IMG/VR virus record: IMGVR_UViG_3300045988_177924
DNA from: a virus
Reading direction: 5' to 3' (one strand)
DNA: 64,000 bases
Part shown: positions 1 to 64,000 of the stretch, in pieces
Numbering within the stretch: position 1 is the stretch's first letter
Layout of the letters: every line of letters starts with the position of its first letter
The notes under the pieces: generated by a model
Database searches by the model: none
What the model saw: the letters and a program-made list of their open reading frames with translations, nothing else
What the model was told of the DNA's origin: nothing
Position numbers and translations under genes: made by a program

Positions 1-1
1 A

Positions 2-601
2 GAGGGTGGACGAGTTGTGCAAGCTACAAACGCTGATCAAGCGACTAAAGCAGACCAAGCGACTAAAGCAGACACCGTTTCATATAACGGTAAGTATAAA
101 TCGTTTATAGATGCCTTCGTATCAGCGTGCTTGCTGAAAATTTATCCTGTTGGTTCGATCTATATGACCACTGAGAAGGATGTCAATCCCTCGACTTTCT
201 TAGGAGGAACTTGGGAAAGGTGGGGACAAGGACGGGTGCCCGTCGGCGTAGATGAAAACGACACGGACAAGATTTTTGAGGAGGCTGGAAAAGAAGGTGG
301 CCAGAAAAATATAACTCTTGACCTTGCCAATTTGCCAGAACACTACCACACTATAGGTGTCAATAAATACGATGGTGGCCGTCGTCTCATAACCACGTGG
401 ATTAGCGGAGTGGGAACCACAACGTTTAAGGATTGGAATTATTCTTCCACTCCGGCAGAGAGCTCGACAATTCTTACCAGGTCATATGCAAGCACATCTT
501 ACCATAGTGCCAAAACCAATAACGCGGGGTATTCACCCACAACACCTATAAGCAATTTGCAACCTTATATCACGTGCTATATGTGGAAACGCACAGCGTA
601 A
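2..601 (+). CDS. phage tail-fibre / receptor-binding-like protein, C-terminal part (5' end lies outside the window)
   Basis: The frame is open from position 2. ADQATK tandem repeats are followed by PVGSIY..NPS.FLGGTWE.WGQGRVPVG..GGQKNITL..NLPEHYH, a pattern I associate with phage tail-fibre C-terminal domains. Confidence 0.55.
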   Translation, partial: EGGRVVQATNADQATKADQATKADTVSYNGKYKSFIDAFVSACLLKIYPVGSIYMTTEKDVNPSTFLGGTWERWGQGRVPVGVDENDTDKIFEEAGKEGGQKNITLDLANLPEHYHTIGVNKYDGGRRLITTWISGVGTTTFKDWNYSSTPAESSTILTRSYASTSYHSAKTNNAGYSPTTPISNLQPYITCYMWKRTA

Positions 602-715
602 AGAAAATCGACAACGATAGAGTTCGAAAGTAAGCTATGCTTGGGTAAAGACCGGCTGGTTTCTAGCTCTGAAGGAAATAAAAGAATAATTTTATTTCCA
701 AAATTAAAAAGAAAT

Positions 716-757
716 TTGTCATTATAAGTTGACAAGTTTCTTTTTTTTTACTATAAT
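716..757 (+). promoter_or_regulatory. sigma-A-type promoter with upstream GTCA half-site
   Basis: TTGTCA 716-721, N7, TTGACA 729-734, N17, TATAAT 752-757. The flanks extend the palindrome (GAAATTTGTCA / TGACAAGTTTC). Confidence 0.75.
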
Positions 758-797
758 CTAATCATAAATGAAAATTATTTCGTTTATGGAGGTCTGT

Positions 798-1049
798 ATG
801 CAAGTTATAAAACCCACAAAACAAGAAGTGTTTGATGAGCTTAGAAAAAATATAGGCTGTTGTTGGTTGGGTGGCGCCGGATGCCAATGTCGCACTCGTC
901 AACTTGGCCAATGTTTCAAAGAAACCGAGAAAAATCTAACAAAAACGATTTTAACAGGTCAAGAAATTAAAGCAGGCCAAGCACGGAATGCGGCCGCCAT
1001 GAAGGAAATCGAAGATATGTTAAATTCAGCATTTGGAGATGTACGATGA
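798..1049 (+). CDS. small Cys-rich hypothetical protein (83 aa)
   Basis: ATG 798 lies 6 nt after GGAGG, just downstream of the promoter at 716-757. The ORF-track start at 768 has no SD. Confidence 0.6.
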   Translation: MQVIKPTKQEVFDELRKNIGCCWLGGAGCQCRTRQLGQCFKETEKNLTKTILTGQEIKAGQARNAAAMKEIEDMLNSAFGDVR

Positions 1050-1450
1050 AAAAACAGACTCAGCAACAGAGAGATTTTGACCAAATTATTGACAAATGGG
1101 ATGATGCAGAGGACGAGGTGTTGCGTTTGCAAACACTAAACATGCAGCTTCAACAAGATTACAACAGAGCGTGGGAAAGACTGAAATCTCAACGCCGAGA
1201 AATCGACGAGTTACAAAAAAAGCTGGAACAACACGAGCGGTTGGAACACGAGATCAAAGCACTGTTTGGAATCGAAATGCTTCAAGCTGTACAAGACTTT
1301 GCGGATAAGTTGAAAACACGACTCGACGCAAAAGCGCAACACTATGTTTGTAGGTACGATTGGAATGGGCACTCCGCTGTAGTGGATTGTGAAAATGAGG
1401 TCGACAAACTTTTGGAGGACTGTGCAAATGAAAAAACAAAAAATGATTAA
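1046..1450 (+). CDS. hypothetical coiled-coil protein
   Basis: ATGA stop/start overlap with the upstream ORF. The sequence is Q/E/L-rich. Confidence 0.65.
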   Translation: MKKQTQQQRDFDQIIDKWDDAEDEVLRLQTLNMQLQQDYNRAWERLKSQRREIDELQKKLEQHERLEHEIKALFGIEMLQAVQDFADKLKTRLDAKAQHYVCRYDWNGHSAVVDCENEVDKLLEDCANEKTKND

Positions 1451-1943
1451 GAAACTTGAAGAAATCAAAGAAAAAGTTGACTGGGATAGCGACGACGAGC
1501 TGACCGATTATGCAAGAGAAAGGGCATATGTATGTGTTCAACAGGCAATTGAATTTTTAAGTGAAAACGAGGAGTACAAAGCGGTTGTGCCTACATCAGA
1601 AGAACGCGATGATGACCCGACGTGTGATGTTGTTGACGATTATACAATAGGTTTTGCTACGTATTTAATGCAGAAACGGCGCGATGAAGTCGCTAGAATG
1701 CAAGCTGAAATTACACGACTTAAAGAAGAAAATGCTGATTTGTTAAAAGCCTGTGAAGAAAAATTTACATTCGACACAACAGAAGGTAACAAATACAGTG
1801 TTTTCAACACGGTTAGAAAAGTATTTGCAGATGAAGTGACAGCGAAACTCTTTGCTATATTTGGAAAAACAATTTGTAGTGATTTGGACACGGAAGACAT
1901 TACAGATATAATCGACGAGCTGTTAAAGGAGTATGAGAAATGA
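1428..1943 (+). CDS. hypothetical protein with an N-terminal ELTDYAR domain
   Basis: ATG 1428 lies 9 nt after GGAGG (1414-1418). The N-terminal ~50 aa are paralogous to the minus-strand ORF at 56455-56619. Confidence 0.65.
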   Translation: MKKQKMIKKLEEIKEKVDWDSDDELTDYARERAYVCVQQAIEFLSENEEYKAVVPTSEERDDDPTCDVVDDYTIGFATYLMQKRRDEVARMQAEITRLKEENADLLKACEEKFTFDTTEGNKYSVFNTVRKVFADEVTAKLFAIFGKTICSDLDTEDITDIIDELLKEYEK

Positions 1944-2350
1944 ACAGAGACGATATTAAAAAAGTACTCGCACTTTGTGTTGACTCTATTTGCGACGACT
2001 GTCCTTACGCTGACACCAAAGACTGCTATAATCAAATAAAACTCGATGCTCGTGAACTTATTATCAAACAAGAGAAAGAGATTGAAAAGTTGAAAGCCGA
2101 GAATATACGACTTACTACAAAGTTAGGGCAGGTTTTGTTATCAATAGACACTGTTAAAGAGATGAATACTATGTGCAGTATAGACGAGCAAAGGAAACAG
2201 GCAAAAATCGACGTGTTGAACGAGTTAAAAGAAAAGTGTCATAATTATTATCCGAGTATCGACCACTATTGTTGTTCGGTCAAAGCGGTTACTTTGAGTG
2301 ATATCAACGAAATGATAGCGGAGGTGCAAAATGCCGAAGATAAGAGTTGA
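1940..2350 (+). CDS. hypothetical Cys-cluster plus coiled-coil protein (DDIKKxL family)
   Basis: ATGA overlap with the upstream gene. Starts MNRDDIKKVLALC..CDDCPY. Paralogs lie at 33070-33453 and 33450-33881. Confidence 0.7.
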   Translation: MNRDDIKKVLALCVDSICDDCPYADTKDCYNQIKLDARELIIKQEKEIEKLKAENIRLTTKLGQVLLSIDTVKEMNTMCSIDEQRKQAKIDVLNELKEKCHNYYPSIDHYCCSVKAVTLSDINEMIAEVQNAEDKS

Positions 2351-2501
2351 GTTAAAAGTGCCTAATGATTGCAGAGATTGTGAGCATTTCGATTTCTATT
2401 TGGAAGTGTGCAATCTTTTCAATAATGATGTTTTCTACGATGAAGATAAAGATATTTATGAGCGTTGTAAAGAGTGCGAACAAGCGGAGGTGGAAGAATG
2501 A
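2331..2501 (+). CDS. small zinc-ribbon-like protein (56 aa, below the ORF-track cutoff)
   Basis: ATG 2331 follows GAGGTG. Contains CRDC ... CKEC pairs. Its TGA overlaps the next ATG (ATGA at 2498-2501). Confidence 0.5.
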   Translation: MPKIRVELKVPNDCRDCEHFDFYLEVCNLFNNDVFYDEDKDIYERCKECEQAEVEE

Positions 2502-2689
2502 AAAAGTTATTTACAAAATGCAAAGAACCCGAAGACTACAAAATATTACTTGTAGAAGACGGCAGCATTGACGTTGACAGCTTGGAACAATTTATCGACG
2601 AACACGACCTTAAAATCAAAATCGTTTTATACAGACAAGGCTCTGTGCCGCCTCGTTTTCTCAATCAATCGGAGGAGGAACAAAAATGA
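2498..2689 (+). CDS. hypothetical protein (63 aa)
   Basis: ATG 2498 is preceded by GGAGGTGG. I prefer it over the ORF-track start at 2474. Confidence 0.55.
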   Translation: MKKLFTKCKEPEDYKILLVEDGSIDVDSLEQFIDEHDLKIKIVLYRQGSVPPRFLNQSEEEQK

Positions 2690-3036
2690 TAGAAGTAATC
2701 AAGCATGGACAAAAGAAATTTAAGGCGATCTGCGCAAATTGCGGTTGCGAGTTTACTTATGAGTTAGGTGATATAGTAGGTAGTGGTGTAGAATGCCCAG
2801 ATTGCTGTCATTATGTTGCACACAAGGCTATGGCATCGGAGCCCATTCGTGCGCCTATTAACTATCCGCCAAAAACTATGTTGTTCGACTCCGAAAAGGC
2901 TGATGTAGTGGGGCCTTTATATGGCACACAGGGCGACGTATATACCACTGAAAAAGATTTGGAAATTCAACAAATGTTCAAAGATCAAATGAGTAAAACA
3001 ACGGTTATCCCTTGTGCGGAGAATAGTGAAGAATGA
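2686..3036 (+). CDS. zinc-ribbon protein
   Basis: ATGA overlap with the upstream gene. Contains CANCGC ... CPDCC motifs. Confidence 0.65.
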   Translation: MIEVIKHGQKKFKAICANCGCEFTYELGDIVGSGVECPDCCHYVAHKAMASEPIRAPINYPPKTMLFDSEKADVVGPLYGTQGDVYTTEKDLEIQQMFKDQMSKTTVIPCAENSEE

Positions 3037-3127
3037 AATCAGTCTTAATACCAAGAGAGTTGAGAGAGTTTGGGCTGCACCGTCCCCCGCAATCGTGGTG
3101 CTATGTTGAAGACTTAGGAGAAGAAGA

Positions 3128-3562
3128 ATGAGTAACTATAAAAGATTGACTGAAAAAACGAAACACGGAATAGCAGTATTAGATAGTGGAGAAAGATTTG
3201 TTTTATCTTGTGGTGGATATGCAACGACAAAAGCATTAAATCGTCTTGCTGAGTTGGAAGATAAAATTGAGAACGGAACGCTCGTGGAGTTGCCTTGCAA
3301 AGTTGGAACAACGATTTATCAAATATATAAAGATTGTTCAAATTGTTCACATTTTAAGGAAACGGGTTGGGAATATGACTGTTTGTGTGATTTTGATAGT
3401 GAAGAAAGCAAAACAATGTTTGAGTTTGATGGGGACACCGATTGTGTTTATATAGTTAAAGAAACCGAGTTTACTTATAATCATATCAATGGTTTTGGGA
3501 AAGACAGGTTCTTGACCAAAGCCGAAGCCGAAAAGAAATTAGAGGAATTGAAGAATGAGTAA
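3128..3562 (+). CDS. hypothetical protein
   Basis: AGGAG SD upstream. 144-aa ORF. Confidence 0.65.
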   Translation: MSNYKRLTEKTKHGIAVLDSGERFVLSCGGYATTKALNRLAELEDKIENGTLVELPCKVGTTIYQIYKDCSNCSHFKETGWEYDCLCDFDSEESKTMFEFDGDTDCVYIVKETEFTYNHINGFGKDRFLTKAEAEKKLEELKNE

Positions 3563-4043
3563 ATTTGCAGTAGTAGAAAAACAATTTGAATATAAAGGTC
3601 ACGATTGCATATGTATATTCGGTTGTCGTGGATATAGGTGTGGTTATGTGTCTGTTGATGATAATAAGGAATTTAACGAATATGACATAGAGTGCCATGG
3701 TGGTTTATCGTTCTCGGGAACATTGCCGTATGATTATGGGCAGAAAGAAACCTATTACATCGGTTTTGACTGTGGTCATATTTGCGACGGAAATGACTAT
3801 AACACGGCGTTGGCATACGGACTTCTCACCGAAAAACGCTTTAACGAACTTTTGGAAATGCAAATTCATTTGCCAACTTTTCTGGAACCTGTTAGAAGTC
3901 TTGAATATGTAGAAGAACAATGCAAAAAGATTGTTGACCAGTTGGAGGCGGTTGACAATATTTATGACAAAAATAAAGACGCAGATGCCTCAACAGAATT
4001 TCTAAAAGCTGTGGATCCATTTAGTGTGTACCATAATTTCTAA
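3555..4043 (+). CDS. hypothetical protein
   Basis: 8-nt overlap with the upstream gene. 162-aa ORF. Confidence 0.65.
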   Translation: MSKFAVVEKQFEYKGHDCICIFGCRGYRCGYVSVDDNKEFNEYDIECHGGLSFSGTLPYDYGQKETYYIGFDCGHICDGNDYNTALAYGLLTEKRFNELLEMQIHLPTFLEPVRSLEYVEEQCKKIVDQLEAVDNIYDKNKDADASTEFLKAVDPFSVYHNF

Positions 4044-4057
4044 TTAGGAGAACGAAA

Positions 4058-4507
4058 ATGAGGGACGTTTTATTCAGAGGCAAACGAGTAGATAACGGCG
4101 AATGGGTTTATGGCTTTCTTGTAGAAGCATTAAATTGTGTTACAGACAAAAATGAAACATTTATAATCGAACAAGACGCAACTTATTTTACCTACGGAGA
4201 GTTTGCTTGTGCAGTTGAAGTTAAGACAGAAACCGTTGGGCAATTTACAGGCTTATGTGATAAGAACGGCAAAAAGATTTTTGAGGGCGATATTATTAGC
4301 GCAGTGGCATTAGATACGGGGAAAGAACAAAGGGCGGTTATTGGTTTTGGTAATTTCATAGACGAAAACAACGATGACGAGTATATAGGGTTTTTCATTG
4401 AGTTTGATGGTATTAAGACAACAATCACTCAATTATCAATGGAAGAATGTAAAAATCGCATCGAAGTAATAGGAAATAAATACGACAATAAGGAGAAAGA
4501 AAAATGA
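4058..4507 (+). CDS. YopX-family protein
   Basis: LFRGKRVDNGEWVYG ... ETVGQFTGLCDKNGKKIFEGDII matches the YopX pattern. AGGAG SD upstream. Confidence 0.75.
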   Translation: MRDVLFRGKRVDNGEWVYGFLVEALNCVTDKNETFIIEQDATYFTYGEFACAVEVKTETVGQFTGLCDKNGKKIFEGDIISAVALDTGKEQRAVIGFGNFIDENNDDEYIGFFIEFDGIKTTITQLSMEECKNRIEVIGNKYDNKEKEK

Positions 4508-4914
4508 AATGTCCAAAATGTGGTAAAACAATGTATTCATCGGTAAGCGCAGGCAGCGACACAGCGCGTGGCAATTATATTGATACGAAATATGTATGCC
4601 CTGGGTGCGGCTATGAGGCTAAAAACATAATAGATGTTAACGGTATAGGAATGATAGGAAATTTTGTTCCTGATTATCCCGCAACTAATTATGGGTGGAT
4701 TTGTCCTAAATGTGGCGCGGTATTATCACCGTCAACACAAGAGTGTCCATATTGTACGCCATACAAAGTGACTTGTGGGACAAATAATGAACCTCCTATT
4801 AAAACAGTTCCTTTCAGTAACGACATTACATCGCAAGCACAAGTATATTCGCCACAAACATTAAGAGATAATATAACTGTAACAGGTAGTTATGATTCAA
4901 CATCGCAGGAGTGA
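4504..4914 (+). CDS. double zinc-ribbon protein
   Basis: ATGA overlap with the upstream gene. Contains CPKCG..CPGCG and CPKCG..CPYC. Confidence 0.7.
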   Translation: MKCPKCGKTMYSSVSAGSDTARGNYIDTKYVCPGCGYEAKNIIDVNGIGMIGNFVPDYPATNYGWICPKCGAVLSPSTQECPYCTPYKVTCGTNNEPPIKTVPFSNDITSQAQVYSPQTLRDNITVTGSYDSTSQE

Positions 4915-4918
4915 GTAA

Positions 4919-5158
4919 ATGAAAAAAGATCGTATAACAGCTTGTATCAAACACGGCGAAGAACAATTTGCAGCACAGCCGACTGCAGACAAACAAAAAC
5001 AGAATCAGTTTATTGTTAAAACCAAGATTGAAGTTTTACAACAGGTTCTAGTTGATTACAACAACTATATCCCCACAGTGGGTAAGCGCAAGATTACAGA
5101 ATGGCTCGATAGACTGGTAGAATTCTATGAAGACCGTTATATAAGGAGCGCAAAATGA
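4919..5158 (+). CDS. hypothetical protein
   Basis: AGGAG SD upstream. 79 aa. Confidence 0.6.
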   Translation: MKKDRITACIKHGEEQFAAQPTADKQKQNQFIVKTKIEVLQQVLVDYNNYIPTVGKRKITEWLDRLVEFYEDRYIRSAK

Positions 5159-5364
5159 AATCTAATGAGTTGTTGAAAGATATTTATGGCAAATTCCAGA
5201 CCGGCGAATATATCAAGGTACCCTCGATGCAAAAAGTGGGCGACCACAAGTGGGCGGTGTATTTCTACGAAGACGGGCTAGTTCACTATGGGATATATTA
5301 TACCCTAGAGCGTGCTCAGACACGATTAGACATCGAAAGGGAGAAGAACTGTGGGACTAAATAG
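5155..5364 (+). CDS. hypothetical protein
   Basis: ATGA overlap with the upstream gene. 69 aa. Confidence 0.6.
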   Translation: MKSNELLKDIYGKFQTGEYIKVPSMQKVGDHKWAVYFYEDGLVHYGIYYTLERAQTRLDIEREKNCGTK

Positions 5365-5569
5365 AAAAAGAGGACGTATTCCTAACGTTATCAAAGAGGC
5401 CGCAAAACAAGCAGTGGATGAAGGCGGCGTCATGGCTTACCACTACGCTTGTTATGAGTGTGCCTGGGAATGCGATCACGATAGCGAAGTATACAAGCAA
5501 CAAGTCGAATGGGATTATCCCCTTATTGACTGCATCGTTAAAGAAATGAAGGCTCGCGGCCTGTGGTAA
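5351..5569 (+). CDS. hypothetical protein (GTG start)
   Basis: GGGAG lies upstream of the GTG. 72 aa. Confidence 0.5.
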   Translation: MGLNRKRGRIPNVIKEAAKQAVDEGGVMAYHYACYECAWECDHDSEVYKQQVEWDYPLIDCIVKEMKARGLW

Positions 5570-5593
5570 TTACGCAAATACGCTAAACCCAAT

Positions 5594-5635
5594 TTGTCAT
5601 CAAATGTTGACAGGTTGGGTTTTGTGTGCTATAAT
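5594..5635 (+). promoter_or_regulatory. sigma-A-type promoter with upstream GTCA half-site
   Basis: TTGTCA 5594-5599, N7, TTGACA 5607-5612, N17, TATAAT 5630-5635. It sits inside a longer inverted repeat (AAACCCAA ... TTGGGTTT). Confidence 0.75.
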
Positions 5636-5662
5636 AGTAGTATCTAGGAGAAGAGGTGACAT

Positions 5663-6094
5663 ATGAAAAGACAAGACAAGTTTCCTGACACTACAACATT
5701 CCACTATCACAATGCTAATCCCCATAACCGTATCACCGGTGACTGTGTAACGCGGGCCGAAACCGTGGTTTTAGAAATTCCCTACAATCAGGTGGTTTTA
5801 GAGAATGCTGAAATGCAGTGCAAAACAGGTTTCGATGACGCGGATGCCAAAGGTGTTGAAAAGTATATGCAGACCAAGGGGTGGAAGAAAAATCCCCAAC
5901 CGCGCAAAGCCGATGGAACCAAGTATACAGTCGCAGAGTTTTGCACACAGCTAGCAAAGCCTGGTCAACGCTATTTGGTGTCGATGGCCGGACACTGCGT
6001 CGCCGTCGTGGATTGTAAGGCGTGGGACATATGGGATTGCACCGATTGGCGATACACCAAGTGTGTTGGAAATTTTTGGTCGAAAGAATTTTAA
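5663..6094 (+). CDS. hypothetical protein; possible Cys/His peptidase-like fold
   Basis: AGGAG SD upstream. GDCVTRA ... GHCVAVVD hints at a papain-like Cys/His pair, but this functional call is weak. Confidence 0.55.
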   Translation: MKRQDKFPDTTTFHYHNANPHNRITGDCVTRAETVVLEIPYNQVVLENAEMQCKTGFDDADAKGVEKYMQTKGWKKNPQPRKADGTKYTVAEFCTQLAKPGQRYLVSMAGHCVAVVDCKAWDIWDCTDWRYTKCVGNFWSKEF

Positions 6095-6099
6095 AAATT

Positions 6100-6141
6100 T
6101 CGTCATTATATGTTGACTTTTGAAAAGTTATTGTATATAAT
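6100..6141 (+). promoter_or_regulatory. sigma-A-type promoter with upstream GTCA half-site
   Basis: TCGTCA 6100-6105, N7, TTGACT 6113-6118, N17, TATAAT 6136-6141. Confidence 0.7.
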
Positions 6142-6205
6142 GAAGTTACAAGCAAAAACGAAAGCAAATAAAACTACAATTTTATTTTATATATAAGGAG
6201 CAAAA

Positions 6206-6772
6206 ATGAACCGAAAACAGCGTAGAGACCTTGAAAAACAGGTAAAACGTTTGAACCGCACCGAACGCCAGTTGGGCAAAGCCGTTACTAACCTAAAGGA
6301 AGTAATGGGTTCTATTGCAATTCGTCGTCTTCAGAGTGGCATCGCAGACTCGAAAGACATCGAAATATTGCGCAATAGTAACTTCGCACATCTTGATAAT
6401 GTAGAGGCTTGTCCCGACGGTACCAAGTGCAAACTGAATGTAGAAGGAATTCAGTCTCGGCCTCAAAAGGATTTGACAGACAAATTCAAAGACTGGGTAG
6501 AGGCCAACAAAGAGAAAGAATTCACCATCACTCGTGAGGGAGCTCGTAATTCACTGGTTTGCCTTGCGGAAGATGAAACTGAACCAAAGTGGTTATTCGA
6601 CCTTTATACCGACTTGCTTATTTATGATGAGACGACCGGCGCGTATGAAGCATTGGAGATCATTGCGGCACGCGAGGAGCAAGAGCTCTTTGCTGATGTG
6701 GACAACAGTGAGCTAATCACTGATACTCAAGAAGAGTTGGAAAAACTTAGCGAGAAAGCGACTGAAGAGTAA
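6206..6772 (+). CDS. hypothetical protein
   Basis: AAGGAG SD upstream. 188 aa. Confidence 0.7.
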   Translation: MNRKQRRDLEKQVKRLNRTERQLGKAVTNLKEVMGSIAIRRLQSGIADSKDIEILRNSNFAHLDNVEACPDGTKCKLNVEGIQSRPQKDLTDKFKDWVEANKEKEFTITREGARNSLVCLAEDETEPKWLFDLYTDLLIYDETTGAYEALEIIAAREEQELFADVDNSELITDTQEELEKLSEKATEE

Positions 6773-6795
6773 GATTTTAAAAGGAGAATAGTTCT

Positions 6796-7767
6796 ATGAG
6801 ACAAGTAGTAAACAAAGTGACAATTGAAGGTTATTTGAGAGAAAACAATCTTGAGCTCGTCCGTGACAAGACGGGCGAAGAAGTGATTCGCGGCTCGTTG
6901 ATTATCGCAATCGACGATGTTCGCAGTTGCCGTGTTCAGTTCTACGTGAACAAATACAAGGCGTTGCGTGCTGGTGAAACCACCAAACAAGAAAACAAGA
7001 GCTTTGCCAAGTTGGTGGAAGTCTTGCCTGGTAATACAATATCCGTGGCTTCGCTGATGAAAGACAATGCTTCAATGGATTTCGAAACTGCGAAACTGTC
7101 GGCAACCAAAATGTGGGCATTTGCCAGTCTGCAAGAATATCTGCGTAAAGATGAAAAAGGTGAAGTTATTTCTTCGACGACCATTCGTGGTATTTCGGCA
7201 GGTGTGAAAACCGAATCGGAAAATCACCCATTTGAGCCCCACGCGACGTTTGAGGTGGAAATGTATATTGAATCCAAACGTCCTGAAATGAAAGACGGCG
7301 AAGAGACTGGACGTATCGTTCTTGTAGGTTTGGTTCCTGAATATGATGATAGCGTCAGCAGAATCGAATTTGTGACCGAAACCGGAGATGCAACCGATTA
7401 CATCGAAGAAAACTATGAAGTTGGCCAAACTGTTAAAGTTTACGGCAACGTGATCAATACTTTTGTTCGTATTGAGAAAGAAGTCGTTGGTGGCACCTTT
7501 GGCCGCACGCTGGAACCTCAATATGAAACCAAGTTTACCCAAGAAAGAGAAATCTTCGGTGGTACGGCAACCCCGTTGGACGAGGATGATGAACTTGGTC
7601 TCAAAAAAGAAGAGATTAAGAAAGCGCTCACCCTGCGTCAACAAAAAATCAACGAATTGCCCGATAAAGAACAGCCCGCCGCAACATCGGATGCTAAACG
7701 AGGCTTCGCAGATTCTGCACCGGCGGCACCGAAGAAGAAATTCACTTTCGACAGCGGTAACTTCTAA
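6796..7767 (+). CDS. hypothetical protein; possibly ssDNA-binding or recombination-associated
   Basis: AAGGAG SD upstream. It lies directly upstream of the Sak4-like ATPase. A flexible Pro/Ala/Lys tail ends in FTFDSGNF. The functional guess rests on context only. Confidence 0.45.
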   Translation: MRQVVNKVTIEGYLRENNLELVRDKTGEEVIRGSLIIAIDDVRSCRVQFYVNKYKALRAGETTKQENKSFAKLVEVLPGNTISVASLMKDNASMDFETAKLSATKMWAFASLQEYLRKDEKGEVISSTTIRGISAGVKTESENHPFEPHATFEVEMYIESKRPEMKDGEETGRIVLVGLVPEYDDSVSRIEFVTETGDATDYIEENYEVGQTVKVYGNVINTFVRIEKEVVGGTFGRTLEPQYETKFTQEREIFGGTATPLDEDDELGLKKEEIKKALTLRQQKINELPDKEQPAATSDAKRGFADSAPAAPKKKFTFDSGNF

Positions 7768-7797
7768 TTAAGTTAACAAAAAAAGGAGAATAGAATT

Positions 7798-8820
7798 ATG
7801 GTGGATATTTTCAACCCTGAAGTATCTCAGGTAACTAAAGGTATCGAAGGCAAACTCATTCTCATTTATGGCACCAACAGCACTGGCAAGACTAAAAACC
7901 TTGCCAAGGCTGACAAACCGTTGGTGTGTTGTTTTGAGAATGGCCTCGGTGCTATCAATGGCGTCAAGAACGTCAAGATCAAAAAGTGGACTGATTGGAC
8001 GAGTTTCGTTAAACAGTTGACGAGCGACAAAACCATTGCTGAGGCAAAGAAGATGTATTCTTCTATTATTATCGACACTGTCGATGGTATGGCAGACCTT
8101 GCTGCTGAGTTTGTGTGTGGCAACTTTGGAGTTGCGCGAATTAACGACGGGAACAGGGGTTACGGCTTGTGGAAAGAATATGGAGCAGAAATCAACAAGT
8201 ATCTCAAGCTCCTCACCAACGCTGGTTATACCATTTTCTTCATCGCGCACGAAGGCGAACGTGTCTTCCAGGACGCACAGGGTAATGAGTATACGAAAAT
8301 TTATCCCAGGGGTGACAAAAGGGTTATCGATCCTATTTGCGATCTTTGTGACATTATCGGTTATGCTCAAATCCAGCCCGATACCGAAGATGGAGAGGAA
8401 GTTCTTTCAACATTGTATTTGAAAGGTTCGCCGGCGTATCATGCTCGCAGTCGCTTTGTTCACATTGTGAAAAGCATTCCCGAATGGAATATCCAAAAAC
8501 TGGATCAAGCCATCAGTGATGCAATTGTGGCAGAGGAAAAAGAAAGCGGAATAAAAGCCGCTACGGCACAGGAAACAGCCAAGAAAGTTGCCAAAGCCAA
8601 AAAAGAAGAGACCGAGAGAAAGGTTCCCATTGAAGAACTTATTTCCACAATTGGTGACAAGCTTCAAAAAATGAGTGCAAAGGAAGGAGACATTAGTAGT
8701 TACTCTGACCTTATGCAGGACGTTTTGGGCACAACCGACTTCAAGGCAAGTCAGGCAACCGAGTCTCAACGTCAACAGCTCGAAGCGTTGATTGATGGGC
8801 TTGTAGAACTTGGCTATTAA
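7798..8820 (+). CDS. RecA-fold AAA ATPase, Sak4-like (AAA_24 type)
   Basis: Walker A GTNSTGKT and Walker B IIIDTVD. Its position in the replication/recombination module fits. Confidence 0.75.
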   Translation: MVDIFNPEVSQVTKGIEGKLILIYGTNSTGKTKNLAKADKPLVCCFENGLGAINGVKNVKIKKWTDWTSFVKQLTSDKTIAEAKKMYSSIIIDTVDGMADLAAEFVCGNFGVARINDGNRGYGLWKEYGAEINKYLKLLTNAGYTIFFIAHEGERVFQDAQGNEYTKIYPRGDKRVIDPICDLCDIIGYAQIQPDTEDGEEVLSTLYLKGSPAYHARSRFVHIVKSIPEWNIQKLDQAISDAIVAEEKESGIKAATAQETAKKVAKAKKEETERKVPIEELISTIGDKLQKMSAKEGDISSYSDLMQDVLGTTDFKASQATESQRQQLEALIDGLVELGY

Positions 8821-8833
8821 GCGAGGGTAACCT

Positions 8834-9313
8834 ATGTCAACCTCGTTACGATGCTCCCGATGTGGCACTGCGGTAGTAGCCACATCTAGAAAGGTACTTG
8901 ATGGGCAGACACTCTGCCCGTCTTGCTATCGCAAAGCCATCGAAGAGGTTAAGCTGGCAGAACAAGAGCTTGAGGAGCTGTTGGAGTATGCGAGAGAACT
9001 ATTTGGTATCACCGAAATTCCTCCCGATTGGCTCGAGCAAATCAAAGCTTATAGAAAAGACAAGAAAACCTATTTTGGGATGCGAGCAACCTTATATTAT
9101 TATTATGAGGTTGTGGGGAATCGAGCAGATCCAGACAAGGGATTGTGGGCAATTAGGAGTTACTACGACACAGCATCACAGTATTTTGCTGAACAAAAAG
9201 AGTTGCGACAATCCAACACACAAGTGGACTTAACCCCTATTAAACGCACAGTCATTATGTCCCCTCCCGAAAACTCCACACGGAAACCAAAATATAACAT
9301 AGAGGATCTTTAA
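8834..9313 (+). CDS. zinc-ribbon protein, possible helicase loader
   Basis: CSRCG..CPSC lies at the N-terminus. The gene is immediately upstream of dnaB. The function is inferred from position only. Confidence 0.5.
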   Translation: MSTSLRCSRCGTAVVATSRKVLDGQTLCPSCYRKAIEEVKLAEQELEELLEYARELFGITEIPPDWLEQIKAYRKDKKTYFGMRATLYYYYEVVGNRADPDKGLWAIRSYYDTASQYFAEQKELRQSNTQVDLTPIKRTVIMSPPENSTRKPKYNIEDL

Positions 9314-9316
9314 CAC

Positions 9317-10876
9317 ATGGCAGAAACAAAGAAAAGACTTACTAATAAATTAGCAGTGTTACAAGTGCTTGCTTGTCTGATGAAAAACCCGCTGCTATGC
9401 AACAGGGCAGAATACAATATCGAAATGGATGACTTTGTGGAACAATTTCATCGTATATTGTACGGTGCCATTAGTAATTTATCCTCTTCTGGACTGAAAA
9501 CCATTACCTACATTGATATTGACCAATACTTGGCTCAATACCCAATGCAATATAAGGTGTTTACTGATAACAGAGGCGTCGAATACGTTATTAAAGCGTT
9601 GGAAATCGCTGAAGAACGTAACTTCCCCTATTATTACAACACCTTGAAGAAGATGAGCCTCTTAAATAAACTTAAGGACAACGGCTTTGATATTAGCGAT
9701 TTTTACGACGATAGTGTTGTAGATCCTCTTAAAGCTGCAGAACTTCAAGAAAGGCTCGATTCTTATACGATTGAACAAATTATAGGAACCTACGAAACCA
9801 AGTTCATTCAAGTTAAAGACAATTTTGCAAAGAATCGTGGTATCGTACAAACCAAAGTAGGCGACGGGTTGCGTGAAACCAAAGAGCGTCTCAAAGAGAC
9901 ACCGGAATTGGGATTGCCGTTAACCACCCCCAAGTTGACTACATTGTATCGCGGGCAACGATTGAAGAAACTTTATCTTGAATCTTCTGCACAAGGTGTT
10001 GGCAAGTCTCGTCGAATGGCTGCAGAATCTGCTCATTTGGCCGTACCCAAGATTTTTGACACAGAGCACAACTGTTGGGTGAAAACCCAGCTTCAAGAAA
10101 ACGTGTTGTTTATTTCAACAGAATTGGAGTTGGAAGAAGTTCAAACAATGTGGCTGTCTTATGTTTCCGGCGTACCTGAGCATAAGATTCTGGACGGCAA
10201 ATACAGCGCGGGTGAGGAACAGAGAGTTGATACGGCAATCGAATTGCTCGAGGCCTCAAATTTATACTTTGTTCAAATCAGTAACTACGATATGGACGAT
10301 ATCGAAAACTTAATTAGGAAGTATTACCAAATAAACAAGGTTAATTATGTGTATTACGACTATTTAAGTACCACTATCAAAATAATGTCGGAAGGTGCTA
10401 CAAAATCTCGCATTAGTAACTTGCGTGAAGATCAAATCTTGTTGATGTTTACCACGAGGCTAAAAGACTTGTGTAACGAATTAGACATCTTTATTTGGAC
10501 GGCTACTCAGTTGTCTGGCGACTGGAAAAACGCTAAAGAGGCCGACCAACAACTGTTGCGTGGTGCGAAATCAATTTCGGACAAGATCGACATTGGTAGC
10601 ATTATGTTGCCGGTTCGTGAGGCCGACAAGCCAATTATTGAATCGTATTTGGCAAAAGGGTTCCAGCTTGAACCTACGCACGTTATCCACGTTTACAAAG
10701 TACGTCGCGGACATTATAACAATATTAAAGTCTATATTAACTTTGATCGGTCGACTTGTCGCGCCGTTGAGTGTTTTGTTACTGATAATAATGGCAACTT
10801 GTTAAACATTGAAGACACGAGTATCGAGGTTGTGTTTGACAAAACGTTCGAAGAAAAGTACGATTTTGTTTTTTGA
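9317..10876 (+). CDS. dnaB: replicative DNA helicase, DnaB family
   Basis: DnaB-like N-terminal domain, a RecA-like core with Walker A AQGVGKS, and a typical length of 519 aa. Confidence 0.85.
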   Translation: MAETKKRLTNKLAVLQVLACLMKNPLLCNRAEYNIEMDDFVEQFHRILYGAISNLSSSGLKTITYIDIDQYLAQYPMQYKVFTDNRGVEYVIKALEIAEERNFPYYYNTLKKMSLLNKLKDNGFDISDFYDDSVVDPLKAAELQERLDSYTIEQIIGTYETKFIQVKDNFAKNRGIVQTKVGDGLRETKERLKETPELGLPLTTPKLTTLYRGQRLKKLYLESSAQGVGKSRRMAAESAHLAVPKIFDTEHNCWVKTQLQENVLFISTELELEEVQTMWLSYVSGVPEHKILDGKYSAGEEQRVDTAIELLEASNLYFVQISNYDMDDIENLIRKYYQINKVNYVYYDYLSTTIKIMSEGATKSRISNLREDQILLMFTTRLKDLCNELDIFIWTATQLSGDWKNAKEADQQLLRGAKSISDKIDIGSIMLPVREADKPIIESYLAKGFQLEPTHVIHVYKVRRGHYNNIKVYINFDRSTCRAVECFVTDNNGNLLNIEDTSIEVVFDKTFEEKYDFVF

Positions 10877-10884
10877 GGTGAATA

Positions 10885-12024
10885 ATGGATACTTCGAAAG
10901 TAAAAGCATTGTTGTCCACCGAAGACATTATCAGGTTGGTTACTGAGGGATTGGGCTCTAATGGCAATCTTTGGGATTCGTCTGGGGCACCAATTTTTCA
11001 AACAATCTGTCACAACCCGCCGGGATTTGGTAGTTACAAATTATATTATTATCCCGATTCTCAAACATTTTATTGCTACACCGAATGTGGTTCAATGGAT
11101 GTTTTTGAATTGGTTCAAAAAGCGAAGGGTTTTGAATCGTTTTTAGAGGCGTATAAATACGTTATCAATTTCTTTCATTTAGATGTAAGACGTCGCGGGT
11201 TTATCGACGACACCGAGAAAGAACTGAGTGACGATTGGAATATTTTAAACAAATATGATTTCTATCAAAAAGTTCAAAAACCTGACGCTTCGTTGCCAAT
11301 ATTACCCACAAATATCTTACAATGTTTTGGCCCCTTAGCCAGCCCGATGGAGTGGAAAACCGAGCACATAACGGCCGAAACGATGAGAAAGTTTGGTATT
11401 CGTGTTGATATTGCCAACCAAAAAATTATAATTCCTCACTACGATATGGATGGCAACTTAGTAGGAATTAGAGGGCGCTCGTATGACACCAACGACTTAT
11501 TGGATGGGCGAAAATATATGCCAGCATATTTAGAAGGCACTTGTTATCGGCATCCGTTAGGTTCTTGTTTATACGGTTTACACGAAAATCTTGAAGCAAT
11601 CAAAAAACATAAGAAGATTATGTTAGTGGAAAGTGAAAAGAGTGTCATGCAGTGCTACAGTTATTATGGCGAGAATTGTTTTGTAGCAGCTACCTGTGGC
11701 TCGTCTATATCCCCCGTACAGATTGATTTACTGTTGCGACTGGGAGTGGAAGAAGTTATTCTGGCATACGATAGAGAAAACGACACAGATCCAGAATCAG
11801 AGCTTACCAAAGCTTATGAACAAAAGTTGCTCAAAACTGTATTACCGCTTACAAAATATACTAACACATATGTAGTTATGGACTACGAAGGCTTATTGCC
11901 ATACAAGGGTTCGCCCAGTGATAATGGGCGTGAAACCCTTGAAAAATTAATGAAGAAGAAGATCTATATACCATCCCCCGAAGTAGACTTCAAAAAGGAG
12001 CGAAGACGTGCCACAAAGAAGTAA
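10885..12024 (+). CDS. dnaG: DNA primase (zinc-finger plus TOPRIM)
   Basis: Cys/His cluster YCYTECG near the N-terminus and a TOPRIM-like IMLVESEKSVM .. AYDREND. Adjacent to dnaB. Confidence 0.75.
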   Translation: MDTSKVKALLSTEDIIRLVTEGLGSNGNLWDSSGAPIFQTICHNPPGFGSYKLYYYPDSQTFYCYTECGSMDVFELVQKAKGFESFLEAYKYVINFFHLDVRRRGFIDDTEKELSDDWNILNKYDFYQKVQKPDASLPILPTNILQCFGPLASPMEWKTEHITAETMRKFGIRVDIANQKIIIPHYDMDGNLVGIRGRSYDTNDLLDGRKYMPAYLEGTCYRHPLGSCLYGLHENLEAIKKHKKIMLVESEKSVMQCYSYYGENCFVAATCGSSISPVQIDLLLRLGVEEVILAYDRENDTDPESELTKAYEQKLLKTVLPLTKYTNTYVVMDYEGLLPYKGSPSDNGRETLEKLMKKKIYIPSPEVDFKKERRRATKK

Positions 12025-13051
12025 AGTAGAGAGATTCTCTTATACGAAACTCGACACCTACAAACAGTGTGGGTGGAAATATAAACTTCAATATGTTGAA
12101 GGAAGATTCTTCGCCGCCGATACTATCGCCACAAGCATTGGTACCTTGGTTCACTGGATTGAACAGCGCATCTCCGAAGCGTATATCAATGGACGAGAGC
12201 CCGATTATCCTGCGCTGCTTGAAGATTTTTGGAATTGCAACATTCCACAAAAAGACAAATACGATAGAACTGGTGGCATCCAGGGCGTTAACTTTTTACG
12301 ACAAAAATACGTTGATGAATTTTACGAAATCGACAAATACGGTAGTTCTTATGCACAAAGATGTAAGTTCTACGCCGAGGTTGGTATTTATCGTCAACAA
12401 AAGTTTTTGGAAGAACACCCCGACATCGAGCTTGTTGATGTTGAAAAGTATTTTGAATATACGTACAAAGGGCGTTTATTCAGCGGATATATTGATCGTA
12501 TATGGAGATACAAAGGTACTGATAAATATATCATCGATGATATAAAAACCAAGGCTGCGCCATTTGATGAAAAGAATGACGTACCTACACCATTACAAAT
12601 GAAGATTTACACCATGGCTCTTAAAAGTTGTTACAATCTTGCAACCGAGCCAGATGAGTGTTACTGGGATTTGCCGTTTATTGATATGAGGCAACGCGCG
12701 GGAACCAAAGGATGGCTCAAACGTGCGGACGCGAAGTTAGAGAAGCTGTTTGCTGGAATCGACGCGCAAGATTGGACACCACACCCATCCCCTCTCTGTC
12801 ACTGGTGTAACTTCTGCGGGACAAATCCGAACCAACCGGAAGGTGCCAAACATCTTTGTCCGTATCAGTGCCAATGGACACAGGATAATAAAACATTTGA
12901 CAAACTGAACGAATGGGAAGGAATGGAACGACACGAGGCTATTATGCGCCATTATCTGATGGAACAGTGCAGAGATTTGACCGATGAGGAGCGCGAGAAC
13001 ATTCCGCCGGACCGCGAAAAAATTAAAAAAAAGTATAACTTTATCTTTTAA
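12008..13051 (+). CDS. PD-(D/E)XK nuclease, Cas4/RecB-like, with a Cys cluster
   Basis: GTG start 7 nt after AAGGAG. Contains YKQCGWKYKLQY, GYIDRI .. IIDDIKTK (D..D-x-K), and a C-terminal CHWCNFC ... C cluster. Confidence 0.8.
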   Translation: MPQRSKVERFSYTKLDTYKQCGWKYKLQYVEGRFFAADTIATSIGTLVHWIEQRISEAYINGREPDYPALLEDFWNCNIPQKDKYDRTGGIQGVNFLRQKYVDEFYEIDKYGSSYAQRCKFYAEVGIYRQQKFLEEHPDIELVDVEKYFEYTYKGRLFSGYIDRIWRYKGTDKYIIDDIKTKAAPFDEKNDVPTPLQMKIYTMALKSCYNLATEPDECYWDLPFIDMRQRAGTKGWLKRADAKLEKLFAGIDAQDWTPHPSPLCHWCNFCGTNPNQPEGAKHLCPYQCQWTQDNKTFDKLNEWEGMERHEAIMRHYLMEQCRDLTDEERENIPPDREKIKKKYNFIF

Positions 13052-13062
13052 GGAGAAAACCT

Positions 13063-13386
13063 ATGGGACTGTTTTTTGATACATTATTTGGCCCTCCGCA
13101 AACAATGACACGAGAGCTTGGGTTGCGCATCTATTATATAATGACGGCTGCCTTTCGAGCTGACGAAATAGACCAAAATCCTTATCGTTTTGACTATGCA
13201 CACGCATATCTGGTTGCCGCTAAACAACTTGATCCTATCGTCACATCTAAAACGATTCAACAAAATGTTGCTGCTATTGTCGGCGATATGTTGACTGAAG
13301 ACAGGATGTTGGGGCGTCAAAACGCTGAAGAACGCGCACGAGCTTTTGCAGAACGTTTTAATACATTTTACCCAAATCTATTATAA
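13063..13386 (+). CDS. hypothetical protein
   Basis: AAGGAG SD upstream. 107 aa. Confidence 0.6.
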   Translation: MGLFFDTLFGPPQTMTRELGLRIYYIMTAAFRADEIDQNPYRFDYAHAYLVAAKQLDPIVTSKTIQQNVAAIVGDMLTEDRMLGRQNAEERARAFAERFNTFYPNLL

Positions 13387-13399
13387 GGAGACTATAGTT

Positions 13400-13846
13400 G
13401 TGACTAATCAGCTTATGTACACATTGATTCAATTTACCTGGGGCATTCTCCAAAACCTTGTGGGTTTGGTAATGTTTTTGGTATGCAAAATGCTTGGATA
13501 TAAATCCAAGAAGTACAAAAATGCTATCGTGACCAAGTGGAACAACAAATACGGTTCCGTGTCACTTGGAATGTTTTTGTTTGTAACCGACGACGAGGAC
13601 GAAGAGCTGGTGGCTCACGAATATGGCCACTCGTTACAAAGTCTGTTTCTTGGGCCGTTATTTTTGTTTGTGATTGGATTGCCGTCAATCTGCTGGGCGG
13701 CGTTTGGCGACAATTATATGAAAAAACATAACAAGACTTACTATGACTTTTACACAGAAAAATGGTCCAATGAACTAGTCGGTTTAGACAGGTATGGCCA
13801 TTTTCTTCCTAAAGCGGACGTAAACACAAAGAGCGATCATGAGTAA
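13400..13846 (+). CDS. membrane protein with an HExxH motif
   Basis: GTG 13400 lies 9 nt after AAGGAG. Has hydrophobic segments and the motif VAHEYGHS. Confidence 0.55.
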   Translation: MTNQLMYTLIQFTWGILQNLVGLVMFLVCKMLGYKSKKYKNAIVTKWNNKYGSVSLGMFLFVTDDEDEELVAHEYGHSLQSLFLGPLFLFVIGLPSICWAAFGDNYMKKHNKTYYDFYTEKWSNELVGLDRYGHFLPKADVNTKSDHE

Positions 13847-14588
13847 GAAGTTTTTCGTAATTGCTGATGTTCATTCGTTTTACACCGAAATGAAGAACGC
13901 GTTGGATGTGGCGGGGTTCGAAATTAATAACCCCGACCACATTTTAATCTCTTGTGGTGACGTGCTCGACCGTGGTCCACAATCATCGGAAGTGCTAGAA
14001 TTCTTACTGTCTATCCCTAAAGACCGTCGAATTTTTATTCGAGGTAACCACGAAGATTTGCTTGAAGATTGCATTAGCCGTCGTGATTTTTATCCCAATG
14101 ATATTTCCAATGGCACGTTAAAAACAATTTTTAATTTGTGTGGTCTCCAAGATGACGCATTTTGGTTTGGTGTTCCCGGCGACCCAAATGGTGATTATCA
14201 TCAAATATTCGATCGCGTCGCCAATGTTAAACCATTATGGGATTACCTCGCAGAATGTGTCGATTTTTACGAGTTGGGCACATATATCTTTGTGCACTCC
14301 TGGGTTCCTATTGGTGTTACCGACTTACGACAAGCCACCAAAGAAGAGTGGCGCAGTGCAAGATGGGGAAATCCGTTTAAGTTGTGGAATCGTGGATACC
14401 GAATTCCTGACAAAACTGTCGTAGTTGGTCATTGGCACACAAGTTGGGCGCATAGTTTCTTACATAACAAGGGGACAGAATTTGGTGACGATTCTTGCTT
14501 TGATATCTTTGTCGATGATGGTATTGTAGGCCTCGATGCTTGCACAGTCCATAGTCACAAATGTAATTGTTTTGTCATAGAGGAGTAG
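13839..14588 (+). CDS. calcineurin-like metallophosphatase (Ser/Thr phosphatase or ApaH type)
   Basis: Contains IADVHS, GDVLDRGP and RGNHED. Confidence 0.8.
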   Translation: MSKKFFVIADVHSFYTEMKNALDVAGFEINNPDHILISCGDVLDRGPQSSEVLEFLLSIPKDRRIFIRGNHEDLLEDCISRRDFYPNDISNGTLKTIFNLCGLQDDAFWFGVPGDPNGDYHQIFDRVANVKPLWDYLAECVDFYELGTYIFVHSWVPIGVTDLRQATKEEWRSARWGNPFKLWNRGYRIPDKTVVVGHWHTSWAHSFLHNKGTEFGDDSCFDIFVDDGIVGLDACTVHSHKCNCFVIEE

Positions 14589-14589
14589 A

Positions 14590-15147
14590 ATGTCAGATTT
14601 TCAAGTAGAGATTCTTAGACATCCAACCGACGAAGATTGGATGTTATGTAAACAATGTACTTTAGTAACAATAGGCAAAGATGCTAAACAGCCGCCAACT
14701 GACGAGTGGAAGCACAGGATTTTAGCCTCTGAACACAGCCCAATTAGGGTATTACATTTTGTTTTTCGTATCACGAACGTCCCCTATTGGGTCGTAGGGC
14801 ACTTAGTGAGGCACGTTCACGCCACACCGTTTGTTAAGACGCAACGGAACGATCGTCAGAAAAACTATGACCGAGGTAAAGCACCCCAAGATGCGCCGGT
14901 TGACTTTTGCTGGGAGATGAACGCTCAGGAGCTCATGACGATTGCCCATAAGCGTTTATGTAATCAAGCAAGTCCCGAGACGCATGCTGTGGTTGCTGAA
15001 ATTTGCCGTCAAGTGGAAATACTTAACCCCGAATTCACAGGGTTACTCGTTCCAAACTGCGTCTATCGCGGAGGGAAATGTACAGAATTTTACCCTTGTG
15101 GAGCGGCCGAGAAAATGGTAGAAAAATATTCAAAAAGGTGTCAGTGA
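14590..15147 (+). CDS. ThyX-fold protein with a degenerate active-site motif
   Basis: SEHSPIRVLHFVFRITNVPYWVVGHLVRHVHATPFVKTQRN aligns with the ThyX core (H.S..E..F.F.I.G.SR....QLVRHRIAS.SQQSQRY), but RHR..S reads RHVHAT here. Confidence 0.5.
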   Translation: MSDFQVEILRHPTDEDWMLCKQCTLVTIGKDAKQPPTDEWKHRILASEHSPIRVLHFVFRITNVPYWVVGHLVRHVHATPFVKTQRNDRQKNYDRGKAPQDAPVDFCWEMNAQELMTIAHKRLCNQASPETHAVVAEICRQVEILNPEFTGLLVPNCVYRGGKCTEFYPCGAAEKMVEKYSKRCQ

Positions 15148-15166
15148 AAGTTGACACCTTTTTGTA
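15132..15166 (+). terminator. intrinsic terminator whose 3' arm carries the next -35 element
   Basis: Perfect 12-bp arms AAAAAGGTGTCA (15132-15143) and TGACACCTTTTT (15152-15163), an 8-nt loop containing the upstream stop codon, then a T-run. Confidence 0.7.
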
Positions 15167-15179
15167 TTTGTGGTAATAT
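15138..15179 (+). promoter_or_regulatory. sigma-A-type promoter with upstream GTCA half-site
   Basis: GTGTCA 15138-15143, N7, TTGACA 15151-15156, N17, TAATAT 15174-15179. Confidence 0.7.
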
Positions 15180-15202
15180 AACAAGAGAGAAAGGAGAGTT
15201 AT

Positions 15203-17590
15203 ATGTTTTGTTCTATACACAATCACACAGCCTATAGTAATTTACATTTGAGAGATTCCATCAATCGTATCCCTGAAATGATTAACAAAGCCATTGAATA
15301 CGGCTTTAATGGTTTGGCGATCACTGACCACGAAGTTATTAGTGGTCATATTGAAGCTTTGAATTGTGGGGACAAAATACGTGAAGAACATCCTGACTTT
15401 AAGATTATCCTCGGTAACGAGATTTATCTTATAGACGAAAACGAATATAAAAACGCCGACAAGTATTGGCACTTCATTCTTTTGGCGAAAGACGAAATTG
15501 GCCACAGACAATTGCGTGAGCTTTCCAGTCAAGCCTGGGAGCGCTCCTATATGGAACGCGGACAACGCCGCACACCCACTTTTTATCAAGATTTTGAAAG
15601 AATTATTGGTAAAAATAAAGGACATTTGATTGCCTCTACGGCGTGCGTCGGTGGTCGTTTGGGTACGAGTATTTTACGCAGGGATTCGGATTCAATCAAT
15701 TTCATGATCAATTGGATGGTAGACACCTTTGGTGAGGGAAATTGTTTTTTGGAGATGCAAGACTCCGATTCCGATGACCAACAAGATGTTAACCGTTATA
15801 TCATAAAGTTGTCTGAATTTTTTGGCATACCTTATATTGTAACACAGGATGCCCACTATCTCAACAAGGAAGATCTTTCTATTTTTGAAAAGTTCTTAAA
15901 CAGTAAAGAAGAAAGTGACCGCGAAGTTAACGCGTTCTATAAATACACCTATATAAAACCCGAAGATGAGATTCGTCAAATCTTGTCTTATCTCCCGAGC
16001 GACGTTGTCGACACTGCGATTAATAATACTCAATTAATTTATAATCAAATTGAATACTATGATATGCGCTGCCCCATCATCGTTCCCGAACGTAAATTGC
16101 CAGAATTTCAAGTACGCCACTTGCTCAAGGATTGGTATGAGAGTTGTCCCAACATCAAGTTTTATGCGTATAGTGAATTCCCACAAGATAGATTTTTGCT
16201 TTATTCGATAGAGCAAGGGATTCTTGATAAAAAGTTTGTGGTAGGCAAAGAACAAGCAGAGAGAATAGAGATTGAGCTTTATACGCTTAAAGTGGTTAGC
16301 GACTCTCTTGGCCAACGCATGAGTGCCTATCTCAACTTAGTAAAAGAAATTATCGACATTGCTTGGGAAGTCACCTTCGTCGGCGTGTCAAGAGGCTCCG
16401 CAATGGCTTTTTTGATTAACTATCTTATAGGCATTACACAAGCCAATCCTATGGTGTATAATGTCCCTTATTGGCGGTTCATGAACATCGAAAGTGGGGC
16501 TACTCTACCGGACATCGATTGCGACTTCTCGAACGACAAAGCGCCAGAATTAATGGAAGCCTTGCGCCAACATTATGGTTATGATCGTGTTTTAAACACT
16601 TTAACTTATAAAAGAGAATCATTAAAGTCTGCAATCCTGACCGCTTGTCGTGGTCTCGACATCCCAGTTGACGAAGCTCAACCTTTGTCTGCGATGGTGC
16701 CAATGTCGCGTGGGCACGTGTACACTTTGGAAGAATGTGAAAATGGCAACGAAGAACAAGGATATGAACCCGCTCCCGAACTTATCAAAGCGCTTAAAGC
16801 CTATCCTAATCTTTATGAAACGGTCTGTAAAATAGAAGGGTTAATTTCAGGTGCGGGAGTTCACGCTTCAGCTTGCTATGTGTTCTCTCACGGCTATCTT
16901 GAACATTTAGGAATGATGCGTGCCCCCAATGGAACTCGTATCACTTGCTATGATTACCGTGCGGCAGATCAGGTTGGTTCATTGAAGTTTGACTGTTTAT
17001 ATACCGATGCTCAAACCAAACTAATGAAATGTATAGAGCTGTTGCTTAAAGCGGGCGAGATTCAATGGCAAGGTTCGTTAAGAGCAACTTACAACAAGTA
17101 TTTACATCCTGATGTGCTTGATTATACAAATCCTCAAATGTGGGAAGATATGCAAAATGGCAAGATCGCCAATCTCTTCCAGTTCGAAACTCAAGTTGGA
17201 GCCGTTTGTATCAAACGTACTCGTCCTACGTCGGTTGCGGAACTTGGAGCAGCCAACGCTGTTATGAGATTAATGGGCGAAGAGGGCGAAGAACGCCCCC
17301 TGGACAGATATGTTAGATTCCGTAACGATATCAATGAATGGTACAAAGAAATGGATGAAGCTGGTTTAACTCCTGAAGAACAGCAAGTTCTCAAAGAAGA
17401 GTTGTTGTCCAAATATGGCAATTCTGTTGAACAAGAAGATATGATGCGCTTAGTACAACGTCCTGAAATTGCGAATTTTACTTTGGGTGAGGCAAACTTG
17501 TTACGCAAAGCAGTGGCAAAAAAAGACGCAAAGAAAATTGAGAAAATGAAAAAACGTTTCTTTGAGGCAGTTGACGAAGGGGGAGAATGA
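15203..17590 (+). CDS. dnaE: DNA polymerase III alpha (DnaE-type), N-terminal piece: PHP, palm and fingers
   Basis: PHP motif HNHTAYSNL...AITDHEVISGH at the N-terminus. 795 aa. It ends in the region that normally precedes the (HhH)2/OB part. Confidence 0.85.
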   Translation: MFCSIHNHTAYSNLHLRDSINRIPEMINKAIEYGFNGLAITDHEVISGHIEALNCGDKIREEHPDFKIILGNEIYLIDENEYKNADKYWHFILLAKDEIGHRQLRELSSQAWERSYMERGQRRTPTFYQDFERIIGKNKGHLIASTACVGGRLGTSILRRDSDSINFMINWMVDTFGEGNCFLEMQDSDSDDQQDVNRYIIKLSEFFGIPYIVTQDAHYLNKEDLSIFEKFLNSKEESDREVNAFYKYTYIKPEDEIRQILSYLPSDVVDTAINNTQLIYNQIEYYDMRCPIIVPERKLPEFQVRHLLKDWYESCPNIKFYAYSEFPQDRFLLYSIEQGILDKKFVVGKEQAERIEIELYTLKVVSDSLGQRMSAYLNLVKEIIDIAWEVTFVGVSRGSAMAFLINYLIGITQANPMVYNVPYWRFMNIESGATLPDIDCDFSNDKAPELMEALRQHYGYDRVLNTLTYKRESLKSAILTACRGLDIPVDEAQPLSAMVPMSRGHVYTLEECENGNEEQGYEPAPELIKALKAYPNLYETVCKIEGLISGAGVHASACYVFSHGYLEHLGMMRAPNGTRITCYDYRAADQVGSLKFDCLYTDAQTKLMKCIELLLKAGEIQWQGSLRATYNKYLHPDVLDYTNPQMWEDMQNGKIANLFQFETQVGAVCIKRTRPTSVAELGAANAVMRLMGEEGEERPLDRYVRFRNDINEWYKEMDEAGLTPEEQQVLKEELLSKYGNSVEQEDMMRLVQRPEIANFTLGEANLLRKAVAKKDAKKIEKMKKRFFEAVDEGGE

Positions 17591-17594
17591 ACAA

Positions 17595-19169
17595 ATGGCT
17601 AGAAAAGAGTATCTTGATTATTGTTGGAACCATTTAGTTAAACCGCAAATTGGCTATAGCTTTTCTATTCCTCACGATATTGCTTATAGTATCGAAGCAG
17701 TACAAGAGGCAAACCTTGCTACGCGCTATAATCCCCTCTTTTGGTCGTGTGCTTGCTTGTGTGTGAACGCAGGTTCTTCTGCCACCGATTTCGAAGACAA
17801 TGGTGACGAAGATTATGGTGATGAAGAAAATATCACTTCGCCCTGGGAAACCGATGTCGACGACGATATTAGTGATGCCGACGAGATCAAAAAGACTAAA
17901 TCCGTTCCCATCAACTATCCCAAAATTGCCAAGGCTATCAGCGACGCACAACAAAGCGGTGTGCAAATTATGTTGCCTGATATTAATCTAGCACAGTTAG
18001 ACTTCATTCCCGACATTAAGCACAACGCTATTGTTTATAGTTTGTCGACCATTACTAACATCAACCAAGAGTGGGCTAAGGCCATCATTGCTGGCCGTCC
18101 TTACTCCTCGCTTGAGGATTTTATGAGCCATCTGACACTCACGCCGGTTCAAATGATTTCATTGATTAAAGCAGGTTCTTTTGATGCCATTGAGAACCGT
18201 CCGCGTCAGGCAATCATGCGCTCATATCTCGAAGCGTATGCTCGTACCAAAGTAACCTTTAAAGAAAAGGTAACCACCGTCCATTTGGGTAAAGCTATTG
18301 AGTTTGGTATTGTCCCTGACGATTATAAATCTCACGTTCGCATGTTTAACTATAAAAAGTGGATTGATAAAAACGAGAAACAGGCGGACAAGAAAATCTA
18401 CGCTATCGTCGACCCTGACAGTGTTCAATTCTTTGAACGTTACCTCAAAGATAAAATGGTGTTGGGCAAAGATTACGATACCGTTCCGGCGGGATATACA
18501 TTCAAAACCTCAACTTTTGAGAAAAAATACAAAGAGATTATGGCACCCGTTATGGAGTGGTTTAGCTCCAACGAAGGCCGTCAAGCTTTATATCGTGCGG
18601 AATGTGAAGATGTGGTTAAGTCAATGTGGGATAAATATTGCCAAGGAAGTCTGAGCACGTGGGAAATGTCATCAATGAGTTTCTATTACAGCGGCCACGA
18701 ATTGGCGAATATGAAATCGCTTGCATATAATCTACGTTCTTTTAAAGACCTCCCCGAAGAACTCAAACCTCTTAGGATGAAAACGCTTAAAAGCGGCAAA
18801 GAAACTCCCGTATACGATGTGGTTGGTATTGCTGGCACTGTGGTCGGCGCTAATAATAATAAACATATTGTGACCTTACTCACCCCAACGGGCGTGGTAG
18901 ATGTCAAGTTTTATGCCGAGGCTTATATTCATTATAACAAGAATATTAGTACGGTGGATACCAATGGCAAGAAAACAATGATTGAAAAATCTTGGTTTAC
19001 ACGCGGTAATAAATTGCTTATATATGGCGTACGCCAAGAAAATATGTTTTTACCAAAGACCGATTATGATAAGGGTATCCGTCATTCGGTTAATTTAATT
19101 GAATCATGCTCGAGCGAATATCCCAAACTAAAATTCGAGCGTGAAAAAACAAAGAATTCGTCACAATAA
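17595..19169 (+). CDS. dnaE: DNA polymerase III alpha, C-terminal piece
   Basis: ATG 17595 lies 4 nt after the upstream TGA and behind GGGGGAG, in a different frame. The sequence GYSFSIPHDIAYSIEAVQEANLATRYNPLFW matches the DnaE segment Y.FNKSHS.AY....Q.A.LK..YP.EF. Confidence 0.8.
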   Translation: MARKEYLDYCWNHLVKPQIGYSFSIPHDIAYSIEAVQEANLATRYNPLFWSCACLCVNAGSSATDFEDNGDEDYGDEENITSPWETDVDDDISDADEIKKTKSVPINYPKIAKAISDAQQSGVQIMLPDINLAQLDFIPDIKHNAIVYSLSTITNINQEWAKAIIAGRPYSSLEDFMSHLTLTPVQMISLIKAGSFDAIENRPRQAIMRSYLEAYARTKVTFKEKVTTVHLGKAIEFGIVPDDYKSHVRMFNYKKWIDKNEKQADKKIYAIVDPDSVQFFERYLKDKMVLGKDYDTVPAGYTFKTSTFEKKYKEIMAPVMEWFSSNEGRQALYRAECEDVVKSMWDKYCQGSLSTWEMSSMSFYYSGHELANMKSLAYNLRSFKDLPEELKPLRMKTLKSGKETPVYDVVGIAGTVVGANNNKHIVTLLTPTGVVDVKFYAEAYIHYNKNISTVDTNGKKTMIEKSWFTRGNKLLIYGVRQENMFLPKTDYDKGIRHSVNLIESCSSEYPKLKFEREKTKNSSQ

Positions 19170-19199
19170 GTTGACAACAGGAGCTTTTTGTGTTAATAT
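19158..19199 (+). promoter_or_regulatory. sigma-A-type promoter with upstream GTCA half-site
   Basis: TCGTCA 19158-19163, N7, TTGACA 19171-19176, N17, TAATAT 19194-19199. Confidence 0.7.
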
Positions 19200-19226
19200 G
19201 AATTCAAATTGCAAGCAGAGGTAGTA

Positions 19227-21584
19227 ATGGACGCAAATTACGCATTGGCCGCATCGTCGGCTTTTGAAGATAAAGTTAGATTAAAAGTACGAGTTGAAAG
19301 GATTATTTATCCCAAAAATGGTCAAACTTCCGGTAGTTGGACCATTGCTGCTTTTCGTATTGAGGAAGTGCTGGAGGGAGAGGTTCCAGAATGCTTTCAG
19401 TGGTCTTTACGTTTTACTGCCAAGGGCTCGATGCCTGCGTTAAATGCACGTGACACTTACACAATGGTTGCTCATCTTGTCGAAGACGCCAAATACGGGT
19501 TGCAATACGAAGTCGATTTGATGTGTCTTGATTACGACTTGACCGATAAAGATGACCAACTTAAATTTTTCTCTTTCTTTTTAACTCCAACACAAACTGC
19601 GGCGTTATATGAGAATTGCGATAATCCACTGGTGCTGTTACAAAACCACGACACGAAAGCCTTAATGAAAATAAAAGGTATTGGCCCGGTGACAGCGCAA
19701 CGTATGATTAACAAGTACGAGGACAGTAAAGACTTAAGTCTCGCATTTGTTCGGTTTTATGATCTAGGGTTAACGAAGGGTGCGATTGAGAAATTGGTGC
19801 ACTTTTATGGTTCTCCTGAGGCGGCGGTCGAAGTTATCGAAAAGAATCCGTATTTGTTAATTATTCAAGTGCCTGGTTACGGATGGGCTAAGGCAGACGC
19901 TATAGCGATGTCACAAGGACTTGCTCACGACTCTGATGAACGTATGGGCGCCTATCTAGTACATTATCTCAGAGAACAAGCAGAGATGAACGGCAACTCT
20001 TGGGTAAGCGTCGAAGACTTGTGCGTGGTTATTGACCAGGTGTGCGACCCACACAACGATGAGCGAATTTATGAACTTATTCGTCGTAATATTAAAAATC
20101 ACGTTTTGTATTATGATAAAGAAACTGAACGTGTTGGGTTAATGGAATACCGTGAACTTGAACAACAAATCGCCAATGAGATACTTCGTATTCAACGCGG
20201 CGCAGCTCATATTGAGATTAACCCAGAACGAGCCGAAACAATAATTCGCAGCGTGGAACTAGAACAAGGCTTCGAATATACTGAGGAACAGCGAACCGCG
20301 ATTTGGAACACTTTGAACAATCAGTTCAGTATTTTGACGGGTGGGGCCGGATGCGGCAAGACTTCGGCCGTAAACGGCATCGCTCACGTCCTCGAAGCCC
20401 ATAATTTCCGCGTTGCTCAAGTGTCCTTATCAGGTCGTGCTGCCTCTAAATTGACAGAAATAACTCATATTGAAGGAAAGACCATTCACCGGTTACTTAA
20501 GTACGATCCAGAGTCAGGTAAATTTTTGCACAATAAAGAGAACCCCTTACCATATGACATCATAATCGGTGACGAAGTATCAATGTGGGGTGGAGAAATT
20601 ACCCTTTCTTTGTTACAAGCAATCCCCACCGGCGCCAAAGTGTTATTTATTGGTGATACCAAACAGCTTGAAGCAATTGGGTTAGCCAGCGTTCTCACCG
20701 ACACAATTAAATCACACACGATGCCAACTGTCCAGTTAACAAAAATACAACGACAACAGGCAGATAGCGGCATTATCACACAATCACTTAAGGTTGCATG
20801 TGGAGAACAAATTGTGGGGCCGAAAACCAGTGGTGTTGAATATCGTGGAGTTCGTAAAGATTTTAAACTCGTTACTTATATTGATAGTGCTTTGACACAA
20901 TCAAAAATTATTGACGAGTTTAAGGAACTTTATATTAACCAACACGTTCCAGCAAATGACATCCAGGTGTTAGTTCCGATGCGTAGTCGAGGCGAGGCCA
21001 GCTGTAGAGCGTTAAACCTAGCCATTCAAGAGATTGTCAACGGTACGCCCAGTGTGGATGAAATAACAGTACCATATACCGACGGGAACTATAAATACAG
21101 TTATACGTACCGTCCTAATGATCGAATCATCATTATGAAAAACAACTACAAGACCATCAATATAGAAGGCAACAAAGAACCTATCTATAATGGGAATGTA
21201 GGTTATATTAAACAAATTGGACCTGATTTTATGATTGTCAATTTGACAGAGCAAGGTGATATTGTTTTGGGAGCAGAGGATTATAACAACCTTTCTTTAG
21301 GATATGCTATCACCGTGCATAAAAAACAGGGCGACTCATCCCCGTATGTAATCGGAGCTATCGACAGCTCGTCATACGCTCTAATGTCCAAAGAATTGCT
21401 GTACACAATGATTACTCGAGCTCGTAAATATTGCGTTTTGATTGGACAGAAGAAAATTTTACAACAAGCAGTCAAAATTAGTCGTGTGAAAACAAAACAA
21501 ACCTGGCTGTGCGAGCTTTTACAAGAAGCGACAAAACCAAAGGAGTATTTAGATGACCAAAAAGTGTCAATTACCCAGCTCTAA
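19227..21584 (+). CDS. recD: RecD/RecD2-like SF1 helicase
   Basis: HhH segment MKIKGIGPVTAQRM, Walker A GGAGCGKTS, Walker B IIGDEVSM, plus FIGDTKQL and ITVHKKQGDS. Confidence 0.85.
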   Translation: MDANYALAASSAFEDKVRLKVRVERIIYPKNGQTSGSWTIAAFRIEEVLEGEVPECFQWSLRFTAKGSMPALNARDTYTMVAHLVEDAKYGLQYEVDLMCLDYDLTDKDDQLKFFSFFLTPTQTAALYENCDNPLVLLQNHDTKALMKIKGIGPVTAQRMINKYEDSKDLSLAFVRFYDLGLTKGAIEKLVHFYGSPEAAVEVIEKNPYLLIIQVPGYGWAKADAIAMSQGLAHDSDERMGAYLVHYLREQAEMNGNSWVSVEDLCVVIDQVCDPHNDERIYELIRRNIKNHVLYYDKETERVGLMEYRELEQQIANEILRIQRGAAHIEINPERAETIIRSVELEQGFEYTEEQRTAIWNTLNNQFSILTGGAGCGKTSAVNGIAHVLEAHNFRVAQVSLSGRAASKLTEITHIEGKTIHRLLKYDPESGKFLHNKENPLPYDIIIGDEVSMWGGEITLSLLQAIPTGAKVLFIGDTKQLEAIGLASVLTDTIKSHTMPTVQLTKIQRQQADSGIITQSLKVACGEQIVGPKTSGVEYRGVRKDFKLVTYIDSALTQSKIIDEFKELYINQHVPANDIQVLVPMRSRGEASCRALNLAIQEIVNGTPSVDEITVPYTDGNYKYSYTYRPNDRIIIMKNNYKTINIEGNKEPIYNGNVGYIKQIGPDFMIVNLTEQGDIVLGAEDYNNLSLGYAITVHKKQGDSSPYVIGAIDSSSYALMSKELLYTMITRARKYCVLIGQKKILQQAVKISRVKTKQTWLCELLQEATKPKEYLDDQKVSITQL

Positions 21585-21589
21585 TAGAG

Positions 21590-21797
21590 CGCGAGTTTAC
21601 TCACTAGTTGATCAGACTAAGCGTTAAGCTACGTTATCAAAGAATATATAGGCACCGTAGGATGTACTCTCCAGTCTTACGCTCTGCGGTATGTGATTAA
21701 ACAGTTCTGATGGGTAGGAACAGTGTTGCATACATTAAACCTTTGAATAACATTGTCGTGGAGTAACCACTCTAACATATAGGAGGCTATAAAAGCA
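21590..21797 (+). ncRNA. candidate omega RNA (HEARO-type) of IscB
   Basis: Established IscB loci encode a ~200-nt omega RNA immediately 5' of, and running into, the iscB start. This ~210-nt interval has no ORF. The call is positional, and I did not verify a fold. Confidence 0.4.
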
Positions 21798-22928
21798 ATG
21801 GTATATGTATTAAACAAACAAGGCAAACCATTAATGCCTTGCAAAGAAGCAAAGGCAAGAAAATTGCTAAAACAACACAAAGCAAGAACAGTAAAATACG
21901 AACCGTTTACAATTCAATTACTATTTGATTGTGAAAATCAGACACAGGACATCGCTCTTGGGGTTGATGCCGGAAGTAAGTACATCGGTGTTTCTGCAAC
22001 AACGGAAAAACAAGTGCTGTATGAAGCTGAAGTTGAGTTAAGAAACGATATCGTAGAGAAATTGTCGTCTCGTCGCGAAGCTCGTAGAACTCGTAGAAGT
22101 AGACTAAGATATCGTCCAGCAAGATTTAACAATCGTGTCCATTCAAAACACAAGGGCTGGCTAGCTCCCAGCATTGAGCAAAAGATAAATGCGCATATTC
22201 AAGTTATAAGACACTTATATGAGATTTTGCCGATAACTAAACTTATTGTCGAAACCGCTCAATTCGATATCCAGAAGATAAACAATCCCGAAATATCGGG
22301 AGAAGAATATCAACAGGGTAATCAATTAGGTTTCTGGAATGTAAGAGAATATGTATTGTTCCGCGATAACCACGAATGTCAATGTTGCCACGGTAAATCA
22401 AAAGATAATGTATTAAATGTACACCATCTTGAAAGTCGCAAAACCGGTGGCAATGCGCCAAATAATTTAATCACTTTATGTGAAACCTGTCATAAAGCTT
22501 ATCATAAAGGCGAAGTTGAATTAAAGCTCAAACGTGGTAAAAATTATCGAGATGCTGCATTTATGGGTATCATGAGGAAAACCTTGTTGCTAAGATTAAA
22601 CCAAACATATCCGAATGTTCATGAAACCTTTGGATATGTTACGAAAAACATAAGAATCGAGAATGGTCTGCCTAAAGAACACCATGTCGATGCGCGGTGT
22701 ATCAGTGGCAATCCTTTGGCGAAACCCTTGGAATATTATCTTTATCAAAAATGTGTCAGAAGGCAAAATCGGCAGATTTATAAAAATAATTTGTGTAAAA
22801 ATGGGCGAAAGATAAGCAATCAACTAATTGGCGACATTTTTGGATTTAAATTATTTGATACTGTGAAATATCAAAATAAACAATATTTTGTTTTTGGTAG
22901 GCGCAAATCGGGATATTTTAAGATCTAA
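21798..22928 (+). CDS. iscB: IscB RNA-guided nuclease (PLMP, split RuvC, bridge helix, HNH)
   Basis: GKPLMPC (PLMP motif); GVDAGSKYIG (RuvC-I); RREARRTRRSRLRYRPARFNNR (bridge helix); WLAPSIEQK..IVETAQFD (RuvC-II); HECQCCHG..NVHHLESRKTGG..NLITLCETCH (HNH); EHHVDARC (RuvC-III); GFKLFDTV..GRRKSGYF (C-terminal domain). Confidence 0.85.
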   Translation: MVYVLNKQGKPLMPCKEAKARKLLKQHKARTVKYEPFTIQLLFDCENQTQDIALGVDAGSKYIGVSATTEKQVLYEAEVELRNDIVEKLSSRREARRTRRSRLRYRPARFNNRVHSKHKGWLAPSIEQKINAHIQVIRHLYEILPITKLIVETAQFDIQKINNPEISGEEYQQGNQLGFWNVREYVLFRDNHECQCCHGKSKDNVLNVHHLESRKTGGNAPNNLITLCETCHKAYHKGEVELKLKRGKNYRDAAFMGIMRKTLLLRLNQTYPNVHETFGYVTKNIRIENGLPKEHHVDARCISGNPLAKPLEYYLYQKCVRRQNRQIYKNNLCKNGRKISNQLIGDIFGFKLFDTVKYQNKQYFVFGRRKSGYFKI

Positions 22929-23028
22929 AATTTTAATGAGACAAGGGTAAACAATGGTTCTATTAGTTGTAAAATATTAACAAAAATTAGGCACAACACA
23001 ACCAAATTAACAGAAAGGAGAATGTATT

Positions 23029-23670
23029 ATGTATAATAAGTGTGAAGATTTTACTAATCTTGAGGACCTTACAGTTGAATTGGGGAAACTTGGGCAAGTT
23101 AGTCCCCTTCCTAGTTTGAATGAATACGAAACCTATCTCGATCTCAACGAACGTATTATTTATATCGATTTCGATATCGACGACACTCTTATTGAGTACT
23201 CTCGTCGAATCATTCGTTGGAATCGCCAAGATAAGGATATACCCGTCGAAGAACGCAAACCCATTAAAGTTTTAGTAAATTCTTATGGTGGGAGTCTGGA
23301 CGCTTGCTTGCACTTCATTGACACTCTGTTGCTGAGTAAGACTCCGGTGTACACTTACAACGTAGGTGTAGCAATGTCGGCTGGGTTCTATATCATGCTC
23401 GCTGGTAGCCAGCGTTTTGCGTATCCTAACGCTCAGTTCTTAATCCATAGCGGTTCTGGCGGTGCTGCGGGAACCTATGAACAAAGCAAAAGCCAAATGG
23501 AACACTATACGCGATGTGTAGAATTACTGAAAAAATATGTCCTCGATAGAACCACTATTCCAGAAAAGATATATAATAAAAAAAGAAGCACAGAGTGGTT
23601 TATTTGGGCAAAAGATGCTATAGAGTTAGGTATCATCCACGGACTGGTTTCGTCGTTGGATGAAATTTAA
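23029..23670 (+). CDS. clpP: ClpP-family (S14) serine protease
   Basis: VNSYGGSLDAC...VGVAMSAGFYIMLAG...FLIHSGSGG...AIELGIIHGLV parallels ClpP (INSPGG, catalytic Ser in xxSxG, IHQP, EA..GLID). Confidence 0.8.
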   Translation: MYNKCEDFTNLEDLTVELGKLGQVSPLPSLNEYETYLDLNERIIYIDFDIDDTLIEYSRRIIRWNRQDKDIPVEERKPIKVLVNSYGGSLDACLHFIDTLLLSKTPVYTYNVGVAMSAGFYIMLAGSQRFAYPNAQFLIHSGSGGAAGTYEQSKSQMEHYTRCVELLKKYVLDRTTIPEKIYNKKRSTEWFIWAKDAIELGIIHGLVSSLDEI

Positions 23671-23679
23671 AAAAGTTTT

Positions 23680-23721
23680 TTGTCATTATGTGTTGACAAT
23701 TTTCCAAAAGTGTGCTAATAT
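23680..23721 (+). promoter_or_regulatory. sigma-A-type promoter with upstream GTCA half-site
   Basis: TTGTCA 23680-23685, N7, TTGACA 23693-23698, N17, TAATAT 23716-23721. Confidence 0.75.
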
Positions 23722-23750
23722 CAGTGTATAAACAACAAGTGAGGTACACT

Positions 23751-24038
23751 ATGGAAAATTGCAACGCAACAAAACACGGATTAGAAAGAGTGATTCAACG
23801 CTCAAATTGTAAAGACGCTGTCGCATATATCGACAGAGCATATCGCAACGGTAAAAAGCCTAACACGTTTACGCATCCCAAATTTCGTAAGTATTTACAA
23901 AAGGTCGCGTCTCGTTCTTGTATAGACGCAGAGCTCAGGGTATTCGGGAATCAAATCTTCGTGTTTAGCCCAACTGCTGAACTAATCACAGTTCTGGACA
24001 TTCCAGATACATATGGGATACACAAGTATCGCAAGTAA
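23751..24038 (+). CDS. hypothetical protein (95 aa)
   Basis: ATG 23751 follows GAGGT. The ORF-track GTG at 23712 lies inside the promoter. Confidence 0.55.
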   Translation: MENCNATKHGLERVIQRSNCKDAVAYIDRAYRNGKKPNTFTHPKFRKYLQKVASRSCIDAELRVFGNQIFVFSPTAELITVLDIPDTYGIHKYRK

Positions 24039-24050
24039 CAGGAGACGATT

Positions 24051-24224
24051 ATGATTGAACTTAGGAAAGCTATGAGACAAGCTGGTTGTTCATCGGCTTT
24101 TATCTCATTTGCGACACGACTTCTTCGTGAACAAGAAATAATTTGGTCGGATACTCAAATTGAGTCGAACTGGATTAGTGTTCGCATTGAAGACGGTTAT
24201 AGAAGAATAGAAATTGACGACTGA
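24051..24224 (+). CDS. hypothetical protein (57 aa, below the ORF-track cutoff)
   Basis: ATG 24051 lies 7 nt after AGGAG. It fills a gap between co-directional genes. Confidence 0.45.
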   Translation: MIELRKAMRQAGCSSAFISFATRLLREQEIIWSDTQIESNWISVRIEDGYRRIEIDD

Positions 24225-24239
24225 AAGGAGAATTTGTAT

Positions 24240-24815
24240 ATGCACGACAATATATATGTCGAAGGACTTGAGGAAGGCCAGGTGTTGGCCGATGAAATAT
24301 GGACAAAGATCGACCAAGAAATCGCTCTTCATTCTGAGGACGAATTGAAAAAAGGATTTATCGTTCGCGGTTTTAGTGATTATTTGTTCCTCGTCATTAA
24401 AAAAATGAATCTCGAATTCGATTTTATCAAATTGGTTCCTGTATTCACGGCTGAGGACGCCGAACAAAAACTTGCCGACCTGAACGTCTTGGATATTGCT
24501 CCCGGTGGTGTTTCGAGAATCACTGGAGAATGCTGCCCAGATAAGGTGTGGTTAATTAATCTCGACGGGTTGATTAAGAATCCTGCCACCAATCATTTGT
24601 GTAAATTTAACAAAGATAAGCTTGGTAAGGTTATTATCGCACATAATGAGGCATTCGGTCCATTCTATGTGGGCGTCCCCAATAGCGACAGCAACGGTGA
24701 CGGTAACTTCAACTGTGTTGGGTTCTTACATATTGATGAAGCCATCGATTTTATCGAAAAGAAAAAATGGCTTGACAAAGATTATATGCAGGGCACCAAC
24801 CAACAGGAGGCATGA
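24240..24815 (+). CDS. hypothetical protein
   Basis: ATG 24240 lies 9 nt after AAAGGAG. Confidence 0.6.
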   Translation: MHDNIYVEGLEEGQVLADEIWTKIDQEIALHSEDELKKGFIVRGFSDYLFLVIKKMNLEFDFIKLVPVFTAEDAEQKLADLNVLDIAPGGVSRITGECCPDKVWLINLDGLIKNPATNHLCKFNKDKLGKVIIAHNEAFGPFYVGVPNSDSNGDGNFNCVGFLHIDEAIDFIEKKKWLDKDYMQGTNQQEA

Positions 24816-25141
24816 TTATGCAAGCGGAAAAGTATTTATGTTTTGAACTCACAGGAGTTTTAGAAGGTGGTCAAGCAAGCAAAGACTTTAACGACTTCAT
24901 TAGAATCCTCTTGGCGCAAGAACAAGATATTAAAATCTGGAGCGATGGAATGTATGTCAGCGTAGAGTACGATTACGCAGACCGCGACTACGGGTGTCCG
25001 TATCTTGTGTGGGTAGATCCGACCAAGGAATACATCAAAGAGTACGCTGCGGATTCCGAAGAGGAACTTGAGGAAAAAGAAGAAGAGGGCGACGACGAAG
25101 AAATTCCTCAGCCCGCCAATGTTGTCTTCCTAGACAAATAA
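24812..25141 (+). CDS. hypothetical acidic protein
   Basis: ATGA overlap with the upstream gene. The C-terminus is an acidic run, EEELEEKEEEGDDEE. Confidence 0.6.
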   Translation: MIMQAEKYLCFELTGVLEGGQASKDFNDFIRILLAQEQDIKIWSDGMYVSVEYDYADRDYGCPYLVWVDPTKEYIKEYAADSEEELEEKEEEGDDEEIPQPANVVFLDK

Positions 25142-25504
25142 CAACTTGCGGTGTAATACCGCACGTGGGACATAGAAAAGTTTCGACCGTACTTAAATCC
25201 GAAGTGAACTGTACGGGACCTGGGGGCAGCACCCAGATGTTCCACCAATATCAGAGAAGGATTTGGCAGACAGCACGAGTGTTGTGACACTAGAATAATC
25301 CGAAGCGTTATCGGACGAATGCACCGAAGGTTGACGAGCAACGGAAAAACTCGAACTCTTTTCTAGGGTTCTCCTGGCGTTGGCGGACAACGTAAAAATC
25401 ACCCCTTTTCTTTTTCGTTTGTGTGAGTCGCCAATCCTTCCTCTGATATTACAAAAAATCCCCAAAAATACGGCAAATAAAACTGTGATTTTATTTGTAC
25501 TTTT
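25142..25504. ncRNA. ORF-free, hairpin-rich segment with higher GC than its flanks; possible structured RNA (strand unknown)
   Basis: No SD-led ORF in ~360 nt of an otherwise tightly packed genome. It is visibly more GC-rich than its flanks and has many 5-6 bp hairpins (e.g. CCGTAC..GTACGG, CTGGG..CCCAG, TCCGA..TCGGA, CGTTG..CAACG). Confidence 0.3.
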
Positions 25505-25546
25505 TTGTCACTAGAAGTTGACAAAATCCATATAAAGCAGTAAAAT
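25505..25546 (+). promoter_or_regulatory. sigma-A-type promoter with upstream GTCA half-site
   Basis: TTGTCA 25505-25510, N7, TTGACA 25518-25523, N17, TAAAAT 25541-25546. Confidence 0.65.
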
Positions 25547-25575
25547 TTTGACATAACACAACTTGGAGCATATTT

Positions 25576-26517
25576 ATGGCTAAACAGAAAAAACTTTTTG
25601 CTCGCCCCTTTGTGAAGTGGGCAGGTGGTAAAACCCAACTCATTCCTCAATTGGATAAACTTCTTCCGGTGTCTAAATCAGGTGAAGACTTCTACACTAG
25701 AGTGAAGTCAGGGGAATACACAACATATGTAGAGCCGCTTGTTGGCAGTGGGGCAATGCTTTTTTATATGATGCAACGTTATCCGTTCCGTCGCGGCGTT
25801 ATTTGCGACCGTAATGCCGAACTGATTAATGTGTACCAGTGCCTTAAGAGAAATCATCAAAGATTAATAGACGAATTACGTACGCTTCAAACGAAGTACG
25901 ACGGACAGGCGACCTTGGATGGTAAGAAAGGGGTTTACCTGTTGACAAGGCAATCGTTCAACACCACCGAGCTCTCTCATACAAATTGTTACCAAAAAGC
26001 GGCTGAGTTTATTTTTCTAAACAAAACCTGTTTTAATGGTTTGTATAGAGTCAACAGTAAGGGCGAGTTCAATGTTCCGTTTGGTCAATATGACACAGCA
26101 ACGATTTGCGATGCTGATAACCTCAAGAGATGCGCGGACATTCTTCAAAAGGTGGATATTTACCGTGGTGATTTCACTGAGGTAGAGTGGGACATCGAGA
26201 AAGGCTCTTTTGTCTACTTCGATCCCCCTTACCGTCCTCTCAAAGGTAAAAACTCTTTTACCGCTTACGATAAAGATGGGTTCGGTGACGAAGAACAAAA
26301 CCGCCTGTGTGAGTTTTTTATCAAAAGTGGTCAAACCGGTGCGGCGACGATGTTGTCGAATTCGGCTGACGAAAATGACACTTCTCTTCGTGATAAATAT
26401 GAAAGCACAGAAGGACTGTATGTTCATGAAGTTTTAGCTCGTCGTAACATCAACAGTAAGGGCGATGCGCGTGGGCAAATCAAAGAGTTGGTTATTGTTA
26501 ATTACGCTTGCGAGTGA
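25576..26517 (+). CDS. dam: DNA adenine methyltransferase (Dam family, N6-A)
   Basis: FVKWAGGK at the N-terminus and a YFDPPY catalytic motif. No adjacent restriction gene (orphan methyltransferase). Confidence 0.9.
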   Translation: MAKQKKLFARPFVKWAGGKTQLIPQLDKLLPVSKSGEDFYTRVKSGEYTTYVEPLVGSGAMLFYMMQRYPFRRGVICDRNAELINVYQCLKRNHQRLIDELRTLQTKYDGQATLDGKKGVYLLTRQSFNTTELSHTNCYQKAAEFIFLNKTCFNGLYRVNSKGEFNVPFGQYDTATICDADNLKRCADILQKVDIYRGDFTEVEWDIEKGSFVYFDPPYRPLKGKNSFTAYDKDGFGDEEQNRLCEFFIKSGQTGAATMLSNSADENDTSLRDKYESTEGLYVHEVLARRNINSKGDARGQIKELVIVNYACE

Positions 26518-26572
26518 AAAATAGGTTGATATGGCTCAATGGCGGTAAAATTTTGACGAATCAGGAGATACA

Positions 26573-27331
26573 ATGTTTGTAACTTATAAAATCACTTGTA
26601 ACATTACAGGGGAATATTATATTGGTTCCCATAAAACTGATAATGTGGATGATAATTACATGGGGTCTGGTAAGCTTATTCGAAAGTCTATCAAGCAATA
26701 TGGTGTTGAAAATCATAAAAAAGAGATTTTAGGTGTTTTTGAGACCCGACAAGATTCGCTGGATTTGGAGCATATTTTAGCGCAGAGGTGTCGCCAAGAG
26801 GATTCAGCGAAGTGTCTCAATCAAACAAACGGCGGCTTCAGCTTTGATTATATAAATGATAATTTAGTTTTCGACCGGGCTTCTTTTGCTATCCTTGCTT
26901 CACACGAGAGTGCTAAACAAGTAAGGCAAGATAATATAAAACGTTATGAACAGAATCCAAAGCGCTGCTTAGTGTGTAATAAAATTCTTGATTACGATCA
27001 TCGTTTGAATACTTTTTGTAGTCACAGTTGTGCAGCTACTTATAACAATACTAAACGAGGCAGTAAGAATGAACCTGCATATTGTAAATTTTGTGGCAAT
27101 CTATTACCAATGAAACATTCTCATAAAAGACAATTTTGTAATAATTCTTGCGCTATGAAATATCGCCAATCAATTACACCAAAACAAATGTCAGATAAAC
27201 GTAAAGTGATTTTAGCAAATTTAGATTTGATTAGAGAACGTCACAAAACCGAGTCATATAGACGGATTGCGTTGGACTATGGCGTAAGCGCACAATTTAT
27301 AAAAGAAGCCTTAAAAGGAAGGTTATCATAA
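26573..27331 (+). CDS. free-standing GIY-YIG homing-type endonuclease
   Basis: YKITCNITGEYYIGS ... YMGSG forms a GIY-YIG core. The C-terminus has repeated Cys motifs (CLVCN..CSHSC; CKFCG..CNNSC). Confidence 0.8.
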   Translation: MFVTYKITCNITGEYYIGSHKTDNVDDNYMGSGKLIRKSIKQYGVENHKKEILGVFETRQDSLDLEHILAQRCRQEDSAKCLNQTNGGFSFDYINDNLVFDRASFAILASHESAKQVRQDNIKRYEQNPKRCLVCNKILDYDHRLNTFCSHSCAATYNNTKRGSKNEPAYCKFCGNLLPMKHSHKRQFCNNSCAMKYRQSITPKQMSDKRKVILANLDLIRERHKTESYRRIALDYGVSAQFIKEALKGRLS

Positions 27332-27377
27332 AAGTCAAAATCAATAAGGTGAGTGGCCTATTCCCTCAAAACTTTTT

Positions 27378-27452
27378 AGGTTCTTAGTTTAATGGTAAAA
27401 TATCGGTCTCCAAAACCGTAAGATCTGAGTTCGAATCTTAGAGGGCCTGCCA
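27378..27452 (+). tRNA. tRNA-Trp (anticodon CCA)
   Basis: Hand-folded cloverleaf. Acceptor AGGTTCT/AGGGCCT (two G-U pairs), anticodon loop CTCCAAA, T-arm CTGAG-TTCGAAT-CTTAG, encoded CCA end. Confidence 0.8.
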
Positions 27453-27473
27453 ATAGAATAATATTTTTGCTAA

Positions 27474-27558
27474 TGCCGAGTGGCGAAATTGGTAGACGCA
27501 CCAGATTTTGATTCTGGCGACGAAAGTCTTGGGGGTTCAAGTCCCTCCTCGGTAGCCA
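27474..27558 (+). tRNA. class II (long variable arm) tRNA with anticodon UUG; isotype ambiguous
   Basis: Acceptor TGCCGAG/CTCGGTA, Leu-like D-arm TGGCGAAATTGGTAGACGC, anticodon stem CCAGA/TCTGG with loop TTTTGAT, 13-nt variable arm (GAC-GAAA-GTC), T-arm GGGGG-TTCAAGT-CCCTC, discriminator G, encoded CCA end. Confidence 0.7.
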
Positions 27559-27578
27559 CTATAACTATGGAGGTTTAT

Positions 27579-27740
27579 ATGATTGACGATAAGCCTGTAA
27601 TTGTTACAGACCCTAAGAAAATCAAAGAGATTAAAGAAGCACTACAATCAAGTATGGTGTATACCGAAGATATTGCACCAGCCATCCCATCTCCGCTGCC
27701 TGAGAACGCGGCGGAAATGTGGTTTGGTAAAAAGAAATAA
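27579..27740 (+). CDS. hypothetical protein (53 aa) between tRNA genes
   Basis: ATG 27579 lies 5 nt after GGAGG. The longer ORF-track version (27480) runs through the tRNA. Confidence 0.45.
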   Translation: MIDDKPVIVTDPKKIKEIKEALQSSMVYTEDIAPAIPSPLPENAAEMWFGKKK

Positions 27741-27741
27741 T

Positions 27742-27825
27742 GTGACCGTGGCGGAATTGGCAGACGCGCCAGCCTTAGGAGCTGGTATCACAGATGTGTG
27801 AGTTCGAGTCTCACTGGTCGCACCA
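27742..27825 (+). tRNA. tRNA-Leu (anticodon UAG)
   Basis: Acceptor GTGACCG/TGGTCGC, D-arm TGGCGGAATTGGCAGACGC, anticodon loop CTTAGGA, long variable arm, T-arm GTGAG-TTCGAGT-CTCAC, discriminator A73, encoded CCA end. Confidence 0.85.
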
Positions 27826-27944
27826 CGGCGACACGACAAATGGTCGCCCGACTGACAAAAATCGTATGTGCAGTGATAGAGCATAGGTTACTAACTAATT
27901 CGCGGTAAGTTAATGTAACAAGGTACTCAAAGTACAAGAGTACG

Positions 27945-27981
27945 GTAGTAGTTTGGAAACGGTTCTACTACAAAATTTTTT
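27945..27981 (+). terminator. possible intrinsic terminator
   Basis: GTAGTAG (27945-27951) pairs with CTACTAC (27965-27971), followed by AAAATTTTTT. Confidence 0.4.
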
Positions 27982-28048
27982 AACGGGGCTCTCCAGAAAA
28001 TGCTCCCAAAATCCGGGATGTCAGAAGTATGGGCGGCCCCATTTTCTT

Positions 28049-28124
28049 CGGGGTGTAGCGCAGCTGGGAGCGCGTATGGCCTGGGACCATAAGGTCGCAC
28101 GTTCGAATCGTGTCACCCCGACCA
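28049..28124 (+). tRNA. tRNA-Pro (anticodon UGG)
   Basis: Acceptor CGGGGTG/CACCCCG, D-arm GCGC-AGCTGGGA-GCGC, anticodon stem TATGG/CCATA with loop CCTGGGA (position 33 is C), T-arm GCACG-TTCGAAT-CGTGT, discriminator A73, encoded CCA end. Confidence 0.8.
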
Positions 28125-28149
28125 AAATAATTTTTAAGGAGCAAGGTAT

Positions 28150-28350
28150 ATGATAATTCTTTACAGTACACACTGTCCCAAGTGTAAAATGCTTGAGACA
28201 AAACTTACCCAAGCGGGTGTAGATTTTACAGTAGTTGACGACATCGAACAAATGAAAGCATTGAAATATAATTCAGCGCCTCACTTGGTTGTCGACGGAA
28301 CATCTTATGATTTCAATGAAGCCATCAAATGGCTGAAAACCAGAGGTTGA
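28150..28350 (+). CDS. nrdH: glutaredoxin-like protein NrdH
   Basis: The 66-aa thioredoxin-fold start MIILYSTHCPKCKML contains CxxC. It lies directly upstream of nrdD. Confidence 0.75.
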   Translation: MIILYSTHCPKCKMLETKLTQAGVDFTVVDDIEQMKALKYNSAPHLVVDGTSYDFNEAIKWLKTRG

Positions 28351-28377
28351 CCCTTATAAAAGGGCAACCCCTTTTTT
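28345..28377 (+). terminator. intrinsic terminator after nrdH
   Basis: GGTTGACCCTT pairs with AAGGGCAACC, followed by CCTTTTTT. Confidence 0.6.
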
Positions 28378-28406
28378 ACTAATTAAAATATATATGGGAG
28401 TATTCT

Positions 28407-29444
28407 ATGACAAAACGAAAGCTACACATTAATATCAACCTTGACAAAGATTTTGTCACTACACTTAAACACCTAAACAGAAAATACGGCGACCAAATGT
28501 GTTATCTCAACGGCTTAGCCGACAAACAAATTAATTATACAGAGTTCATCGATCAATTTGTGAAGTCTACATCAGTTGCCGATGCTTCTATTGACAGCAA
28601 CGCCAATATAGACCATAAAGATATCACGACGCTCGAAAACGAAATGTCAAAGCCACATTCTAAGCTACTTGCTTTCCATAAAATCTTCTATGAAATGAAG
28701 AAGAAATACGGTCTCAAAGAAGCAAAGAGATGGGCGGAAGAAGAGTGGAACGGCGGGTTCTATTTGCACGATTTTTGTTCGGCCACGTTCCGTTCCTATT
28801 GTTTCGCTTATGATCTAACCCCACTCGTAAACAAAGGGTTGTTCTTTGTTAACAATTTCAACGCGCAGCCACCCCAACATCTAACAACCTACACGGATTT
28901 TGTTGGAGAAATGGTAAGCTGGTGCGCAAACAGAACGTCCGGTGCTGTTGGTCTTCCCAACTTCTTGATTTATAGTTTTTATTTCTGGAAGAAAGATTGT
29001 GAGAACAAATACTATCTCCATTCTCCCGAATATTACCGCGACCAAGAATTCCAGCGTATTATTTATAAACTGAATCAACCTTACCTGCGCGTTACGCAAA
29101 GTGCATTTACAAACTTTTCTATCTTTGACCGCGAATACCTTATGGCGCTGTTCGGCGGAGTAGAGTATCCCGATGGAACGTGTGTGATTGACTACATCGA
29201 CGAACTCATCGAATATCAAAAAGCCTTTATGGAAAAGGTTAGTGAAATTCGTTCAATCAACATGATGACGTTCCCGGTGCTCACCTATGCTCTTCTTCGT
29301 ATCGACGGCAAATTCGTTGATGAAGATTTTGCCAAATGGTGTTGCAAACACAATATGAAATGGGCCGACAGCAATTTCTTTATAAGTAAAGATGTTACCA
29401 GTCTTTCAAACTGTTGTCGCCTTGTGAGTGATGTTAAAAATCTT
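28407..29444 (+). CDS. nrdD: anaerobic ribonucleoside-triphosphate reductase NrdD, exon 1 (3' boundary within about 10 nt)
   Basis: Ends in the conserved NCCRL motif (..SNCCRLVSDVKNL), after which the frame hits a stop inside the intron. The continuation is found at ~30387. Confidence 0.8.
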
Positions 29445-30386
29445 GGGTGAAGATTAAAAAGATGCCCTTTAATCCCTTTTCTGGTTTATCACCAGGGTCG
29501 CATAAGCGGCTAACGGGGAACCCTAAGTTCCATTGAATATGGGAATCCCGTGGGAAGGAGAGTGAAATATGCAAAAAGCTATTTACAAAATTACAAATCA
29601 AGTTAACGGGAAGAGTTATATTGGACAATCCGTGAATCCAGAACGTCGTTTTATTGCACATAAATCGCATGCTAGGAATCATGATTTTAGCTCTTCACAA
29701 ATTTTATATTTCGCAATATTAAAATATGGCGAAGAAAATTTTAAAATGGAAATTCTCGAGTGGACAGAGAATTACAACGAAAAGGAACGTTATTACATAC
29801 AATATTATAATACATTGGCTCCAAACGGTTATAATATTGCCAAAGGTGGTGACGATCCGCCGCGATTGTTGGGAGAAAATCATCCTCGTTCAGTGGTTTC
29901 CAATAAACAGGTTGATATCATCATTGCAGAACTGAAACGAGGTGTGTTAACAGAACCACAAATAGGAAAGCTGTTTAACCCACCCATTCGACAGCCTGTG
30001 ATTCATAATATTAATTTTGGAATCACTTATAAGCGACAAAATGAGGTTTATCCCATTCGAACACAAGGTCCTTACAACTTGTCCACAATTCAACTTGATA
30101 ATATTATTTGGCTTTTGCAAAATAGCCTCTGTACAATGCAAACAATAGCAGATTATTTTAACTTTAATGTTAGCACAATAAAAGCTATTAACACCGGTCG
30201 TAATCATTTCAACCCCGAACTTGATTACCCCCTTCGCAAGTTCAAAGGCACCGCACACTCTCAACCTGTAGAGACTATCCTGGCCAACAGGAGTACGCTT
30301 ATTATTGATACATAAGCGGAAATGGGGATTTGCGACAATTGACCTTGTCGTATAAGAGATAGCCCAGCCCGTTTGGAAACATACGG
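29445..30386 (+). mobile_element. group I intron carrying a GIY-YIG homing endonuclease gene (boundaries approximate)
   Basis: It interrupts nrdD between CCRLVSDVKNL and SPDFNSIGGTALEVGSVKVNTINLARIA. The joined sequence aligns with my recollection of T4 NrdD (CCRLINDAELL...NSFGGG...GSHRVVTINFNRIA). The exon ends in U and the intron ends in G (30386). The HEG sits in a peripheral loop. Confidence 0.7.
29569..30315 (+). CDS. intron-encoded GIY-YIG homing endonuclease (I-TevI-like architecture)
   Basis: IYKITNQVNGKSYIGQS..RRF.AH forms a GIY-YIG core. A C-terminal HTH-like segment reads MQTIADYFNFNVSTIKAINTGRNH. AAGGAG SD upstream. Confidence 0.85.
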   Translation: MQKAIYKITNQVNGKSYIGQSVNPERRFIAHKSHARNHDFSSSQILYFAILKYGEENFKMEILEWTENYNEKERYYIQYYNTLAPNGYNIAKGGDDPPRLLGENHPRSVVSNKQVDIIIAELKRGVLTEPQIGKLFNPPIRQPVIHNINFGITYKRQNEVYPIRTQGPYNLSTIQLDNIIWLLQNSLCTMQTIADYFNFNVSTIKAINTGRNHFNPELDYPLRKFKGTAHSQPVETILANRSTLIIDT

Positions 30387-31331
30387 AGTCCTGATTTTAA
30401 TTCCATCGGCGGAACCGCCCTCGAGGTCGGCTCTGTCAAAGTTAACACAATTAACTTAGCTCGCATCGCATACGTTACAAAAGTATGGAGCGAGAAAAAC
30501 CACATCACCAACAAAGCACAAATTAAAGCCTATTATCTTGACTTGCTCAAATCGAAGGTTAACCTGTGTTTAAGAGTGCTTGACCGTGTGCGTTCAATCA
30601 TTGCTCGCAATATTGAAAAAGGATTGCTCCCCAATTACACACTCGATCTCATTCACCTCAAGTCCCAATACAATACAATCGGAATCACAGGTTTATGGGA
30701 AGCAATCAAGCACTTAAACGGCACATATGTCGACACTCTTGGTAACGCGAATTACACGCCAAGCGGCCTTGAATTTGCCACCGAAATCCTCGCTGCCATT
30801 CATGATGCAAAAGACCTGTTTATCCAGACAGAAAAGGTAGATTATCAAATCAATATTGAACAAGTACCTGCTGAACGCTGCGCGACTATTTTACAAGAAA
30901 AAGACAAACTCTTGTACGCAAATGGCGAATACGATCTTCCTCTTTATGGTAACCAATGGATTCCGCTGGCGACGCACACTTCGCTCCATAATAAAATGAT
31001 AGCGAGCTCAACTCTCGACGCGGCTTGTAGTGGTGGTTCGATTGCGCATATTAACATCGACGCGCCCCTCTCAGACTTCGACACAGCGTGGAAACTTCTC
31101 AACACTGTGGCCGACTTTGGAGTCCCGTATTTTGCCTTCTGCACCCGCATCAGCGCGTGTAAAAATAACCACGGTTTTTACGGCGACATCTGCCCAATCT
31201 GTGGGGAACCCGTCGAAACAACTTACCAACGCATTGTCGGATTCCTGACGCCGGAAAAAACATATTCCAAAGAGCGTAAGGCGGAATTTGCAAAACGCGA
31301 CTGGTTTTCGGTGAACTCTGATGAAAATTAA
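30387..31331 (+). CDS. nrdD: NrdD exon 2 (5' boundary within about 10 nt)
   Basis: The frame is open from 30363. Contains FNSIGG..GSVKVNTINLARIA, a Zn site CKNNHGFYGDICPICG, and the glycyl-radical motif QRIVGFL near the C-terminus. Confidence 0.8.
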   Translation, partial: SPDFNSIGGTALEVGSVKVNTINLARIAYVTKVWSEKNHITNKAQIKAYYLDLLKSKVNLCLRVLDRVRSIIARNIEKGLLPNYTLDLIHLKSQYNTIGITGLWEAIKHLNGTYVDTLGNANYTPSGLEFATEILAAIHDAKDLFIQTEKVDYQINIEQVPAERCATILQEKDKLLYANGEYDLPLYGNQWIPLATHTSLHNKMIASSTLDAACSGGSIAHINIDAPLSDFDTAWKLLNTVADFGVPYFAFCTRISACKNNHGFYGDICPICGEPVETTYQRIVGFLTPEKTYSKERKAEFAKRDWFSVNSDEN

Positions 31332-31818
31332 GTTTATCAAAGACGAAGATTTCGTCAATTATAAGAAACCAGCCATGTTCATCGGGGCGTGTATGTGTGA
31401 CTTCAAATGTTGCACTGAAAATAATCTCCCTATCTCCACGTGTCAAAACGCGGAGTGGGGACAATGTCCCATTAAATCAATTCCGACTGATGACATCATC
31501 CTTCGTTTTCTTTCGAATCCATTCACAGACGCTATAGTTTTTGGTGGTCTCGAGCCTTTCCTTCAAATCACCGAAGTCATTGAATTTATCGACCTATTGC
31601 GGAATGCCTACAACAGCAACGCCGACGTCGTAATCTACACCGGTTACACCGAGGAAGAAGTGCGTAGCACGCGGTTTAGTCACGAATACCACCAACTTCA
31701 ACAGTATCAAAACGTTATTGTTAAATTTGGGCGGTATATTCCCAATCGCCCTTCGAAATATGACGATGTCTTGGGAGTCACGCTGGCGAGCGATAATCAA
31801 TACGCAAAACTTTTATAA
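31321..31818 (+). CDS. nrdG: anaerobic RNR activating protein NrdG (small radical-SAM type)
   Basis: Overlaps the nrdD end. Has a Cys cluster ACMCDFKCC near the N-terminus and FGGLEPF. Confidence 0.7.
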   Translation: MKIKFIKDEDFVNYKKPAMFIGACMCDFKCCTENNLPISTCQNAEWGQCPIKSIPTDDIILRFLSNPFTDAIVFGGLEPFLQITEVIEFIDLLRNAYNSNADVVIYTGYTEEEVRSTRFSHEYHQLQQYQNVIVKFGRYIPNRPSKYDDVLGVTLASDNQYAKLL

Positions 31819-31833
31819 AAACCACAAAGAAAC

Positions 31834-31875
31834 TTGTCACATAATGTTGACAGGTTTCTTTTTTTTTGCTATACT
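31834..31875 (+). promoter_or_regulatory. sigma-A-type promoter with upstream GTCA half-site
   Basis: TTGTCA 31834-31839, N7, TTGACA 31847-31852, N17, TATACT 31870-31875. 39 of 48 nt are identical to the promoter at 711-758. Confidence 0.75.
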
Positions 31876-31910
31876 CAATATGTAATTAAAAACCGAAAGG
31901 AGCGACAACT

Positions 31911-32162
31911 ATGGATGAATTTTTCTTAACGTGGTTAGCGATGGAACAAGATATTAAAGACGAGCAAATGACGGCGCTCGAAGATTACGGGTTCGATGAC
32001 GATGACGACGAATATCAGTACGATGATATCGAAGACGATGACGATTCCGACGACGAATTCTTTGAGTTCTTCGAGGGTTGCCTTGACTGCTCCGGCCCAT
32101 TGTGGGGAATTGATGACGACACTGTAATGGACGACGAGGATTACGACGATGTCCAACTCTAA
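31911..32162 (+). CDS. extremely acidic small protein (83 aa)
   Basis: AAGGAG SD upstream. Contains runs such as DDDDDEYQYDDIEDDDDSDDEFFEFFE. Confidence 0.65.
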   Translation: MDEFFLTWLAMEQDIKDEQMTALEDYGFDDDDDEYQYDDIEDDDDSDDEFFEFFEGCLDCSGPLWGIDDDTVMDDEDYDDVQL

Positions 32163-32580
32163 GGCTGACGTTCAAATTATGAAAATTGCAAAAATCCTAC
32201 ACGGTCCTTCGTGTGGGACGACAAACTGCGCCGATTGTCATTATCATGACATTCCGTCAATCTTTCCAGTCAACGATAGGTGCCACGATTATTATTCGGC
32301 AATCGAATTGGTGAAGCAAGGATTCGTGGACGGCGCATTGCTTAAAAATTTTGCAAAAAATTTAAAAGCCCATATTTTGGCTGTTATGTTGTCAGGCGAC
32401 AAAATATCTTGCAAAGATATATCGAATGCAAAAGTAATTTTGTATTATATCAACCGGCAACTAAACGACACTTTTGGGTTAAACGAGCCTCTTAACGCTG
32501 CAAATCAGTTTTTGGCAGAACCTGACCTTGTTAAAAAATATCAACTCGACGAATTTTTGGAGGAACACAAAGATGACTAA
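32149..32580 (+). CDS. hypothetical protein
   Basis: Overlaps the upstream gene end. 143 aa. Confidence 0.6.
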   Translation: MSNSKADVQIMKIAKILHGPSCGTTNCADCHYHDIPSIFPVNDRCHDYYSAIELVKQGFVDGALLKNFAKNLKAHILAVMLSGDKISCKDISNAKVILYYINRQLNDTFGLNEPLNAANQFLAEPDLVKKYQLDEFLEEHKDD

Positions 32581-33073
32581 ACAAGAGCAAATCGAGGAAA
32601 TGACGAAAGAAAGAAACGAAATAAAAGATATTATGAAACTTTTAGATAAATGTGTTTCATTAAATCCAATGTATAAAAGTGAAGTTGCAAGTGTTCTCTA
32701 TGGAAACAACTACCGAAAACTCCCTGAAGATAGCGTTGTGCTTTCAAGAGAAGAGTATGAAATGTTAAAAAGTTTATACGATACTCAAAAAGGTGCGATT
32801 ATGACTTCAAGTATAGGTGATTTACCTTTAACGGTTGAAGGGTTAAGAAAAGCAGTTGACGAGATTACAAGACTTAATAGAGTTGAAACTGAACTGCAAG
32901 AACTCAATGCAAAATATTACAACGAAGCGAAAGATTTAAGGCGAGAACTCAAACAAACGCGCAAGGAAACGGCGAAAGCTATTTTGAATGTCCTATATTT
33001 TAATTTGCAAAATGGCGTGATGGGTAGGATTCAAGAAATTGCAAAAAACTACGGTGTGGAGGTAGAAAAATGA
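32573..33073 (+). CDS. hypothetical coiled-coil protein
   Basis: ATG 32573 follows GGAGGAAC. Confidence 0.6.
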   Translation: MTKQEQIEEMTKERNEIKDIMKLLDKCVSLNPMYKSEVASVLYGNNYRKLPEDSVVLSREEYEMLKSLYDTQKGAIMTSSIGDLPLTVEGLRKAVDEITRLNRVETELQELNAKYYNEAKDLRRELKQTRKETAKAILNVLYFNLQNGVMGRIQEIAKNYGVEVEK

Positions 33074-33453
33074 ATAAAGACGATATTAAGAAAGCGTTAG
33101 AGTTTTGTGCCAACGCTTTCCCTTGCGAGGGCTGTGCGTATCACGACGACTTAACGTGTACCGACAAACTAAAAACTGATGCTCTCAACGTTATCATTGA
33201 ACAAGAACAAGAGATTGAAAAGTGGAAAAACGATTACGTAAAATTGCAAGAACAGTTTGCAAAATATCAAACTGCGAGTGACAAGGAAATTGCAGCACAA
33301 GTCAAGCAAGCCAAAATCGAAGTGTTGAACAAGTTGAAAGAACGCGTTGAAACCGCAATAGACGCTTATTTCAATTTAGATGGTGGTGGTTATTATCTCG
33401 CAGAGGGTGCAATGAATGATATCGACGAACTCATCAGGGAGGTAGAAGAATGA
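33070..33453 (+). CDS. DDIKKxL-family Cys-cluster plus coiled-coil protein
   Basis: Starts MNKDDIKKALEFC..CEGCAY. Paralog of 1940-2350 and 33450-33881. Confidence 0.7.
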   Translation: MNKDDIKKALEFCANAFPCEGCAYHDDLTCTDKLKTDALNVIIEQEQEIEKWKNDYVKLQEQFAKYQTASDKEIAAQVKQAKIEVLNKLKERVETAIDAYFNLDGGGYYLAEGAMNDIDELIREVEE

Positions 33454-33881
33454 ATATAGACGATATTAAGAAAGCATTAGAGTGTTGTTCAAACCCGAGC
33501 ATCAACCCTTGTAAGGACTGCCCGTATAATAAAAACGGTGATTTTAGTTATTGTAATGACAAAATTCTCAAAGACACACTCAATCTTATAACCGAGCAAG
33601 AGAAAGAGATTGAGCGTTTGAAAGATGAGAACAAAGAAAACTGCTGGAAGTGTATTGAGGCGAAGCGTGTTACGGAAGAAGACTATGCAAAACTTCAAGA
33701 AGAGTTTGCAAATTATCAAATCGCAAGTGATAAAGAAATGATAGCACAGGTCAAGCAAGCGAAAATCGACGTGCTGAACAGATTGAAGTCGTTGAGTATT
33801 TATGACGATAATTATCTGGATGGTTATGTGTTTATCGACGACATAGACAAACTTTTGGAGGAGTATGAAAATGACGCTTAA
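33450..33881 (+). CDS. DDIKKxL-family Cys-cluster plus coiled-coil protein
   Basis: Starts MNIDDIKKALECC..CKDCPY. Shares SDKE(I/M)(A/I)AQVKQAKI(E/D)VLN with its neighbour. Confidence 0.7.
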   Translation: MNIDDIKKALECCSNPSINPCKDCPYNKNGDFSYCNDKILKDTLNLITEQEKEIERLKDENKENCWKCIEAKRVTEEDYAKLQEEFANYQIASDKEMIAQVKQAKIDVLNRLKSLSIYDDNYLDGYVFIDDIDKLLEEYENDA

Positions 33882-34299
33882 AGAATTATTAGAGCAATAT
33901 GGATATACAACCGATCCGGTTAAAGAAGCAGACATCATAAAAAGATGGTTTGTTGAAAACGACTTTGAAGATATAGGACTGTCTATGATTCCCAGCTTGT
34001 CGGCGCATAAAATCAAGAAATTGCAAGATAAATTGTCGTTCGCACAATCTTGGCTCCCGAGCAAAATTGATGTGAACTGCAACAAAGAGTTTGCTAATGA
34101 TAAACTAACTGCTGATATGTTGAATCACATTATAACATATTGTATGCTGTCTATGCCGTTACCAGACGACATTCTTGAATGGGCAAAAGAAAATATTCCC
34201 AACATCAATGTTCCGAGAGTGTTTTTTATGCCAACCGTAAAATATCTTAAAGAAAGATATAATATAGAATTTAAGGATAAACCACAGTGGGAGTTTTAG
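33871..34299 (+). CDS. hypothetical protein
   Basis: ATG 33871 lies 7 nt after GGAGGAG. Confidence 0.6.
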   Translation: MTLKELLEQYGYTTDPVKEADIIKRWFVENDFEDIGLSMIPSLSAHKIKKLQDKLSFAQSWLPSKIDVNCNKEFANDKLTADMLNHIITYCMLSMPLPDDILEWAKENIPNINVPRVFFMPTVKYLKERYNIEFKDKPQWEF

Positions 34300-34320
34300 G
34301 AGAACATTTGAGAGGGTAGA

Positions 34321-34524
34321 ATGACGGATAAACAAATTGAAGATAAAATAAGAAAAGTATCGAATAAGATTAGTAATTATACAAATAGAAATATAGACTA
34401 TTGTTGCACCTTTGAATGTAGGTGCCCGTTTATGGACAATGACGATTTTAGCAATATATCGTGTACTGTATGTAAAGTAATCGGTGCGGCAATAAGAGCA
34501 GACGCAATAACAGTAGGAGAATAA
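34321..34524 (+). CDS. hypothetical Cys-rich protein
   Basis: GAGGGT lies upstream. 67 aa. Confidence 0.55.
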   Translation: MTDKQIEDKIRKVSNKISNYTNRNIDYCCTFECRCPFMDNDDFSNISCTVCKVIGAAIRADAITVGE

Positions 34525-34526
34525 AA

Positions 34527-35114
34527 ATGGGATACAGACATTATTTTTATTTAGTTAAAAAATCGGATATAGAAAAATGCAACAATATAAGTCTTAGCGA
34601 ATTAAAACGACAGTATGGCGATGCTGACAGCGGTTATATAGATTTCGATGAAATTTTTCCACGAACTGAAATCTTTGAATTCGGCAAATTATATTATGAA
34701 GATACCGCCGAAAGAATATACAACACCGGCAAACCATTATTTGGCGACAAAGATTGCCAGGAATATTTTGAAGCTTATTACCCTTTCGTTGTCGGTAAAG
34801 AAGGTTTGTTAGAAGCAATTAAGATATATAAGGAAAAGGCCATAAGTGCTTATCAATCGCTTTTAGGGGACGGACAAGAAGTCCAGTATCCATTGGGTAT
34901 AACTATGACCGAGGATATATCTGAACACGATAAAATGAAGAAATTTGTAAAGGGTAGACTTTACTGGCTACAAAATCAGTTTGAAAATATAGATGAGTCA
35001 AACAAATATAAGGTGTCCAGAAGTTATATATACGAACATGCAATCTTTAACCTAATTCACCTGTTAAAAGTTATTGATTGGGACAATGAAACTATTTTAT
35101 TTTATGGATGGTAA
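34527..35114 (+). CDS. hypothetical protein
   Basis: AGGAG SD upstream. 195 aa. Confidence 0.65.
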   Translation: MGYRHYFYLVKKSDIEKCNNISLSELKRQYGDADSGYIDFDEIFPRTEIFEFGKLYYEDTAERIYNTGKPLFGDKDCQEYFEAYYPFVVGKEGLLEAIKIYKEKAISAYQSLLGDGQEVQYPLGITMTEDISEHDKMKKFVKGRLYWLQNQFENIDESNKYKVSRSYIYEHAIFNLIHLLKVIDWDNETILFYGW

Positions 35115-35120
35115 ACATAA

Positions 35121-35441
35121 ATGAAAACAATTTATATAATAAATTACGATACAGAATTTTTTATCACCGAAATCCCCATATTGACGGAATCTGACCAGGT
35201 GTACATCTTCGATTACGAACGTCTTACTACTGACCAACACCGCGCTCTCGATTGGGAAGACACCTTGAATAAAAGCGAGGAAAATACTACCAACTGGACG
35301 ACCGACAAGACGCGCTTTGAAACCCTGAAACAAGAGTATATCAAAAATAAGTTAGCACAACTTAACGCCGGCGCCATTTGTGCCACCAGCCGTTTTGAAC
35401 GCGCTGTTCTCAGTGCGCATCAACTGGGGTTCATGTTCTGA
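35121..35441 (+). CDS. hypothetical protein
   Basis: 106-aa ORF with a weak SD. Confidence 0.5.
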   Translation: MKTIYIINYDTEFFITEIPILTESDQVYIFDYERLTTDQHRALDWEDTLNKSEENTTNWTTDKTRFETLKQEYIKNKLAQLNAGAICATSRFERAVLSAHQLGFMF

Positions 35442-35446
35442 AAAAA

Positions 35447-35488
35447 TTTTTCAAAATATGTTGACAAAATCTAATCCTTGTGCTATAC
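35447..35488 (+). promoter_or_regulatory. sigma-A-type promoter (upstream half-site degenerate)
   Basis: TTTTCA 35447-35452, N7, TTGACA 35460-35465, N17, TATACT 35483-35488. Confidence 0.65.
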
Positions 35489-35520
35489 TAACAATATAAC
35501 ACACAAGGAGCGTAACAACT

Positions 35521-35844
35521 ATGAAATTTGTATTAGACAGTTTAGATTTTACCATCAGCGAAGATTATAACGACAAATTTGAAGCCCTCGAGGACCTCGA
35601 AGACTTCTCAGATGACCTCGAAAGACATACACCCGAAGAGATCTTCCAAATCCTTAAAAAGTGGGTGAAAAAAACACGCCGCACGCTTCGCGAAGAACTC
35701 ATCGAAGATGGACGTTGTCCTGATTGCGGGGAAGAACTCGAAGAAGAGGTTGAAACCGAAACGGGGTATCTTGACGGAAGACCTGCTTATCAAGTAAGCG
35801 AAGTTGTTGGAAGGTACTGCCCTGAATGTGGTTGGGAGGAATGA
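35521..35844 (+). CDS. acidic zinc-ribbon protein
   Basis: AAGGAG SD upstream. Contains CPDCG ... CPECG. Confidence 0.65.
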   Translation: MKFVLDSLDFTISEDYNDKFEALEDLEDFSDDLERHTPEEIFQILKKWVKKTRRTLREELIEDGRCPDCGEELEEEVETETGYLDGRPAYQVSEVVGRYCPECGWEE

Positions 35845-35846
35845 GC

Positions 35847-36344
35847 ATGGCACAATCGACTATCACTACCGAGGTGTGCAAAGTCACCACTCCCGAAAAT
35901 CCTGTACCCACCAAAGAGATTCTCTTATCTCTTTTTCTAGAGCTTACACAAGCTGTAGATTTTCTCATCCCCAACAAGACGTATTATTTCTCGTATAATA
36001 CACACATCGCAGAAAACACAGTTACTCATTATTTACGGCTGGGAAAACCGGACGCTGCTGACATCGCTCGAATCAAACAAATTATCGTGGACCCAAACCA
36101 GGCCCAGGAAATAGATTGTTTCTTCCCGCGTGTGTTTGAGTTGGTGATGGACCGAACCCTCGGTTATAAAACTCTCACCGATATCAACAAAAACCTGTTC
36201 CGAGCATTCCTCGCGAAAATGGCAGATGGTATCGAGAATAACAAATTACTATTGAACGACTTTATAATACTTACAGAAAAACGCCAAAATATTCAGCTGC
36301 CGCTCGCAGTCTTGATTTATTGGTTCCCAAAACAGGAGGATTGA
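35847..36344 (+). CDS. hypothetical protein
   Basis: ATG 35847 lies 7 nt after GGAGG. Confidence 0.6.
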   Translation: MAQSTITTEVCKVTTPENPVPTKEILLSLFLELTQAVDFLIPNKTYYFSYNTHIAENTVTHYLRLGKPDAADIARIKQIIVDPNQAQEIDCFFPRVFELVMDRTLGYKTLTDINKNLFRAFLAKMADGIENNKLLLNDFIILTEKRQNIQLPLAVLIYWFPKQED

Positions 36345-36345
36345 T

Positions 36346-36915
36346 ATGAAAATTAAAGAAAGCAAAAAGATGTCCCATAAGGACGTATTACAGTTTTTCA
36401 ACACCCTAACCCTCATCGGCACAAGTATGAGAGGTCTCAAAGAAGAGAGCGATGTAGCTCTCACGGCGTTTTACTCACTCATAATAAGTCGCAGCAGTGT
36501 GGTTGCTTACATAACCCGCGCCCTCGCTCCTATTGGGTTAGAGAAATTTATGCCTACACACAAGCTGGCCACTTACATCACCAAAACCATCGACGAGCGT
36601 CTCATGCAGCGCCTGGCGACTTATTCGTGCCAGAAAACAGAATACGACGAAACCAAAGTCTGCGTAGAGAGACGTAGTGAGCTCACTCTTGACGAAGACC
36701 GTTACACCGACAAAAGGAACGAGTCTCTCACGATGCTCTTCTCTAAACGCGCCAAATATAACTTCTGTTATAATGTCATTTGCACTCAGCTCAACAAAAT
36801 AGCTCAAGCGATGGCGATGACGATTGATTACGCCACGATTCTCCACGAGAGTGAGCAGCGACTACTCACGGCGATGGGGAAAGAGAACGAGCCGTTATTC
36901 AGCGTGAAGGACTAA
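36346..36915 (+). CDS. hypothetical protein
   Basis: AGGAGG SD upstream. 189 aa. Confidence 0.6.
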   Translation: MKIKESKKMSHKDVLQFFNTLTLIGTSMRGLKEESDVALTAFYSLIISRSSVVAYITRALAPIGLEKFMPTHKLATYITKTIDERLMQRLATYSCQKTEYDETKVCVERRSELTLDEDRYTDKRNESLTMLFSKRAKYNFCYNVICTQLNKIAQAMAMTIDYATILHESEQRLLTAMGKENEPLFSVKD

Positions 36916-36949
36916 ACCACGAACCGGCGGCTAATAGGAGAATTGAATT

Positions 36950-37237
36950 ATGATATTTGGAATAACGGCTACTTCGAACTTTGATTATGGATGCACACAA
37001 GGGGAAGAAGACAGGCAAGTACTTCTTCGACACTACCCCCTTTTAGAAGATCGACTAATAGATGGTTGTATGAGGGCGAAAAGATACAATACCTTGTATC
37101 AACTGATTGAAGTCGACACGTTTGAAGAAATTATGGATTTTGTTAAGAAATATAATCGAATAGTGATTGAAAAACTCGAAGACGACAAAGGGGAAACCAG
37201 ATATGTCATCGAAATCTATGATTATTGGAGAGAGTGA
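36950..37237 (+). CDS. hypothetical protein
   Basis: AGGAG SD upstream. 95 aa. Confidence 0.6.
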   Translation: MIFGITATSNFDYGCTQGEEDRQVLLRHYPLLEDRLIDGCMRAKRYNTLYQLIEVDTFEEIMDFVKKYNRIVIEKLEDDKGETRYVIEIYDYWRE

Positions 37238-37308
37238 AACTCGGCAGGTGCTACAGCAATTATAGCACTAGGTAACGACTTAACTTGCTGTAAAAGGAGA
37301 TAACGATT

Positions 37309-37698
37309 ATGAAAATTGGAGCGATTTGGGATGCAAAAGTCATCCATTTGAACTATGTCTTGAGAGGTAAGATGGTGGCCAATGATTCAATGTTGAGTCA
37401 GGAAGCCAATGCAACCACATTGGCTTTCACAATCAATGACGCGGTGTTGACTTCGGGCGAGGAAGACTATATGCCCAAAGTGGGAGACGTGATAACCGTC
37501 GAACTTACCACCAAAGTAATTATGGGCGGCGTTTTTGAGGTTGGCTCAATAAATCTGAGATTGGAGGACGCAGTAATCACCAACATCGACAAGTGCAACA
37601 ACCTGTGTGTGATGGTAAATTTATCAGCGGAACAGTTGACAAAACATCTGACGGACCGTGTGTATGACACGTTTGGAATTAAGAAACATGTGTCATAA
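37309..37698 (+). CDS. hypothetical protein
   Basis: AAGGAG SD upstream. 129 aa. Confidence 0.6.
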   Translation: MKIGAIWDAKVIHLNYVLRGKMVANDSMLSQEANATTLAFTINDAVLTSGEEDYMPKVGDVITVELTTKVIMGGVFEVGSINLRLEDAVITNIDKCNNLCVMVNLSAEQLTKHLTDRVYDTFGIKKHVS

Positions 37699-37731
37699 AA
37701 GGTTGACAAACGACGACGGCTGGTGTATAAT
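37690..37731 (+). promoter_or_regulatory. sigma-A-type promoter with upstream GTCA half-site
   Basis: GTGTCA 37690-37695, N7, TTGACA 37703-37708, N17, TATAAT 37726-37731. Confidence 0.75.
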
Positions 37732-37763
37732 GAGAACATAACAGAAAAGGAGATACAAAAAAA

Positions 37764-38222
37764 ATGGCAAAGTTTAGAGTAGGAGATTTGGTGACAATCC
37801 GCGAATGGGACGATATGGCGCAAGAGTACGGCGTCGCTGACAACGGCGACATTAAGGTATGTATGGGTTTCCCCGCATCTGCAAAGATGCTGTGCGGCAA
37901 GGTTGCTCAAATTACCGAGATTGGTCGCGGCGTTCGTCTTAAGCTCGTGAATCCCGTCAAAGCCCCTTATGTATATTTTACAACCGATATGTTGGAGCCT
38001 TTGTCGGCAAAAGGACGTGTTGATGTAGAAATTGGAAGTTACGCGAAGGTGGTAAGAGGTAAGGCGGAAGGTTGCTTTGTCTTAGTCAGCGACGATGGTC
38101 ATGACTACAACGAGGTCGGCGGCACCGTCGTGTTCCCTAAAGAGAGAAGAGGGGAACACTTCCATTTTGAAGATACAGATTTGGAGCCCGTCACCGAAGA
38201 TGTTAATTGGTTTTGTTTATAA
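37764..38222 (+). CDS. hypothetical protein
   Basis: AAGGAG SD upstream. 152 aa. Confidence 0.6.
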   Translation: MAKFRVGDLVTIREWDDMAQEYGVADNGDIKVCMGFPASAKMLCGKVAQITEIGRGVRLKLVNPVKAPYVYFTTDMLEPLSAKGRVDVEIGSYAKVVRGKAEGCFVLVSDDGHDYNEVGGTVVFPKERRGEHFHFEDTDLEPVTEDVNWFCL

Positions 38223-38233
38223 GGAGTAAGAAG

Positions 38234-38836
38234 ATGGCTGATGAAATTAAACAGACATTCGAAGACTTAACCACCAAACGCTGTCGTACGTGCGCCGTCT
38301 GCGGCAAACCCGAAAACGATGGGTTGCTCTTCGATGACTCTGCGTGGATCTGCAACGACTGCAGAGCGGTGCTGGGTCAGTTAAGAGGATGCTACATTCG
38401 TTCAGTTAGACGTAAAGAGAAGAGCCAGCAAATTAAGAACGGCTTAACCAACGAACGAGCCCGTCTGCTGATCGAAAGCTGGTTCTGTAACTTTTGCCCC
38501 AACAAGGGACAGCCGTGTATGGATACCCTCGAAAGCGAACGGCAGTGCGTGAATGATACAAAGTTAGCGAAGATTGGGTTATACCTCGGACATCGAGAGT
38601 TTCCGCTGATTAAGAATATGAAAGTCAATCGCCCTCGTTTTGTACAAGTACGAGAACAGGAAACGTGCGATAACTGCGGACGAGAATTCCCGTCGGGTAA
38701 CGCTATGGCCAGAGTCGAAGTTTATGGCCGGACGACGGAGAACGAAGTGTGGGCACACAAGTATATTTTCTGCCCGATGTGCGCTAAAATGCTTTTGAGA
38801 AAGGCTGAAAGAGCAGAACAAGAAGGTAATTTATAA
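38234..38836 (+). CDS. Cys-rich (multi-CxxC) protein
   Basis: ATG 38234 follows AAGGAG. Contains CRTCAVCG, CNDC, CDNCG and CPMC. Confidence 0.6.
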   Translation: MADEIKQTFEDLTTKRCRTCAVCGKPENDGLLFDDSAWICNDCRAVLGQLRGCYIRSVRRKEKSQQIKNGLTNERARLLIESWFCNFCPNKGQPCMDTLESERQCVNDTKLAKIGLYLGHREFPLIKNMKVNRPRFVQVREQETCDNCGREFPSGNAMARVEVYGRTTENEVWAHKYIFCPMCAKMLLRKAERAEQEGNL

Positions 38837-38837
38837 G

Positions 38838-38877
38838 CCCATATAGACCGTATGGTCTATATGGGATGTTAATTTTT
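38838..38877 (+). terminator. hairpin or terminator carrying the CCCATAT motif in both arms
   Basis: Perfect 12-bp arms CCCATATAGACC (38838-38849) and GGTCTATATGGG (38854-38865), a 4-nt loop, then ATGTTAATTTTT. Confidence 0.5.
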
Positions 38878-38946
38878 ATGGGTGTGGTCAGAAGTGGTCA
38901 AAAATTTTATACAGCGTCCTGGACCCCTCTGTAAAAAAGGCAATTT

Positions 38947-39006
38947 TTTACCCTAACCGCCCATAACCCGCTATAAACCCCCATAAACCCCCATAAATCA
39001 CTCTAA
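38947..39006 (+). repeat. array of ~10-nt units ending in (C)CATAA or CTAA
   Basis: CCCTAA, CCGCCCATAA, CCCGCTATAA, ACCCCCATAA, ACCCCCATAA, ATCACTCTAA in tandem. Confidence 0.7.
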
Positions 39007-39029
39007 ATCACCGCCAAAGGAGGCAACAA

Positions 39030-39512
39030 ATGACAACTAACTCATCATCGTACGAACTCGAACACGAACTCCGATATCGTCTTCCGAAGTCGGTCTTCGT
39101 CAACCTGCTTACGAGTCCCTACAAACCGTTCACGATTGCTGACCGCGTCATCATCCGTCAGCTTTGGACGTACAACGATGGCGTCAGCCGTAGCCGTATC
39201 CGCGAACTCACCGACAACAACGGAACCTGCACATACACAGCGTGCACCAAGTACAAACTTGATAAAGACAACCAAATCGAGTTTGAGCGGCCCATTCTAC
39301 CGGCCGAATTCGCCAGCGTCCGTAGTCTTTATCCGAACACGGCGCTCGACGAAAAAGTCCGCTTTTACATCTTGACTAAGGAGAACCCGACCTTCTACTT
39401 CGTCGTCGACCTTCGAGCGACATCAGACGAAGCCGTTGTCGAGATTGAATGCGGGAGGGACACACTCGTGAAAATACCGAAGTGGATCACCGAAAACGCG
39501 CTGAAAAAGTGA
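39030..39512 (+). CDS. CYTH-like domain protein (weak call)
   Basis: AGGAGG SD upstream. N-terminal YELEHELRYRL resembles the CYTH ExExK start. Codons are visibly GC-rich and C-ending, unlike neighbouring genes. Confidence 0.45.
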   Translation: MTTNSSSYELEHELRYRLPKSVFVNLLTSPYKPFTIADRVIIRQLWTYNDGVSRSRIRELTDNNGTCTYTACTKYKLDKDNQIEFERPILPAEFASVRSLYPNTALDEKVRFYILTKENPTFYFVVDLRATSDEAVVEIECGRDTLVKIPKWITENALKK

Positions 39513-39556
39513 GCGTATTATATATAGTATATATACATGCGTACGCGCAAGAGAGA

Positions 39557-39583
39557 GAGAGGCCGAGATGCCTCTTTTTTTTA
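39557..39583 (+). terminator. intrinsic terminator
   Basis: GAGAGGC-CGAGAT-GCCTCT followed by T8. Confidence 0.7.
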
Positions 39584-39599
39584 TTATAATAGGGACGGC

Positions 39600-40400
39600 T
39601 GACCACTTGTGACCACCTTATCGAAATCGACACGTTTAAACCGGTCGAAATCGACGGGTTTGAGGGTAGAAAATGGGATAACTTGCACCAAATTGACTCT
39701 TTTTTTTGGCATTATTTGCACCTTTGGCGGCGGACGTTGGCACACATAGGCGGCGGACGTTGGCAGCCGTAGGCATCCGATTTCGTCCTTTTTAACGAGT
39801 ACTAACTTTGCACAAAAACCGCAGGATTCTGTTCGTTTTTGACGCCAATTAGGGACATTTATAGTGACGTTTTGCCACTGATAGTATCATTATAATGTCA
39901 CCGATGGCGTCATCCGCCGCCCGAATCATTAAAAAAACTATACACTTTTAGTAACGAAAGGCACCGAAAACGAGACCTTTGATGTGGACAACTATGTGGA
40001 AAAGTGCACAACTCACCGCAAAATCGATAGTAATTTTTTGTCATTTTAATAGGAATATTTTGTTCTATAATAGGAATATTTTGTCCTACTTCAGGCGGCG
40101 GACGGTGTCATTTTTGTCTAAAGTTATGTACCGTTTATGGTACATTACGTCATCATCGACCGTCATCAGCCGTCGACATCGTATTACAATTTTCGTCACA
40201 AATATCCCAAAATACCCTGTTTTTTATAAAAATGCAGCTCCGCCAGGACGGTTTTGGTAGCGATATGTTCAGTTTTCTAAACCAGTGCGAACGGGTAAAA
40301 AACGGGCGCAGCCGCATAAAAAAATGTCCGCCGCCGATGGTAAATTTTTGCACTATTGAATAGGAAAATTTTGCACTATTTTTTTCTTGAAAAATTTTTT
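39600..40400. repeat. ORF-free field of short direct repeats (iteron-like)
   Basis: TCGAAATCGAC x2 (39621, 39645); GGCGGCGGACGTTGGCA x2 (39726, 39749); AATAGGAATATTTTGT x2 (40048, 40069); TTTTGCACTATT x2 (40346, 40369). Spacings are 21-24 nt. Confidence 0.7.
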
Positions 40401-40420
40401 ATTTTTTTTCTAAAAATATG

Positions 40421-40449
40421 TTGACAAACTGTCGAACCTATGTTATACT
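40421..40449 (+). promoter_or_regulatory. sigma-A-type promoter (no upstream half-site)
   Basis: TTGACA 40421-40426, N17, TATACT 40444-40449. Confidence 0.7.
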
Positions 40450-40479
40450 TAAAGTATAAAAAGATTAGGAGACAGTGAT

Positions 40480-40911
40480 ATGAACAGAGTCATTAAAGCA
40501 ACCAAATTAACCAAGTCGGAAGTCGAAGCCATCAACGCCAGGATCTTCTTCAACAATCTGAAGACAGACACCTTGTGCTGGTCATGCATGAACGCCCGCG
40601 ACAATAAAGAGCATTCCTGCTCGAAGTTCAAGACTGGCGTCCCGGTGGAAGGGAGCAAGTACGAGACGCATCAAGGGGCGTTGGGTGAGGAGTACAACAT
40701 TCGTGAGTGCCCGTGCTTCAAATTCGAGTACGATCGTCCCCAGGCGCTCAAGTCCGTCGTCGGCATCATCGCTCATTGGTGTGATGTGACCACCAGGACT
40801 GTGTGGAGGAATCCGAAGGGATGGGTGGCGATGTACAACAAGATCTGCCCAGAGTGCCAGATTATGCTGGCGGACGAAGATGAAGACGACGAATGGGACG
40901 ATGAGGAGTAA
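40480..40911 (+). CDS. hypothetical Cys-rich protein with an acidic tail
   Basis: AGGAG SD upstream. The C-terminus reads ADEDEDDEWDDEE. Codon usage is GC-rich. Confidence 0.6.
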   Translation: MNRVIKATKLTKSEVEAINARIFFNNLKTDTLCWSCMNARDNKEHSCSKFKTGVPVEGSKYETHQGALGEEYNIRECPCFKFEYDRPQALKSVVGIIAHWCDVTTRTVWRNPKGWVAMYNKICPECQIMLADEDEDDEWDDEE

Positions 40912-40918
40912 GAAAGAT

Positions 40919-40948
40919 ATCCAGGCATAGCAGCCTGGGTATTTTTTT
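40919..40948 (+). terminator. intrinsic terminator
   Basis: ATCCAGGC-ATAGCA-GCCTGGGT followed by ATTTTTTT. Confidence 0.7.
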
Positions 40949-41122
40949 GTGTGTGGGCGGACGCGTGATGGGGAAAAATGGTCTGAGATACCTTTTTTTG
41001 GTTTTTCTTGAGCTTATTTAAGCTCTGTAGTAAAAGAAAAGAGTTTGGTCGACAGATTTATCGACCGAGGTATTTTCGTTTGAGAGATATGATGGCTTCA
41101 TTATACGACAAGTTAGAAGTAT

Positions 41123-41164
41123 TTGTCACCCTGTGTTGACATACCCGCCGCCGTGTGGTATAAT
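41123..41164 (+). promoter_or_regulatory. sigma-A-type promoter with upstream GTCA half-site
   Basis: TTGTCA 41123-41128, N7, TTGACA 41136-41141, N17 (contains CCGCCGCC), TATAAT 41159-41164. Confidence 0.75.
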
Positions 41165-41197
41165 AGAATTATAAAAATATTACTGGAGGTTTAGCTT

Positions 41198-41557
41198 ATG
41201 GTTAAACAAAAAAAGACGTATACGGTTGACGATTTGGTCGCTTTCCCGAATAACCCCTTGGACGAACAAGAGACTTCGATTGTTTTTGAACGCAACAGCG
41301 ATAAGATGACCATCTGGACCAGTGATAACACAATGGTCACCAAACTCAAAAAACTAATGACGAATAATCCCAAAGAGTATAAGTTGGTTTCAATCTCCAC
41401 TTATGATGGGCAACCGGTGGCATATGAATTTGAGGCCCCTAAAAAATTTTTGACACTCAAAACTGCTGGACGTACTTTAACAGATGAGCAACGGGCCGCC
41501 CTTGTTGAGCGTCTAGTTATACAGAACAAGGCCCGTAGCCAGGCGGCGGCCAAGTAA
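41198..41557 (+). CDS. hypothetical protein
   Basis: GGAGG SD upstream. 119 aa. Confidence 0.6.
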   Translation: MVKQKKTYTVDDLVAFPNNPLDEQETSIVFERNSDKMTIWTSDNTMVTKLKKLMTNNPKEYKLVSISTYDGQPVAYEFEAPKKFLTLKTAGRTLTDEQRAALVERLVIQNKARSQAAAK

Positions 41558-41753
41558 AAAAGCCCCCGCACAATAATAACTCTCGCCCAAACACGCTAGA
41601 ATGCCCTTTTTTGGTTTGTACGCTTATCTGTATGTGGATGTGCCAGACAAAAGGGGCTCGGTCGATAGATTTATCAACCCGACCATAAAAAAATAATTCT
41701 ACACGTCTGTACACGAGAGGAAAACCATAACACCCCACAGGAGGGATAATATA

Positions 41754-42128
41754 ATGATTGAGACGACCGTATTCGGAAAAATCATCACCAACATCACCAT
41801 CGGCGAAAAGCAATTGGCTCGCGGTAATAAAATAAAGACGGCGACCTATACTGTCTGTACTGGTAAAGATTTCGGCAAATGGTGCAGCATCGAAGTTGTC
41901 GCCATGGGTAGGCAAGCGACTTACGCCGAACACAATCTTCAAAGAGGCGGGTATGTTTACCTTGTCCTAAATGGCGCTGGAACCGGTGAACCTAATAAGT
42001 TTTCGTTCACTGTGGTTAAGCAACGTAGTGGACCGGTAGACGAAACCAACAACGACGACTCTGCTGAAGGGGCGGCGGACGAGGTTACACCCGAATCCTC
42101 AGAGGACTACGAAGAACTGCCGTTTTAA
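41754..42128 (+). CDS. ssb: short SSB-like OB-fold protein with an acidic/aromatic C-terminal tip
   Basis: V.GKII.. / ATYTVCTGKD / IEVVAMGRQATYAEHNLQRGGYVYL follows the bacterial SSB strand pattern (LIGRLG / a.f.lA / v.fGk.AE...yL.KG..VY.eG). The tail ends in EDYEELPF, like the SSB-Ct DDDIPF. Confidence 0.55.
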   Translation: MIETTVFGKIITNITIGEKQLARGNKIKTATYTVCTGKDFGKWCSIEVVAMGRQATYAEHNLQRGGYVYLVLNGAGTGEPNKFSFTVVKQRSGPVDETNNDDSAEGAADEVTPESSEDYEELPF

Positions 42129-42207
42129 GGCGGCGGGCAATTACGCATATTTACAAGGCGACGGATAGTACATGTCCGCCGCCGACTTTCACAAGGAGAA
42201 AAAGATT

Positions 42208-42525
42208 ATGTTCCACGGATCTGTAATAGGGAAAATTATATCCCCTGTTGAAATAACTAACGAAGAACGCCCCAGTGGTTGTACTCGTAAAAAAGCAACC
42301 TACACTCTCTGCACCGGGAAAGATGGCCTCGGTAAGAATAAACACTTTTGTATTATGGATATGGTAGCCATCGGAGGTGTTGCTCACAAAGCTGAAAAGA
42401 AGCTTAAAAAGGGGGATCATGTTTATGTTGTTTTTCACGCAGAAGCAACTGATGAGAATGGTCATTTTATCTTCTATGTTGATGAACAGACGAAGATGAA
42501 CTACGCCCCAGACACCACCTTCTAA
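42208..42525 (+). CDS. SSB-like OB-fold paralog (no acidic tail)
   Basis: ATG 42208 lies 9 nt after AAGGAG. Shares V.GKII, ATYT.CTGKD and VA.G..A.KAE..L..G..VY.V with 41754-42128. Confidence 0.5.
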   Translation: MFHGSVIGKIISPVEITNEERPSGCTRKKATYTLCTGKDGLGKNKHFCIMDMVAIGGVAHKAEKKLKKGDHVYVVFHAEATDENGHFIFYVDEQTKMNYAPDTTF

Positions 42526-42553
42526 GACTGTTGTAAAAGCGAGCAATCCCCTT

Positions 42554-42583
42554 ATTATATATTTCCTTTAGGAAATATATAAT
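42554..42583. repeat. perfect 14-bp-arm palindrome
   Basis: ATTATATATTTCCT tt AGGAAATATATAAT, followed by CGCGCGCG. Confidence 0.8.
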
Positions 42584-42671
42584 ATCGCGCGCGTGTTATA
42601 TATACTCTCCGAGGGTTTATATATAATATATAAGAGTAATAGATAAATATATAAGAGATAAGAGTAAGATC

Positions 42672-42929
42672 TATTATATATAATATAATATAATATATAA
42701 TAATATTATTATAATAATATAATAATATTAATATATAATAATATAATTATAATAATATAATTATAATAATATAATATTAATATATAATAATATAATATTA
42801 ATATATAATAATATAATTATAATAATATAATTATAATAATATAATATTAATATATAATAATATAATATTAATATATAATAATATAATATATATATAATTA
42901 ATAATATATAAATATATTATTAATATAAA
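42672..42929. repeat. 258-nt stretch of only A and T with a ~70-nt composite tandem repeat
   Basis: No G or C between 42672 and 42929. The units ATAATATTAATATATAATAAT (x2) plus ATAATTATAATAAT (x2) repeat with a ~70-nt period from about 42716 to 42890. Confidence 0.85.
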
Positions 42930-42965
42930 GAAAATAATATATATATAATATATATAAATATATAT

Positions 42966-43165
42966 TAATATATATTAAAAAAGAAAGTAAGAGTAATATC
43001 ATAATATAAGATATAAAAGAGAGAATAGAAGATATAGAATAGAAAACAGAATATAGAGAATATAGAGAATATAGAAGATGAAGATATAAGAAGATAGAAA
43101 GAAAGATTATACTCTTATACTCTTGAATATATTCATATAGTCTACTACTACTACTACTACTACTA
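42966..43165. repeat. C-poor, A/G-rich low-complexity tract with AGAATATAG x3 and (TAC)7
   Basis: The plus strand is almost free of C from 42966 to about 43120. AGAATATAG occurs in tandem near 43047-43075. TAC x7 lies at 43143-43163. Confidence 0.8.
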
Positions 43166-43369
43166 AGAGTAAGAATAAAAATAAAACCTTGGGGCAGCAA
43201 AACTAAACCTCACCAGGAAATAGAAAGGGACTAACGTCCCCTTCAACCCCTACGCGGCTTCGCCAGTGTTTCAAACGCTTACACCTGCGGTGTTGCGCGT
43301 TAATGAAATTGCGCACCCATTTGATCTGTTATCACTCCGGAGAGAGAAATATAAAAAAAAATAAATATT

Positions 43370-43411
43370 TTGTCATTCCCTGTTGACTTTTCACTCTCCC
43401 TGTGTTATAAT
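43370..43411 (+). promoter_or_regulatory. sigma-A-type promoter with upstream GTCA half-site
   Basis: TTGTCA 43370-43375, N7, TTGACT 43383-43388, N17, TATAAT 43406-43411. Confidence 0.75.
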
Positions 43412-43442
43412 ATAAATATAAAGAGAAACAAGGAGGTACCCA

Positions 43443-43631
43443 ATGAGGTTCCAGATGGATTCAAAAAAAGCCACGCGCTCAATCCCCATCCCCCCAGGCG
43501 ACGCTTTTATCTTCGATACGTTCCCCGATGGCATCGAAGACTATCAGCCTACGTCCGATGACGACGCCGTCCTCCTCTCGGGTGATTACGCCGATTTCCT
43601 CGCGTCCATCCCTCCCGATCTCTTCACATAA
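43443..43631 (+). CDS. hypothetical acidic protein (62 aa)
   Basis: AAGGAGG SD upstream, downstream of the promoter at 43370-43411. Confidence 0.55.
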   Translation: MRFQMDSKKATRSIPIPPGDAFIFDTFPDGIEDYQPTSDDDAVLLSGDYADFLASIPPDLFT

Positions 43632-43793
43632 CACGATCCTCGGGGTTAAGCCGCTTAAGGGTGTTGACGGCCGTAAAGAAGGAACGTCGCTGCTTCCCGA
43701 GATCACATACATCGCGCATCTTTTTATTATCACCTCCTATTGCGCCTTGTTTCTTTTACGTATATATATATGTTACCTCCTATTTTTATTTTT

Positions 43794-43837
43794 AAGAACA
43801 CAGTTGCTAGACACCCCGACTGTGTTCTTTTTTTTTG
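43794..43837 (+). terminator. intrinsic terminator closing the plus-strand block
   Basis: AAGAACACAGT (43794-43804) pairs with ACTGTGTTCTT (43819-43829), followed by a T-run to 43837. Confidence 0.75.
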
Positions 43838-43974
43838 CTCTCCTTAGAAGAAAAAACGGGTGCTGACGACGGATGACAAAAAAATAAAAATAGGTCGCTG
43901 ACCTGGTTTGGTGGGGGCCTTATAGGCCATAGTCCTCTGGCATCGTTGCCCTTTGTGTTAAAAAATTTTTTCGT

Positions 43975-44077
43975 GAGAAAAAATTTGGGGCTCTGTAAAA
44001 AAAATGGGGGGCGCGTCAAAAAAATATTGGGCCACCGAAAAAATATGGGCACCGGGGAAAAATATGGGCCGATGGTG
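43975..44077. repeat. five phased ~20-21-nt units: A-tract, (TAT)TGGG, GC-rich tail
   Basis: GAGAAAAAATTTGGGGCTCTGT / AAAAAAAATGGGGGGCGCGTC / AAAAAAATATTGGGCCACCG / AAAAAATATGGGCACCGGGG / AAAAATATGGGCCGATGGTG. Confidence 0.8.
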
Positions 44078-44121
44078 AGTACGATTTATTCAATGGTGAC
44101 TATCGTGAAAACCCAAAAAGG

Positions 44122-44205
44122 TTATTTTTTACATAACCAAATGCCCAATGGCAAGATGACAATCACGGTAATAATTACTTCAATCGCATGCTGTAACAGG
44201 TCCAT
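44122..44205 (-). CDS. hydrophobic micropeptide (27 aa)
   Basis: AAGGAGG lies 7 nt upstream of the ATG. Sequence MDLLQHAIEVIITVIVILPLGIWLCKK has one predicted TM helix with a basic end. Below the ORF-track cutoff. Confidence 0.45.
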   Translation of the reverse strand: MDLLQHAIEVIITVIVILPLGIWLCKK

Positions 44206-44217
44206 TTAATCACCTCC

Positions 44218-44304
44218 TTATGAATGAAGTCGTATCCAAATGGCTACGAGAACGAACAAGATTTGCCCAACTATCACAAGACCACCAATTGTTTCTGCAA
44301 TCAC
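44218..44304 (-). CDS. hydrophobic micropeptide (28 aa, GTG start; alternative ATG at 44310)
   Basis: AAAGGAGG lies 8 nt upstream of the GTG. Sequence (M)IAETIGGLVIVGQILFVLVAIWIRLHS. The SD overlaps the upstream stop codon. Confidence 0.4.
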   Translation of the reverse strand: MIAETIGGLVIVGQILFVLVAIWIRLHS

Positions 44305-44318
44305 CCGCATCACCTCCT

Positions 44319-44912
44319 TTATCTATAGTTCTTCAAAACAGCATCAGCCGTAATCGCCAACGCACGTTCGGTTGCTTTGTCCAGTTCATCTTTCTTCTGT
44401 TGAAGCTGTTTAATGAGCTTCGGTAAAGCTTTGGCTGTATCACCCCATAAACGAGAGATATCTTGTCCGATTTGGTTGATTTCTTTGACAATCTCTTGAC
44501 TCTGTCCATCGACAAAGTGCCATTTGGTTATTGACACCCCGTCGATATTTGTCTTCCAAGTAATCTCCCAATGGTGGTCCGCCATTGTAGAGCGCACAGC
44601 CGTCGGAGCCGATAATTCGACAGACGAGCTTGGAATATAGAGAGCATAGGATGACAAACCGTGTTGCTCTATATGAACAACAAAAGCTTGTTTTTCGTTG
44701 AAATCAATCTTTGTTTTCTTTTTGACATCGCCTGGAATTTCAAGTTTGTCAAAATTGTTGTTCGTTGAAATACCTGACGTAAACCAACCATGACCGGTGC
44801 GACAGATTTCTCCACTTTTGTCGAAAAAGACAATGTCACCAAGCTCATAACTGTTGTTGTTAACATCGATTGAGAAGGGGTTGTACCATTTTGCAGTTCT
44901 GTAAAGTTTCAT
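44319..44912 (-). CDS. hypothetical protein (197 aa)
   Basis: ATG 44912 follows AAAGGAG. The longer ORF-track start at 44975 overlaps the upstream gene. Confidence 0.65.
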   Translation of the reverse strand: MKLYRTAKWYNPFSIDVNNNSYELGDIVFFDKSGEICRTGHGWFTSGISTNNNFDKLEIPGDVKKKTKIDFNEKQAFVVHIEQHGLSSYALYIPSSSVELSAPTAVRSTMADHHWEITWKTNIDGVSITKWHFVDGQSQEIVKEINQIGQDISRLWGDTAKALPKLIKQLQQKKDELDKATERALAITADAVLKNYR

Positions 44913-44931
44913 TTTTATATCTCCTTTAAAA

Positions 44932-45228
44932 TTATCTTTTGATGGTGATGCGATATGCGTCGAGAACTTGTTCAATAATGTTTGCTAATTTGTCACTGCT
45001 ATAACCGTGTTCTTCAAGATACTCATCGTGCATATCCATTATAGCGTTGATTTCGTCGTCGCTCAATTTGTCAATGGTTGCGCCGTTAAAATACTCATCG
45101 AGGACAGTTTTTATATCCTCGAGCTTATAATAAAGCTCAACCATAGTGTGAGTCGAGAACTCTTCGGGTGTGGGGACATATTCTTGTGCGAATTGTTTTG
45201 CTGACATTTCTTTTCCATTGATAATCAT
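44932..45228 (-). CDS. hypothetical acidic protein
   Basis: AGGAG SD upstream. 98 aa. Confidence 0.6.
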   Translation of the reverse strand: MIINGKEMSAKQFAQEYVPTPEEFSTHTMVELYYKLEDIKTVLDEYFNGATIDKLSDDEINAIMDMHDEYLEEHGYSSDKLANIIEQVLDAYRITIKR

Positions 45229-45294
45229 ATTATTATCTCCTTTAATTTTTTATTATTCGTTGATAGTGAGAGAACATAGAGCGTCGGCGTGAAT

Positions 45295-45507
45295 TTATAC
45301 TGTTATCAACAACTGATTTTCAACAGCTCCTATGTGTATAACGTCTTTGTCTCCGTGCTTTTCTACGGCAAAGTCTATAGAACAACCATTTTCAATAACA
45401 GTATTTGTTTTGCTGTCATATACAATAGCAAACTGAACACTTCCTATACTTGAATATAAGACTGATTTTAAATCTTTGAGTTTCATAATCAATTGTTTGC
45501 TTTCCAT
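45295..45507 (-). CDS. hypothetical protein
   Basis: AGGAG SD upstream. 70 aa. Confidence 0.55.
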   Translation of the reverse strand: MESKQLIMKLKDLKSVLYSSIGSVQFAIVYDSKTNTVIENGCSIDFAVEKHGDKDVIHIGAVENQLLITV

Positions 45508-45551
45508 TTTTAACTCCTTTCCGGCGGGACCGCCGCCGGTCGGTTTTGTTC

Positions 45552-45809
45552 TTATTCGTTGATAGTGAAAACATAGAACGCCGGACGACGTCCAAGTTCG
45601 GCGGTGTTGCAGTTGTAGTAGGTGAATTCGTTGACCAAGGTGTCAAAGTTTTTATCGGCCGATTCTTTTGAAACCGTCGAGTTTGAGAACCAAGGGCTAT
45701 TTGGATTCGCTTTACACGGCAGCACCGTAATGGGTCTGCCGAGATTGTAAAGCTTACGAGCTTCGGATTTGTTGATACGAGTATAAGTGAGAGTTGTGTT
45801 GTTGAGCAT
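45552..45809 (-). CDS. hypothetical protein (85 aa)
   Basis: ATG 45809 follows AGGAGG. A remnant of its 3' end is repeated at 45251-45289. Confidence 0.6.
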   Translation of the reverse strand: MLNNTTLTYTRINKSEARKLYNLGRPITVLPCKANPNSPWFSNSTVSKESADKNFDTLVNEFTYYNCNTAELGRRPAFYVFTINE

Positions 45810-45825
45810 TTGTTTATTCCTCCTT

Positions 45826-46293
45826 TTAATCAAGTTTTTTGAATTGTAAGATATCACCGTCGATGTCGCCTTCTTCGTTTACGGGGACCTTCATAAGATA
45901 TACCGAATATACCTTGAAACGAATGAATTCTATTTTTCGTGCCCAATCTAAAGCTTCCTCTTCGGTGTTGAAGAGAATCGATTGTGCAAAGTAGGCATCT
46001 GACGAAAGTTCATCAGAGAATTCGATATAGTATTTGTAACTTTGTGGAGCGCGATAGACGGTGATGTCAAACCAATGAGGAGCGTCGATGTCGGCGATTT
46101 TATTTGAAAAGTCGTCGTAACAAGCTTCGTAGTTGTCACTCGAAAGCAGACGATAAGTGCCTGCTTTGAGTTCTTCCTCATAAGGAAGGAGAGCTTCGTA
46201 AAGCTCTCCAATGTAAGGATAGGCGGGACTGGTCTCGTCAAGATAGAGACCGAGCTCTTCGTTGATATAGTTGATAAATTCTTGTTTATCCAT
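45826..46293 (-). CDS. hypothetical acidic protein
   Basis: GGAGG SD upstream. 155 aa. Confidence 0.65.
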   Translation of the reverse strand: MDKQEFINYINEELGLYLDETSPAYPYIGELYEALLPYEEELKAGTYRLLSSDNYEACYDDFSNKIADIDAPHWFDITVYRAPQSYKYYIEFSDELSSDAYFAQSILFNTEEEALDWARKIEFIRFKVYSVYLMKVPVNEEGDIDGDILQFKKLD

Positions 46294-46304
46294 AAGGACC
46301 TCCT

Positions 46305-46718
46305 TTAAATAAGTTCTTCGAACTCTTCAAATTCTCGTGCAAAGTTACGCATTGTTTCTTCGAAGCCGAACCAAGCAAGTAGGTTTTGGTTACACCGATA
46401 GAGGGCAAGAGGGTCTTCTTTGTCCCATTTGTCGCCAAATAGTTCCGAGGGAACGTAAATGCCACACTCATCCATTGTGTCATAAAGGAGTTCATTAATT
46501 TCTTCTTTGTGCTCCTCATAATAGGCGGTTGTTTGGCTGTAATAAACAAGGTGACCCACAAAGCCCGATTGGCACCCGTTATTAAGAACATCTAGAATGA
46601 TGTTTTTCTTGTCGTCGTATTCGTCCCATTCGTTGAGAATGTAATCAATTACGTCTTCTGTCAATTCCGATGCCGTGTTGTCTCTGATTTGTTTAATGTT
46701 TTGTTTTGTGAATTTCAT
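46305..46718 (-). CDS. hypothetical protein
   Basis: AGGAG SD upstream. 137 aa. Confidence 0.65.
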   Translation of the reverse strand: MKFTKQNIKQIRDNTASELTEDVIDYILNEWDEYDDKKNIILDVLNNGCQSGFVGHLVYYSQTTAYYEEHKEEINELLYDTMDECGIYVPSELFGDKWDKEDPLALYRCNQNLLAWFGFEETMRNFAREFEEFEELI

Positions 46719-46735
46719 GATGTATTCTCCTTTTG

Positions 46736-46945
46736 TTATAATATTTCTTCGAGTTTCTCAATAAGAGCATCGTAAAATGCGATACTTTCTTTTGTTTGCT
46801 CGATAAGTTTATCGTACTGCTCGTCGTACTTGTGGATGCTGTCGTAGTCGATTTCGTATTGCAACAGTTTGGTTGATAACTCATGCCGAGCGTATTTCAC
46901 ACAAAGCAGAGCATGATACTTTTCATTTTCGGTAAGTTTTTTCAT
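46736..46945 (-). CDS. hypothetical protein
   Basis: GGAGG SD upstream. 69 aa. Confidence 0.55.
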   Translation of the reverse strand: MKKLTENEKYHALLCVKYARHELSTKLLQYEIDYDSIHKYDEQYDKLIEQTKESIAFYDALIEKLEEIL

Positions 46946-46962
46946 TGGTTAAGCCTCCTGTG

Positions 46963-47442
46963 TTAATTCGGTTTACGCCAAATAATTTCATTAGTGTCGA
47001 CATCGTTACACGGACTGTATACGACCTCTATACATTTATCGGGAAGCACTTGTGACATTGTTTTCGCCGTTGAGATGGCGTCTTGTTCTGTTGAAAACGT
47101 TTCTTTAGGAGTTAAATCATCCCAACTGTCACCCACGTTAATTACGTAATCGTTGGTGGGTTCGGTTTCCTCTTCGTTGTCGTCATCGTCGGCGTCTTCG
47201 TCGTCTTCATCTTCGTCTTCTTCATCCTCGATTCCCAACCATTCGTAAACGGTGTCGGCATCGAACCATAACAAGTCATTCAAGTCTGTTTCATCGATTC
47301 CGTCGGGATATAAGTCTTCCAAAATCGCTTCAAGTTGGTCAAAGCCTTCTGACCCTTGCTCTTCCCAAATGCGTTGAGCGGTGGTTTCTGCACCACTCCA
47401 AAATTTAAAATCTGCCAAACTTTGTTCTGTATAAATTTTCAT
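46963..47442 (-). CDS. hypothetical protein with a poly-acidic linker
   Basis: GGAGG SD upstream. Contains EDEEDEDEDDEDADDDDNEEETE. Confidence 0.65.
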   Translation of the reverse strand: MKIYTEQSLADFKFWSGAETTAQRIWEEQGSEGFDQLEAILEDLYPDGIDETDLNDLLWFDADTVYEWLGIEDEEDEDEDDEDADDDDNEEETEPTNDYVINVGDSWDDLTPKETFSTEQDAISTAKTMSQVLPDKCIEVVYSPCNDVDTNEIIWRKPN

Positions 47443-47462
47443 GATTTGTTCCTCCTTATTTT

Positions 47463-48173
47463 TTAGTCGATTTTCTCGATTTCTGCGATTTCGAAGTCAA
47501 AGTATGCGTCCGCGTCTTCAAACGTTAGGCTATAAAACCCACACATCGAATCGACTATTTCGCCTTCTTCGTCTATTTTGCGGCTCAATTCCTTGCCGTC
47601 CATCGATTGTCTGATTTCGATGATCGGTTCGTAAAGCGTCCACTGATAAACGTTTCCTTCGAGGAAATCGCTATAAGTTTTGACTTCGCCTTCGAGCGTT
47701 TCTTTCGCTTTTGCCTTCCAGTCCTTTTCGTCTTTCAAGCACATCTGCGCGAGGTAGAAGTCTTTTTCGACGAAGATAAGCCCGACGAAGCTCGAATCCC
47801 ACGAGCATTGTCTTCTTGTCGACATTGAGATACCGCTGTGGTCGTAAATCCATAACGGCAATCCGCAAACGTCGTCTTGATCGAGAATGAACTGGATTTC
47901 TTCAGAGAACGTCATTTCGTCGATTTCTTCGTCGCTCTTCCCGTATTTACGGCAGATTTCCGCGAGCTGCTCTTCGGTTTCCCTGTTGCTGTTACAATCG
48001 CCGAGTTGATAATCGCGATGGCAGCAAAGCATTGTTCCGAGGTTATCCCACGAACGCGGGTCTTCTGGGAACTGGTCTTGCTCGATTACGAGACGGAGTT
48101 TTCTTCCGTCGGTGCTGGTGATGGCGAATTTATCGCCTGCGTAAAGTTTACTGGTTTTGTTAATCGTAGCCAT
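47463..48173 (-). CDS. hypothetical protein (236 aa)
   Basis: ATG 48173 follows AGGAGG. Contains EDPRSWDNLGTMLCCHRDYQLGD and WIYDHSGISMS. I believe I have seen this motif pair in mobile-element proteins but cannot name a family. Confidence 0.65.
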   Translation of the reverse strand: MATINKTSKLYAGDKFAITSTDGRKLRLVIEQDQFPEDPRSWDNLGTMLCCHRDYQLGDCNSNRETEEQLAEICRKYGKSDEEIDEMTFSEEIQFILDQDDVCGLPLWIYDHSGISMSTRRQCSWDSSFVGLIFVEKDFYLAQMCLKDEKDWKAKAKETLEGEVKTYSDFLEGNVYQWTLYEPIIEIRQSMDGKELSRKIDEEGEIVDSMCGFYSLTFEDADAYFDFEIAEIEKID

Positions 48174-48232
48174 TTTTGGGCCTCCTAAAAAATATTTTTT
48201 GCCCGTATTGCCGATAGCACAGCAGTTTTTTA

Positions 48233-48619
48233 TTAATCTATTTGGGACTTTTCTTCTTCCTCGTCCCATTGGTCGAGGAGTGCTCGAATGTCACTGTCAC
48301 CAAAATCTTCGCCATAATTTATTGCGTGTTCGGCAAGAGTCTTTGTGTCAATCCAACCTGCGTACACGGGGTCGTCGGTTGATTCAAGGTTCGCATAAAC
48401 ATTCAACCTGAAATAACTGTCCACGGGGCAAAATTCTCCGTAATATGCTGCCCGTGCGATTTCCCAAGGTGTTCTTCCGTACAAAATCTCGTCAAAGTCG
48501 TCCATTGAGTAAATGGCGTCATCACCATCTAAATACGAACAACAACTGACGAGTTCGTCGAGATCGTAGTTATCAATAATGTCTTTAATTTGATCAATTT
48601 TGTCATTATATTCTGTCAT
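48233..48619 (-). CDS. hypothetical acidic protein
   Basis: GGAGG SD upstream. 128 aa. Confidence 0.65.
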   Translation of the reverse strand: MTEYNDKIDQIKDIIDNYDLDELVSCCSYLDGDDAIYSMDDFDEILYGRTPWEIARAAYYGEFCPVDSYFRLNVYANLESTDDPVYAGWIDTKTLAEHAINYGEDFGDSDIRALLDQWDEEEEKSQID

Positions 48620-48633
48620 TTTTTATGACCTCC

Positions 48634-48813
48634 TTATTGTTCCATTTGTTCTGCTGCCCACTCATTCATGGGGGTGATGCTTGTCCCACCTTCGTAGTCG
48701 AGACCTTCGGTGTTCTCAAAATATATTGCTTCTTCAAGAGTATCGAAATACTCTTTTTGAACCACTGTGCGACTGCCGTTAATAAAATCAAAACACATTA
48801 CTTCAAAGTTCAT
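48634..48813 (-). CDS. hypothetical protein (59 aa, below the ORF-track cutoff)
   Basis: ATGA overlap with the upstream stop. GAGGAGG SD upstream. Confidence 0.5.
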   Translation of the reverse strand: MNFEVMCFDFINGSRTVVQKEYFDTLEEAIYFENTEGLDYEGGTSITPMNEWAAEQMEQ

Positions 48814-49199
48814 TTTGTTACCTCCTCATTTTTCCAAACAAGGGTGTTATATGTACACCCTTCACTGTCGGTATATACCGAGTAGCCCACTCGTTCAATA
48901 TCATCAATCTGTCCTTGAATTAACTCGATTACTCGTTTTTCTCCAAGTGTGTCTACATACGATGCAAGATACGAATAATAACTGTTAAGTTCGTTGTGGA
49001 GAATGGCAGCCGCGTCTGAGCAGCCACCATATCCGTAACACAACAGAGAGTTAATCATATCGATGCATGCTAATTCTTCTTCACGCAGACGATATTTCTT
49101 GGGGGGATTACGGTATTTCCCGTCGATCCAACCGTAGCCAATGGCTGCGATTTCATTTTTAAGTTGCGACCTTGCGGCCTCTAATTGTTTGTCATTCAT
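48810..49199 (-). CDS. hypothetical protein
   Basis: GGAGG SD upstream. 129 aa. Confidence 0.65.
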   Translation of the reverse strand: MNDKQLEAARSQLKNEIAAIGYGWIDGKYRNPPKKYRLREEELACIDMINSLLCYGYGGCSDAAAILHNELNSYYSYLASYVDTLGEKRVIELIQGQIDDIERVGYSVYTDSEGCTYNTLVWKNEEVTK

Positions 49200-49213
49200 T
49201 GTGACACCTCCTA

Positions 49214-49444
49214 TTAATCACGATATAAGTCTGGAGCTCTGAAGCAATTGTGATTCCTTGTCCAGTTGCAAGTAACACACGAATCTTCGTCGCCTATACA
49301 TTCGTCACAAAGCATAATCAACTTACCACAATGTTGGCATCGAGCTACGTAGCCTTGCTTGTTGACATCCCAATTGGGATAAACATTTTCTTGTCCGCAG
49401 AAGGGACAAACCTCAACTGCTTCTGTTTGAATTGTTGTGTTCAT
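49214..49444 (-). CDS. zinc-ribbon protein
   Basis: GGAGG SD upstream. Contains CPFCG..CQHCG..CDEC..CVTC. Confidence 0.65.
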   Translation of the reverse strand: MNTTIQTEAVEVCPFCGQENVYPNWDVNKQGYVARCQHCGKLIMLCDECIGDEDSCVTCNWTRNHNCFRAPDLYRD

Positions 49445-49456
49445 ATATACCTCCTA

Positions 49457-49645
49457 TTAATCATGATAGCAATATTTGGGAGTGATGTGCCAGTCGTTGT
49501 AACGATCGTCGGCGTAAATTGAACAGTTCGCGGAATATGAGCTTTTTGCAAACTCTATAGCCTCGTCATAATTGTCTGCTACAACCCCAACCAACAGTAA
49601 GGGATTGTCATTGCATTTTACATAAAAACTATAATCTTTAAACAT
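49457..49645 (-). CDS. hypothetical protein (62 aa)
   Basis: ATG 49645 follows AGGAGG. Confidence 0.55.
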   Translation of the reverse strand: MFKDYSFYVKCNDNPLLLVGVVADNYDEAIEFAKSSYSANCSIYADDRYNDWHITPKYCYHD

Positions 49646-49658
49646 GTGTTGCCTCCTA

Positions 49659-49973
49659 TTATTTTCTAAATCTGTATATAGGTTCAATGACCACATCCCC
49701 TATATAAGTACCAGGTTTTAAATCGACACAATTCGTACATTTGTCAACGCAAATCCTACGATCTGTAGCTTCGTCGCAAATTTCCCAATACGCCGGCCGT
49801 ACCAAGTCGAATGCGAAATCGTGGTGATAATGGTCGCAATAGTGAATATCGCGTAAGCCATAGCTTCCGTCGCATTCAGACGCCCAACGCTCGATCATAT
49901 CGAGCGTCATATCTGCGTCGTAGCCAATTCGTTCCATTTCTTTTTTATACGTTTTGTAGTTTGTGAGTTCCAT
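49659..49973 (-). CDS. hypothetical Cys-rich protein
   Basis: GGAGG SD upstream. 104 aa. Confidence 0.6.
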   Translation of the reverse strand: MELTNYKTYKKEMERIGYDADMTLDMIERWASECDGSYGLRDIHYCDHYHHDFAFDLVRPAYWEICDEATDRRICVDKCTNCVDLKPGTYIGDVVIEPIYRFRK

Positions 49974-49984
49974 AAAACCACCTC

Positions 49985-50230
49985 CTAAACTTTCTTACAT
50001 TGCTCAGCAATTTTACGAGAATGTTCATTGACAGCCTCTCTCAACATATCCCAGTACATATCCCAGAACGTGTCGTTGCCGAGTATAAGGTCTTCCCATT
50101 CATCCACAATCTTTTCGACTTCCTTATCTGAATAAGGATTTTTCATGTCGTTATTCGTATAATTGTCGAAGAAAAAGTCATAATCATCTTTGTTGCAGAT
50201 GGCCAATCCATCAGTTGTTCTAAGTGCCAT
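49985..50230 (-). CDS. hypothetical protein
   Basis: GGAGG SD upstream. First gene after the internal promoter. Confidence 0.6.
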   Translation of the reverse strand: MALRTTDGLAICNKDDYDFFFDNYTNNDMKNPYSDKEVEKIVDEWEDLILGNDTFWDMYWDMLREAVNEHSRKIAEQCKKV

Positions 50231-50270
50231 AGTAATACCTCCTTTTGTGGCCTAAAATAAGTTGTACAAT

Positions 50271-50299
50271 ATTATATCACAGGCGCCTGAGGTTGTCAA
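50271..50299 (-). promoter_or_regulatory. sigma-A-type promoter inside the minus-strand array
   Basis: Read on the minus strand: TTGACA (50299-50294), N17, TATAAT (50276-50271). Confidence 0.7.
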
Positions 50300-50318
50300 G
50301 CGCCCGTGAGTAATGATG

Positions 50319-50729
50319 TTAAAGATTTTGGAATTTTCCATAAAGAGCAACGTTGTTAAGTTCCGCGAGATGCTCAAGCAATTCGGGCGACAACGTCAAC
50401 TCATCGTCGTGAGTGTTGATTTTGCTCAATTCAGTTTTCTCTGCGTCGGTTAGCTCTTTCCCGTATGAATCTCTGATGATATCGATGAGTTCACCGTAAA
50501 CATCAGCCGAGTGTGAATACCCATAACCGTGTGTCGCTTTGCCGTAATAAACGATGACATCGTTCATATTCGCGAGAACGTTCATTTCTTTGATACGACC
50601 ACGACGCGGGTGATCAATGTCAGTGACGATAAAGTAGGGTTGGATGAACGCGCGTTCACCTTTTTTGCTATCAATCGTGATGAAGAAGTAATCGGGTTTG
50701 CCGTTTTTGTAAATAGAATTAAATTCCAT
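50319..50729 (-). CDS. hypothetical protein
   Basis: AGGAG SD upstream. 136 aa. Confidence 0.65.
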   Translation of the reverse strand: MEFNSIYKNGKPDYFFITIDSKKGERAFIQPYFIVTDIDHPRRGRIKEMNVLANMNDVIVYYGKATHGYGYSHSADVYGELIDIIRDSYGKELTDAEKTELSKINTHDDELTLSPELLEHLAELNNVALYGKFQNL

Positions 50730-50746
50730 AGTTTGTTATCTCCTTT

Positions 50747-50971
50747 TTATTTATTATTTTTAATTGTATAATTGAATCCTTCTACGCAGAATCCGGTTAA
50801 ATCGGAAAGAGCGTCGGCGATTTCATCATCCAAATAATCGCCATCTACGTAATCCTCAATGTTGATATCACAACTGTGAGGTAAGGTTTTTGCTAATTTT
50901 TTGTCGCCGTCTGTGTCCCATACTATTTCGCTGCATCTGACACAAATGGTTCTTCCTAATCTTTTAATCAT
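50747..50971 (-). CDS. hypothetical protein
   Basis: GGAGG SD upstream. 74 aa. Confidence 0.55.
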   Translation of the reverse strand: MIKRLGRTICVRCSEIVWDTDGDKKLAKTLPHSCDINIEDYVDGDYLDDEIADALSDLTGFCVEGFNYTIKNNK

Positions 50972-50983
50972 TTAGACGCCTCC

Positions 50984-51256
50984 TTATAATTTTTTCAATT
51001 CGTCTATTTTTGCTCTATTTACTTCGAGCGAGCCGCCCATATCGTATTCATCGTCAGGATCTCCGTCGTCGGGATTGATGTCAATACCATATTTCGTCGC
51101 GAATTCTTCGATTTCGTCTCTTGAATATCCATAAGCGGTTATTGTGGATACGAAGATGTAGAAATCGTCGAAATCCTCATCCTCGAATTTGGCTTCTTCT
51201 TCGTAAGTATTAATGATGATGTTTTTAATGTTTCTTTCTGCTATTTTGCTTAACAT
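50984..51256 (-). CDS. hypothetical acidic protein
   Basis: GGAGG SD upstream. 90 aa. Confidence 0.6.
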   Translation of the reverse strand: MLSKIAERNIKNIIINTYEEEAKFEDEDFDDFYIFVSTITAYGYSRDEIEEFATKYGIDINPDDGDPDDEYDMGGSLEVNRAKIDELKKL

Positions 51257-51276
51257 ATCTTTGGCCTCCTTTTGAT

Positions 51277-51501
51277 TTATTGAACTTCGTAGAACTTGGG
51301 CATTCCGCCGAGTTCGTAGTTGTAGGTTATGTCATCTGTAATATTATCGAAATCGACGTCAACGTAATCGTTCGAATCAAGAACAATTTGCTCATCATGG
51401 TAAGCGTCGCTTACTTTTTGAATTGCGTCACATACGTCTGTAGCGTGGACTTCGACGGTTCTTTTCAAGGTCTCAGTGACCGAAATGTAAAAAGTTTTCA
51501 T
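51277..51501 (-). CDS. hypothetical protein
   Basis: Weak SD (GGGAAAGG). 74 aa. Confidence 0.5.
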   Translation of the reverse strand: MKTFYISVTETLKRTVEVHATDVCDAIQKVSDAYHDEQIVLDSNDYVDVDFDNITDDITYNYELGGMPKFYEVQ

Positions 51502-51572
51502 ATTTATGCCTTTCCCTTTCGGGACAGTCGGGTTTGGTTTTTAAGCCGACTTTGCGACCCCGACCGTTTTGT

Positions 51573-51761
51573 TTAGATATATAATTCGATATTATCTAGA
51601 TAATCTTTTGCGCCTTCATATGCGTCGTTTGGATTATTGAATTTTTGGCTGTATCCGTGTTTGGTTGTATACACATAACCGCCTTTGACGGATTTTATTT
51701 GGACTTTGATTTTGTCCCCGAATCGATTTCTTAATTGTTGATTCAAATTTTCCATATCCAT
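51573..51761 (-). CDS. hypothetical protein
   Basis: AGGAG SD upstream. 62 aa. Confidence 0.55.
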   Translation of the reverse strand: MDMENLNQQLRNRFGDKIKVQIKSVKGGYVYTTKHGYSQKFNNPNDAYEGAKDYLDNIELYI

Positions 51762-51770
51762 AATTGCTCC

Positions 51771-52040
51771 TTATCTGATGAATTCTGCAATTACTTCATC
51801 ATCGGTTACTTTAACTACGCGGTAAGTGTGTAACGGGTCCTCTTCGTCAACGAACCAAATTCTCAGTGCTTCCCCGACTTGGCAGAACGATTCGTAAACA
51901 AGCGACTTTTTAATTTTGATATTCCCGTCCGATGCGAGCACATAATCGTCTTCGTTACAACCGAGCGCAACGTCATATTCAACGTCATCTTCGTCTTCTG
52001 CATTAACGCAGGTTTCAACGAGAGTGTAATATTGTTCCAT
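51771..52040 (-). CDS. hypothetical acidic protein
   Basis: Weak SD. 89 aa. Confidence 0.5.
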   Translation of the reverse strand: MEQYYTLVETCVNAEDEDDVEYDVALGCNEDDYVLASDGNIKIKKSLVYESFCQVGEALRIWFVDEEDPLHTYRVVKVTDDEVIAEFIR

Positions 52041-52095
52041 AAAATTTCCTTTTTCGGCTTTCTATGCGGGAAAGTGTCCCAAGGCGGCTTGTTTG

Positions 52096-52770
52096 TTATA
52101 AAATTCCGTTATCTTCAAGAGCTGTCTCGATATCGTCGAAAGTTTCTGCAATCTCACAGTCTTCTGGAATTACATACACGAGTTCGCCGGTGGATAATCT
52201 CTTGATTTCCAACGGTGTATTTGGGAGTTGAACCAGAATGGCGCCGGCCTCATCGCCGTATTCGCAAGATTCAAACAATACATACGTGTCTTTACCTACG
52301 TTGGTGCGATCGATTTCATACCAGGTGAAATAACGCCCTTCAATCTCATAATCAAGATTGGGGTTTTCGGTGATTTCACCATTATCTGAAATTACGACGG
52401 ATTTAAAACCCTCATATACTTTAAGGAAATATTCCGCTAACTGGTCGTAATCTTCATCTTTAGAAATTGATACTGAGAAATCGGCTACATCCCCGTTTGG
52501 GTAATACGGGAAGTTAATGTAGTCAAGATCGGTTCTCATACTATCTGAAGTCCAGACTTTGAGAGCAATATTGATTGCATAATCGGGTTCGTCTTTTGCC
52601 TGAATTACGTCTTCACGCAATTCGTCACCGTATCCAGCGGACCAACCAACGCACACAGCGAGGTGGTCGTCCAAGGTAAAAGTACAACAACCCTCTTGAT
52701 GGTCGATTACCCAATCGACACTTTCTTTAAGCCACTGGCTCAATTGTTTCGTTTGCATTTGTTTGTTCAT
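52096..52770 (-). CDS. hypothetical protein (224 aa)
   Basis: GGAGG SD upstream. Confidence 0.7.
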   Translation of the reverse strand: MNKQMQTKQLSQWLKESVDWVIDHQEGCCTFTLDDHLAVCVGWSAGYGDELREDVIQAKDEPDYAINIALKVWTSDSMRTDLDYINFPYYPNGDVADFSVSISKDEDYDQLAEYFLKVYEGFKSVVISDNGEITENPNLDYEIEGRYFTWYEIDRTNVGKDTYVLFESCEYGDEAGAILVQLPNTPLEIKRLSTGELVYVIPEDCEIAETFDDIETALEDNGIL

Positions 52771-52781
52771 ATATACCTCCT

Positions 52782-52934
52782 TTATTCTTCCACATAAGTA
52801 TCTATAATTTCAACGCCGTCATAAGCGTTTAACATCCACGATACATCCGTGTATCTTTCCGCATAGCGAACATTTAATCCGTCGTTGTCGCCTTCGAAAA
52901 TGAAACCTTCGTAAACCACTTTATATCTTTCCAT
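52782..52934 (-). CDS. hypothetical protein (50 aa, below the ORF-track cutoff)
   Basis: AGGAG lies 6 nt upstream of the ATG. It fills a gap in the co-directional array. Confidence 0.45.
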   Translation of the reverse strand: MERYKVVYEGFIFEGDNDGLNVRYAERYTDVSWMLNAYDGVEIIDTYVEE

Positions 52935-52956
52935 GTTTCACTCCTGCGGCTTACGT

Positions 52957-53274
52957 CTATTCGAGCACTTCAAGTTCGCGCCAATAAACAGTATAATGTT
53001 CTGTATTATACCATCCATCTTCATAAAACGAAAACGATTCGCCTTCTGGCCCGACAAACTCATCACAAACGAATACATCGCCGTATTCGTCTTCTTTGAA
53101 ATTCCCGTCGCTATCAAAGTATTCTGGATAGTCGTTCATTTTCGTCTCTTTGACGCAAATGTCATACAATGCCTTTGCGGCCTCTTGGCGCTCGAATGCC
53201 TTGATTGTTTGATCACTGTCGCCACTACGATCTGCGTAGTCAATGACCACTAAGTAAATACATTTTTTTGCCAT
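52957..53274 (-). CDS. hypothetical acidic protein
   Basis: AGGAG SD upstream. 105 aa. Confidence 0.6.
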   Translation of the reverse strand: MAKKCIYLVVIDYADRSGDSDQTIKAFERQEAAKALYDICVKETKMNDYPEYFDSDGNFKEDEYGDVFVCDEFVGPEGESFSFYEDGWYNTEHYTVYWRELEVLE

Positions 53275-53334
53275 AATTTTGATTCTCCTATTTATTTATT
53301 TTACCCGTAACGTCGATAGCACATCGTGATTGAT

Positions 53335-54279
53335 TTAGAACTTGTATTCTTTGATGGCGTCTTTCCAACAACTGCTGTCGCAACCGTAGCACACTTCAAT
53401 CGAATAATCCCTTCGTGCCCCATCTGGTTTGACGTCGCAGATGAGTTTGATTGGGATTTCGACATCCTTCTCAAGTTGGATACCCCAGCAGCTACCACCG
53501 CCATTCCAACTATCGTAAAGAAGACACTCAACGTCTTTGCTGACGACGATTGAACCGCAGTCTTTGCGATCTTCGGGTTCCCAATGATACCCGTCTTCAT
53601 CTCTCTTGTTGATGATTTCTTGAAGTTCTATCAGCTTACCAAGAGTCATCTTTACAGGGAAGAAAAGGGCTGGCAACGGCACACAGCAGTTGATGAGTTC
53701 GTCGTACACGGTTTCCAAGAAGCCGTGACGTTCAAGGCTGTCCTCGAGTGTGTTCAACGCATGCTGGAGCTGCTCTTTTGAGTAACCTTGAGTTTTTGCC
53801 AACCACACCAACGATGCGCGATCGTCGATTTCTTCTCCCTCACGACCGTTGTAATGCGGATAAATCGCATTCAGCGTGAAGTCGTAGTTTGCATCGCCCG
53901 TGTCGATACGAATGTCGACGTTGACTTCTTGTTCCAAATACTCGTCGGTCGGATATTTGAAATACCACATCGATTCGAGTTCTTCACGAATTTTTTCGTC
54001 GTCCCATGATTGACGGGTAAGAGTTTTCTTGAACTCTGTAATGAGTTCTGCTTCATACTCCCAAGCGGCGTCATCCCACCAATCGTAACATTTTTCCTCG
54101 AGTGTCTCCATCGGATATTTTGAATCCAAAATTTCGCCGATGGTTTTGTCGTCAATGATATCATCATAAGAACGATAAGGTTCGTCGTAGTAGCACTGGG
54201 ACTTTTCGTCCCAAGCCCACGGGCCGTATTTCTCATCGAGAAAAGCTTTGAGCTTCTGTTGTAAAACTGTTTGTTTCAT
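53335..54279 (-). CDS. hypothetical protein (314 aa)
   Basis: ATG 54279 follows AAGGAGG. Confidence 0.7.
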   Translation of the reverse strand: MKQTVLQQKLKAFLDEKYGPWAWDEKSQCYYDEPYRSYDDIIDDKTIGEILDSKYPMETLEEKCYDWWDDAAWEYEAELITEFKKTLTRQSWDDEKIREELESMWYFKYPTDEYLEQEVNVDIRIDTGDANYDFTLNAIYPHYNGREGEEIDDRASLVWLAKTQGYSKEQLQHALNTLEDSLERHGFLETVYDELINCCVPLPALFFPVKMTLGKLIELQEIINKRDEDGYHWEPEDRKDCGSIVVSKDVECLLYDSWNGGGSCWGIQLEKDVEIPIKLICDVKPDGARRDYSIEVCYGCDSSCWKDAIKEYKF

Positions 54280-54289
54280 ATAAACCTCC

Positions 54290-54664
54290 TTAATTTTCTT
54301 CGGGGATACAATATCCGTATCCCCAGTCATCGATTTCGCTTTCGGTCATTTGGATTTCTCCAATGAGCGTTTGATACAATTCTTCCGCACCATCGGAATT
54401 GGCTTCCACGTAGCGCAACAAACGTTTAATGAGCGAGTTCTTTGTAAAAGAATATTTCTCTTCAATTAACGCTTGAAGCGCATCGTCTGCGGTGCTGTAC
54501 GAATACAGCCCTTGACTCCAAGTTCCGTCGGTCCGATTATAACCGAGGCCGACGAAGTAATCTTCACCCCAAAACATATCGCGTTTTATGATAGCGTGTT
54601 CGCGATTGCCGTCGGGAATGATTGTAACAATTTGATAACCTTGTGCTGTTTTTTCAGTAAACAT
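54290..54664 (-). CDS. hypothetical protein
   Basis: GGAGG SD upstream. 124 aa. Confidence 0.65.
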   Translation of the reverse strand: MFTEKTAQGYQIVTIIPDGNREHAIIKRDMFWGEDYFVGLGYNRTDGTWSQGLYSYSTADDALQALIEEKYSFTKNSLIKRLLRYVEANSDGAEELYQTLIGEIQMTESEIDDWGYGYCIPEEN

Positions 54665-54676
54665 ATATATCCTCCT

Positions 54677-54946
54677 TTAATTGTTGTAGGCGTATTCATT
54701 GTCTTTCCATTCTTCAAAGCACGCCGGAGAGCTGCCTTCAAAATAGTCATCACAATGATCAATAATCCAGTCTTGCAGATAACGCAGATAGCGCTCGTGC
54801 ATACTGTCGCTGTCTTCATCAAGAATAACAGCGCTGTCGAGATGGACGTGGATGTCTCCGTCCATCTTTTGCTCCAATGTGTCAATCACTTGACCATCAT
54901 TGATTGTGTCATCGACATCGATGACAGCTAAAATGTTTCTGTACAT
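54677..54946 (-). CDS. hypothetical acidic protein (89 aa)
   Basis: ATG 54946 follows AAGGAGG. Confidence 0.6.
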   Translation of the reverse strand: MYRNILAVIDVDDTINDGQVIDTLEQKMDGDIHVHLDSAVILDEDSDSMHERYLRYLQDWIIDHCDDYFEGSSPACFEEWKDNEYAYNN

Positions 54947-54960
54947 GTTCTGTACCTCCT

Positions 54961-55557
54961 TTAATAACTTAGGACGAGCACGCCGTCGTTCTGTTCGCGG
55001 TCGAACCATACTTGGATGTCGTCTTCAGAGAGATTTTCAATCTTTTCTCTGGTGAAACAATCGTTTTCAATAAAGTGTTCCTTAACATATTTGAGGATTT
55101 TCTCCGTCGGGGCGACCACGTTCTTTGAAGTGACCACGCCTCTCATATGGAGGCTCTTGATATACCAACGGAAGAGATGGTCTTCCGTTTGGATGTTTGC
55201 CCATGTCGCGATGGACTTTTTGATTTTCGCAACGGGGCGAATGTCACCGAGCACGCCACCGCTATAATAACCGTGTTTTGCTCCTGCGGCGATACACGCC
55301 GTAAAACAACGACAAGTTTCTTCGAAGCAAGAAGTATCGCCATCCTCGTATTCAGGGGTTGCGACGTCTTCTGCGATGAATTCATAATCTGAATCATCAG
55401 CTCCGTCGGGAATGCCGTTTGTGAGCCAGAGGTCCATGACACTTTCGTCATTAAGACTACGGACGACAACGTCCATAGCCTTGAGAAGTTCTACTCTTTT
55501 TGCAACGTTTTCGGGTTGCATTACGATTTCGAGCTGTTTTTGAGACAGTTTTTCCAT
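54961..55557 (-). CDS. hypothetical protein
   Basis: GGAGG SD upstream. 198 aa. Confidence 0.7.
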   Translation of the reverse strand: MEKLSQKQLEIVMQPENVAKRVELLKAMDVVVRSLNDESVMDLWLTNGIPDGADDSDYEFIAEDVATPEYEDGDTSCFEETCRCFTACIAAGAKHGYYSGGVLGDIRPVAKIKKSIATWANIQTEDHLFRWYIKSLHMRGVVTSKNVVAPTEKILKYVKEHFIENDCFTREKIENLSEDDIQVWFDREQNDGVLVLSY

Positions 55558-55570
55558 TGTTTTTACCTCC

Positions 55571-55858
55571 TTAGCAATACCAACTTGCTTTTTCGATAAG
55601 ATCCCAAGTGGTTACATCAAGCACTTGTTGAACGGTGTAATTTTCATCGGTGATAAGATCACTCACACATTGAACGAGTGCTATAATCGTCATCTCTTCC
55701 GCTTTAAGATAAGCAGTTCGTATAACCCCACAAAGGGCTTCAAAATCGTCATCAGTGTAGTCAAAATCGAATACGCAGTCGCATTCGTTTGCAATCTCCA
55801 GATCGAGAATGCTGAGGTCGTGGTCGTTTGCTATTTTTAATTGTTCTTTAAATGTCAT
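55571..55858 (-). CDS. hypothetical acidic protein
   Basis: GGAGGG SD upstream. 95 aa. Confidence 0.6.
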   Translation of the reverse strand: MTFKEQLKIANDHDLSILDLEIANECDCVFDFDYTDDDFEALCGVIRTAYLKAEEMTIIALVQCVSDLITDENYTVQQVLDVTTWDLIEKASWYC

Positions 55859-55872
55859 ATATATGACCCTCC

Positions 55873-56088
55873 TTAAAATTGTTCGATATTGTGTGCCGCA
55901 AGAATATCTTGCAGTGCGTCGTTGTAAATTGCATTATACGTATCATCATTAGCGAGTGCATCTTGCAACTCATCATTAATGATTCCGAGTTCGTCGTTAG
56001 ACAAACGACTTGTGTTATACCCTAAACACTCAATGGCGTTTAGGGTATCTTCTTTTTCAACTTTTTTAGCAATTTCGTATTTGTTCAT
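55873..56088 (-). CDS. hypothetical protein
   Basis: GGAGGG SD upstream. 71 aa. Confidence 0.55.
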   Translation of the reverse strand: MNKYEIAKKVEKEDTLNAIECLGYNTSRLSNDELGIINDELQDALANDDTYNAIYNDALQDILAAHNIEQF

Positions 56089-56099
56089 ATGGCCCTCCT

Positions 56100-56423
56100 T
56101 TAACCAATATACTCAAAGTAGATAAATTCATCATCTTCGTTGATCATTTTATAGGAATAAACATTCCCATCGTCATTGTCGTCAGCAAATTGGATATTAA
56201 TGTATGTTCCTTGTTGATAATCATCAAAGATAAATTTGTCAACGGCGATCCCGTCTTTTGTTTCGGTGTAATCTACTTCTTCAAGAACCAGATCGATTTC
56301 GTCGTCAGCCGGAAACACCACGTTATAGTTTTCCGTATATTGACGAAGTTGTTCTACCGACGTGATTTCGATAGGCGCGTTGGTGTGCGCTTCTTTGTAA
56401 TCATTACCATAATAATACTTCAT
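56100..56423 (-). CDS. hypothetical acidic protein
   Basis: GGAGG SD upstream. 107 aa. Confidence 0.6.
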   Translation of the reverse strand: MKYYYGNDYKEAHTNAPIEITSVEQLRQYTENYNVVFPADDEIDLVLEEVDYTETKDGIAVDKFIFDDYQQGTYINIQFADDNDDGNVYSYKMINEDDEFIYFEYIG

Positions 56424-56454
56424 CTGTATTACCTCCTGTACTTATTCTGCTGAT

Positions 56455-56619
56455 TCAGTCATTTTTGTATTCTTCGCAATTTTCTTGTAGACGTTCAATC
56501 GCTTGATCAACGTGTATGTACGTCCACTTTCTTGCGTAATCAGTTAATTCGTCATTATCACCCACAATGAGTTCGTTTCTGATTTCTTCAAGTTGGTCAA
56601 TCATTTCTTGTCGCGTCAT
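56455..56619 (-). CDS. ELTDYAR-domain miniprotein (54 aa, below the ORF-track cutoff)
   Basis: AAGGAG lies 8 nt upstream of the ATG. MTRQEMIDQLEEIRNELIVGDNDELTDYARKWTYIHVDQAIERLQENCEEYK is about 50% identical to the N-terminus of 1428-1943. Confidence 0.55.
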   Translation of the reverse strand: MTRQEMIDQLEEIRNELIVGDNDELTDYARKWTYIHVDQAIERLQENCEEYKND

Positions 56620-56806
56620 TTTTTGTACTCCTTATAATACCGTAGATGTCGTCTACGTAGTAGCAACCCACAAACGGATTGTAAATTGCAGTGCAGCGAA
56701 TACCTTTGTAATCGACGATAACGTCATTACATCCGTTTTCGCTAACGATGGTGACTTCGGCGAATTGACCGCCGAGGGAATGGATTCTTGCTTGAATTGT
56801 TCTCAT
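56597..56806 (-). CDS. hypothetical protein
   Basis: GGAGG SD upstream. 69 aa. 23-nt overlap with the next ORF. Confidence 0.55.
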   Translation of the reverse strand: MRTIQARIHSLGGQFAEVTIVSENGCNDVIVDYKGIRCTAIYNPFVGCYYVDDIYGIIRSTKNDATRND

Positions 56807-56818
56807 GTTGATACCTCC

Positions 56819-57220
56819 TTAAACTTCGAAATTGTTTATAAACGCGTTTGCCGCGCCTTGGTTAGCTATTATTTGTTCTATTTTAGTCTTGAGTGAAGAC
56901 CAGTTTTGAAGAAGCACGTATAGATCGCCTGCATAGCGTTCTTCAAAAATTACGGCAGGACCGAATCCCTTTTCGAGCCCAACGTGGGCTTTTTGATATT
57001 TGTTCCAACCCGAACAAAAATCATAAAGCTCGGGTTTGATAACCAAAACATACATTGGGGTTGGAGTCCCCGTTCTTGGACAGTGGTAAGTCCCTCCAAA
57101 CTCGAGTCGAACATCGCCCGCAAGACGCGGGACGACGTTTTCGACGATGTAACGTTCAATTGCGAGAGCGTTTTGCTTAATTTGTTCTTTTTGTTCTTTT
57201 GTGAATGTGATGTTTTCCAT
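56819..57220 (-). CDS. hypothetical protein
   Basis: GGAGG SD upstream. 133 aa. Confidence 0.65.
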   Translation of the reverse strand: MENITFTKEQKEQIKQNALAIERYIVENVVPRLAGDVRLEFGGTYHCPRTGTPTPMYVLVIKPELYDFCSGWNKYQKAHVGLEKGFGPAVIFEERYAGDLYVLLQNWSSLKTKIEQIIANQGAANAFINNFEV

Positions 57221-57234
57221 TTTTATGCCTCCTT

Positions 57235-57444
57235 TTAGTTCAACACAATCGTGTCGCTTGGTTCGTCTTCGCCCACTTTGTAGATGAAGACTCTTGCTTC
57301 ACCGTCTGACGTCACATCAAGACGGACTTCTGCTTGTCCACCTTCAGTGTTAAGGATAATCGATATCCCTTTGAAATCGCCGTCTGTGAACGCCGTTGCC
57401 ATTGCGAGACCTGCTGCGGTCTCTTGTAAAAGTTGATTTTTCAT
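57235..57444 (-). CDS. hypothetical protein (69 aa)
   Basis: ATG 57444 follows AGGAGG. Confidence 0.55.
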   Translation of the reverse strand: MKNQLLQETAAGLAMATAFTDGDFKGISIILNTEGGQAEVRLDVTSDGEARVFIYKVGEDEPSDTIVLN

Positions 57445-57455
57445 TTTGCTACCTC

Positions 57456-57671
57456 CTAAATTTTGGTATATTCTTGTGCAAGCTCGTTGCACAATTGTTT
57501 AAAAGCCGTTTTGGCTTCCAGGCGAGTGTCATATATTTTGGTTGACACCCTTGGTGCGTTATCACACCAACCGCCTTTCTCACGGTTGATGGTAATGATG
57601 ATGTTGTCTTCAAGGACAATTGTTTGATATAATAGGCAATCGTTGCCATATTTTAGATATCGAGCTATCAT
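57456..57671 (-). CDS. hypothetical protein
   Basis: GGAGG SD upstream. 71 aa. Confidence 0.55.
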   Translation of the reverse strand: MIARYLKYGNDCLLYQTIVLEDNIIITINREKGGWCDNAPRVSTKIYDTRLEAKTAFKQLCNELAQEYTKI

Positions 57672-57682
57672 CCATACCTCCT

Positions 57683-59722
57683 TTATGCCACTTCTGGCAT
57701 TTTAATGAAACTGCTTCCCATCCCGTATTGGGTAGAAGTTGAAGTTAGAATTGCTTCGTTACATTCAATATTGTTTTGACGTAACCACCTTACCACAGTA
57801 GGAATCGCTTCTGTGTCATTACCCAGCCACCTATTCCCAAAACCATGGATTTGCCTGATCCGTAATCCAGCCACCTTGCCATCGGCGACTCCAATTTCTA
57901 CTTCAATTGTGTAGAAAGGTTTATCGGGTTCCGACTTTTTACGCAAGAACATAATAGTTGTAGAACCGATACTGTGCTCATGTGCGTAACCTCCTACACA
58001 ATGATGAAGGGACATACCTTCTTTACATATTTCGTCTTCATCTTTTGGTAGTCTAATGAGATAATTTTCATCGTCGTACTCAAGCTGTCCTCTGAATTCC
58101 AACTTTGGTTTGTTTTCTTTCTGTATCCTTTCCGCTCTTTGGCGAGCTTCTTCAGCATACATTGCTTGTCTCTGTTGTTGTTGTTCATTCAGTAATCGTG
58201 TGTACAAATCGTGCAATCGGTGTAACTCGGAGACGGCAACGACTGGCAGCTCAGGGCGCGGCCAATTTAACGATCTCCATGTTCGAGATGTGTCCAACAA
58301 TAGATCAATATTATGGGTTACTTGGGGATGCTTGATAACTTTGGGTAACATTTGATTTATCCACGCTGTTGTTTCGGGCGTATTATAAACATTCTCTGTT
58401 AGGTCTCGTAAGCGCTCCAAATTGTTGATATATATGTCAGTTGTTTGATTATCTAGCGATGCGGCATTAGGGCCAACAATCTTACGAAATGTTGCGATTT
58501 TTGTGCGATTTGTATAATAAGCGTTTGTATATGTGGCGGATATTAAGCGCCCAAGTTGATATTTGTTTAAACCCAACCATTTATCAACAGTTGTTGCTTT
58601 TTGATTGAGGTCAGACCCAAAAATCTCGGTTTGGTAATGTGGGTCCAGTGTGTTAATTAGTTGGACCCCTTTATATGATTTTGCTAATTGTTCATACATT
58701 GGATTTTTTACCATTATGGCCAACGCTTTTAGCGTGCTAAATTTTGTTTCTTCCGGATTTTCACAATAATAATAATTATCATCACCACGCCAGCTAGTTT
58801 GTTTTATGACCGGTTTCGCAAATAAACCAGCATATTTCTTAAACATCCCATCTTGTAAATCTTCGGGATTGTAAATTGTAACGTCGTTCAGGTTGGAGTA
58901 CGCACAGCTTACATCATAGTTTGGCGCTTTTGCGGCCGCGAAATTTTTGCCATCGTAATAGAACCGCATTGCTTGTCCCCACTTTGCCTTTGATTCTACA
59001 ATGGATATGCCAGGGAAATTCCTAACAATACCCACATTGAGGGTATTATCTGGAAATACTGTAGGTGCTTGGGAGAGCAAGTCATTTCCTTTGGCAATCA
59101 ACGCTGCTTTAGCAGTTTTGGATGTGTTAATCGTAAGTTGTCGCTGATATGTGAGATATTTTGTCACATAATCAATTTTTGTCCACGAAAAATTCGCATA
59201 CTCAATTTTGTCGTCGGGAAACAGCTCGTTGTAAATTTGAGCTCTTCTGTGCATACTTGTATCTCGCAAAATATCTTTGACAATCTCTATTGATGCGTGC
59301 GAGCCGTCGCTCAAAAAGAGTCGACGCGGATATTCCGATAAATCCACAAAATATCTTTCTGTGTTACCCGACCAATATTGAATATATTTATATTTAAACG
59401 TACGAATTTCGCCAGGTTTAGCGCGATTCATTGGGATTTCAACATATGCTAATTCCATCACTTGTTGTTTGCGATGGTATTTAATATACGTCAATAGCGG
59501 GGTCGCGCCTGCGGAATATTGTAAATATAGGGAAGATAAATTCTCCCATTTCAGAAGTGCGTTGCTTTCATCGTATGACAATCTTTTGCCGGTTGACAAA
59601 TCATGATAAATCTGACCTTCTGTTTTTGTAGACCAACGTAAGATGATTTTTGGTGTATATTTGGGATCGGGATTGGGTTCTTTTGCTACAATGTTTTTAA
59701 TGATTTTTTGAATATTTTTCAT
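57683..59722 (-). CDS. large protein with a C-terminal PcfJ-like domain
   Basis: 679 aa. The C-terminus ICKEGMSLHHCVGGYAHEHSIGSTTIMFLRKKSEPDKPFYTIEV...IRQIHGFGNR matches my recollection of the PcfJ-like pattern (EG..M.HCVG.Y......G...I.FLR.....P..TIE......I.Q.RG..N). Confidence 0.65.
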   Translation of the reverse strand: MKNIQKIIKNIVAKEPNPDPKYTPKIILRWSTKTEGQIYHDLSTGKRLSYDESNALLKWENLSSLYLQYSAGATPLLTYIKYHRKQQVMELAYVEIPMNRAKPGEIRTFKYKYIQYWSGNTERYFVDLSEYPRRLFLSDGSHASIEIVKDILRDTSMHRRAQIYNELFPDDKIEYANFSWTKIDYVTKYLTYQRQLTINTSKTAKAALIAKGNDLLSQAPTVFPDNTLNVGIVRNFPGISIVESKAKWGQAMRFYYDGKNFAAAKAPNYDVSCAYSNLNDVTIYNPEDLQDGMFKKYAGLFAKPVIKQTSWRGDDNYYYCENPEETKFSTLKALAIMVKNPMYEQLAKSYKGVQLINTLDPHYQTEIFGSDLNQKATTVDKWLGLNKYQLGRLISATYTNAYYTNRTKIATFRKIVGPNAASLDNQTTDIYINNLERLRDLTENVYNTPETTAWINQMLPKVIKHPQVTHNIDLLLDTSRTWRSLNWPRPELPVVAVSELHRLHDLYTRLLNEQQQQRQAMYAEEARQRAERIQKENKPKLEFRGQLEYDDENYLIRLPKDEDEICKEGMSLHHCVGGYAHEHSIGSTTIMFLRKKSEPDKPFYTIEVEIGVADGKVAGLRIRQIHGFGNRWLGNDTEAIPTVVRWLRQNNIECNEAILTSTSTQYGMGSSFIKMPEVA

Positions 59723-59749
59723 TTTTAATTCTCCTTTTATTTGTGTATT

Positions 59750-60343
59750 TTAAAACAACCAAATGTTTCTATGTTTGTTGATGTGTTTGCGGCAGCTCTC
59801 GTCGCCGGTGAAGAGACATTCCTCTTCATTGAGATAATACCATTTGCCTGTTCCCTCTTCTTGTTCGAAGTCAGGATTGATATTCCCTTCTTTGTACATT
59901 GTCACCGTCGTACGGACGGGTTCGAACGTTTGAGGATTTAACATCCAATACCGTTTTGTATAGGATTTGATTTCTTGTCCAGGGACAAGAGTTTGTAATA
60001 AGGCAAATTTTTCTACCTTGTTGCCTTGATATAATTTGACGAGGTCTTCTTCCTCGTAAACTGACACCGCTTTGGTAGGCAGTTCTTCGATTTCGATCTC
60101 ATAGTCATTTCTGCGCATTGACCACCCTTTGCGCAATGCCAGCCATTTGGCTTCTTCCATTGCTGCAGTAGTGTTCCTGCGCGGCAAGGAGTGGAATTCT
60201 TCCACGACGTTTTGAAACACTGTTTCGGTGATGATGTTTTCGTCCCATTCTTCTTGGTTCATCGGATGGGTTGGGGCAACTGGAACTTGTTTTTCTACAT
60301 TGTAGAACGTAGCTTTGACAGTTGCGATAATGTAATTTTTCAT
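59750..60343 (-). CDS. hypothetical protein (197 aa)
   Basis: AGGAG SD upstream, preceded by leader element A. Confidence 0.7.
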   Translation of the reverse strand: MKNYIIATVKATFYNVEKQVPVAPTHPMNQEEWDENIITETVFQNVVEEFHSLPRRNTTAAMEEAKWLALRKGWSMRRNDYEIEIEELPTKAVSVYEEEDLVKLYQGNKVEKFALLQTLVPGQEIKSYTKRYWMLNPQTFEPVRTTVTMYKEGNINPDFEQEEGTGKWYYLNEEECLFTGDESCRKHINKHRNIWLF

Positions 60344-60490
60344 AATGATTCTCCTTTCTATGCCATTAGTCTTCGATTAGCAAGATTTTTATTTTACGAA
60401 GATGATGCCATTATGAACACCATGAGCGCCACCCTCCTAAGAGGGCAACGGACTTGCACCGTTCACGCTTTCGCGCGGGCCTTGCGGTGA
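60344..60490 (-). ncRNA. structured leader element A (family of three)
   Basis: Starts directly after the TAA of the upstream gene. UCACCGCAAGGCCCG, CGC-GAAA-GCG hairpin, GUGA, AACGG-UGCAAGU-CCGUU, CCCUC-UUAG-GAGGG hairpin, GGCGCUCAUGGUG. No SD-led ORF. Confidence 0.5.
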
Positions 60491-60982
60491 TTAACTCTCG
60501 TAAGATTCGAGAGCGTCCTCCAAATAATCAGTTCTTGCTCTTTCGAGCAAGAGTGATTTGGTAAGGGCATTCTTTTTGCCCTTGGTTGCTTTGAGCTCAT
60601 CTTCGGTGAGCGATGCGACAACTGTCGCTTGCGGCGTGAGTAAGACACCTTTCTTATAATCAATATAAGTTTCGGTGTCGATTTCGCTCTCGGCAGAGGT
60701 TACAATCTCATCAACGTTGTAGCCTTTAGTTAGAAGCATGAAACAAGAGGTCATCATGCTTTTTGCCTTATCGCTGTCGCCGGCGCAAACATCGATGCAA
60801 ATCTGCGCGAAGTGCACAGCAGCTTGCTTGTCGGCCTCGCCGTTGTAGCAGAATTTTTCTTTGCTGCCATCGGGAAACTCGATTGTTTCGATGCCGAGGT
60901 TGATATTCCCATCTGCTTTCATTGCGTCGAGGGCGTTGATGATGTTGGGGGTTGATACAGTTTGATTGATTTTAATTGACAT
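60491..60982 (-). CDS. hypothetical protein
   Basis: AGGAGG SD upstream. 163 aa. Confidence 0.7.
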   Translation of the reverse strand: MSIKINQTVSTPNIINALDAMKADGNINLGIETIEFPDGSKEKFCYNGEADKQAAVHFAQICIDVCAGDSDKAKSMMTSCFMLLTKGYNVDEIVTSAESEIDTETYIDYKKGVLLTPQATVVASLTEDELKATKGKKNALTKSLLLERARTDYLEDALESYES

Positions 60983-61015
60983 ATATATGTCCTCCTATAT
61001 AATAATATTTTTTAA

Positions 61016-61411
61016 TTAAATGTTTACCACTCTTTCGCAAGCGGTTTTGATTCCGATAGGCATTGACCTATCATAGAATCGATCAGTGTGATCAGCCATT
61101 CGGGTGATCAACGTATAAATTTGATCAAGTTTATTGCAGAAAGGACTACAATAAACTTCAGTCCAGTTATAGGTTCCTCCTGAGAGTTTGCTTCCCGCCG
61201 GCAGCCCACTCGGGGTTTTCTTGGCTATGATGCAAAGATACATATAGCCTTCGGGGGAAAATTGAGCTAAGGAGATTTTCACCTTTTGTTGCTTAAAAGT
61301 CAATAAGACCTGTGAGTTTTCCACACCACTTAACGGGTGTTGTTTGACGACGACTTTGATGTTGTCGTCTTTGTGTTGGTTGATATAGTTTGTTAGGTCG
61401 TGGATAAGCAT
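61016..61411 (-). CDS. hypothetical protein
   Basis: GGAGG SD upstream. 131 aa. Confidence 0.65.
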   Translation of the reverse strand: MLIHDLTNYINQHKDDNIKVVVKQHPLSGVENSQVLLTFKQQKVKISLAQFSPEGYMYLCIIAKKTPSGLPAGSKLSGGTYNWTEVYCSPFCNKLDQIYTLITRMADHTDRFYDRSMPIGIKTACERVVNI

Positions 61412-61426
61412 ATCGCTTCACCTCCT

Positions 61427-61555
61427 TTATGTATTGGCTTGCGAGCAGGTTCCCCACTCGCAAGAGCGAGTTGTGCAGTCTTTGCACGGATCGTCTTCTA
61501 TAGTTGCTTCATATTCCTTGAGGTATTCCTCGATGGTGATTTGTTGGTATGGCAT
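61427..61555 (-). CDS. hypothetical Cys-containing miniprotein (42 aa)
   Basis: GGAGG lies 7 nt upstream of the ATG. Sequence MPYQQITIEEYLKEYEATIEDDPCKDCTTRSCEWGTCSQANT. Its stop is followed by the SD of the next gene. Confidence 0.45.
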   Translation of the reverse strand: MPYQQITIEEYLKEYEATIEDDPCKDCTTRSCEWGTCSQANT

Positions 61556-61567
61556 AATAACCTCCAA

Positions 61568-61729
61568 TTAAAAAGTTTTTGTTTTTATATTTAATACCTC
61601 TTCTAAGGTATATAAATATCTTTCGTGGGTAAAAACTACAACGTTAAAGAGTTTCGCCACCGCATAAGCGCGGTGGCGATTGGTGTAGTCTTTTTGCTTA
61701 TTATTGATAAAAAGAGTATAAATTATCAT
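61568..61729 (-). CDS. possible miniprotein (53 aa)
   Basis: ATG follows AAGGAGGG with a short 3-4 nt spacing. The ORF exactly fills the gap, and its TAA overlaps the next SD. The ORF contains a strong hairpin (CGCCACCGC..GCGGTGGCG). Confidence 0.35.
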   Translation of the reverse strand: MIIYTLFINNKQKDYTNRHRAYAVAKLFNVVVFTHERYLYTLEEVLNIKTKTF

Positions 61730-61738
61730 AAACCCTCC

Positions 61739-61924
61739 TTAATCGATATTATCAACAGTGACTTGATATGTCACGTTGATTTTCAGTTGATGTATCAACG
61801 ACATTGAAAGATCATCACCGAGTTCAAATACATTGATTTCCCTCGGTGTTGCCATCGTCATTGTCGCGACGATGACGCCGTTGTTGTTATAGAAAATAAA
61901 ATTATAATGTTTTACATTTTTCAT
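61739..61924 (-). CDS. hypothetical protein
   Basis: ATGA overlap with the upstream gene. GAGGAGG SD upstream. 61 aa. Confidence 0.55.
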   Translation of the reverse strand: MKNVKHYNFIFYNNNGVIVATMTMATPREINVFELGDDLSMSLIHQLKINVTYQVTVDNID

Positions 61925-62352
61925 TTTGTTATTCCTCCTCTCTCTTTTTTGTAGGCGTCTAACTTTTGTTCGGCGCGTTGGACATCGATGATGGGGTCGC
62001 CAAAATCGTAGTAGGATTCAACAATCCCTTCTTTGCCGATTTCGTACTCATCGATTTCATAACCATATTCGTCAATTGCAATATCAAACCCAAGTGGGGA
62101 TATATAATATTCCTCAAATGAACTTGCTAAATCACTTAGATTTAGATAATATTTGTTTCTCTCTTCTTCAGAAAGAGTGGAACAAAATACTTGTTTCATT
62201 TTCTTGAAAAGATATAAATCTTCCTCAAGAAGATTACGATTGTGTTTGATCCACTCAGTTGCTTGCTCTTTGTCATCAAAGATACAATAAGCAAAGTTTT
62301 GGTTATTTTCACCGTCAAAATAATCAATTTTCGAAATATAAACTTTTTTCAT
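61921..62352 (-). CDS. hypothetical protein (143 aa)
   Basis: ATG 62352 follows AAGGAGG. Confidence 0.65.
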   Translation of the reverse strand: MKKVYISKIDYFDGENNQNFAYCIFDDKEQATEWIKHNRNLLEEDLYLFKKMKQVFCSTLSEEERNKYYLNLSDLASSFEEYYISPLGFDIAIDEYGYEIDEYEIGKEGIVESYYDFGDPIIDVQRAEQKLDAYKKERGGITK

Positions 62353-62356
62353 TTTC

Positions 62357-62560
62357 TTAGTCCTCCTTTTCTTTAAGAACGTTGAACGTCCCAACGATAT
62401 TATAATCGTTGATCTTGTTGATTAAGCTGTCCGCCGCCCCCAGGTTGCCCAGAAGCAGTTGTACTTCTGCTGCATCCAGCAAAAGTTGGTCGTAACGGGA
62501 GAGTTGCCTCTCTTCTGCAACTTGATCGAGTTCATCGATCCATGATTTAATATTTTTCAT
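62357..62560 (-). CDS. hypothetical protein (67 aa)
   Basis: ATG 62560 follows AAAGGAG. The upstream in-frame extension in the ORF track lies within leader B and has no SD. Confidence 0.55.
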   Translation of the reverse strand: MKNIKSWIDELDQVAEERQLSRYDQLLLDAAEVQLLLGNLGAADSLINKINDYNIVGTFNVLKEKED

Positions 62561-62706
62561 AACGGTTTCTCCTTTCCCTGCCATGGGACCCCTAGCAATA
62601 ATAAAGTTTTTCGGGGACGGTGTCGTTATGCCCACCATAAGCGCCGCGTATTTCTACGCATCGGACTTGCACCGATCACCTCCGAGGGGGCGGGCCTTGC
62701 GGTGAT
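62561..62706 (-). ncRNA. structured leader element B (family of three)
   Basis: Starts 1 nt after the upstream TAA. AUCACCGCAAGGCCCG, CCU-CGG-AGG hairpin, GUGA, AUCGG-UGCAAGU-CCGAU, GCGUA-GAAA-UACGC hairpin, GGCGCUUAUGGUG ... CUAGGGGUCCCAUGGCAGGGAAAGGAGAAAC. Confidence 0.5.
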
Positions 62707-62949
62707 TTATTTTAGTATTTCGCCGAAATTGTCGGTGACAAGTTGTTTGGCGACATCCGTCAAGTGGTGGATACACTTGCTGTAAGTCTCCGTTTTGCCT
62801 TCGACTTTAGCCCTGTATTCGGGCGTTATGGCGAAGGAAATTTTGGTGGCATTGGACATTTCTTTATCGAGTTGGGTGTTTACCCATATGACAAAATCGT
62901 TGACAAAGCCAACGATTGCCGCGATTTGGTCGGCGGTATAATTTTTCAT
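62707..62949 (-). CDS. hypothetical protein (80 aa)
   Basis: ATG 62949 follows AAGGAGG. Confidence 0.6.
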   Translation of the reverse strand: MKNYTADQIAAIVGFVNDFVIWVNTQLDKEMSNATKISFAITPEYRAKVEGKTETYSKCIHHLTDVAKQLVTDNFGEILK

Positions 62950-62971
62950 AATAGCCTCCTTTTGCTTGGGG

Positions 62972-63391
62972 TTAGATGTTGCCCCAAACATCTAATTTGT
63001 TATAGTGTGCCTGGCAGGTTCCCCTGCGAGAATGCCCTCCACTATAATAAAACATGCCGTCTCCGGCATATATTTTGCGGCGGAGAAAGTCTTCCTCCAT
63101 TTTGATATTGTGATCTATAACCACAATTTTATTAATTTTAACATTGTTAAAATTAATATAGTAATACACTGGGACCAGTGCAACCTGGTCTCCTTTTTGG
63201 AGAGATGCCAAGGTTTTGGCGTTCTCCTTTTGAAGTTTTTTAATCTTTTCCCCGAGAGGGAAGATTTTGTATTGGACCGGACGAGAGGTCCAATTTTTTA
63301 ACGTGGCTTCTGCTACTTTGCGGACGTTGCCGCGTGTGGCGTTGACGACGATGTCGCCCATTTGTGTTTTAATGATAAATTGTTTTTTCAT
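62972..63391 (-). CDS. hypothetical protein
   Basis: AAAGGAG SD upstream. 139 aa. Preceded by leader element C. Confidence 0.65.
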   Translation of the reverse strand: MKKQFIIKTQMGDIVVNATRGNVRKVAEATLKNWTSRPVQYKIFPLGEKIKKLQKENAKTLASLQKGDQVALVPVYYYINFNNVKINKIVVIDHNIKMEEDFLRRKIYAGDGMFYYSGGHSRRGTCQAHYNKLDVWGNI

Positions 63392-63577
63392 AGTGTTTCT
63401 CCTTTCCTGGCTAGGGAACCCGATTCGCCATTGTTTAGTTTTGTTTTACGGGTTGCCGAACTATGAACGGCAATGCTGATGGTTTCGGCTCATGCCGTCA
63501 TCAGGCCACGGACTTTTACCGTGACGACCATCTGTCCCGAGCAAGGGTTTAAGCTTACTCGGGACATTGTGTGATTT
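63392..63577 (-). ncRNA. structured leader element C (divergent member of the family)
   Basis: Starts after an SD-ATG-TAA mini-ORF. AAAAUCACACAAUG, 9-bp hairpin UGUCCCGAG..CUCGGGACA, CACGG-UAAAAGU-CCGUG ... GGUUCCCUAGCCAGGAAAGGAGAAAC. Confidence 0.45.
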
Positions 63578-63761
63578 TTACATATTTTACCTCCCCACCC
63601 CCGCTTGGGTGTATTGTATTTCACGGCTCCTTAATAAGAGAATTGTTCCCACTCACTCGCTTGTGAGCAGTTGAATAAACGTTCCTCTTCCCCTTCGGAG
63701 GGGTAACCTATCTCTCTTAAAGCGGTAAGAGAGCAATTGTGGGACTATATCCCACGACAAC

Positions 63762-63959
63762 TTATAGATTAAAAATTTCTATAAGTTTTTGGCAATTCTC
63801 GCGAGGATTGCGTTTGTCCCATTGCATTGGGACACCTTTATTTTTGTGGTTTTTTATTTCACCACAAAACGTGTGAAAAGATATTTGTATCTTTTCTTGT
63901 GTATTATAAAAATACACTACGCGGGATTTGTTCCCGTTTTGATCAGGCATTTCTACCAC
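63762..63959 (-). CDS. hypothetical protein (65 aa)
   Basis: ORF with a weak SD. Start uncertain. Confidence 0.4.
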   Translation of the reverse strand: MVEMPDQNGNKSRVVYFYNTQEKIQISFHTFCGEIKNHKNKGVPMQWDKRNPRENCQKLIEIFNL

Positions 63960-64000
63960 ATAATAACGGAATTGGCATTCCGTTATTTTTGAAGAATTAA

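Follow-up and report, generated by a model that had tools for sequence, protein, structure and literature searches.

Cas9 probably descends from IscB, a nuclease whose role in nature is still under study. Experiments have been published in which IscB and TnpB bring a transposon back to the site it was excised from, and in which TnpB drives the spread of IS605 among plasmids. A 2026 review lists homing into phages that infect the same cell only as a theoretical possibility. The ISGst IscB of Geobacillus stearothermophilus belongs to chromosomal elements that are excised and re-inserted by a TnpA of the same genome, and its proposed role is the cutting of empty sites followed by recombinational re-copying, which is termed 'restorative' homing and is directed at the sister chromosome (Meers et al. 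2023, Nature 622:863; PMC10055086). For IS605, a TnpB gene drive is described in which TnpA-independent, nuclease-dependent spread into homologous empty sites on co-resident replicons takes place, called 'non-restorative homing' (Mears et al. 2025, bioRxiv 10.1101/2025.02.20.638934, from the account in PMC13565253). Free-standing phage homing endonuclease genes (T4 seg/mob; intronless homing) are located between conserved genes, are present or absent among close relatives, co-convert their flanks and go through a cycle of invasion, decay and loss (reviewed in PMC13565253). IscB/HEARO loci in viral contigs without TnpA were already reported in 2022, with more than 16% of HEARO-encoding fragments being viral or prophage-derived and few linked to TnpA (Goltsman et al. 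2022, Nat Commun 13:7602, PMC9755519). The relevant portions of that report contain no analysis of phage insertion sites, empty alleles or decay.

The locus described here is one such virus-associated case. It was found in a stretch of 64,000 nucleotides of viral DNA (the window; IMG/VR record IMGVR_UViG_3300045988_177924), where an iscB gene and its omega RNA are located between two genes of a phage replication module (Table 1). The carrier, a gut phage of about 140 kb, is uncultivated and a distant relative of SPbeta. The closest cultured relatives are SPbeta-like phages with about 40% protein identity on DnaE, and no match of positions 19200-24000 to GenBank phages was obtained by megablast. 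A first-pass annotation made from the letters of the window had placed a 376-aa ORF, preceded by a 213-nt interval without ORFs (21585..21797), between a recD-like helicase and a clpP-like gene. The ORF and the interval both exist, and the two neighbours are a RecD2-type helicase and ClpP by Pfam. Free-standing homing-type GIY-YIG genes are present in the same window.

Table 1. Coordinates of the features at the iscB locus of the window.
Feature	Position	Strand	Evidence
RecD2-type helicase gene, left flank	19209..21584	+	Pfam HHH_RecD2/AAA_30/UvrD_C_2 on the identical gene in L012
Left copy of imperfect direct repeat, AAAGGAGTATTTAGATGACCAAAAAGTGT	21539..21567	+	Native helicase-end/clpP-start overlap sequence
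Putative 16-nt omega RNA guide, TAGATGACCAAAAAGT	21550..21565	+	Directly 5' of HEARO model position 1
Omega RNA scaffold (HEARO), also guide-side transposon end	21566..21770	+	Rfam RF02033
Shine-Dalgarno GGAGG of iscB	21782..21786	+	Seen in the sequence, 11 nt ahead of the iscB start codon (ATG, 21798)
iscB, nonsense-truncated allele, 376 codons + TAA	21798..22928	+	NF040563 370 bits; PDB IscB matches; invariant catalytic residues
Premature stop TAA	22926..22928	+	CAA (Gln377) in the 91%-identical intact allele L096; alignment, translation and codon comparison
Residual in-frame tail of ancestral iscB, 35 codons + TAA, NFNETRVNNGSISCKILTKIRHNTTKLTERRMYYV and stop	22929..23036	+	97-100% identity to the intact allele
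Right repeat copy, AAAGGAGAATGTATTATGTATAATAAGTGT	23014..23043	+	Recoded clpP ribosome-binding site and start; same copy in the lineage-B filled allele
clpP, right flank	23029..23670	+	Pfam CLP_protease

By its sequence, the locus consists of a true gene for the RNA-guided nuclease IscB and of its guide RNA. The iscB ORF scored 370 bits with the NCBIfam guided_IscB equivalog NF040563 (cutoff 175), matched Pfam RRXRR (PF14239, 225 bits, aa 2-174) and HNH (PF01844), and matched the IscB chains in PDB at E 1e-45 to 1e-47. The RuvC domain is split by the HNH insert as in IscBs, and an N-terminal PLMP domain and an Arg-rich bridge helix are present. The motifs are arranged in the order of PLMP (11-14), RuvC-I (D57), Arg-rich helix (92-109), RuvC-II (E152), HNH (C194/C197/H209/H210/N223/C228/C231/H232/H236) and RuvC-III (H295/D298). 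D57, E152, D298, H209, H210, N223 and C194/C197/C228/C231 are aligned with OgeuIscB and invariant in 57 homologs, in which H295, also aligned with OgeuIscB, is nearly invariant (at least 90%). The full IscB signature that had been read from the ORF thus holds in order from PLMP to RuvC-III but not at the C-terminus, which is nonsense-truncated. At 376 residues, or 412 in the intact form, the protein is no effector of Cas9 length with a REC lobe, and Cas9d gave only a local match of 25.8 bits (cutoff 375).

The domain order and catalytic residues are common to the window IscB and the OgeuIscB-omega RNA complex (PDB 7UTN, 7XHT, 8CSZ), as are an upstream omega RNA of about 205 nt, a guide at its 5' side and a TAM 3' of the target. 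In contrast, the alignment to OgeuIscB is only local (E about 1e-45) and without close identity. OgeuIscB has 496 aa, whereas the proteins of the window's family have 412-426 aa and, by comparison, lack about 30 aa behind the bridge helix and about 40 aa C-terminally. Their C-terminal region could not be aligned by sequence to the P1D/TID of OgeuIscB. Compared with ISGst IscB, the catalytic residues are numbered almost identically (D58/H209/H210 versus D57/H209/H210 in the window), and the omega RNA is likewise at one end and the target motif at the other (PMC10055086). The role proposed for both is to cut empty sites so that the element is re-copied by recombination. In contrast to ISGst, the window element is carried by a phage and has no TnpA in its vicinity, its proposed target is a co-infecting relative, and its hairpin end is lost.

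The HEARO model RF02033 matched over its whole length (positions 1-211) with 120.1 bits, which is 37 bits above the gathering score of 83 (E 1e-25). The omega RNA had been expected in the ORF-free gap. It is indeed present, but it starts 19 nt upstream of the gap, inside the helicase ORF, and overlaps the 3' end of the helicase gene. Almost every related iscB gene is preceded by a homologous omega RNA. The empty sites of related phages fix the element boundary at HEARO position 1, and the putative guide is outside the element and consists of helicase coding sequence. Its length of 16 nt is an assumption by analogy with characterised IscBs. The guide sequence is unique in the window when up to 3 mismatches are allowed. 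The left flanks of eleven related elements are all different, so that each element would carry a different guide. Guide-target complementarity is true by construction and proves nothing alone. A promoter scan just upstream of this omega RNA gave nothing convincing, and the RNA may therefore be processed from the helicase transcript, or its promoter is of a kind unrecognised by the scan.

GenBank contains 37 phages with unnamed IscB homologs, which are called 'HNH endonuclease' or hypothetical there. These names would agree with a plain protein-guided HNH homing endonuclease whose similarity to HEARO is fortuitous. Such a reading is refuted by the equivalog score, by the full-model HEARO match and by the matches to solved IscB structures (E 1e-45); the split RuvC (D57/E152/H295/D298), the PLMP motif and the bridge helix argue against it as well, and it retains practically no probability. 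At the three points where the first-pass assignment to IscB could have failed, HEARO was found, the catalytic residues proved intact on alignment to OgeuIscB, and the HMM assignment was to IscB and not to plain HNH.

The gene had been regarded as a naturally compact IscB of 376 aa. It is instead a Q377* allele, in which 36 conserved C-terminal residues are missing and 35 of them are still encoded past the stop. The end coordinate of 23036 assigned earlier does not fit the present ORF, which stops at 22928, but it marks where the ancestral frame of 412 codons stops. Judged from the alignment, the stop at codon 377 is a recent single C-to-T change, because the tail past it is almost identical to the intact allele (97-100% over 22743-23042). 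Among phage relatives, 67 of 71 distinct copies have 400-442 aa, and the 24 bacterial copies checked mostly have 410-431 aa with two shorter ones; no natural family of about 376 aa was found in either set. The 36-residue tail is kept in every intact relative, many of its positions are nearly invariant, and some purifying selection acts on its codons. The residual tail includes the conserved GAAAGGAG, which serves as the clpP ribosome-binding site. Recoding or readthrough of the stop was rejected, since four disrupted copies have their in-frame stops at unrelated positions, in place of Q, Q, E and L, the other genes are long ORFs under the standard code, and no suppressor is among the four phage tRNAs.

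The lost residues are likely part of a C-terminal beta-rich region at the position of the TAM-interacting domain (TID), so the complete C-terminal region (P1D/TID) of an IscB is not encoded by the window allele. The alignment of a full-length profile to OgeuIscB ended at about residue 334, and a profile of the C-terminal 79 residues searched against PDB gave noise only (E 0.03 or worse, no IscB chain). AlphaFold2 prediction of the intact 412-aa protein with a 57-sequence alignment reached a mean pLDDT of 44.7, and the model was not used. Deleting the TID from OgeuIscB abolishes the preference for dsDNA, and the engineered TID-less protein is an exclusive ssDNA/ssRNA binder (bioRxiv 10.64898/2026.03.03.709405). 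Because the truncation removes residues at the TID position, the window copy is probably unable to cut dsDNA and is decaying. The locus is thus an ordinary and probably decaying member of a known family.

In IMG/VR, 221 stretches encode IscB relatives, and gut Bacillota genomes contain many copies of the same IscB family with the same end architecture. In the phage family, related elements occupy at least 4 different gene junctions, for three of which the window carries the empty allele. Several sister copies have decayed, with stops at codons 144, 276 and 317, one deletion down to 8 codons and one miniature derivative. The alleles at the four mapped sites of the family therefore range from filled and intact to decayed, remnant and empty, and their guides and flanking motifs are defined. 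Omega RNAs are kept where iscB is broken or deleted (L001, L015, L017, L019), and the guide matches the helicase/clpP mRNA of the phage itself. Together with the ssDNA/ssRNA binding of TID-less OgeuIscB, this would be expected if a TID-deficient IscB had been exapted to act on ssDNA or RNA, such as helicase/clpP transcripts or replication intermediates of competitors, or if the omega RNA were itself regulatory. We regard such a function as very improbable, because the stop arose by one recent point mutation and the frame past it is otherwise unchanged, the unrelated positions of the sister stops point to random decay and not to a selected short form, and no short family was found among the phage and bacterial copies.

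To define the ends of the element and its putative guide, the locus was compared with phages without the insert. In seven sister phages of the same lineage (lineage A, helicase 93-99% identical in amino acids), the helicase gene is joined directly to clpP at the exact junction (site 1), and a second lineage (lineage B) contains a precise empty site too (L005, helicase 74%). The helicase of these empty-site phages ends in ...QQV or ...QKV before the stop, and in the window the inserted element contributes the last six helicase codons (SITQL and stop, from 21568). Filled site-1 alleles are present in both lineages, and the intact one (P0001; L094-L096) is in lineage B. Between the window and the lineage-B allele, the flanks are about 75% identical, the element about 90% and its last 300 nt 97-100%; the element as a whole is a mosaic of blocks with 82-100% identity. 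The first ~45 nt of clpP (23029-23075) are only 82-84% identical to lineage-A empty-site phages, versus 96-100% for the rest of the gene, and the differing bases match lineage B. This looks like a co-conversion tract, which, as one tract on one side only, is supportive and not decisive. The precise presence/absence polymorphism at one locus among related genomes is a feature of homing genes. Taken together, the empty sites, the same element in lineage B and the lineage-B-like tract suggest that the element spread by recombination (homing) between phages, for which a transposase is not needed, in agreement with the homing-type selfish element named as one possibility in the first-pass annotation. 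Presence or absence at one site and a mosaic flank can also be produced by ordinary phage recombination. The evidence for homing is all comparative.

No perfect guide match was found among the known empty sites, each of which has 1-5 mismatches, and IMG/VR yielded neither a natural empty site with a perfect match nor a filled site-1 allele. The protospacer is precisely where the empty-site phages are most diverse, with 9 variable sites in 20 nt compared with about 1.5 on average. This peak is what targets escaping cleavage would leave, and it would fit a 376-aa IscB that is still an active RNA-guided dsDNA nuclease, used for homing or against empty-site sister phages. The catalytic residues, PLMP, Arg-rich helix and omega RNA are all intact, and the truncated allele persists on 15 contigs, which also speak for an active protein. 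However, weak constraint at gene ends can give a diversity peak as well. The conserved tail in every intact relative, the selection on its codons and the loss of dsDNA preference in OgeuIscB without TID are all against an active truncated protein; the stop is too recent for visible tolerance or adaptation, and the sister copies are visibly in decay. Continued activity of the 376-aa form is accordingly judged unlikely.

The element probably belongs to the ISC/HEARO branch of IS200/IS605, as a non-autonomous member made up of IscB and its omega RNA. The first-pass annotation had reported no TnpA, and indeed no match to Y1 transposase (Y1_Tnp, HUH TnpA) or serine recombinase families was found among the 61 small ORFs of the window. 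Absence of TnpA is described as usual for non-autonomous members of the IS200/IS605 type (PMC10055086; PMC9755519). Canonical relatives have hairpins at both ends, as IS200/IS605 elements do. In 21 relatives, the far end forms a two-tier hairpin with covariation at 9 of its 10 pairs. The window copy lacks this hairpin, whose place is occupied by the right repeat copy; the structured guide-side end (the first omega RNA stem) is present. ATGAA stands at the start of 34 of 57 distinct right junctions, whereas 23.5% of ordinary gene starts have it (p = 6e-9). On the opposite strand ATGAA reads TTCAT, the motif reported for Geobacillus IscB/TnpB elements including ISGst (PMC10055086), so that the consensus on the iscB strand is the same. 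In the empty allele of the window site, the guide-matching sequence, TAGATGACCAACAAGT in the L003 type, is followed by GTGAAG, which differs from ATGAA at the first position.

The element could also be a passive passenger, moved by homologous recombination (mosaicism) or by a host TnpA in trans, with no part for the IscB nuclease. Phage genomes recombine freely, the element is mosaic, the many copies of its family with the same ends in gut Bacillota imply a working transposase somewhere, and canonical relatives are found precisely beside ATGAA, as expected from insertion by a transposase. Yet the site-1 element has no end hairpin and could not be moved by TnpA, and it is nonetheless in two lineages. 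The iscB codons of the window and L096 differ by 67 synonymous and 34 non-synonymous changes, indicating purifying selection on the protein, which is hard to reconcile with an idle nuclease. TnpB-driven spread of IS605 among plasmids without TnpA has moreover been reported (Mears 2025, as covered in PMC13565253). A purely passive passenger is for these reasons quite unlikely.

We consider an origin by IscB homing followed by decay of the window copy to be, as a whole, the probable explanation of the comparative data. The omega RNA guide would be the 16 nt of host DNA left of the element, and in sister phages without the element the guide sequence is followed by GTGAAG, which is near the target motif ATGAA and would have to be acceptable to the nuclease. 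An intact IscB-omega RNA from an element-bearing phage would cut the empty allele of a co-infecting relative, and repair off the element-bearing genome would copy the element in, which amounts to homing without a transposase and with IscB cleavage as its driver. The bearer would be spared because its guide-matching sequence adjoins the omega RNA scaffold and not the motif, and also at the right repeat copy, where the duplicated clpP start is recoded and has 7/16 mismatches to the guide. The window copy would be beyond this active phase. It has lost the end hairpin that TnpA would need, and the recent C-to-T change has removed the conserved C-terminal residues. Compared with T4 seg/mob-type genes, the proposed target would be read by a flank-derived guide RNA and not by protein, and self would be told from non-self by presence or absence of the element and by the recoded duplicate. 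The IS605 drive, as covered in PMC13565253, differs in that it involves TnpB and not IscB, plasmids and not phages, and an experimental and not a natural population.

More tentatively, the IscB-omega RNA elements of this gut-phage family may be transposase-independent RNA-guided homing genes that aim at start codons (ATGAA) and bring along the ribosome-binding site of the downstream gene, and that at overlapping genes also bear a recoded duplicate of the overlap, by which both genes would stay intact and self-cleavage would be blocked. If so, the window and its sister contigs would be a natural record of the whole cycle, from invasion, lineage transfer and target escape to transposon-end loss, nonsense decay, solo omega RNA and miniature remnant. 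The alleles at the four mapped sites make homing into co-infecting phages directly testable. The practical message from the window alone is modest: its gene is a truncated allele and not a new hypercompact editor, and for tool mining the 412-aa version (P0001) is the one to take.

Insertion at a short motif without target-site duplication does not describe the window copy, which has GTGAAG and an imperfect duplication of about 30 nt. This duplication fits no known IS200/IS605 mechanism. Flank duplication is absent in 24 of 26 elements tested, and the idea that it is a general trait of hairpin-less elements was rejected, as only the window and L014 have it among the 26. Staggered-cut fill-in was set aside as the origin because 30-37 nt is too long. 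No secondary structure was predicted at the right copy. The left copy has one difference from the L003 empty site and a few from other empty sites, and local alignment of the left and right copies gave z = 4.8 against shuffles.

The ORF at 21798..22928 (+) has 376 codons, and 213 nt separate its start from the stop of the upstream 791-aa ORF. In Pfam it matched RRXRR (225 bits, residues 2–174) and then HNH, the NCBIfam equivalog "RNA-guided endonuclease IscB" scored 370 bits against a cutoff of 175, and phmmer against PDB returned OgeuIscB, a solved reference IscB, and other IscB chains (E 1e-45 to 1e-47). The PDB alignments span RuvC-I D57, RuvC-II E152, the HNH residues (H209/H210, N223 and four cysteines) and RuvC-III H295 and D298; these catalytic residues are invariant across 57 homologs, or nearly so for H295. 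Upstream of iscB, Rfam HEARO (RF02033, the omega RNA of IscB) matched 21566..21770 over the full model length (120 bits, gathering score 83, E 1e-25), the sole HEARO match within the 64-kb window. Together, the ORF and the upstream RNA almost certainly constitute an IscB–omega RNA locus. The three tests by which the first-pass annotation proposed to refute this assignment, namely the omega RNA search, the alignment of catalytic residues and the HMM assignment, were all run and none went against it, so the observation is confirmed. Its interpretation was partly borne out: the identity and the idea of a selfish element were right, but "compact" and "full signature" were wrong.

The omega RNA had been expected in the 213-nt ORF-free gap. 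It is present upstream of iscB, but it starts 19 nt within the helicase ORF rather than in the gap. The last helicase codons (…V-SITQL-stop) are made of omega RNA sequence, and the guide, taken as the 16 nt directly 5' (21550..21565, length assumed by analogy), is helicase coding sequence. No other match to the guide within 3 mismatches was found in the window.

All catalytic motifs of the IscB signature are retained, but 36 conserved C-terminal residues are missing, and the length of 376 aa is due to nonsense truncation rather than natural compactness. The closest homologs are 409–436 aa long, with 78–91% identity over the full query. TAA ends the window ORF where the 91%-identical P0001, an intact allele, has Gln and runs on for the 36 residues. 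The lost tail is still encoded in frame in the window (NFNETRVNNGSISCKILTKIRHNTTKLTERRMYYV, then a stop at 23034–23036), so that the truncation goes back to one CAA-to-TAA change; position 23036, originally annotated as the end of the locus, is the ancestral iscB stop. Consistently, 67 of 71 distinct phage-borne copies are 400–442 aa long, and bacterial copies are mostly 410–431 aa, with two shorter. The stop codon is recent, because the 3'-terminal 300 nt of the element share 97–100% identity with the intact allele, and the truncated allele is no assembly error, since the identical protein was called on 15 contigs. In sister phages, closely related copies are often disrupted too, by stops at codons 144, 276 and 317 and by a deletion in contig L001. 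Stop codon recoding was considered and rejected: the sister-copy stops stand in place of Leu, Glu and Gln and the window lost a Gln, a pattern that argues for random decay. Removal of the TAM-interacting domain (TID) abolishes the dsDNA preference of OgeuIscB (bioRxiv 10.64898/2026.03.03.709405). By analogy with TID-less OgeuIscB, the window IscB, without its 36 conserved residues, is probably inactive on dsDNA. The lost tail was not matched to the OgeuIscB TID by sequence or structure prediction; we infer that the two correspond.

As first annotated, iscB lies in a replication module between a recD-like and a clpP-like gene: its neighbours encode a RecD2-type helicase and ClpP, and the module includes a split DnaE polymerase, a PD-(D/E)XK nuclease, ThyX, Dam methylase and NrdD. 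A helicase search of IMG/VR yielded eleven contigs from this phage family. The insert is absent in seven contigs with 93–99% identical helicases and in L005 (74%). In these insert-free phages the 3' end of the helicase gene and the start of clpP overlap (…GGAGTATGCAGATGACCAACAAGTGTGAAGAG…), and their homology to the window is lost exactly where the HEARO match begins (within its first one or two bases), which defines an insert of ~1.45 kb from 21566 to ~23013–23043. Besides this helicase/clpP junction (site 1), related elements occupy three sites in sister phages whose empty alleles are carried by the window (see table). Site 2 in L001 (9067–9395), between clpP and the next gene, contains a solo omega RNA (HEARO 140 bits) with iscB cut to eight codons and the end hairpin kept. 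At site 3 in L006, an element with a 44% identical IscB gives the helicase a new N-terminus. At the helicase 3' end of L009 (8265–8405), a MITE/PATE-like miniature derivative joins the initial 80 nt of omega RNA sequence to the end hairpin. Because the left flank is different at every site, the guides differ.

Empty target sites in the window for elements found in sister phages
Site	Element in	Window coordinates	Target
Site 2	L001	23735-23756	protospacer ACAAGTGAGGTACACT then ATGGAA
Site 3	L006	19254-19277	helicase codon 20
Site 4	L014	4490-4532	overlap of ORFs 4058..4507 and 4504..4914

Sites 2 and 3 are each preceded by a sigma-70-type promoter (TTGACA-N17-TAATAT) whose -35 hexamer is perfect, at 23693-23721 and 19171-19199 of the window, respectively, with ~14 nt (site 2) and ~55 nt (site 3) between the -10 hexamer end and the protospacer. 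Judged from sequence, transcription of the guide and omega RNA could start from these promoters in the filled alleles of L001 and L006. In the promoter scan, none of that kind was found upstream of site 1. In L011 (6001-9327), the helicase match covers 3327 nt versus the usual ~2358 nt, indicating an insertion of ~1 kb inside the gene (an intron, intein or other mobile gene).

In iscB elements, the omega RNA side abuts the transposon right end and the target motif lies 5' of the left end, TTCAT in Geobacillus (Meers et al., PMC10055086). Read on the iscB strand, this places ATGAA directly after the element. Right junctions began with ATGAA in 34 of 57 distinct cases, versus 23.5% of ordinary gene starts at the same loci (p = 6e-9), and bacterial copies showed the same pattern. 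An ATGAA target motif thus explains why elements sit directly before start codons and are oriented like the downstream gene. The guide-match is followed by ATGGAA in the verified empty allele of site 2 and by GTGAAG in that of site 1.

Downstream of iscB in canonical relatives is a two-tier hairpin whose internal loops are conserved (ATTCCTCC / GTTTCCTT), and the next gene's start codon comes directly after; across 21 relatives, pairing is preserved by two-sided changes at 9 of 10 predicted pairs. Canonical right ends (L016, L020-L022, L027 and others; e.g. L021 4200-4280) also have a conserved GGAGG just 5' of the hairpin and the next ATG 8–12 nt 3' of it, and in some copies the iscB stop overlaps this ATG (ATGA). 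Hairpin folding in mRNA could place this Shine-Dalgarno sequence beside the start codon, so that insertion before a gene would be harmless. The end hairpin is absent downstream of the window iscB. In its place, 23014-23043 repeats the ribosome-binding site and first codons of clpP in diverged form; it forms an imperfect direct repeat with 21539-21567 (z = 4.8 versus shuffles). The guide-matching sequence itself runs into the omega RNA scaffold; the right-hand copy keeps GTGAAG and has 7/16 mismatches to the guide. The left junction has a 2-nt GT overlap.

Among 26 elements tested, flank duplication was observed at sites 1 and 4 only. At both, the upstream gene of the empty allele extends over the start codon of the downstream one; when the site is filled, the duplication preserves the two genes intact, and there is no end hairpin. 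Y1 transposition yields no target duplication, and fill-in of a staggered cut was set aside as the source because 30–37 nt is too long. The duplication may have arisen by canonical insertion ahead of ATGAA and a later rearrangement under selection, or by recombination on one side completed by an illegitimate join.

The intact site-1 allele, which encodes P0001, comes from contigs L094-L096 of ENA metagenome assemblies (pig gut is the label of one). It shares both the element and the recoded right copy with the window, and its flanks belong to the L005-like lineage B. Between lineage B and the window's own lineage A, flanks are ~75% identical, and the element is ~90% identical on average with blocks at 100%. 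Compared with lineage-A empty-site phages, the first 45 nt of the window clpP are 82–84% identical and the remainder 96–100%, and the differences in this tract agree with lineage B, as co-conversion during recombinational copying would leave. No Y1 transposase or serine recombinase match was found among 61 small ORFs of the window, in line with the annotated absence of TnpA. Without its end hairpin, the site-1 version is not movable by TnpA, yet it occurs in two lineages, which favours recombination-based spread. The two site-1 alleles differ by 67 synonymous versus 34 non-synonymous codons, indicating purifying selection on the protein.

The suggestion of a selfish homing-type element agrees with the empty sites in sister phages, the filled alleles in two lineages and the clpP tract. 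A non-autonomous ISC/HEARO element would have entered the phage family; the left-flank guide in its omega RNA would direct IscB to the empty allele of a co-infecting relative, and repair of the break off the filled genome would copy the element, making a transposase unnecessary for the homing step. Spread of an ISC/HEARO element by homing, with the window copy now decaying, is moderately favoured as the overall explanation. Ordinary phage recombination is the alternative driver of the spread; we infer that IscB cleavage was responsible. Among empty-site phages (L001-L006, L010, L011; 800-nt span at the helicase/clpP junction), diversity peaks exactly over the 20-nt protospacer, with 9 variable sites versus ~1.5 on average, and the four TAM-proximal bases (AAGT) and GTGAAG are invariant. 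Escape from targeting could have produced this peak, but so could low constraint near gene termini, and it is taken as suggestive. Among known empty sites, none is a perfect match to the window guide.

Goltsman et al. 2022 describe IscB/HEARO on viral contigs, mostly without TnpA, with >16% of fragments viral or prophage-derived (PMC9755519), and HEARO is listed for Staphylococcus phage genomes. Unnamed homologs of the window IscB are present in GenBank phages, its clade is found on 221 IMG/VR stretches, and gut Bacillota genomes hold many copies (54–69% identity). Phage IscB/HEARO without TnpA is therefore already known, and the window locus adds one truncated, hairpin-less allele. Chromosomal elements accompanied by TnpA, and plasmid-borne TnpB, are established cases of homing by OMEGA nucleases, and homing into co-infecting phages is a theoretical category only in a 2026 review (PMC13565253). 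No description of IscB homing in phages was found in the literature searched; such a paper may still exist. The comparative series around the window locus is a good natural test bed.

Several other features of the window were observed. The DnaE-type polymerase at 15203-19169 (+) is encoded by two adjacent ORFs, 15203..17590 (PHP/pol3-alpha/finger) and 17562..19169 (HHH_6), and among cultured phages it is closest to those of SPbeta-like Bacillus phages (~40% identity). A free-standing GIY-YIG endonuclease gene at 29569..30315 splits nrdD (anaerobic ribonucleotide reductase; 28407-31331, +) into the ORFs 28407..29450 and 30543..31331, each with a Pfam NRDD match; SegE-type GIY-YIG Pfam matches occur in two small ORFs. 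A cluster at 27378-28124 (+) contains four tRNAs (Trp-CCA, Gln-TTG, Leu-TAG and Pro-TGG), of which Gln-TTG is unusually long for its type (85 nt). Two matches to the self-cleaving Twister-sister ribozyme (RF02681), at 60413-60492 (-) and 62628-62707 (-), scored 71 and 54.5 bits (gathering score 34), and both sit between minus-strand genes.

What the first reader, a model, noticed from the sequence alone, without database searches (positions are those of the whole stretch)
60344..63577. Three paralogous structured RNA leaders with compensatory stem changes, at the 5' end of the minus-strand gene array
Read on the minus strand, three ORF-free intervals share one architecture: A (60490 to 60344), B (62706 to 62561) and C (63577 to 63392).
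- 5' segment: AAUCAC(C)GCAAGGCCCG.
- A hairpin whose sequence differs in every copy: A has CGC-GAAA-GCG, B has CCU-CGG-AGG, C has a 9-bp UGUCCCGAG/CUCGGGACA.
- GUGA.
- A T-loop-like hairpin with a conserved 7-nt loop U(G/A)(C/A)AAGU. Its 5-bp stem covaries: A AACGG/CCGUU, B AUCGG/CCGAU, C CACGG/CCGUG.
- A second hairpin that is fully swapped between A (CCCUC-UUAG-GAGGG) and B (GCGUA-GAAA-UACGC).
- Then GGCGCUYAUGGUG.
B and C also share CUAGGG...CCAGG(G)AAAGGAGAAAC running into the SD of the downstream gene. Conserved loops combined with swapped-but-still-pairing stems point to a functional RNA fold rather than decayed coding sequence. I cannot assign the motif to a riboswitch or leader family I know; the GGUGCAAGUCC core only superficially recalls cobalamin riboswitches and tRNA T-arms. 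All three copies sit in the first ~3.5 kb visible of a ~19-kb co-directional array. That placement would fit a cis-acting antitermination element (put-like), a ligand- or ribosome-sensing leader, or a processing site.
Basis: seen in the sequence. Interest (0 to 1): 0.75.

Follow-up and report, generated by a model that had tools for sequence, protein, structure and literature searches.

The report
Three self-cleaving ribozymes between phage genes
The three "unknown structured leaders" are known self-cleaving RNAs, two twister-sister ribozymes and one hammerhead ribozyme, sitting between small phage genes where they most likely cut a long messenger RNA into pieces; this is an ordinary kind of element, although each is joined to a related leader that appears to pair with the next gene's start codon.

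Summary
Copies A (60492..60413, minus strand) and B (62707..62628) are twister-sister self-cleaving ribozymes: Rfam RF02681 scores 71.0 and 54.5 bits against a gathering score of 34. All catalytic-core nucleotides are present, and the predicted cuts are C60424|A60423 and U62639|A62638. Copy C is not a twister-sister (no match even at E<=10). It is a type III hammerhead (63532..63478, cut C63526|G63525) with one extra nucleotide between A9 and G10.1. Rfam's hammerhead models miss it, but it belongs to a phage family of 26 distinct sequences whose stems I and III covary strongly. What the three intervals do share lies 3' of the ribozymes: a paralogous ~75-nt 5' UTR in which a CAUA(A)NN motif pairs with the downstream start codon and covaries between copies. 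Among 115 distinct phage twister-sisters, most sit just after a stop codon and about 42 nt before the next start codon. The best reading is that the ribozymes process a polycistronic phage transcript between genes. This is a new member of a known kind, and interest is modest.

The parts
60413..60492 (-). Copy A: twister-sister ribozyme of the four-way-junction type. P1 is CACC 60489-60486 paired with GGUG 60421-60418. The 5' loop strand is GCAAGG, SL4 is GUGCAAGUC, and the 3' loop strand is GCUCAU.
   Evidence: Rfam RF02681, 71.0 bits, E 3.3e-14, full model 1-81. The core residues match those described by Zheng 2017.
60423..60424 (-). Predicted scissile bond of A: C60424 | A60423 (GCUC^AUGG).
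   Evidence: Inferred by mapping onto the C62-A63 cleavage site of the crystal-structure construct (PMC5660989). Not tested experimentally.
60339..60417 (-). Leader A. The anti-start strand UUCAUAAUG (60417-60409) pairs with CAUUAUGAA (60347-60339), which includes the start codon at 60343-60341. The inner helix is UCUUCG 60402-60397 with CGAAGA 60375-60370. The SD GGAG is at 60354-60351.
   Evidence: RNAalifold consensus, pair counts, the window-wide scan, and the MFE and centroid folds.
62628..62707 (-). Copy B: twister-sister ribozyme. P1 is CACC 62704-62701 paired with GGUG 62636-62633.
   Evidence: Rfam RF02681, 54.5 bits, E 1.7e-9.
62638..62639 (-). Predicted scissile bond of B: U62639 | A62638 (GCUU^AUGG).
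   Evidence: Inferred by mapping as for A. C62U retains cleavage activity in vitro (PMC5660989).
62558..62630 (-). Leader B. The anti-start strand CAUAACG (62630-62624) pairs with CGUUAUG (62564-62558; start codon 62560-62558). The SD GGAG is at 62572-62569.
   Evidence: The single-sequence MFE fold does not recover this helix.
63478..63532 (-). Copy C: type III hammerhead ribozyme. Stem III is GAUGGU 63532-63527 with ACCAUC 63483-63478, and C17 is 63526. Stem I is GUCACGG 63525-63519 with CCGUGGC 63511-63505, and loop 1 is UAAAAGU. The core CUGAUGA is 63504-63498, followed by the extra C63497. Stem II is GGC-AUGA-GCC 63496-63487, and GAA is 63486-63484.
   Evidence: Manual parse of the sequence. 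Own covariance model R1 scores 83.1 bits as the only hit in the window (this copy was one of the ten sequences the model was built from). Family covariation. Rfam gives only 11.5 bits, a partial Hammerhead_II match.
63525..63526 (-). Predicted scissile bond of C: C63526 | G63525 (GUC^G).
   Evidence: Hammerhead rule of cleavage 3' of H17. Inferred, not tested.
63533..63566 (-). A 13-bp hairpin directly abutting hammerhead stem III, with loop CUUAAACC.
   Evidence: MFE fold. Similar hairpins with ..UUAAAC.. loops precede about 10 other family members. Role unknown.
63387..63473 (-). Leader C. A local hairpin (UUGCCG, loop UUCAUAGUU, CGGCAA; 63473-63453) carries the loop motif UUCAUAGU (63467-63460), which pairs with ACUAUGAA (63394-63387; start codon 63391-63389). 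The inner helix is ACCCG 63453-63449 with CGGGU 63422-63418. The SD GGAG is at 63402-63399.
   Evidence: The orthologous leader in L199 keeps this module without any ribozyme.
63578..63594 (-). SD GGAGG (63594-63590), AUG (63583-63581) and UAA (63580-63578): a possible start-stop mini-ORF. It places a stop codon just 5' of copy C, as real genes do for A and B.
   Evidence: Read from the sequence only. Not tested.

Best explanation
The three intervals carry self-cleaving ribozymes of two known classes, embedded in a co-directional array of small phage genes. A and B are twister-sister ribozymes that start 1-3 nt after the stop codon of the upstream gene and cut near their own 3' end (C60424|A60423 and U62639|A62638). 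The upstream mRNA piece would therefore keep the folded ribozyme and a 2',3'-cyclic phosphate at its 3' end. The downstream piece would begin with 5'-OH AUGGUG.. about 80 nt before the next start codon. C is a type III hammerhead that cuts near its own 5' end (C63526|G63525). It would remove a long structured upstream leader and leave stems I and II as the 5' cap of the downstream mRNA. The sequences show the class identity, an intact catalytic core and the intercistronic placement. Three things are inferred: that the ribozymes cleave in vivo, that the purpose is to segment a polycistronic transcript into pieces with separately set stability or translation, and that the shared downstream leader tunes initiation or protects the new 5' end. 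That leader has an outer helix pairing the AUG, an inner helix, and a small hairpin before an exposed SD.
For: Rfam twister-sister hits well above the gathering score for A and B. The core residues match those shown to matter in the crystal and mutagenesis study, and the U at N-1 in B is tolerated. C has a complete hammerhead core, a GUC triplet and three helices, and it is the only R1 hit in the window. The family shows 97.3% paired cells, 11 of 16 pairs with double changes, and 0 of 500 shuffles reaching the observed covariation score. Loops 1 and 2 fit the loop-loop motif of natural hammerheads. An extra nucleotide after A9 is a documented natural variation. Orthologous twister-sisters sit at the same two gene junctions in a related 130-kb phage. 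Among 115 distinct phage twister-sisters, 98 lie within 25 nt of the end of an ORF and 111 are followed by an SD and start codon at a median of 42 nt. Arrays of up to 7 copies occur in other phage contigs. Published precedent exists for ribozymes processing polycistronic RNAs, and for a hammerhead at the 5' end of a phage early transcript. For the leader.
Against: There is no experimental cleavage data for these sequences. In the viroid trans-cleaving context, a C at the inserted position was reported as detrimental, so copy C might be slow. C can also form a competing helix, CUGAUG:CAUCAG, which the MFE fold prefers. Rfam's hammerhead models do not reach threshold on C. Evidence for the leader helix rests on only three paralogue types in one phage clade. 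The helices are A/U-rich and weak, the fold energies of A and B are not better than shuffles, and the MFE fold of B does not contain the helix. No promoter was identified upstream of C.
Confidence: 0.8

Rival explanations
1. Cleavage-gated translation. The ribozyme and the start-codon-pairing leader work as one device, so that self-cleavage, or the new 5'-OH end it creates, changes the leader fold and switches translation of the downstream gene on or off.
For: In this window all three ribozyme-bearing leaders, and none of the other 53 minus-strand starts, have a perfect helix of at least 7 nt across the AUG. The helix covaries between copies. In A the anti-start strand follows the P1 3' strand without a gap. 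In eukaryotic RNA viruses, ribozyme cleavage has been reported as essential for translation initiation.
Against: The orthologous leader in L199 keeps the AUG helix with no ribozyme, so the module can work alone. I found no alternative pairing that links the freed 5' tail to the helix. Most phage twister-sisters have short unstructured A/C-rich spacers instead. The helix is weak, and the MFE fold of B does not contain it.
Confidence: 0.15
2. The ribozymes are passengers of mobile, recombining intergenic cassettes. They persist because they are harmless and bring no benefit to the phage.
For: The same leader module is found behind a twister-sister, behind a hammerhead, or behind no ribozyme at all. 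Ribozyme-leader combinations are shuffled among related phages. The 226-nt non-coding stretch upstream of C is about 99% identical to the L199 region upstream of HH#2, while a neighbouring protein is 64% identical, which suggests recent exchange.
Against: The catalytic cores are intact in every copy, with compensatory stem changes, which indicates purifying selection. Placement between a stop codon and the next SD is highly regular across 115 distinct copies. A and B are kept at the same junctions in a diverged phage.
Confidence: 0.12
3. Copy C is a decayed twister-sister paralogue (a pseudo-ribozyme), and its resemblance to a hammerhead is fortuitous.
For: C shares 12 of 17 positions in the 5' segment with A and B, plus a near-identical hairpin, ACGGU..AAGUCCGU.
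Against: No twister-sister match appears even at E<=10. The G5 equivalent is A, a change that abolishes activity. No P1 or P2 pairing can form. By contrast, every hammerhead core position is present, and the same architecture recurs in 26 distinct sequences with covarying stems. The 5' similarity is not kept in the sister phage.
Confidence: 0.04
4. One reading: a new cis-regulatory leader family, either put-like antitermination or a ligand- or ribosome-sensing riboswitch.
For: The elements lie in 5' UTRs and fold stably.
Against: A and B are confident members of a ribozyme class with solved structures. No riboswitch or leader family matches. No intrinsic terminator follows any of the elements on the minus strand.
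Confidence: 0.03

Closest known systems
Twister-sister self-cleaving ribozyme (Rfam RF02681), found by comparative genomics near other ribozymes and phage genes; structures in Zheng et al. 2017 (PMC5660989) and PDB 5T5A
   Same: A and B have P1, the internal loop (GCAAG / GCUNAU), P2, a four-way junction with P3, P4 and P5, and the SL4 loop GUGCAAGUC. They give full-length model matches at 71 and 54.5 bits. Their intercistronic phage context matches that of 115 other distinct copies.
   Different: P1 is CACC/GGUG where most phage copies have ACCC/GGGU. B has U at the N-1 position. The spacer to the next start codon is about 80 nt and structured, where the usual spacer is about 42 nt, A/C-rich and unstructured.
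Type III hammerhead ribozyme, including phage and bacterial intergenic hammerheads and tandem arrangements (Perreault et al. 2011, PMC3088659)
   Same: C has the full core (CUGAUGA, GAA, A15.1-U16.1, C17), three helices, and open ends at stem III. Its heptaloop 1 (5' U, 3' U) and loop 2 ending in A match the conserved loop-loop motif (PMC2632901). It lies in the 5' UTR at the head of a phage gene array, like the HF1/HF2 halovirus hammerhead.
   Different: There is one extra nucleotide (C63497) between A9 and G10.1, and stem II has only 3 bp. Rfam hammerhead models score it at 11.5 bits and miss all 15 related loci tested. A 13-bp hairpin abuts stem III.
CChMVd (+) hammerhead and Penelope-like-element hammerheads, which carry an extra residue between positions 9 and 10.1 (PMC3705267, PMC4209133)
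   Same: They have the same position of the inserted nucleotide. In the phage family U is the commonest insert, in line with the reported rate increase for U.
   Different: These are viroid or retroelement contexts in eukaryotes. The window copy carries C, which was reported as detrimental in the viroid trans-cleaving format.
glmS ribozyme in a 5' UTR (a Gram-positive mRNA destabilised after cleavage)
   Same: It is a self-cleaving RNA in a 5' UTR whose cut creates a 5'-OH downstream mRNA that is then handled by cellular RNases.
   Different: glmS needs a metabolite cofactor and is tied to one gene. Nothing here suggests a ligand, and the elements precede unrelated ORFan genes.

Membership tests
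Twister-sister ribozyme (RF02681) | Covariance-model score at or above the curated gathering score (34 bits) over the full model | tested here: met
   A scores 71.0 bits and B 54.5 bits, both over model positions 1-81. C gives no hit even at E<=10 on 701-nt and 86-nt sub-windows, so C is not a member.
Twister-sister ribozyme (RF02681) | Internal loop between P1 and P2 with conserved G5 C6 (A7) A8 G9 on the 5' strand and G59 C60 U61 N62^A63 U64 on the 3' strand | tested here: met
   A has GCAAGG and GCUCAU; B has GCAAGG and GCUUAU. C62U retains activity. C has ACAAUG, and the G5A change abolishes cleavage.
Twister-sister ribozyme (RF02681) | SL4 loop G29 U30 ... A34 G35 U36 C37, which makes the long-range contacts | tested here: met
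   GUGCAAGUC in A and B.
Twister-sister ribozyme (RF02681) | Helices P1-P5 maintained by compensatory changes | tested here: met
   Between A and B, P3, P4 and P5 differ on both strands and still pair. Nine clade copies keep the same pattern.
Twister-sister ribozyme (RF02681) | Mg2+-dependent site-specific self-cleavage | not testable with these tools
   Needs in vitro transcription and cleavage assays.
Hammerhead ribozyme (type III) | Conserved core C3 U4 G5 A6 N7 G8 A9 ... G12 A13 A14, the A15.1-U16.1 pair, and H17 not G | tested here: met
   CUGAUGA 63504-63498, GAA 63486-63484, A63483-U63527, C63526.
Hammerhead ribozyme (type III) | Three helices around the core, supported by covariation | tested here: met
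   Stems I and III: 100% paired with 9 double-change pairs in 10 sequences; 97.3% paired with 11 double-change pairs in 26 distinct sequences, and 0 of 500 shuffles reaching the observed score. Stem II was fixed by the search pattern, so it carries no information. The alignment was fitted to the model, and my parser required at least 3 bp in each of stems I and III.
Hammerhead ribozyme (type III) | A9 directly followed by the G10.1-C11.1 pair | tested here: not met
   One extra nucleotide (C63497; U, C or A in relatives) lies between A9 and G10.1. This is a documented natural deviation, so it does not exclude membership, but it may lower activity.
Hammerhead ribozyme (type III) | Loop 1 / loop 2 tertiary motif (5' U and extrahelical 3' pyrimidine in loop 1, 3' A in loop 2) | tested here: met
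   Loop 1 is UAAAAGU and loop 2 is AUGA. Compared by sequence only with Dufour et al..
Hammerhead ribozyme (type III) | Rfam hammerhead covariance models at or above the gathering score | tested here: not met
   The best result is a partial Hammerhead_II match at 11.5 bits against a gathering score of 37. There were no hammerhead hits at the gathering score in 25 loci that carry relatives.
   No such Rfam match at E<=1 over the window. No minus-strand terminator-like site lies within the leaders.

The most novel reading that the evidence does not exclude
The ribozymes and the paralogous start-codon-pairing leaders form one expression device. Self-cleavage creates a defined 5'-OH end a few nucleotides from a helix that holds the AUG, and this sets whether and when the downstream phage gene is translated or its mRNA survives. 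Because a twister-sister, a hammerhead, or (in a sister phage) a different structured element can serve the same leader, the required activity would be the cut itself and not the identity of the RNA. That would give a direct handle on the long-open question of what self-cleaving ribozymes do in bacteria and phages.
Probability: 0.15. Interest if true: 0.7.

Novelty: new member of a known kind. Interest (0 to 1): 0.33.

Why it matters
The finding dissolves into known biology: two twister-sister ribozymes and one hammerhead in phage intergenic regions, an arrangement described since 2011-2015. It still has modest value in three respects.

1. It is a compact natural case in which two ribozyme classes occupy equivalent positions in front of paralogous leaders. 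That argues the cut itself is the selected function.

2. It exposes a phage hammerhead sub-family, with an inserted nucleotide after A9, that current Rfam models miss at their thresholds.

3. The start-codon-pairing leader offers a concrete, testable link between ribozyme cleavage and expression of the downstream gene. Reviews still describe the biological role of bacterial and phage ribozymes as largely unknown.

Tried and rejected
- Megablast and blastn of the region against 50,697 GenBank phage records found no match, so the phage itself stays unidentified.
- PHROGs and Pfam scans of the flanking small proteins found nothing except a PcfJ-like domain in the 679-aa protein. Gene function therefore gives no clue.
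- Permissive Rfam scans of C gave only noise and a sub-threshold partial hammerhead match.
- A simple CUGANGA..GAAA pattern in the window was not enriched over shuffles (8 matches against 5.2 expected). Only the C site has hammerhead geometry.
- A MAFFT alignment of hammerheads with different stem lengths was out of register, so I replaced it with a same-length subset and a model-based alignment.
- I looked for tRNA genes behind T-arm-like motifs in related leaders and found none.
- A search for more examples of the twister-sister plus structured leader returned only the same phage clade.
- A search for the conserved region upstream of C found only one other contig, so no covariation test was possible.
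- A sigma-70 consensus scan found no convincing promoter upstream of C.
- I could not retrieve the original Weinberg 2015 paper. One 2026 preprint on ribozyme "body plans" held nothing useful.

Full report
**Observation.** On the minus strand, the three intervals lie between called ORFs. C shares only part of this: a loosely similar 5' segment (12 of 17 positions), the hairpin CACGG-UAAAAGU-CCGUG, and the region next to the Shine-Dalgarno sequence.

**Identity of A and B.** A whole-window Rfam scan at the curated thresholds places A (60492..60413) and B (62707..62628) in the twister-sister self-cleaving ribozyme family, RF02681. The scores are 71.0 and 54.5 bits against a gathering score of 34, with E-values of 3.3e-14 and 1.7e-9, and both matches cover the full 81-position model.
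- The "T-loop-like" loop GUGCAAGUC is SL4.
- GCAAGG and GCUYAU are the two strands of the catalytic internal loop.
- Mapping onto the crystal-structure numbering (G5 C6 A7 A8 G9; G59 C60 U61 C62^A63 U64; PMC5660989) puts the scissile bonds at C60424|A60423 and U62639|A62638.
- The U at N-1 in B is compatible with activity, since C62U cleaves well in vitro.

**Identity of C.** C gives no twister-sister match even at E<=10 on small sub-windows. It has A where G5 is required, and G5A abolishes cleavage. It cannot form P1 or P2.

Read on its own terms, C is a complete type III hammerhead. In 5' to 3' order (63532..63478) it consists of:
- GAUGGU, the 5' strand of stem III;
- C17, followed by the cleavage site;
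- GUCACGG-UAAAAGU-CCGUGGC, stem I;
- CUGAUGA, the core;
- an extra C;
- GGC-AUGA-GCC, stem II;
- GAA;
- ACCAUC, the 3' strand of stem III.

Rfam's hammerhead models give only a partial 11.5-bit match, so I tested the assignment by comparison.
- The pattern CUGAUGA-N-GGC-N3-6-GCCGAAAC gave 80 matches in IMG/VR contigs.
- A simple parser found type III geometry in about 60 of them, always with C at position 17, and with U (the commonest), C or A as the inserted nucleotide.
- On ten same-length sequences, all 160 pair cells are standard pairs and 9 of 16 pairs show changes on both sides. Controls with slid partners give 25-42% pairing.
- A covariance model built from these ten sequences (R1) finds one site in the window, the C copy, at 83.1 bits. 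The window copy was one of the ten, so it matches by construction.
- The model also finds 66 sites in the fetched loci. The 26 distinct sequences show 97.3% pairing, 11 pairs with double changes, and 0 of 500 shuffles reaching the observed covariation score.

There are three caveats. Stem II was fixed by the search pattern. My parser required at least 3 bp in each of stems I and III. The alignment was fitted to the model.

The published record covers the two unusual features. The inserted nucleotide between A9 and G10.1 is a documented natural variation, seen in the CChMVd (+) hammerhead and in Penelope-like-element hammerheads. In the viroid trans-cleaving format, U raised the rate while C and G were detrimental. 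Loop 1 (a heptaloop with a 5' U and a 3' U) and loop 2 (ending in A) fit the loop-loop motif described for most natural hammerheads.

So the hairpin that made C look like A and B is hammerhead stem-loop I. Its likeness to twister-sister SL4 is a resemblance between two docking loops, not evidence of one architecture. One relative, L142, even carries UGCAAGU.

**What the three intervals do share.** The region 3' of each ribozyme is homologous in all three. RNAalifold was run on 12 leaders: A-type, B-type and C-type from this and related phages, including an orthologous leader that has no ribozyme. Without any hint it returned three helices:
- an outer helix between a CAUA(A)NN motif and the start-codon region;
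- an inner helix;
- a small hairpin just 5' of the SD.

The outer helix differs compensatorily between copies:
- A: UUCAUAAUG (60417-60409) with CAUUAUGAA (60347-60339);
- B: CAUAACG (62630-62624) with CGUUAUG (62564-62558);
- C: UUCAUAGU (63467-63460) with ACUAUGAA (63394-63387).

Pair counts give 92.9% paired against 35-45% in slid controls. The structure was derived from the same alignment, which inflates this comparison. In a scan of all SD-preceded starts in the window, these three are the only minus-strand genes out of 56 with a perfect helix of at least 7 nt across the AUG within 20-120 nt upstream. Single-sequence folding recovers the helix in A and C but not in B, and the fold energies of A and B are not better than shuffles. 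I therefore regard the helix as probable but not established, and its function as open.

**Context.** The window is phage-like, with:
- a plus-strand replication module (DnaB-like helicase, PolIII alpha, RecD2-like helicase);
- four tRNA genes;
- a HEARO RNA next to an RRXRR/HNH (IscB-type) protein;
- a minus-strand array of small ORFan genes.

No GenBank phage matches. Close relatives are 89-135-kb IMG/VR contigs from one sample.
- Contig 171839 (L199) carries twister-sisters at the same two gene junctions as A and B. It also has two copies of the C-type hammerhead further upstream.
- Another relative also carries a pistol ribozyme.

More widely, the twister-sister core pattern occurs in at least 100 viral contig stretches, with arrays of up to seven copies in under 5 kb. 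Among 115 distinct copies with enough flanking sequence:
- 98 have an open frame of at least 40 codons ending within 25 nt upstream (median gap 8 nt);
- 111 are followed by an SD and start codon, at a median of 42 nt from the cut.

A and B fit this rule, except that their spacer is about 80 nt and structured.

**Mechanism.** Two things are shown: class membership with intact cores, and strictly intercistronic placement. It is inferred that the RNAs cut the polycistronic transcript.
- For A and B, the upstream piece would end in the folded ribozyme with a 2',3'-cyclic phosphate. The downstream piece would start with 5'-OH AUGGUG.. just before the leader helix.
- For C, the cut would remove the long upstream leader and leave stems I and II at the new 5' end.

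This agrees with published proposals and precedents:
- tandem hammerheads that process ~2-kb polycistronic RNAs in vitro;
- a halovirus hammerhead whose cleavage site coincides with the mapped 5' end of an early polycistronic transcript;
- the review statement that ribozymes may process polycistronic transcripts to give different stabilities or translation efficiencies, with function otherwise unresolved.

**Rivals.**
- A coupled "cleavage gates translation" device is attractive. It is weakened because the L199 orthologue keeps the AUG helix without a ribozyme and because I found no alternative pairing.
- A neutral mobile-cassette view is supported by module shuffling and by a ~99%-identical non-coding block shared with L199. 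It is opposed by intact cores, compensatory changes and regular placement.
- C as a decayed twister-sister, and a novel riboswitch or antitermination leader, are both contradicted by the data above.

**Verdict.** These are new members of known ribozyme classes in a known kind of context. The one feature that may be new is the shared start-codon-pairing leader.

Noticed in passing
window 21566-22928 (+): A HEARO RNA (RF02033, 120 bits) lies immediately upstream of a 376-aa RRXRR + HNH protein. This is an IscB-type RNA-guided nuclease locus inside the phage replication module, just after a RecD2-like helicase gene.
   Followed up: partly
window 27378-28124 (+): A cluster of four tRNA genes: Trp-CCA, Gln-TTG, Leu-TAG and Pro-TGG.
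   Followed up: no
window 63584-63809 (-): A 226-nt non-coding stretch upstream of copy C carries five or six hairpins (fold z-score -3.8). It is about 99% identical to L199 3321-3560, although a neighbouring protein is only 64% identical. Only that one IMG/VR contig carries it, and it has no Rfam match. It could be a promoter plus structured 5' leader, an unknown RNA, or a recently exchanged block.
   Followed up: partly
window 63578-63594 (-): GGAGG, then 6 nt, then AUG-UAA: a possible start-stop mini-ORF ending 12 nt before the hairpin that precedes the hammerhead. It mirrors the stop-codon-then-ribozyme arrangement of A and B.
   Followed up: no
window 63476-63504 (-): In copy C and all its close relatives, the 3' strand of stem III plus AG (CAUCAG) can instead pair with the core CUGAUG. 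The MFE folds prefer this inactive conformer. It could act as a switch or as a post-cleavage lock.
   Followed up: no
window 63533-63566 (-); also L141, L145, L151, L156, L163, L174, L187: Many hammerheads of this variant family are directly preceded by a hairpin whose loop contains (U)UAAAC. The partner or role of this loop is unknown.
   Followed up: no
L064 (~70 nt just 3' of the hammerhead at 1242-1296, minus strand) and L199 5835-5915: In related phages, a conserved element with an acceptor/T-arm-like minihelix (GGGCUC-AAGAGG-UUCGACU-CCUUAA-GAGUCC) sits in leaders at positions equivalent to the ribozymes. ARAGORN calls no tRNA there. It might be an RNase P-type processing signal.
   Followed up: partly
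15 loci: L131, L132, L133, L138, L141, L142, L145, L157, L166, L171, L172, L174, L181, L186, L198: Rfam 15 reports nothing at gathering thresholds in 15 phage loci that each carry a covariation-supported hammerhead with an inserted nucleotide after A9. The current hammerhead models therefore under-detect this sub-family.
   Followed up: yes
L103 1787-1853 (+); L129, L131 and relatives, just upstream of their hammerheads: A pistol ribozyme (64 bits) lies about 430 nt upstream of a C-type hammerhead in a sister phage. Other family members are preceded by GCCGGGUAAAAGUCUG, which recalls the 3' part of twister ribozymes; I did not verify this.
   Followed up: no
L215 ~2447-2545 (+): A twister-sister orthologue of copy A has a P1 mismatch (CCCC versus GGUG) and U30 changed to C in SL4. 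It may be a decaying copy.
   Followed up: no
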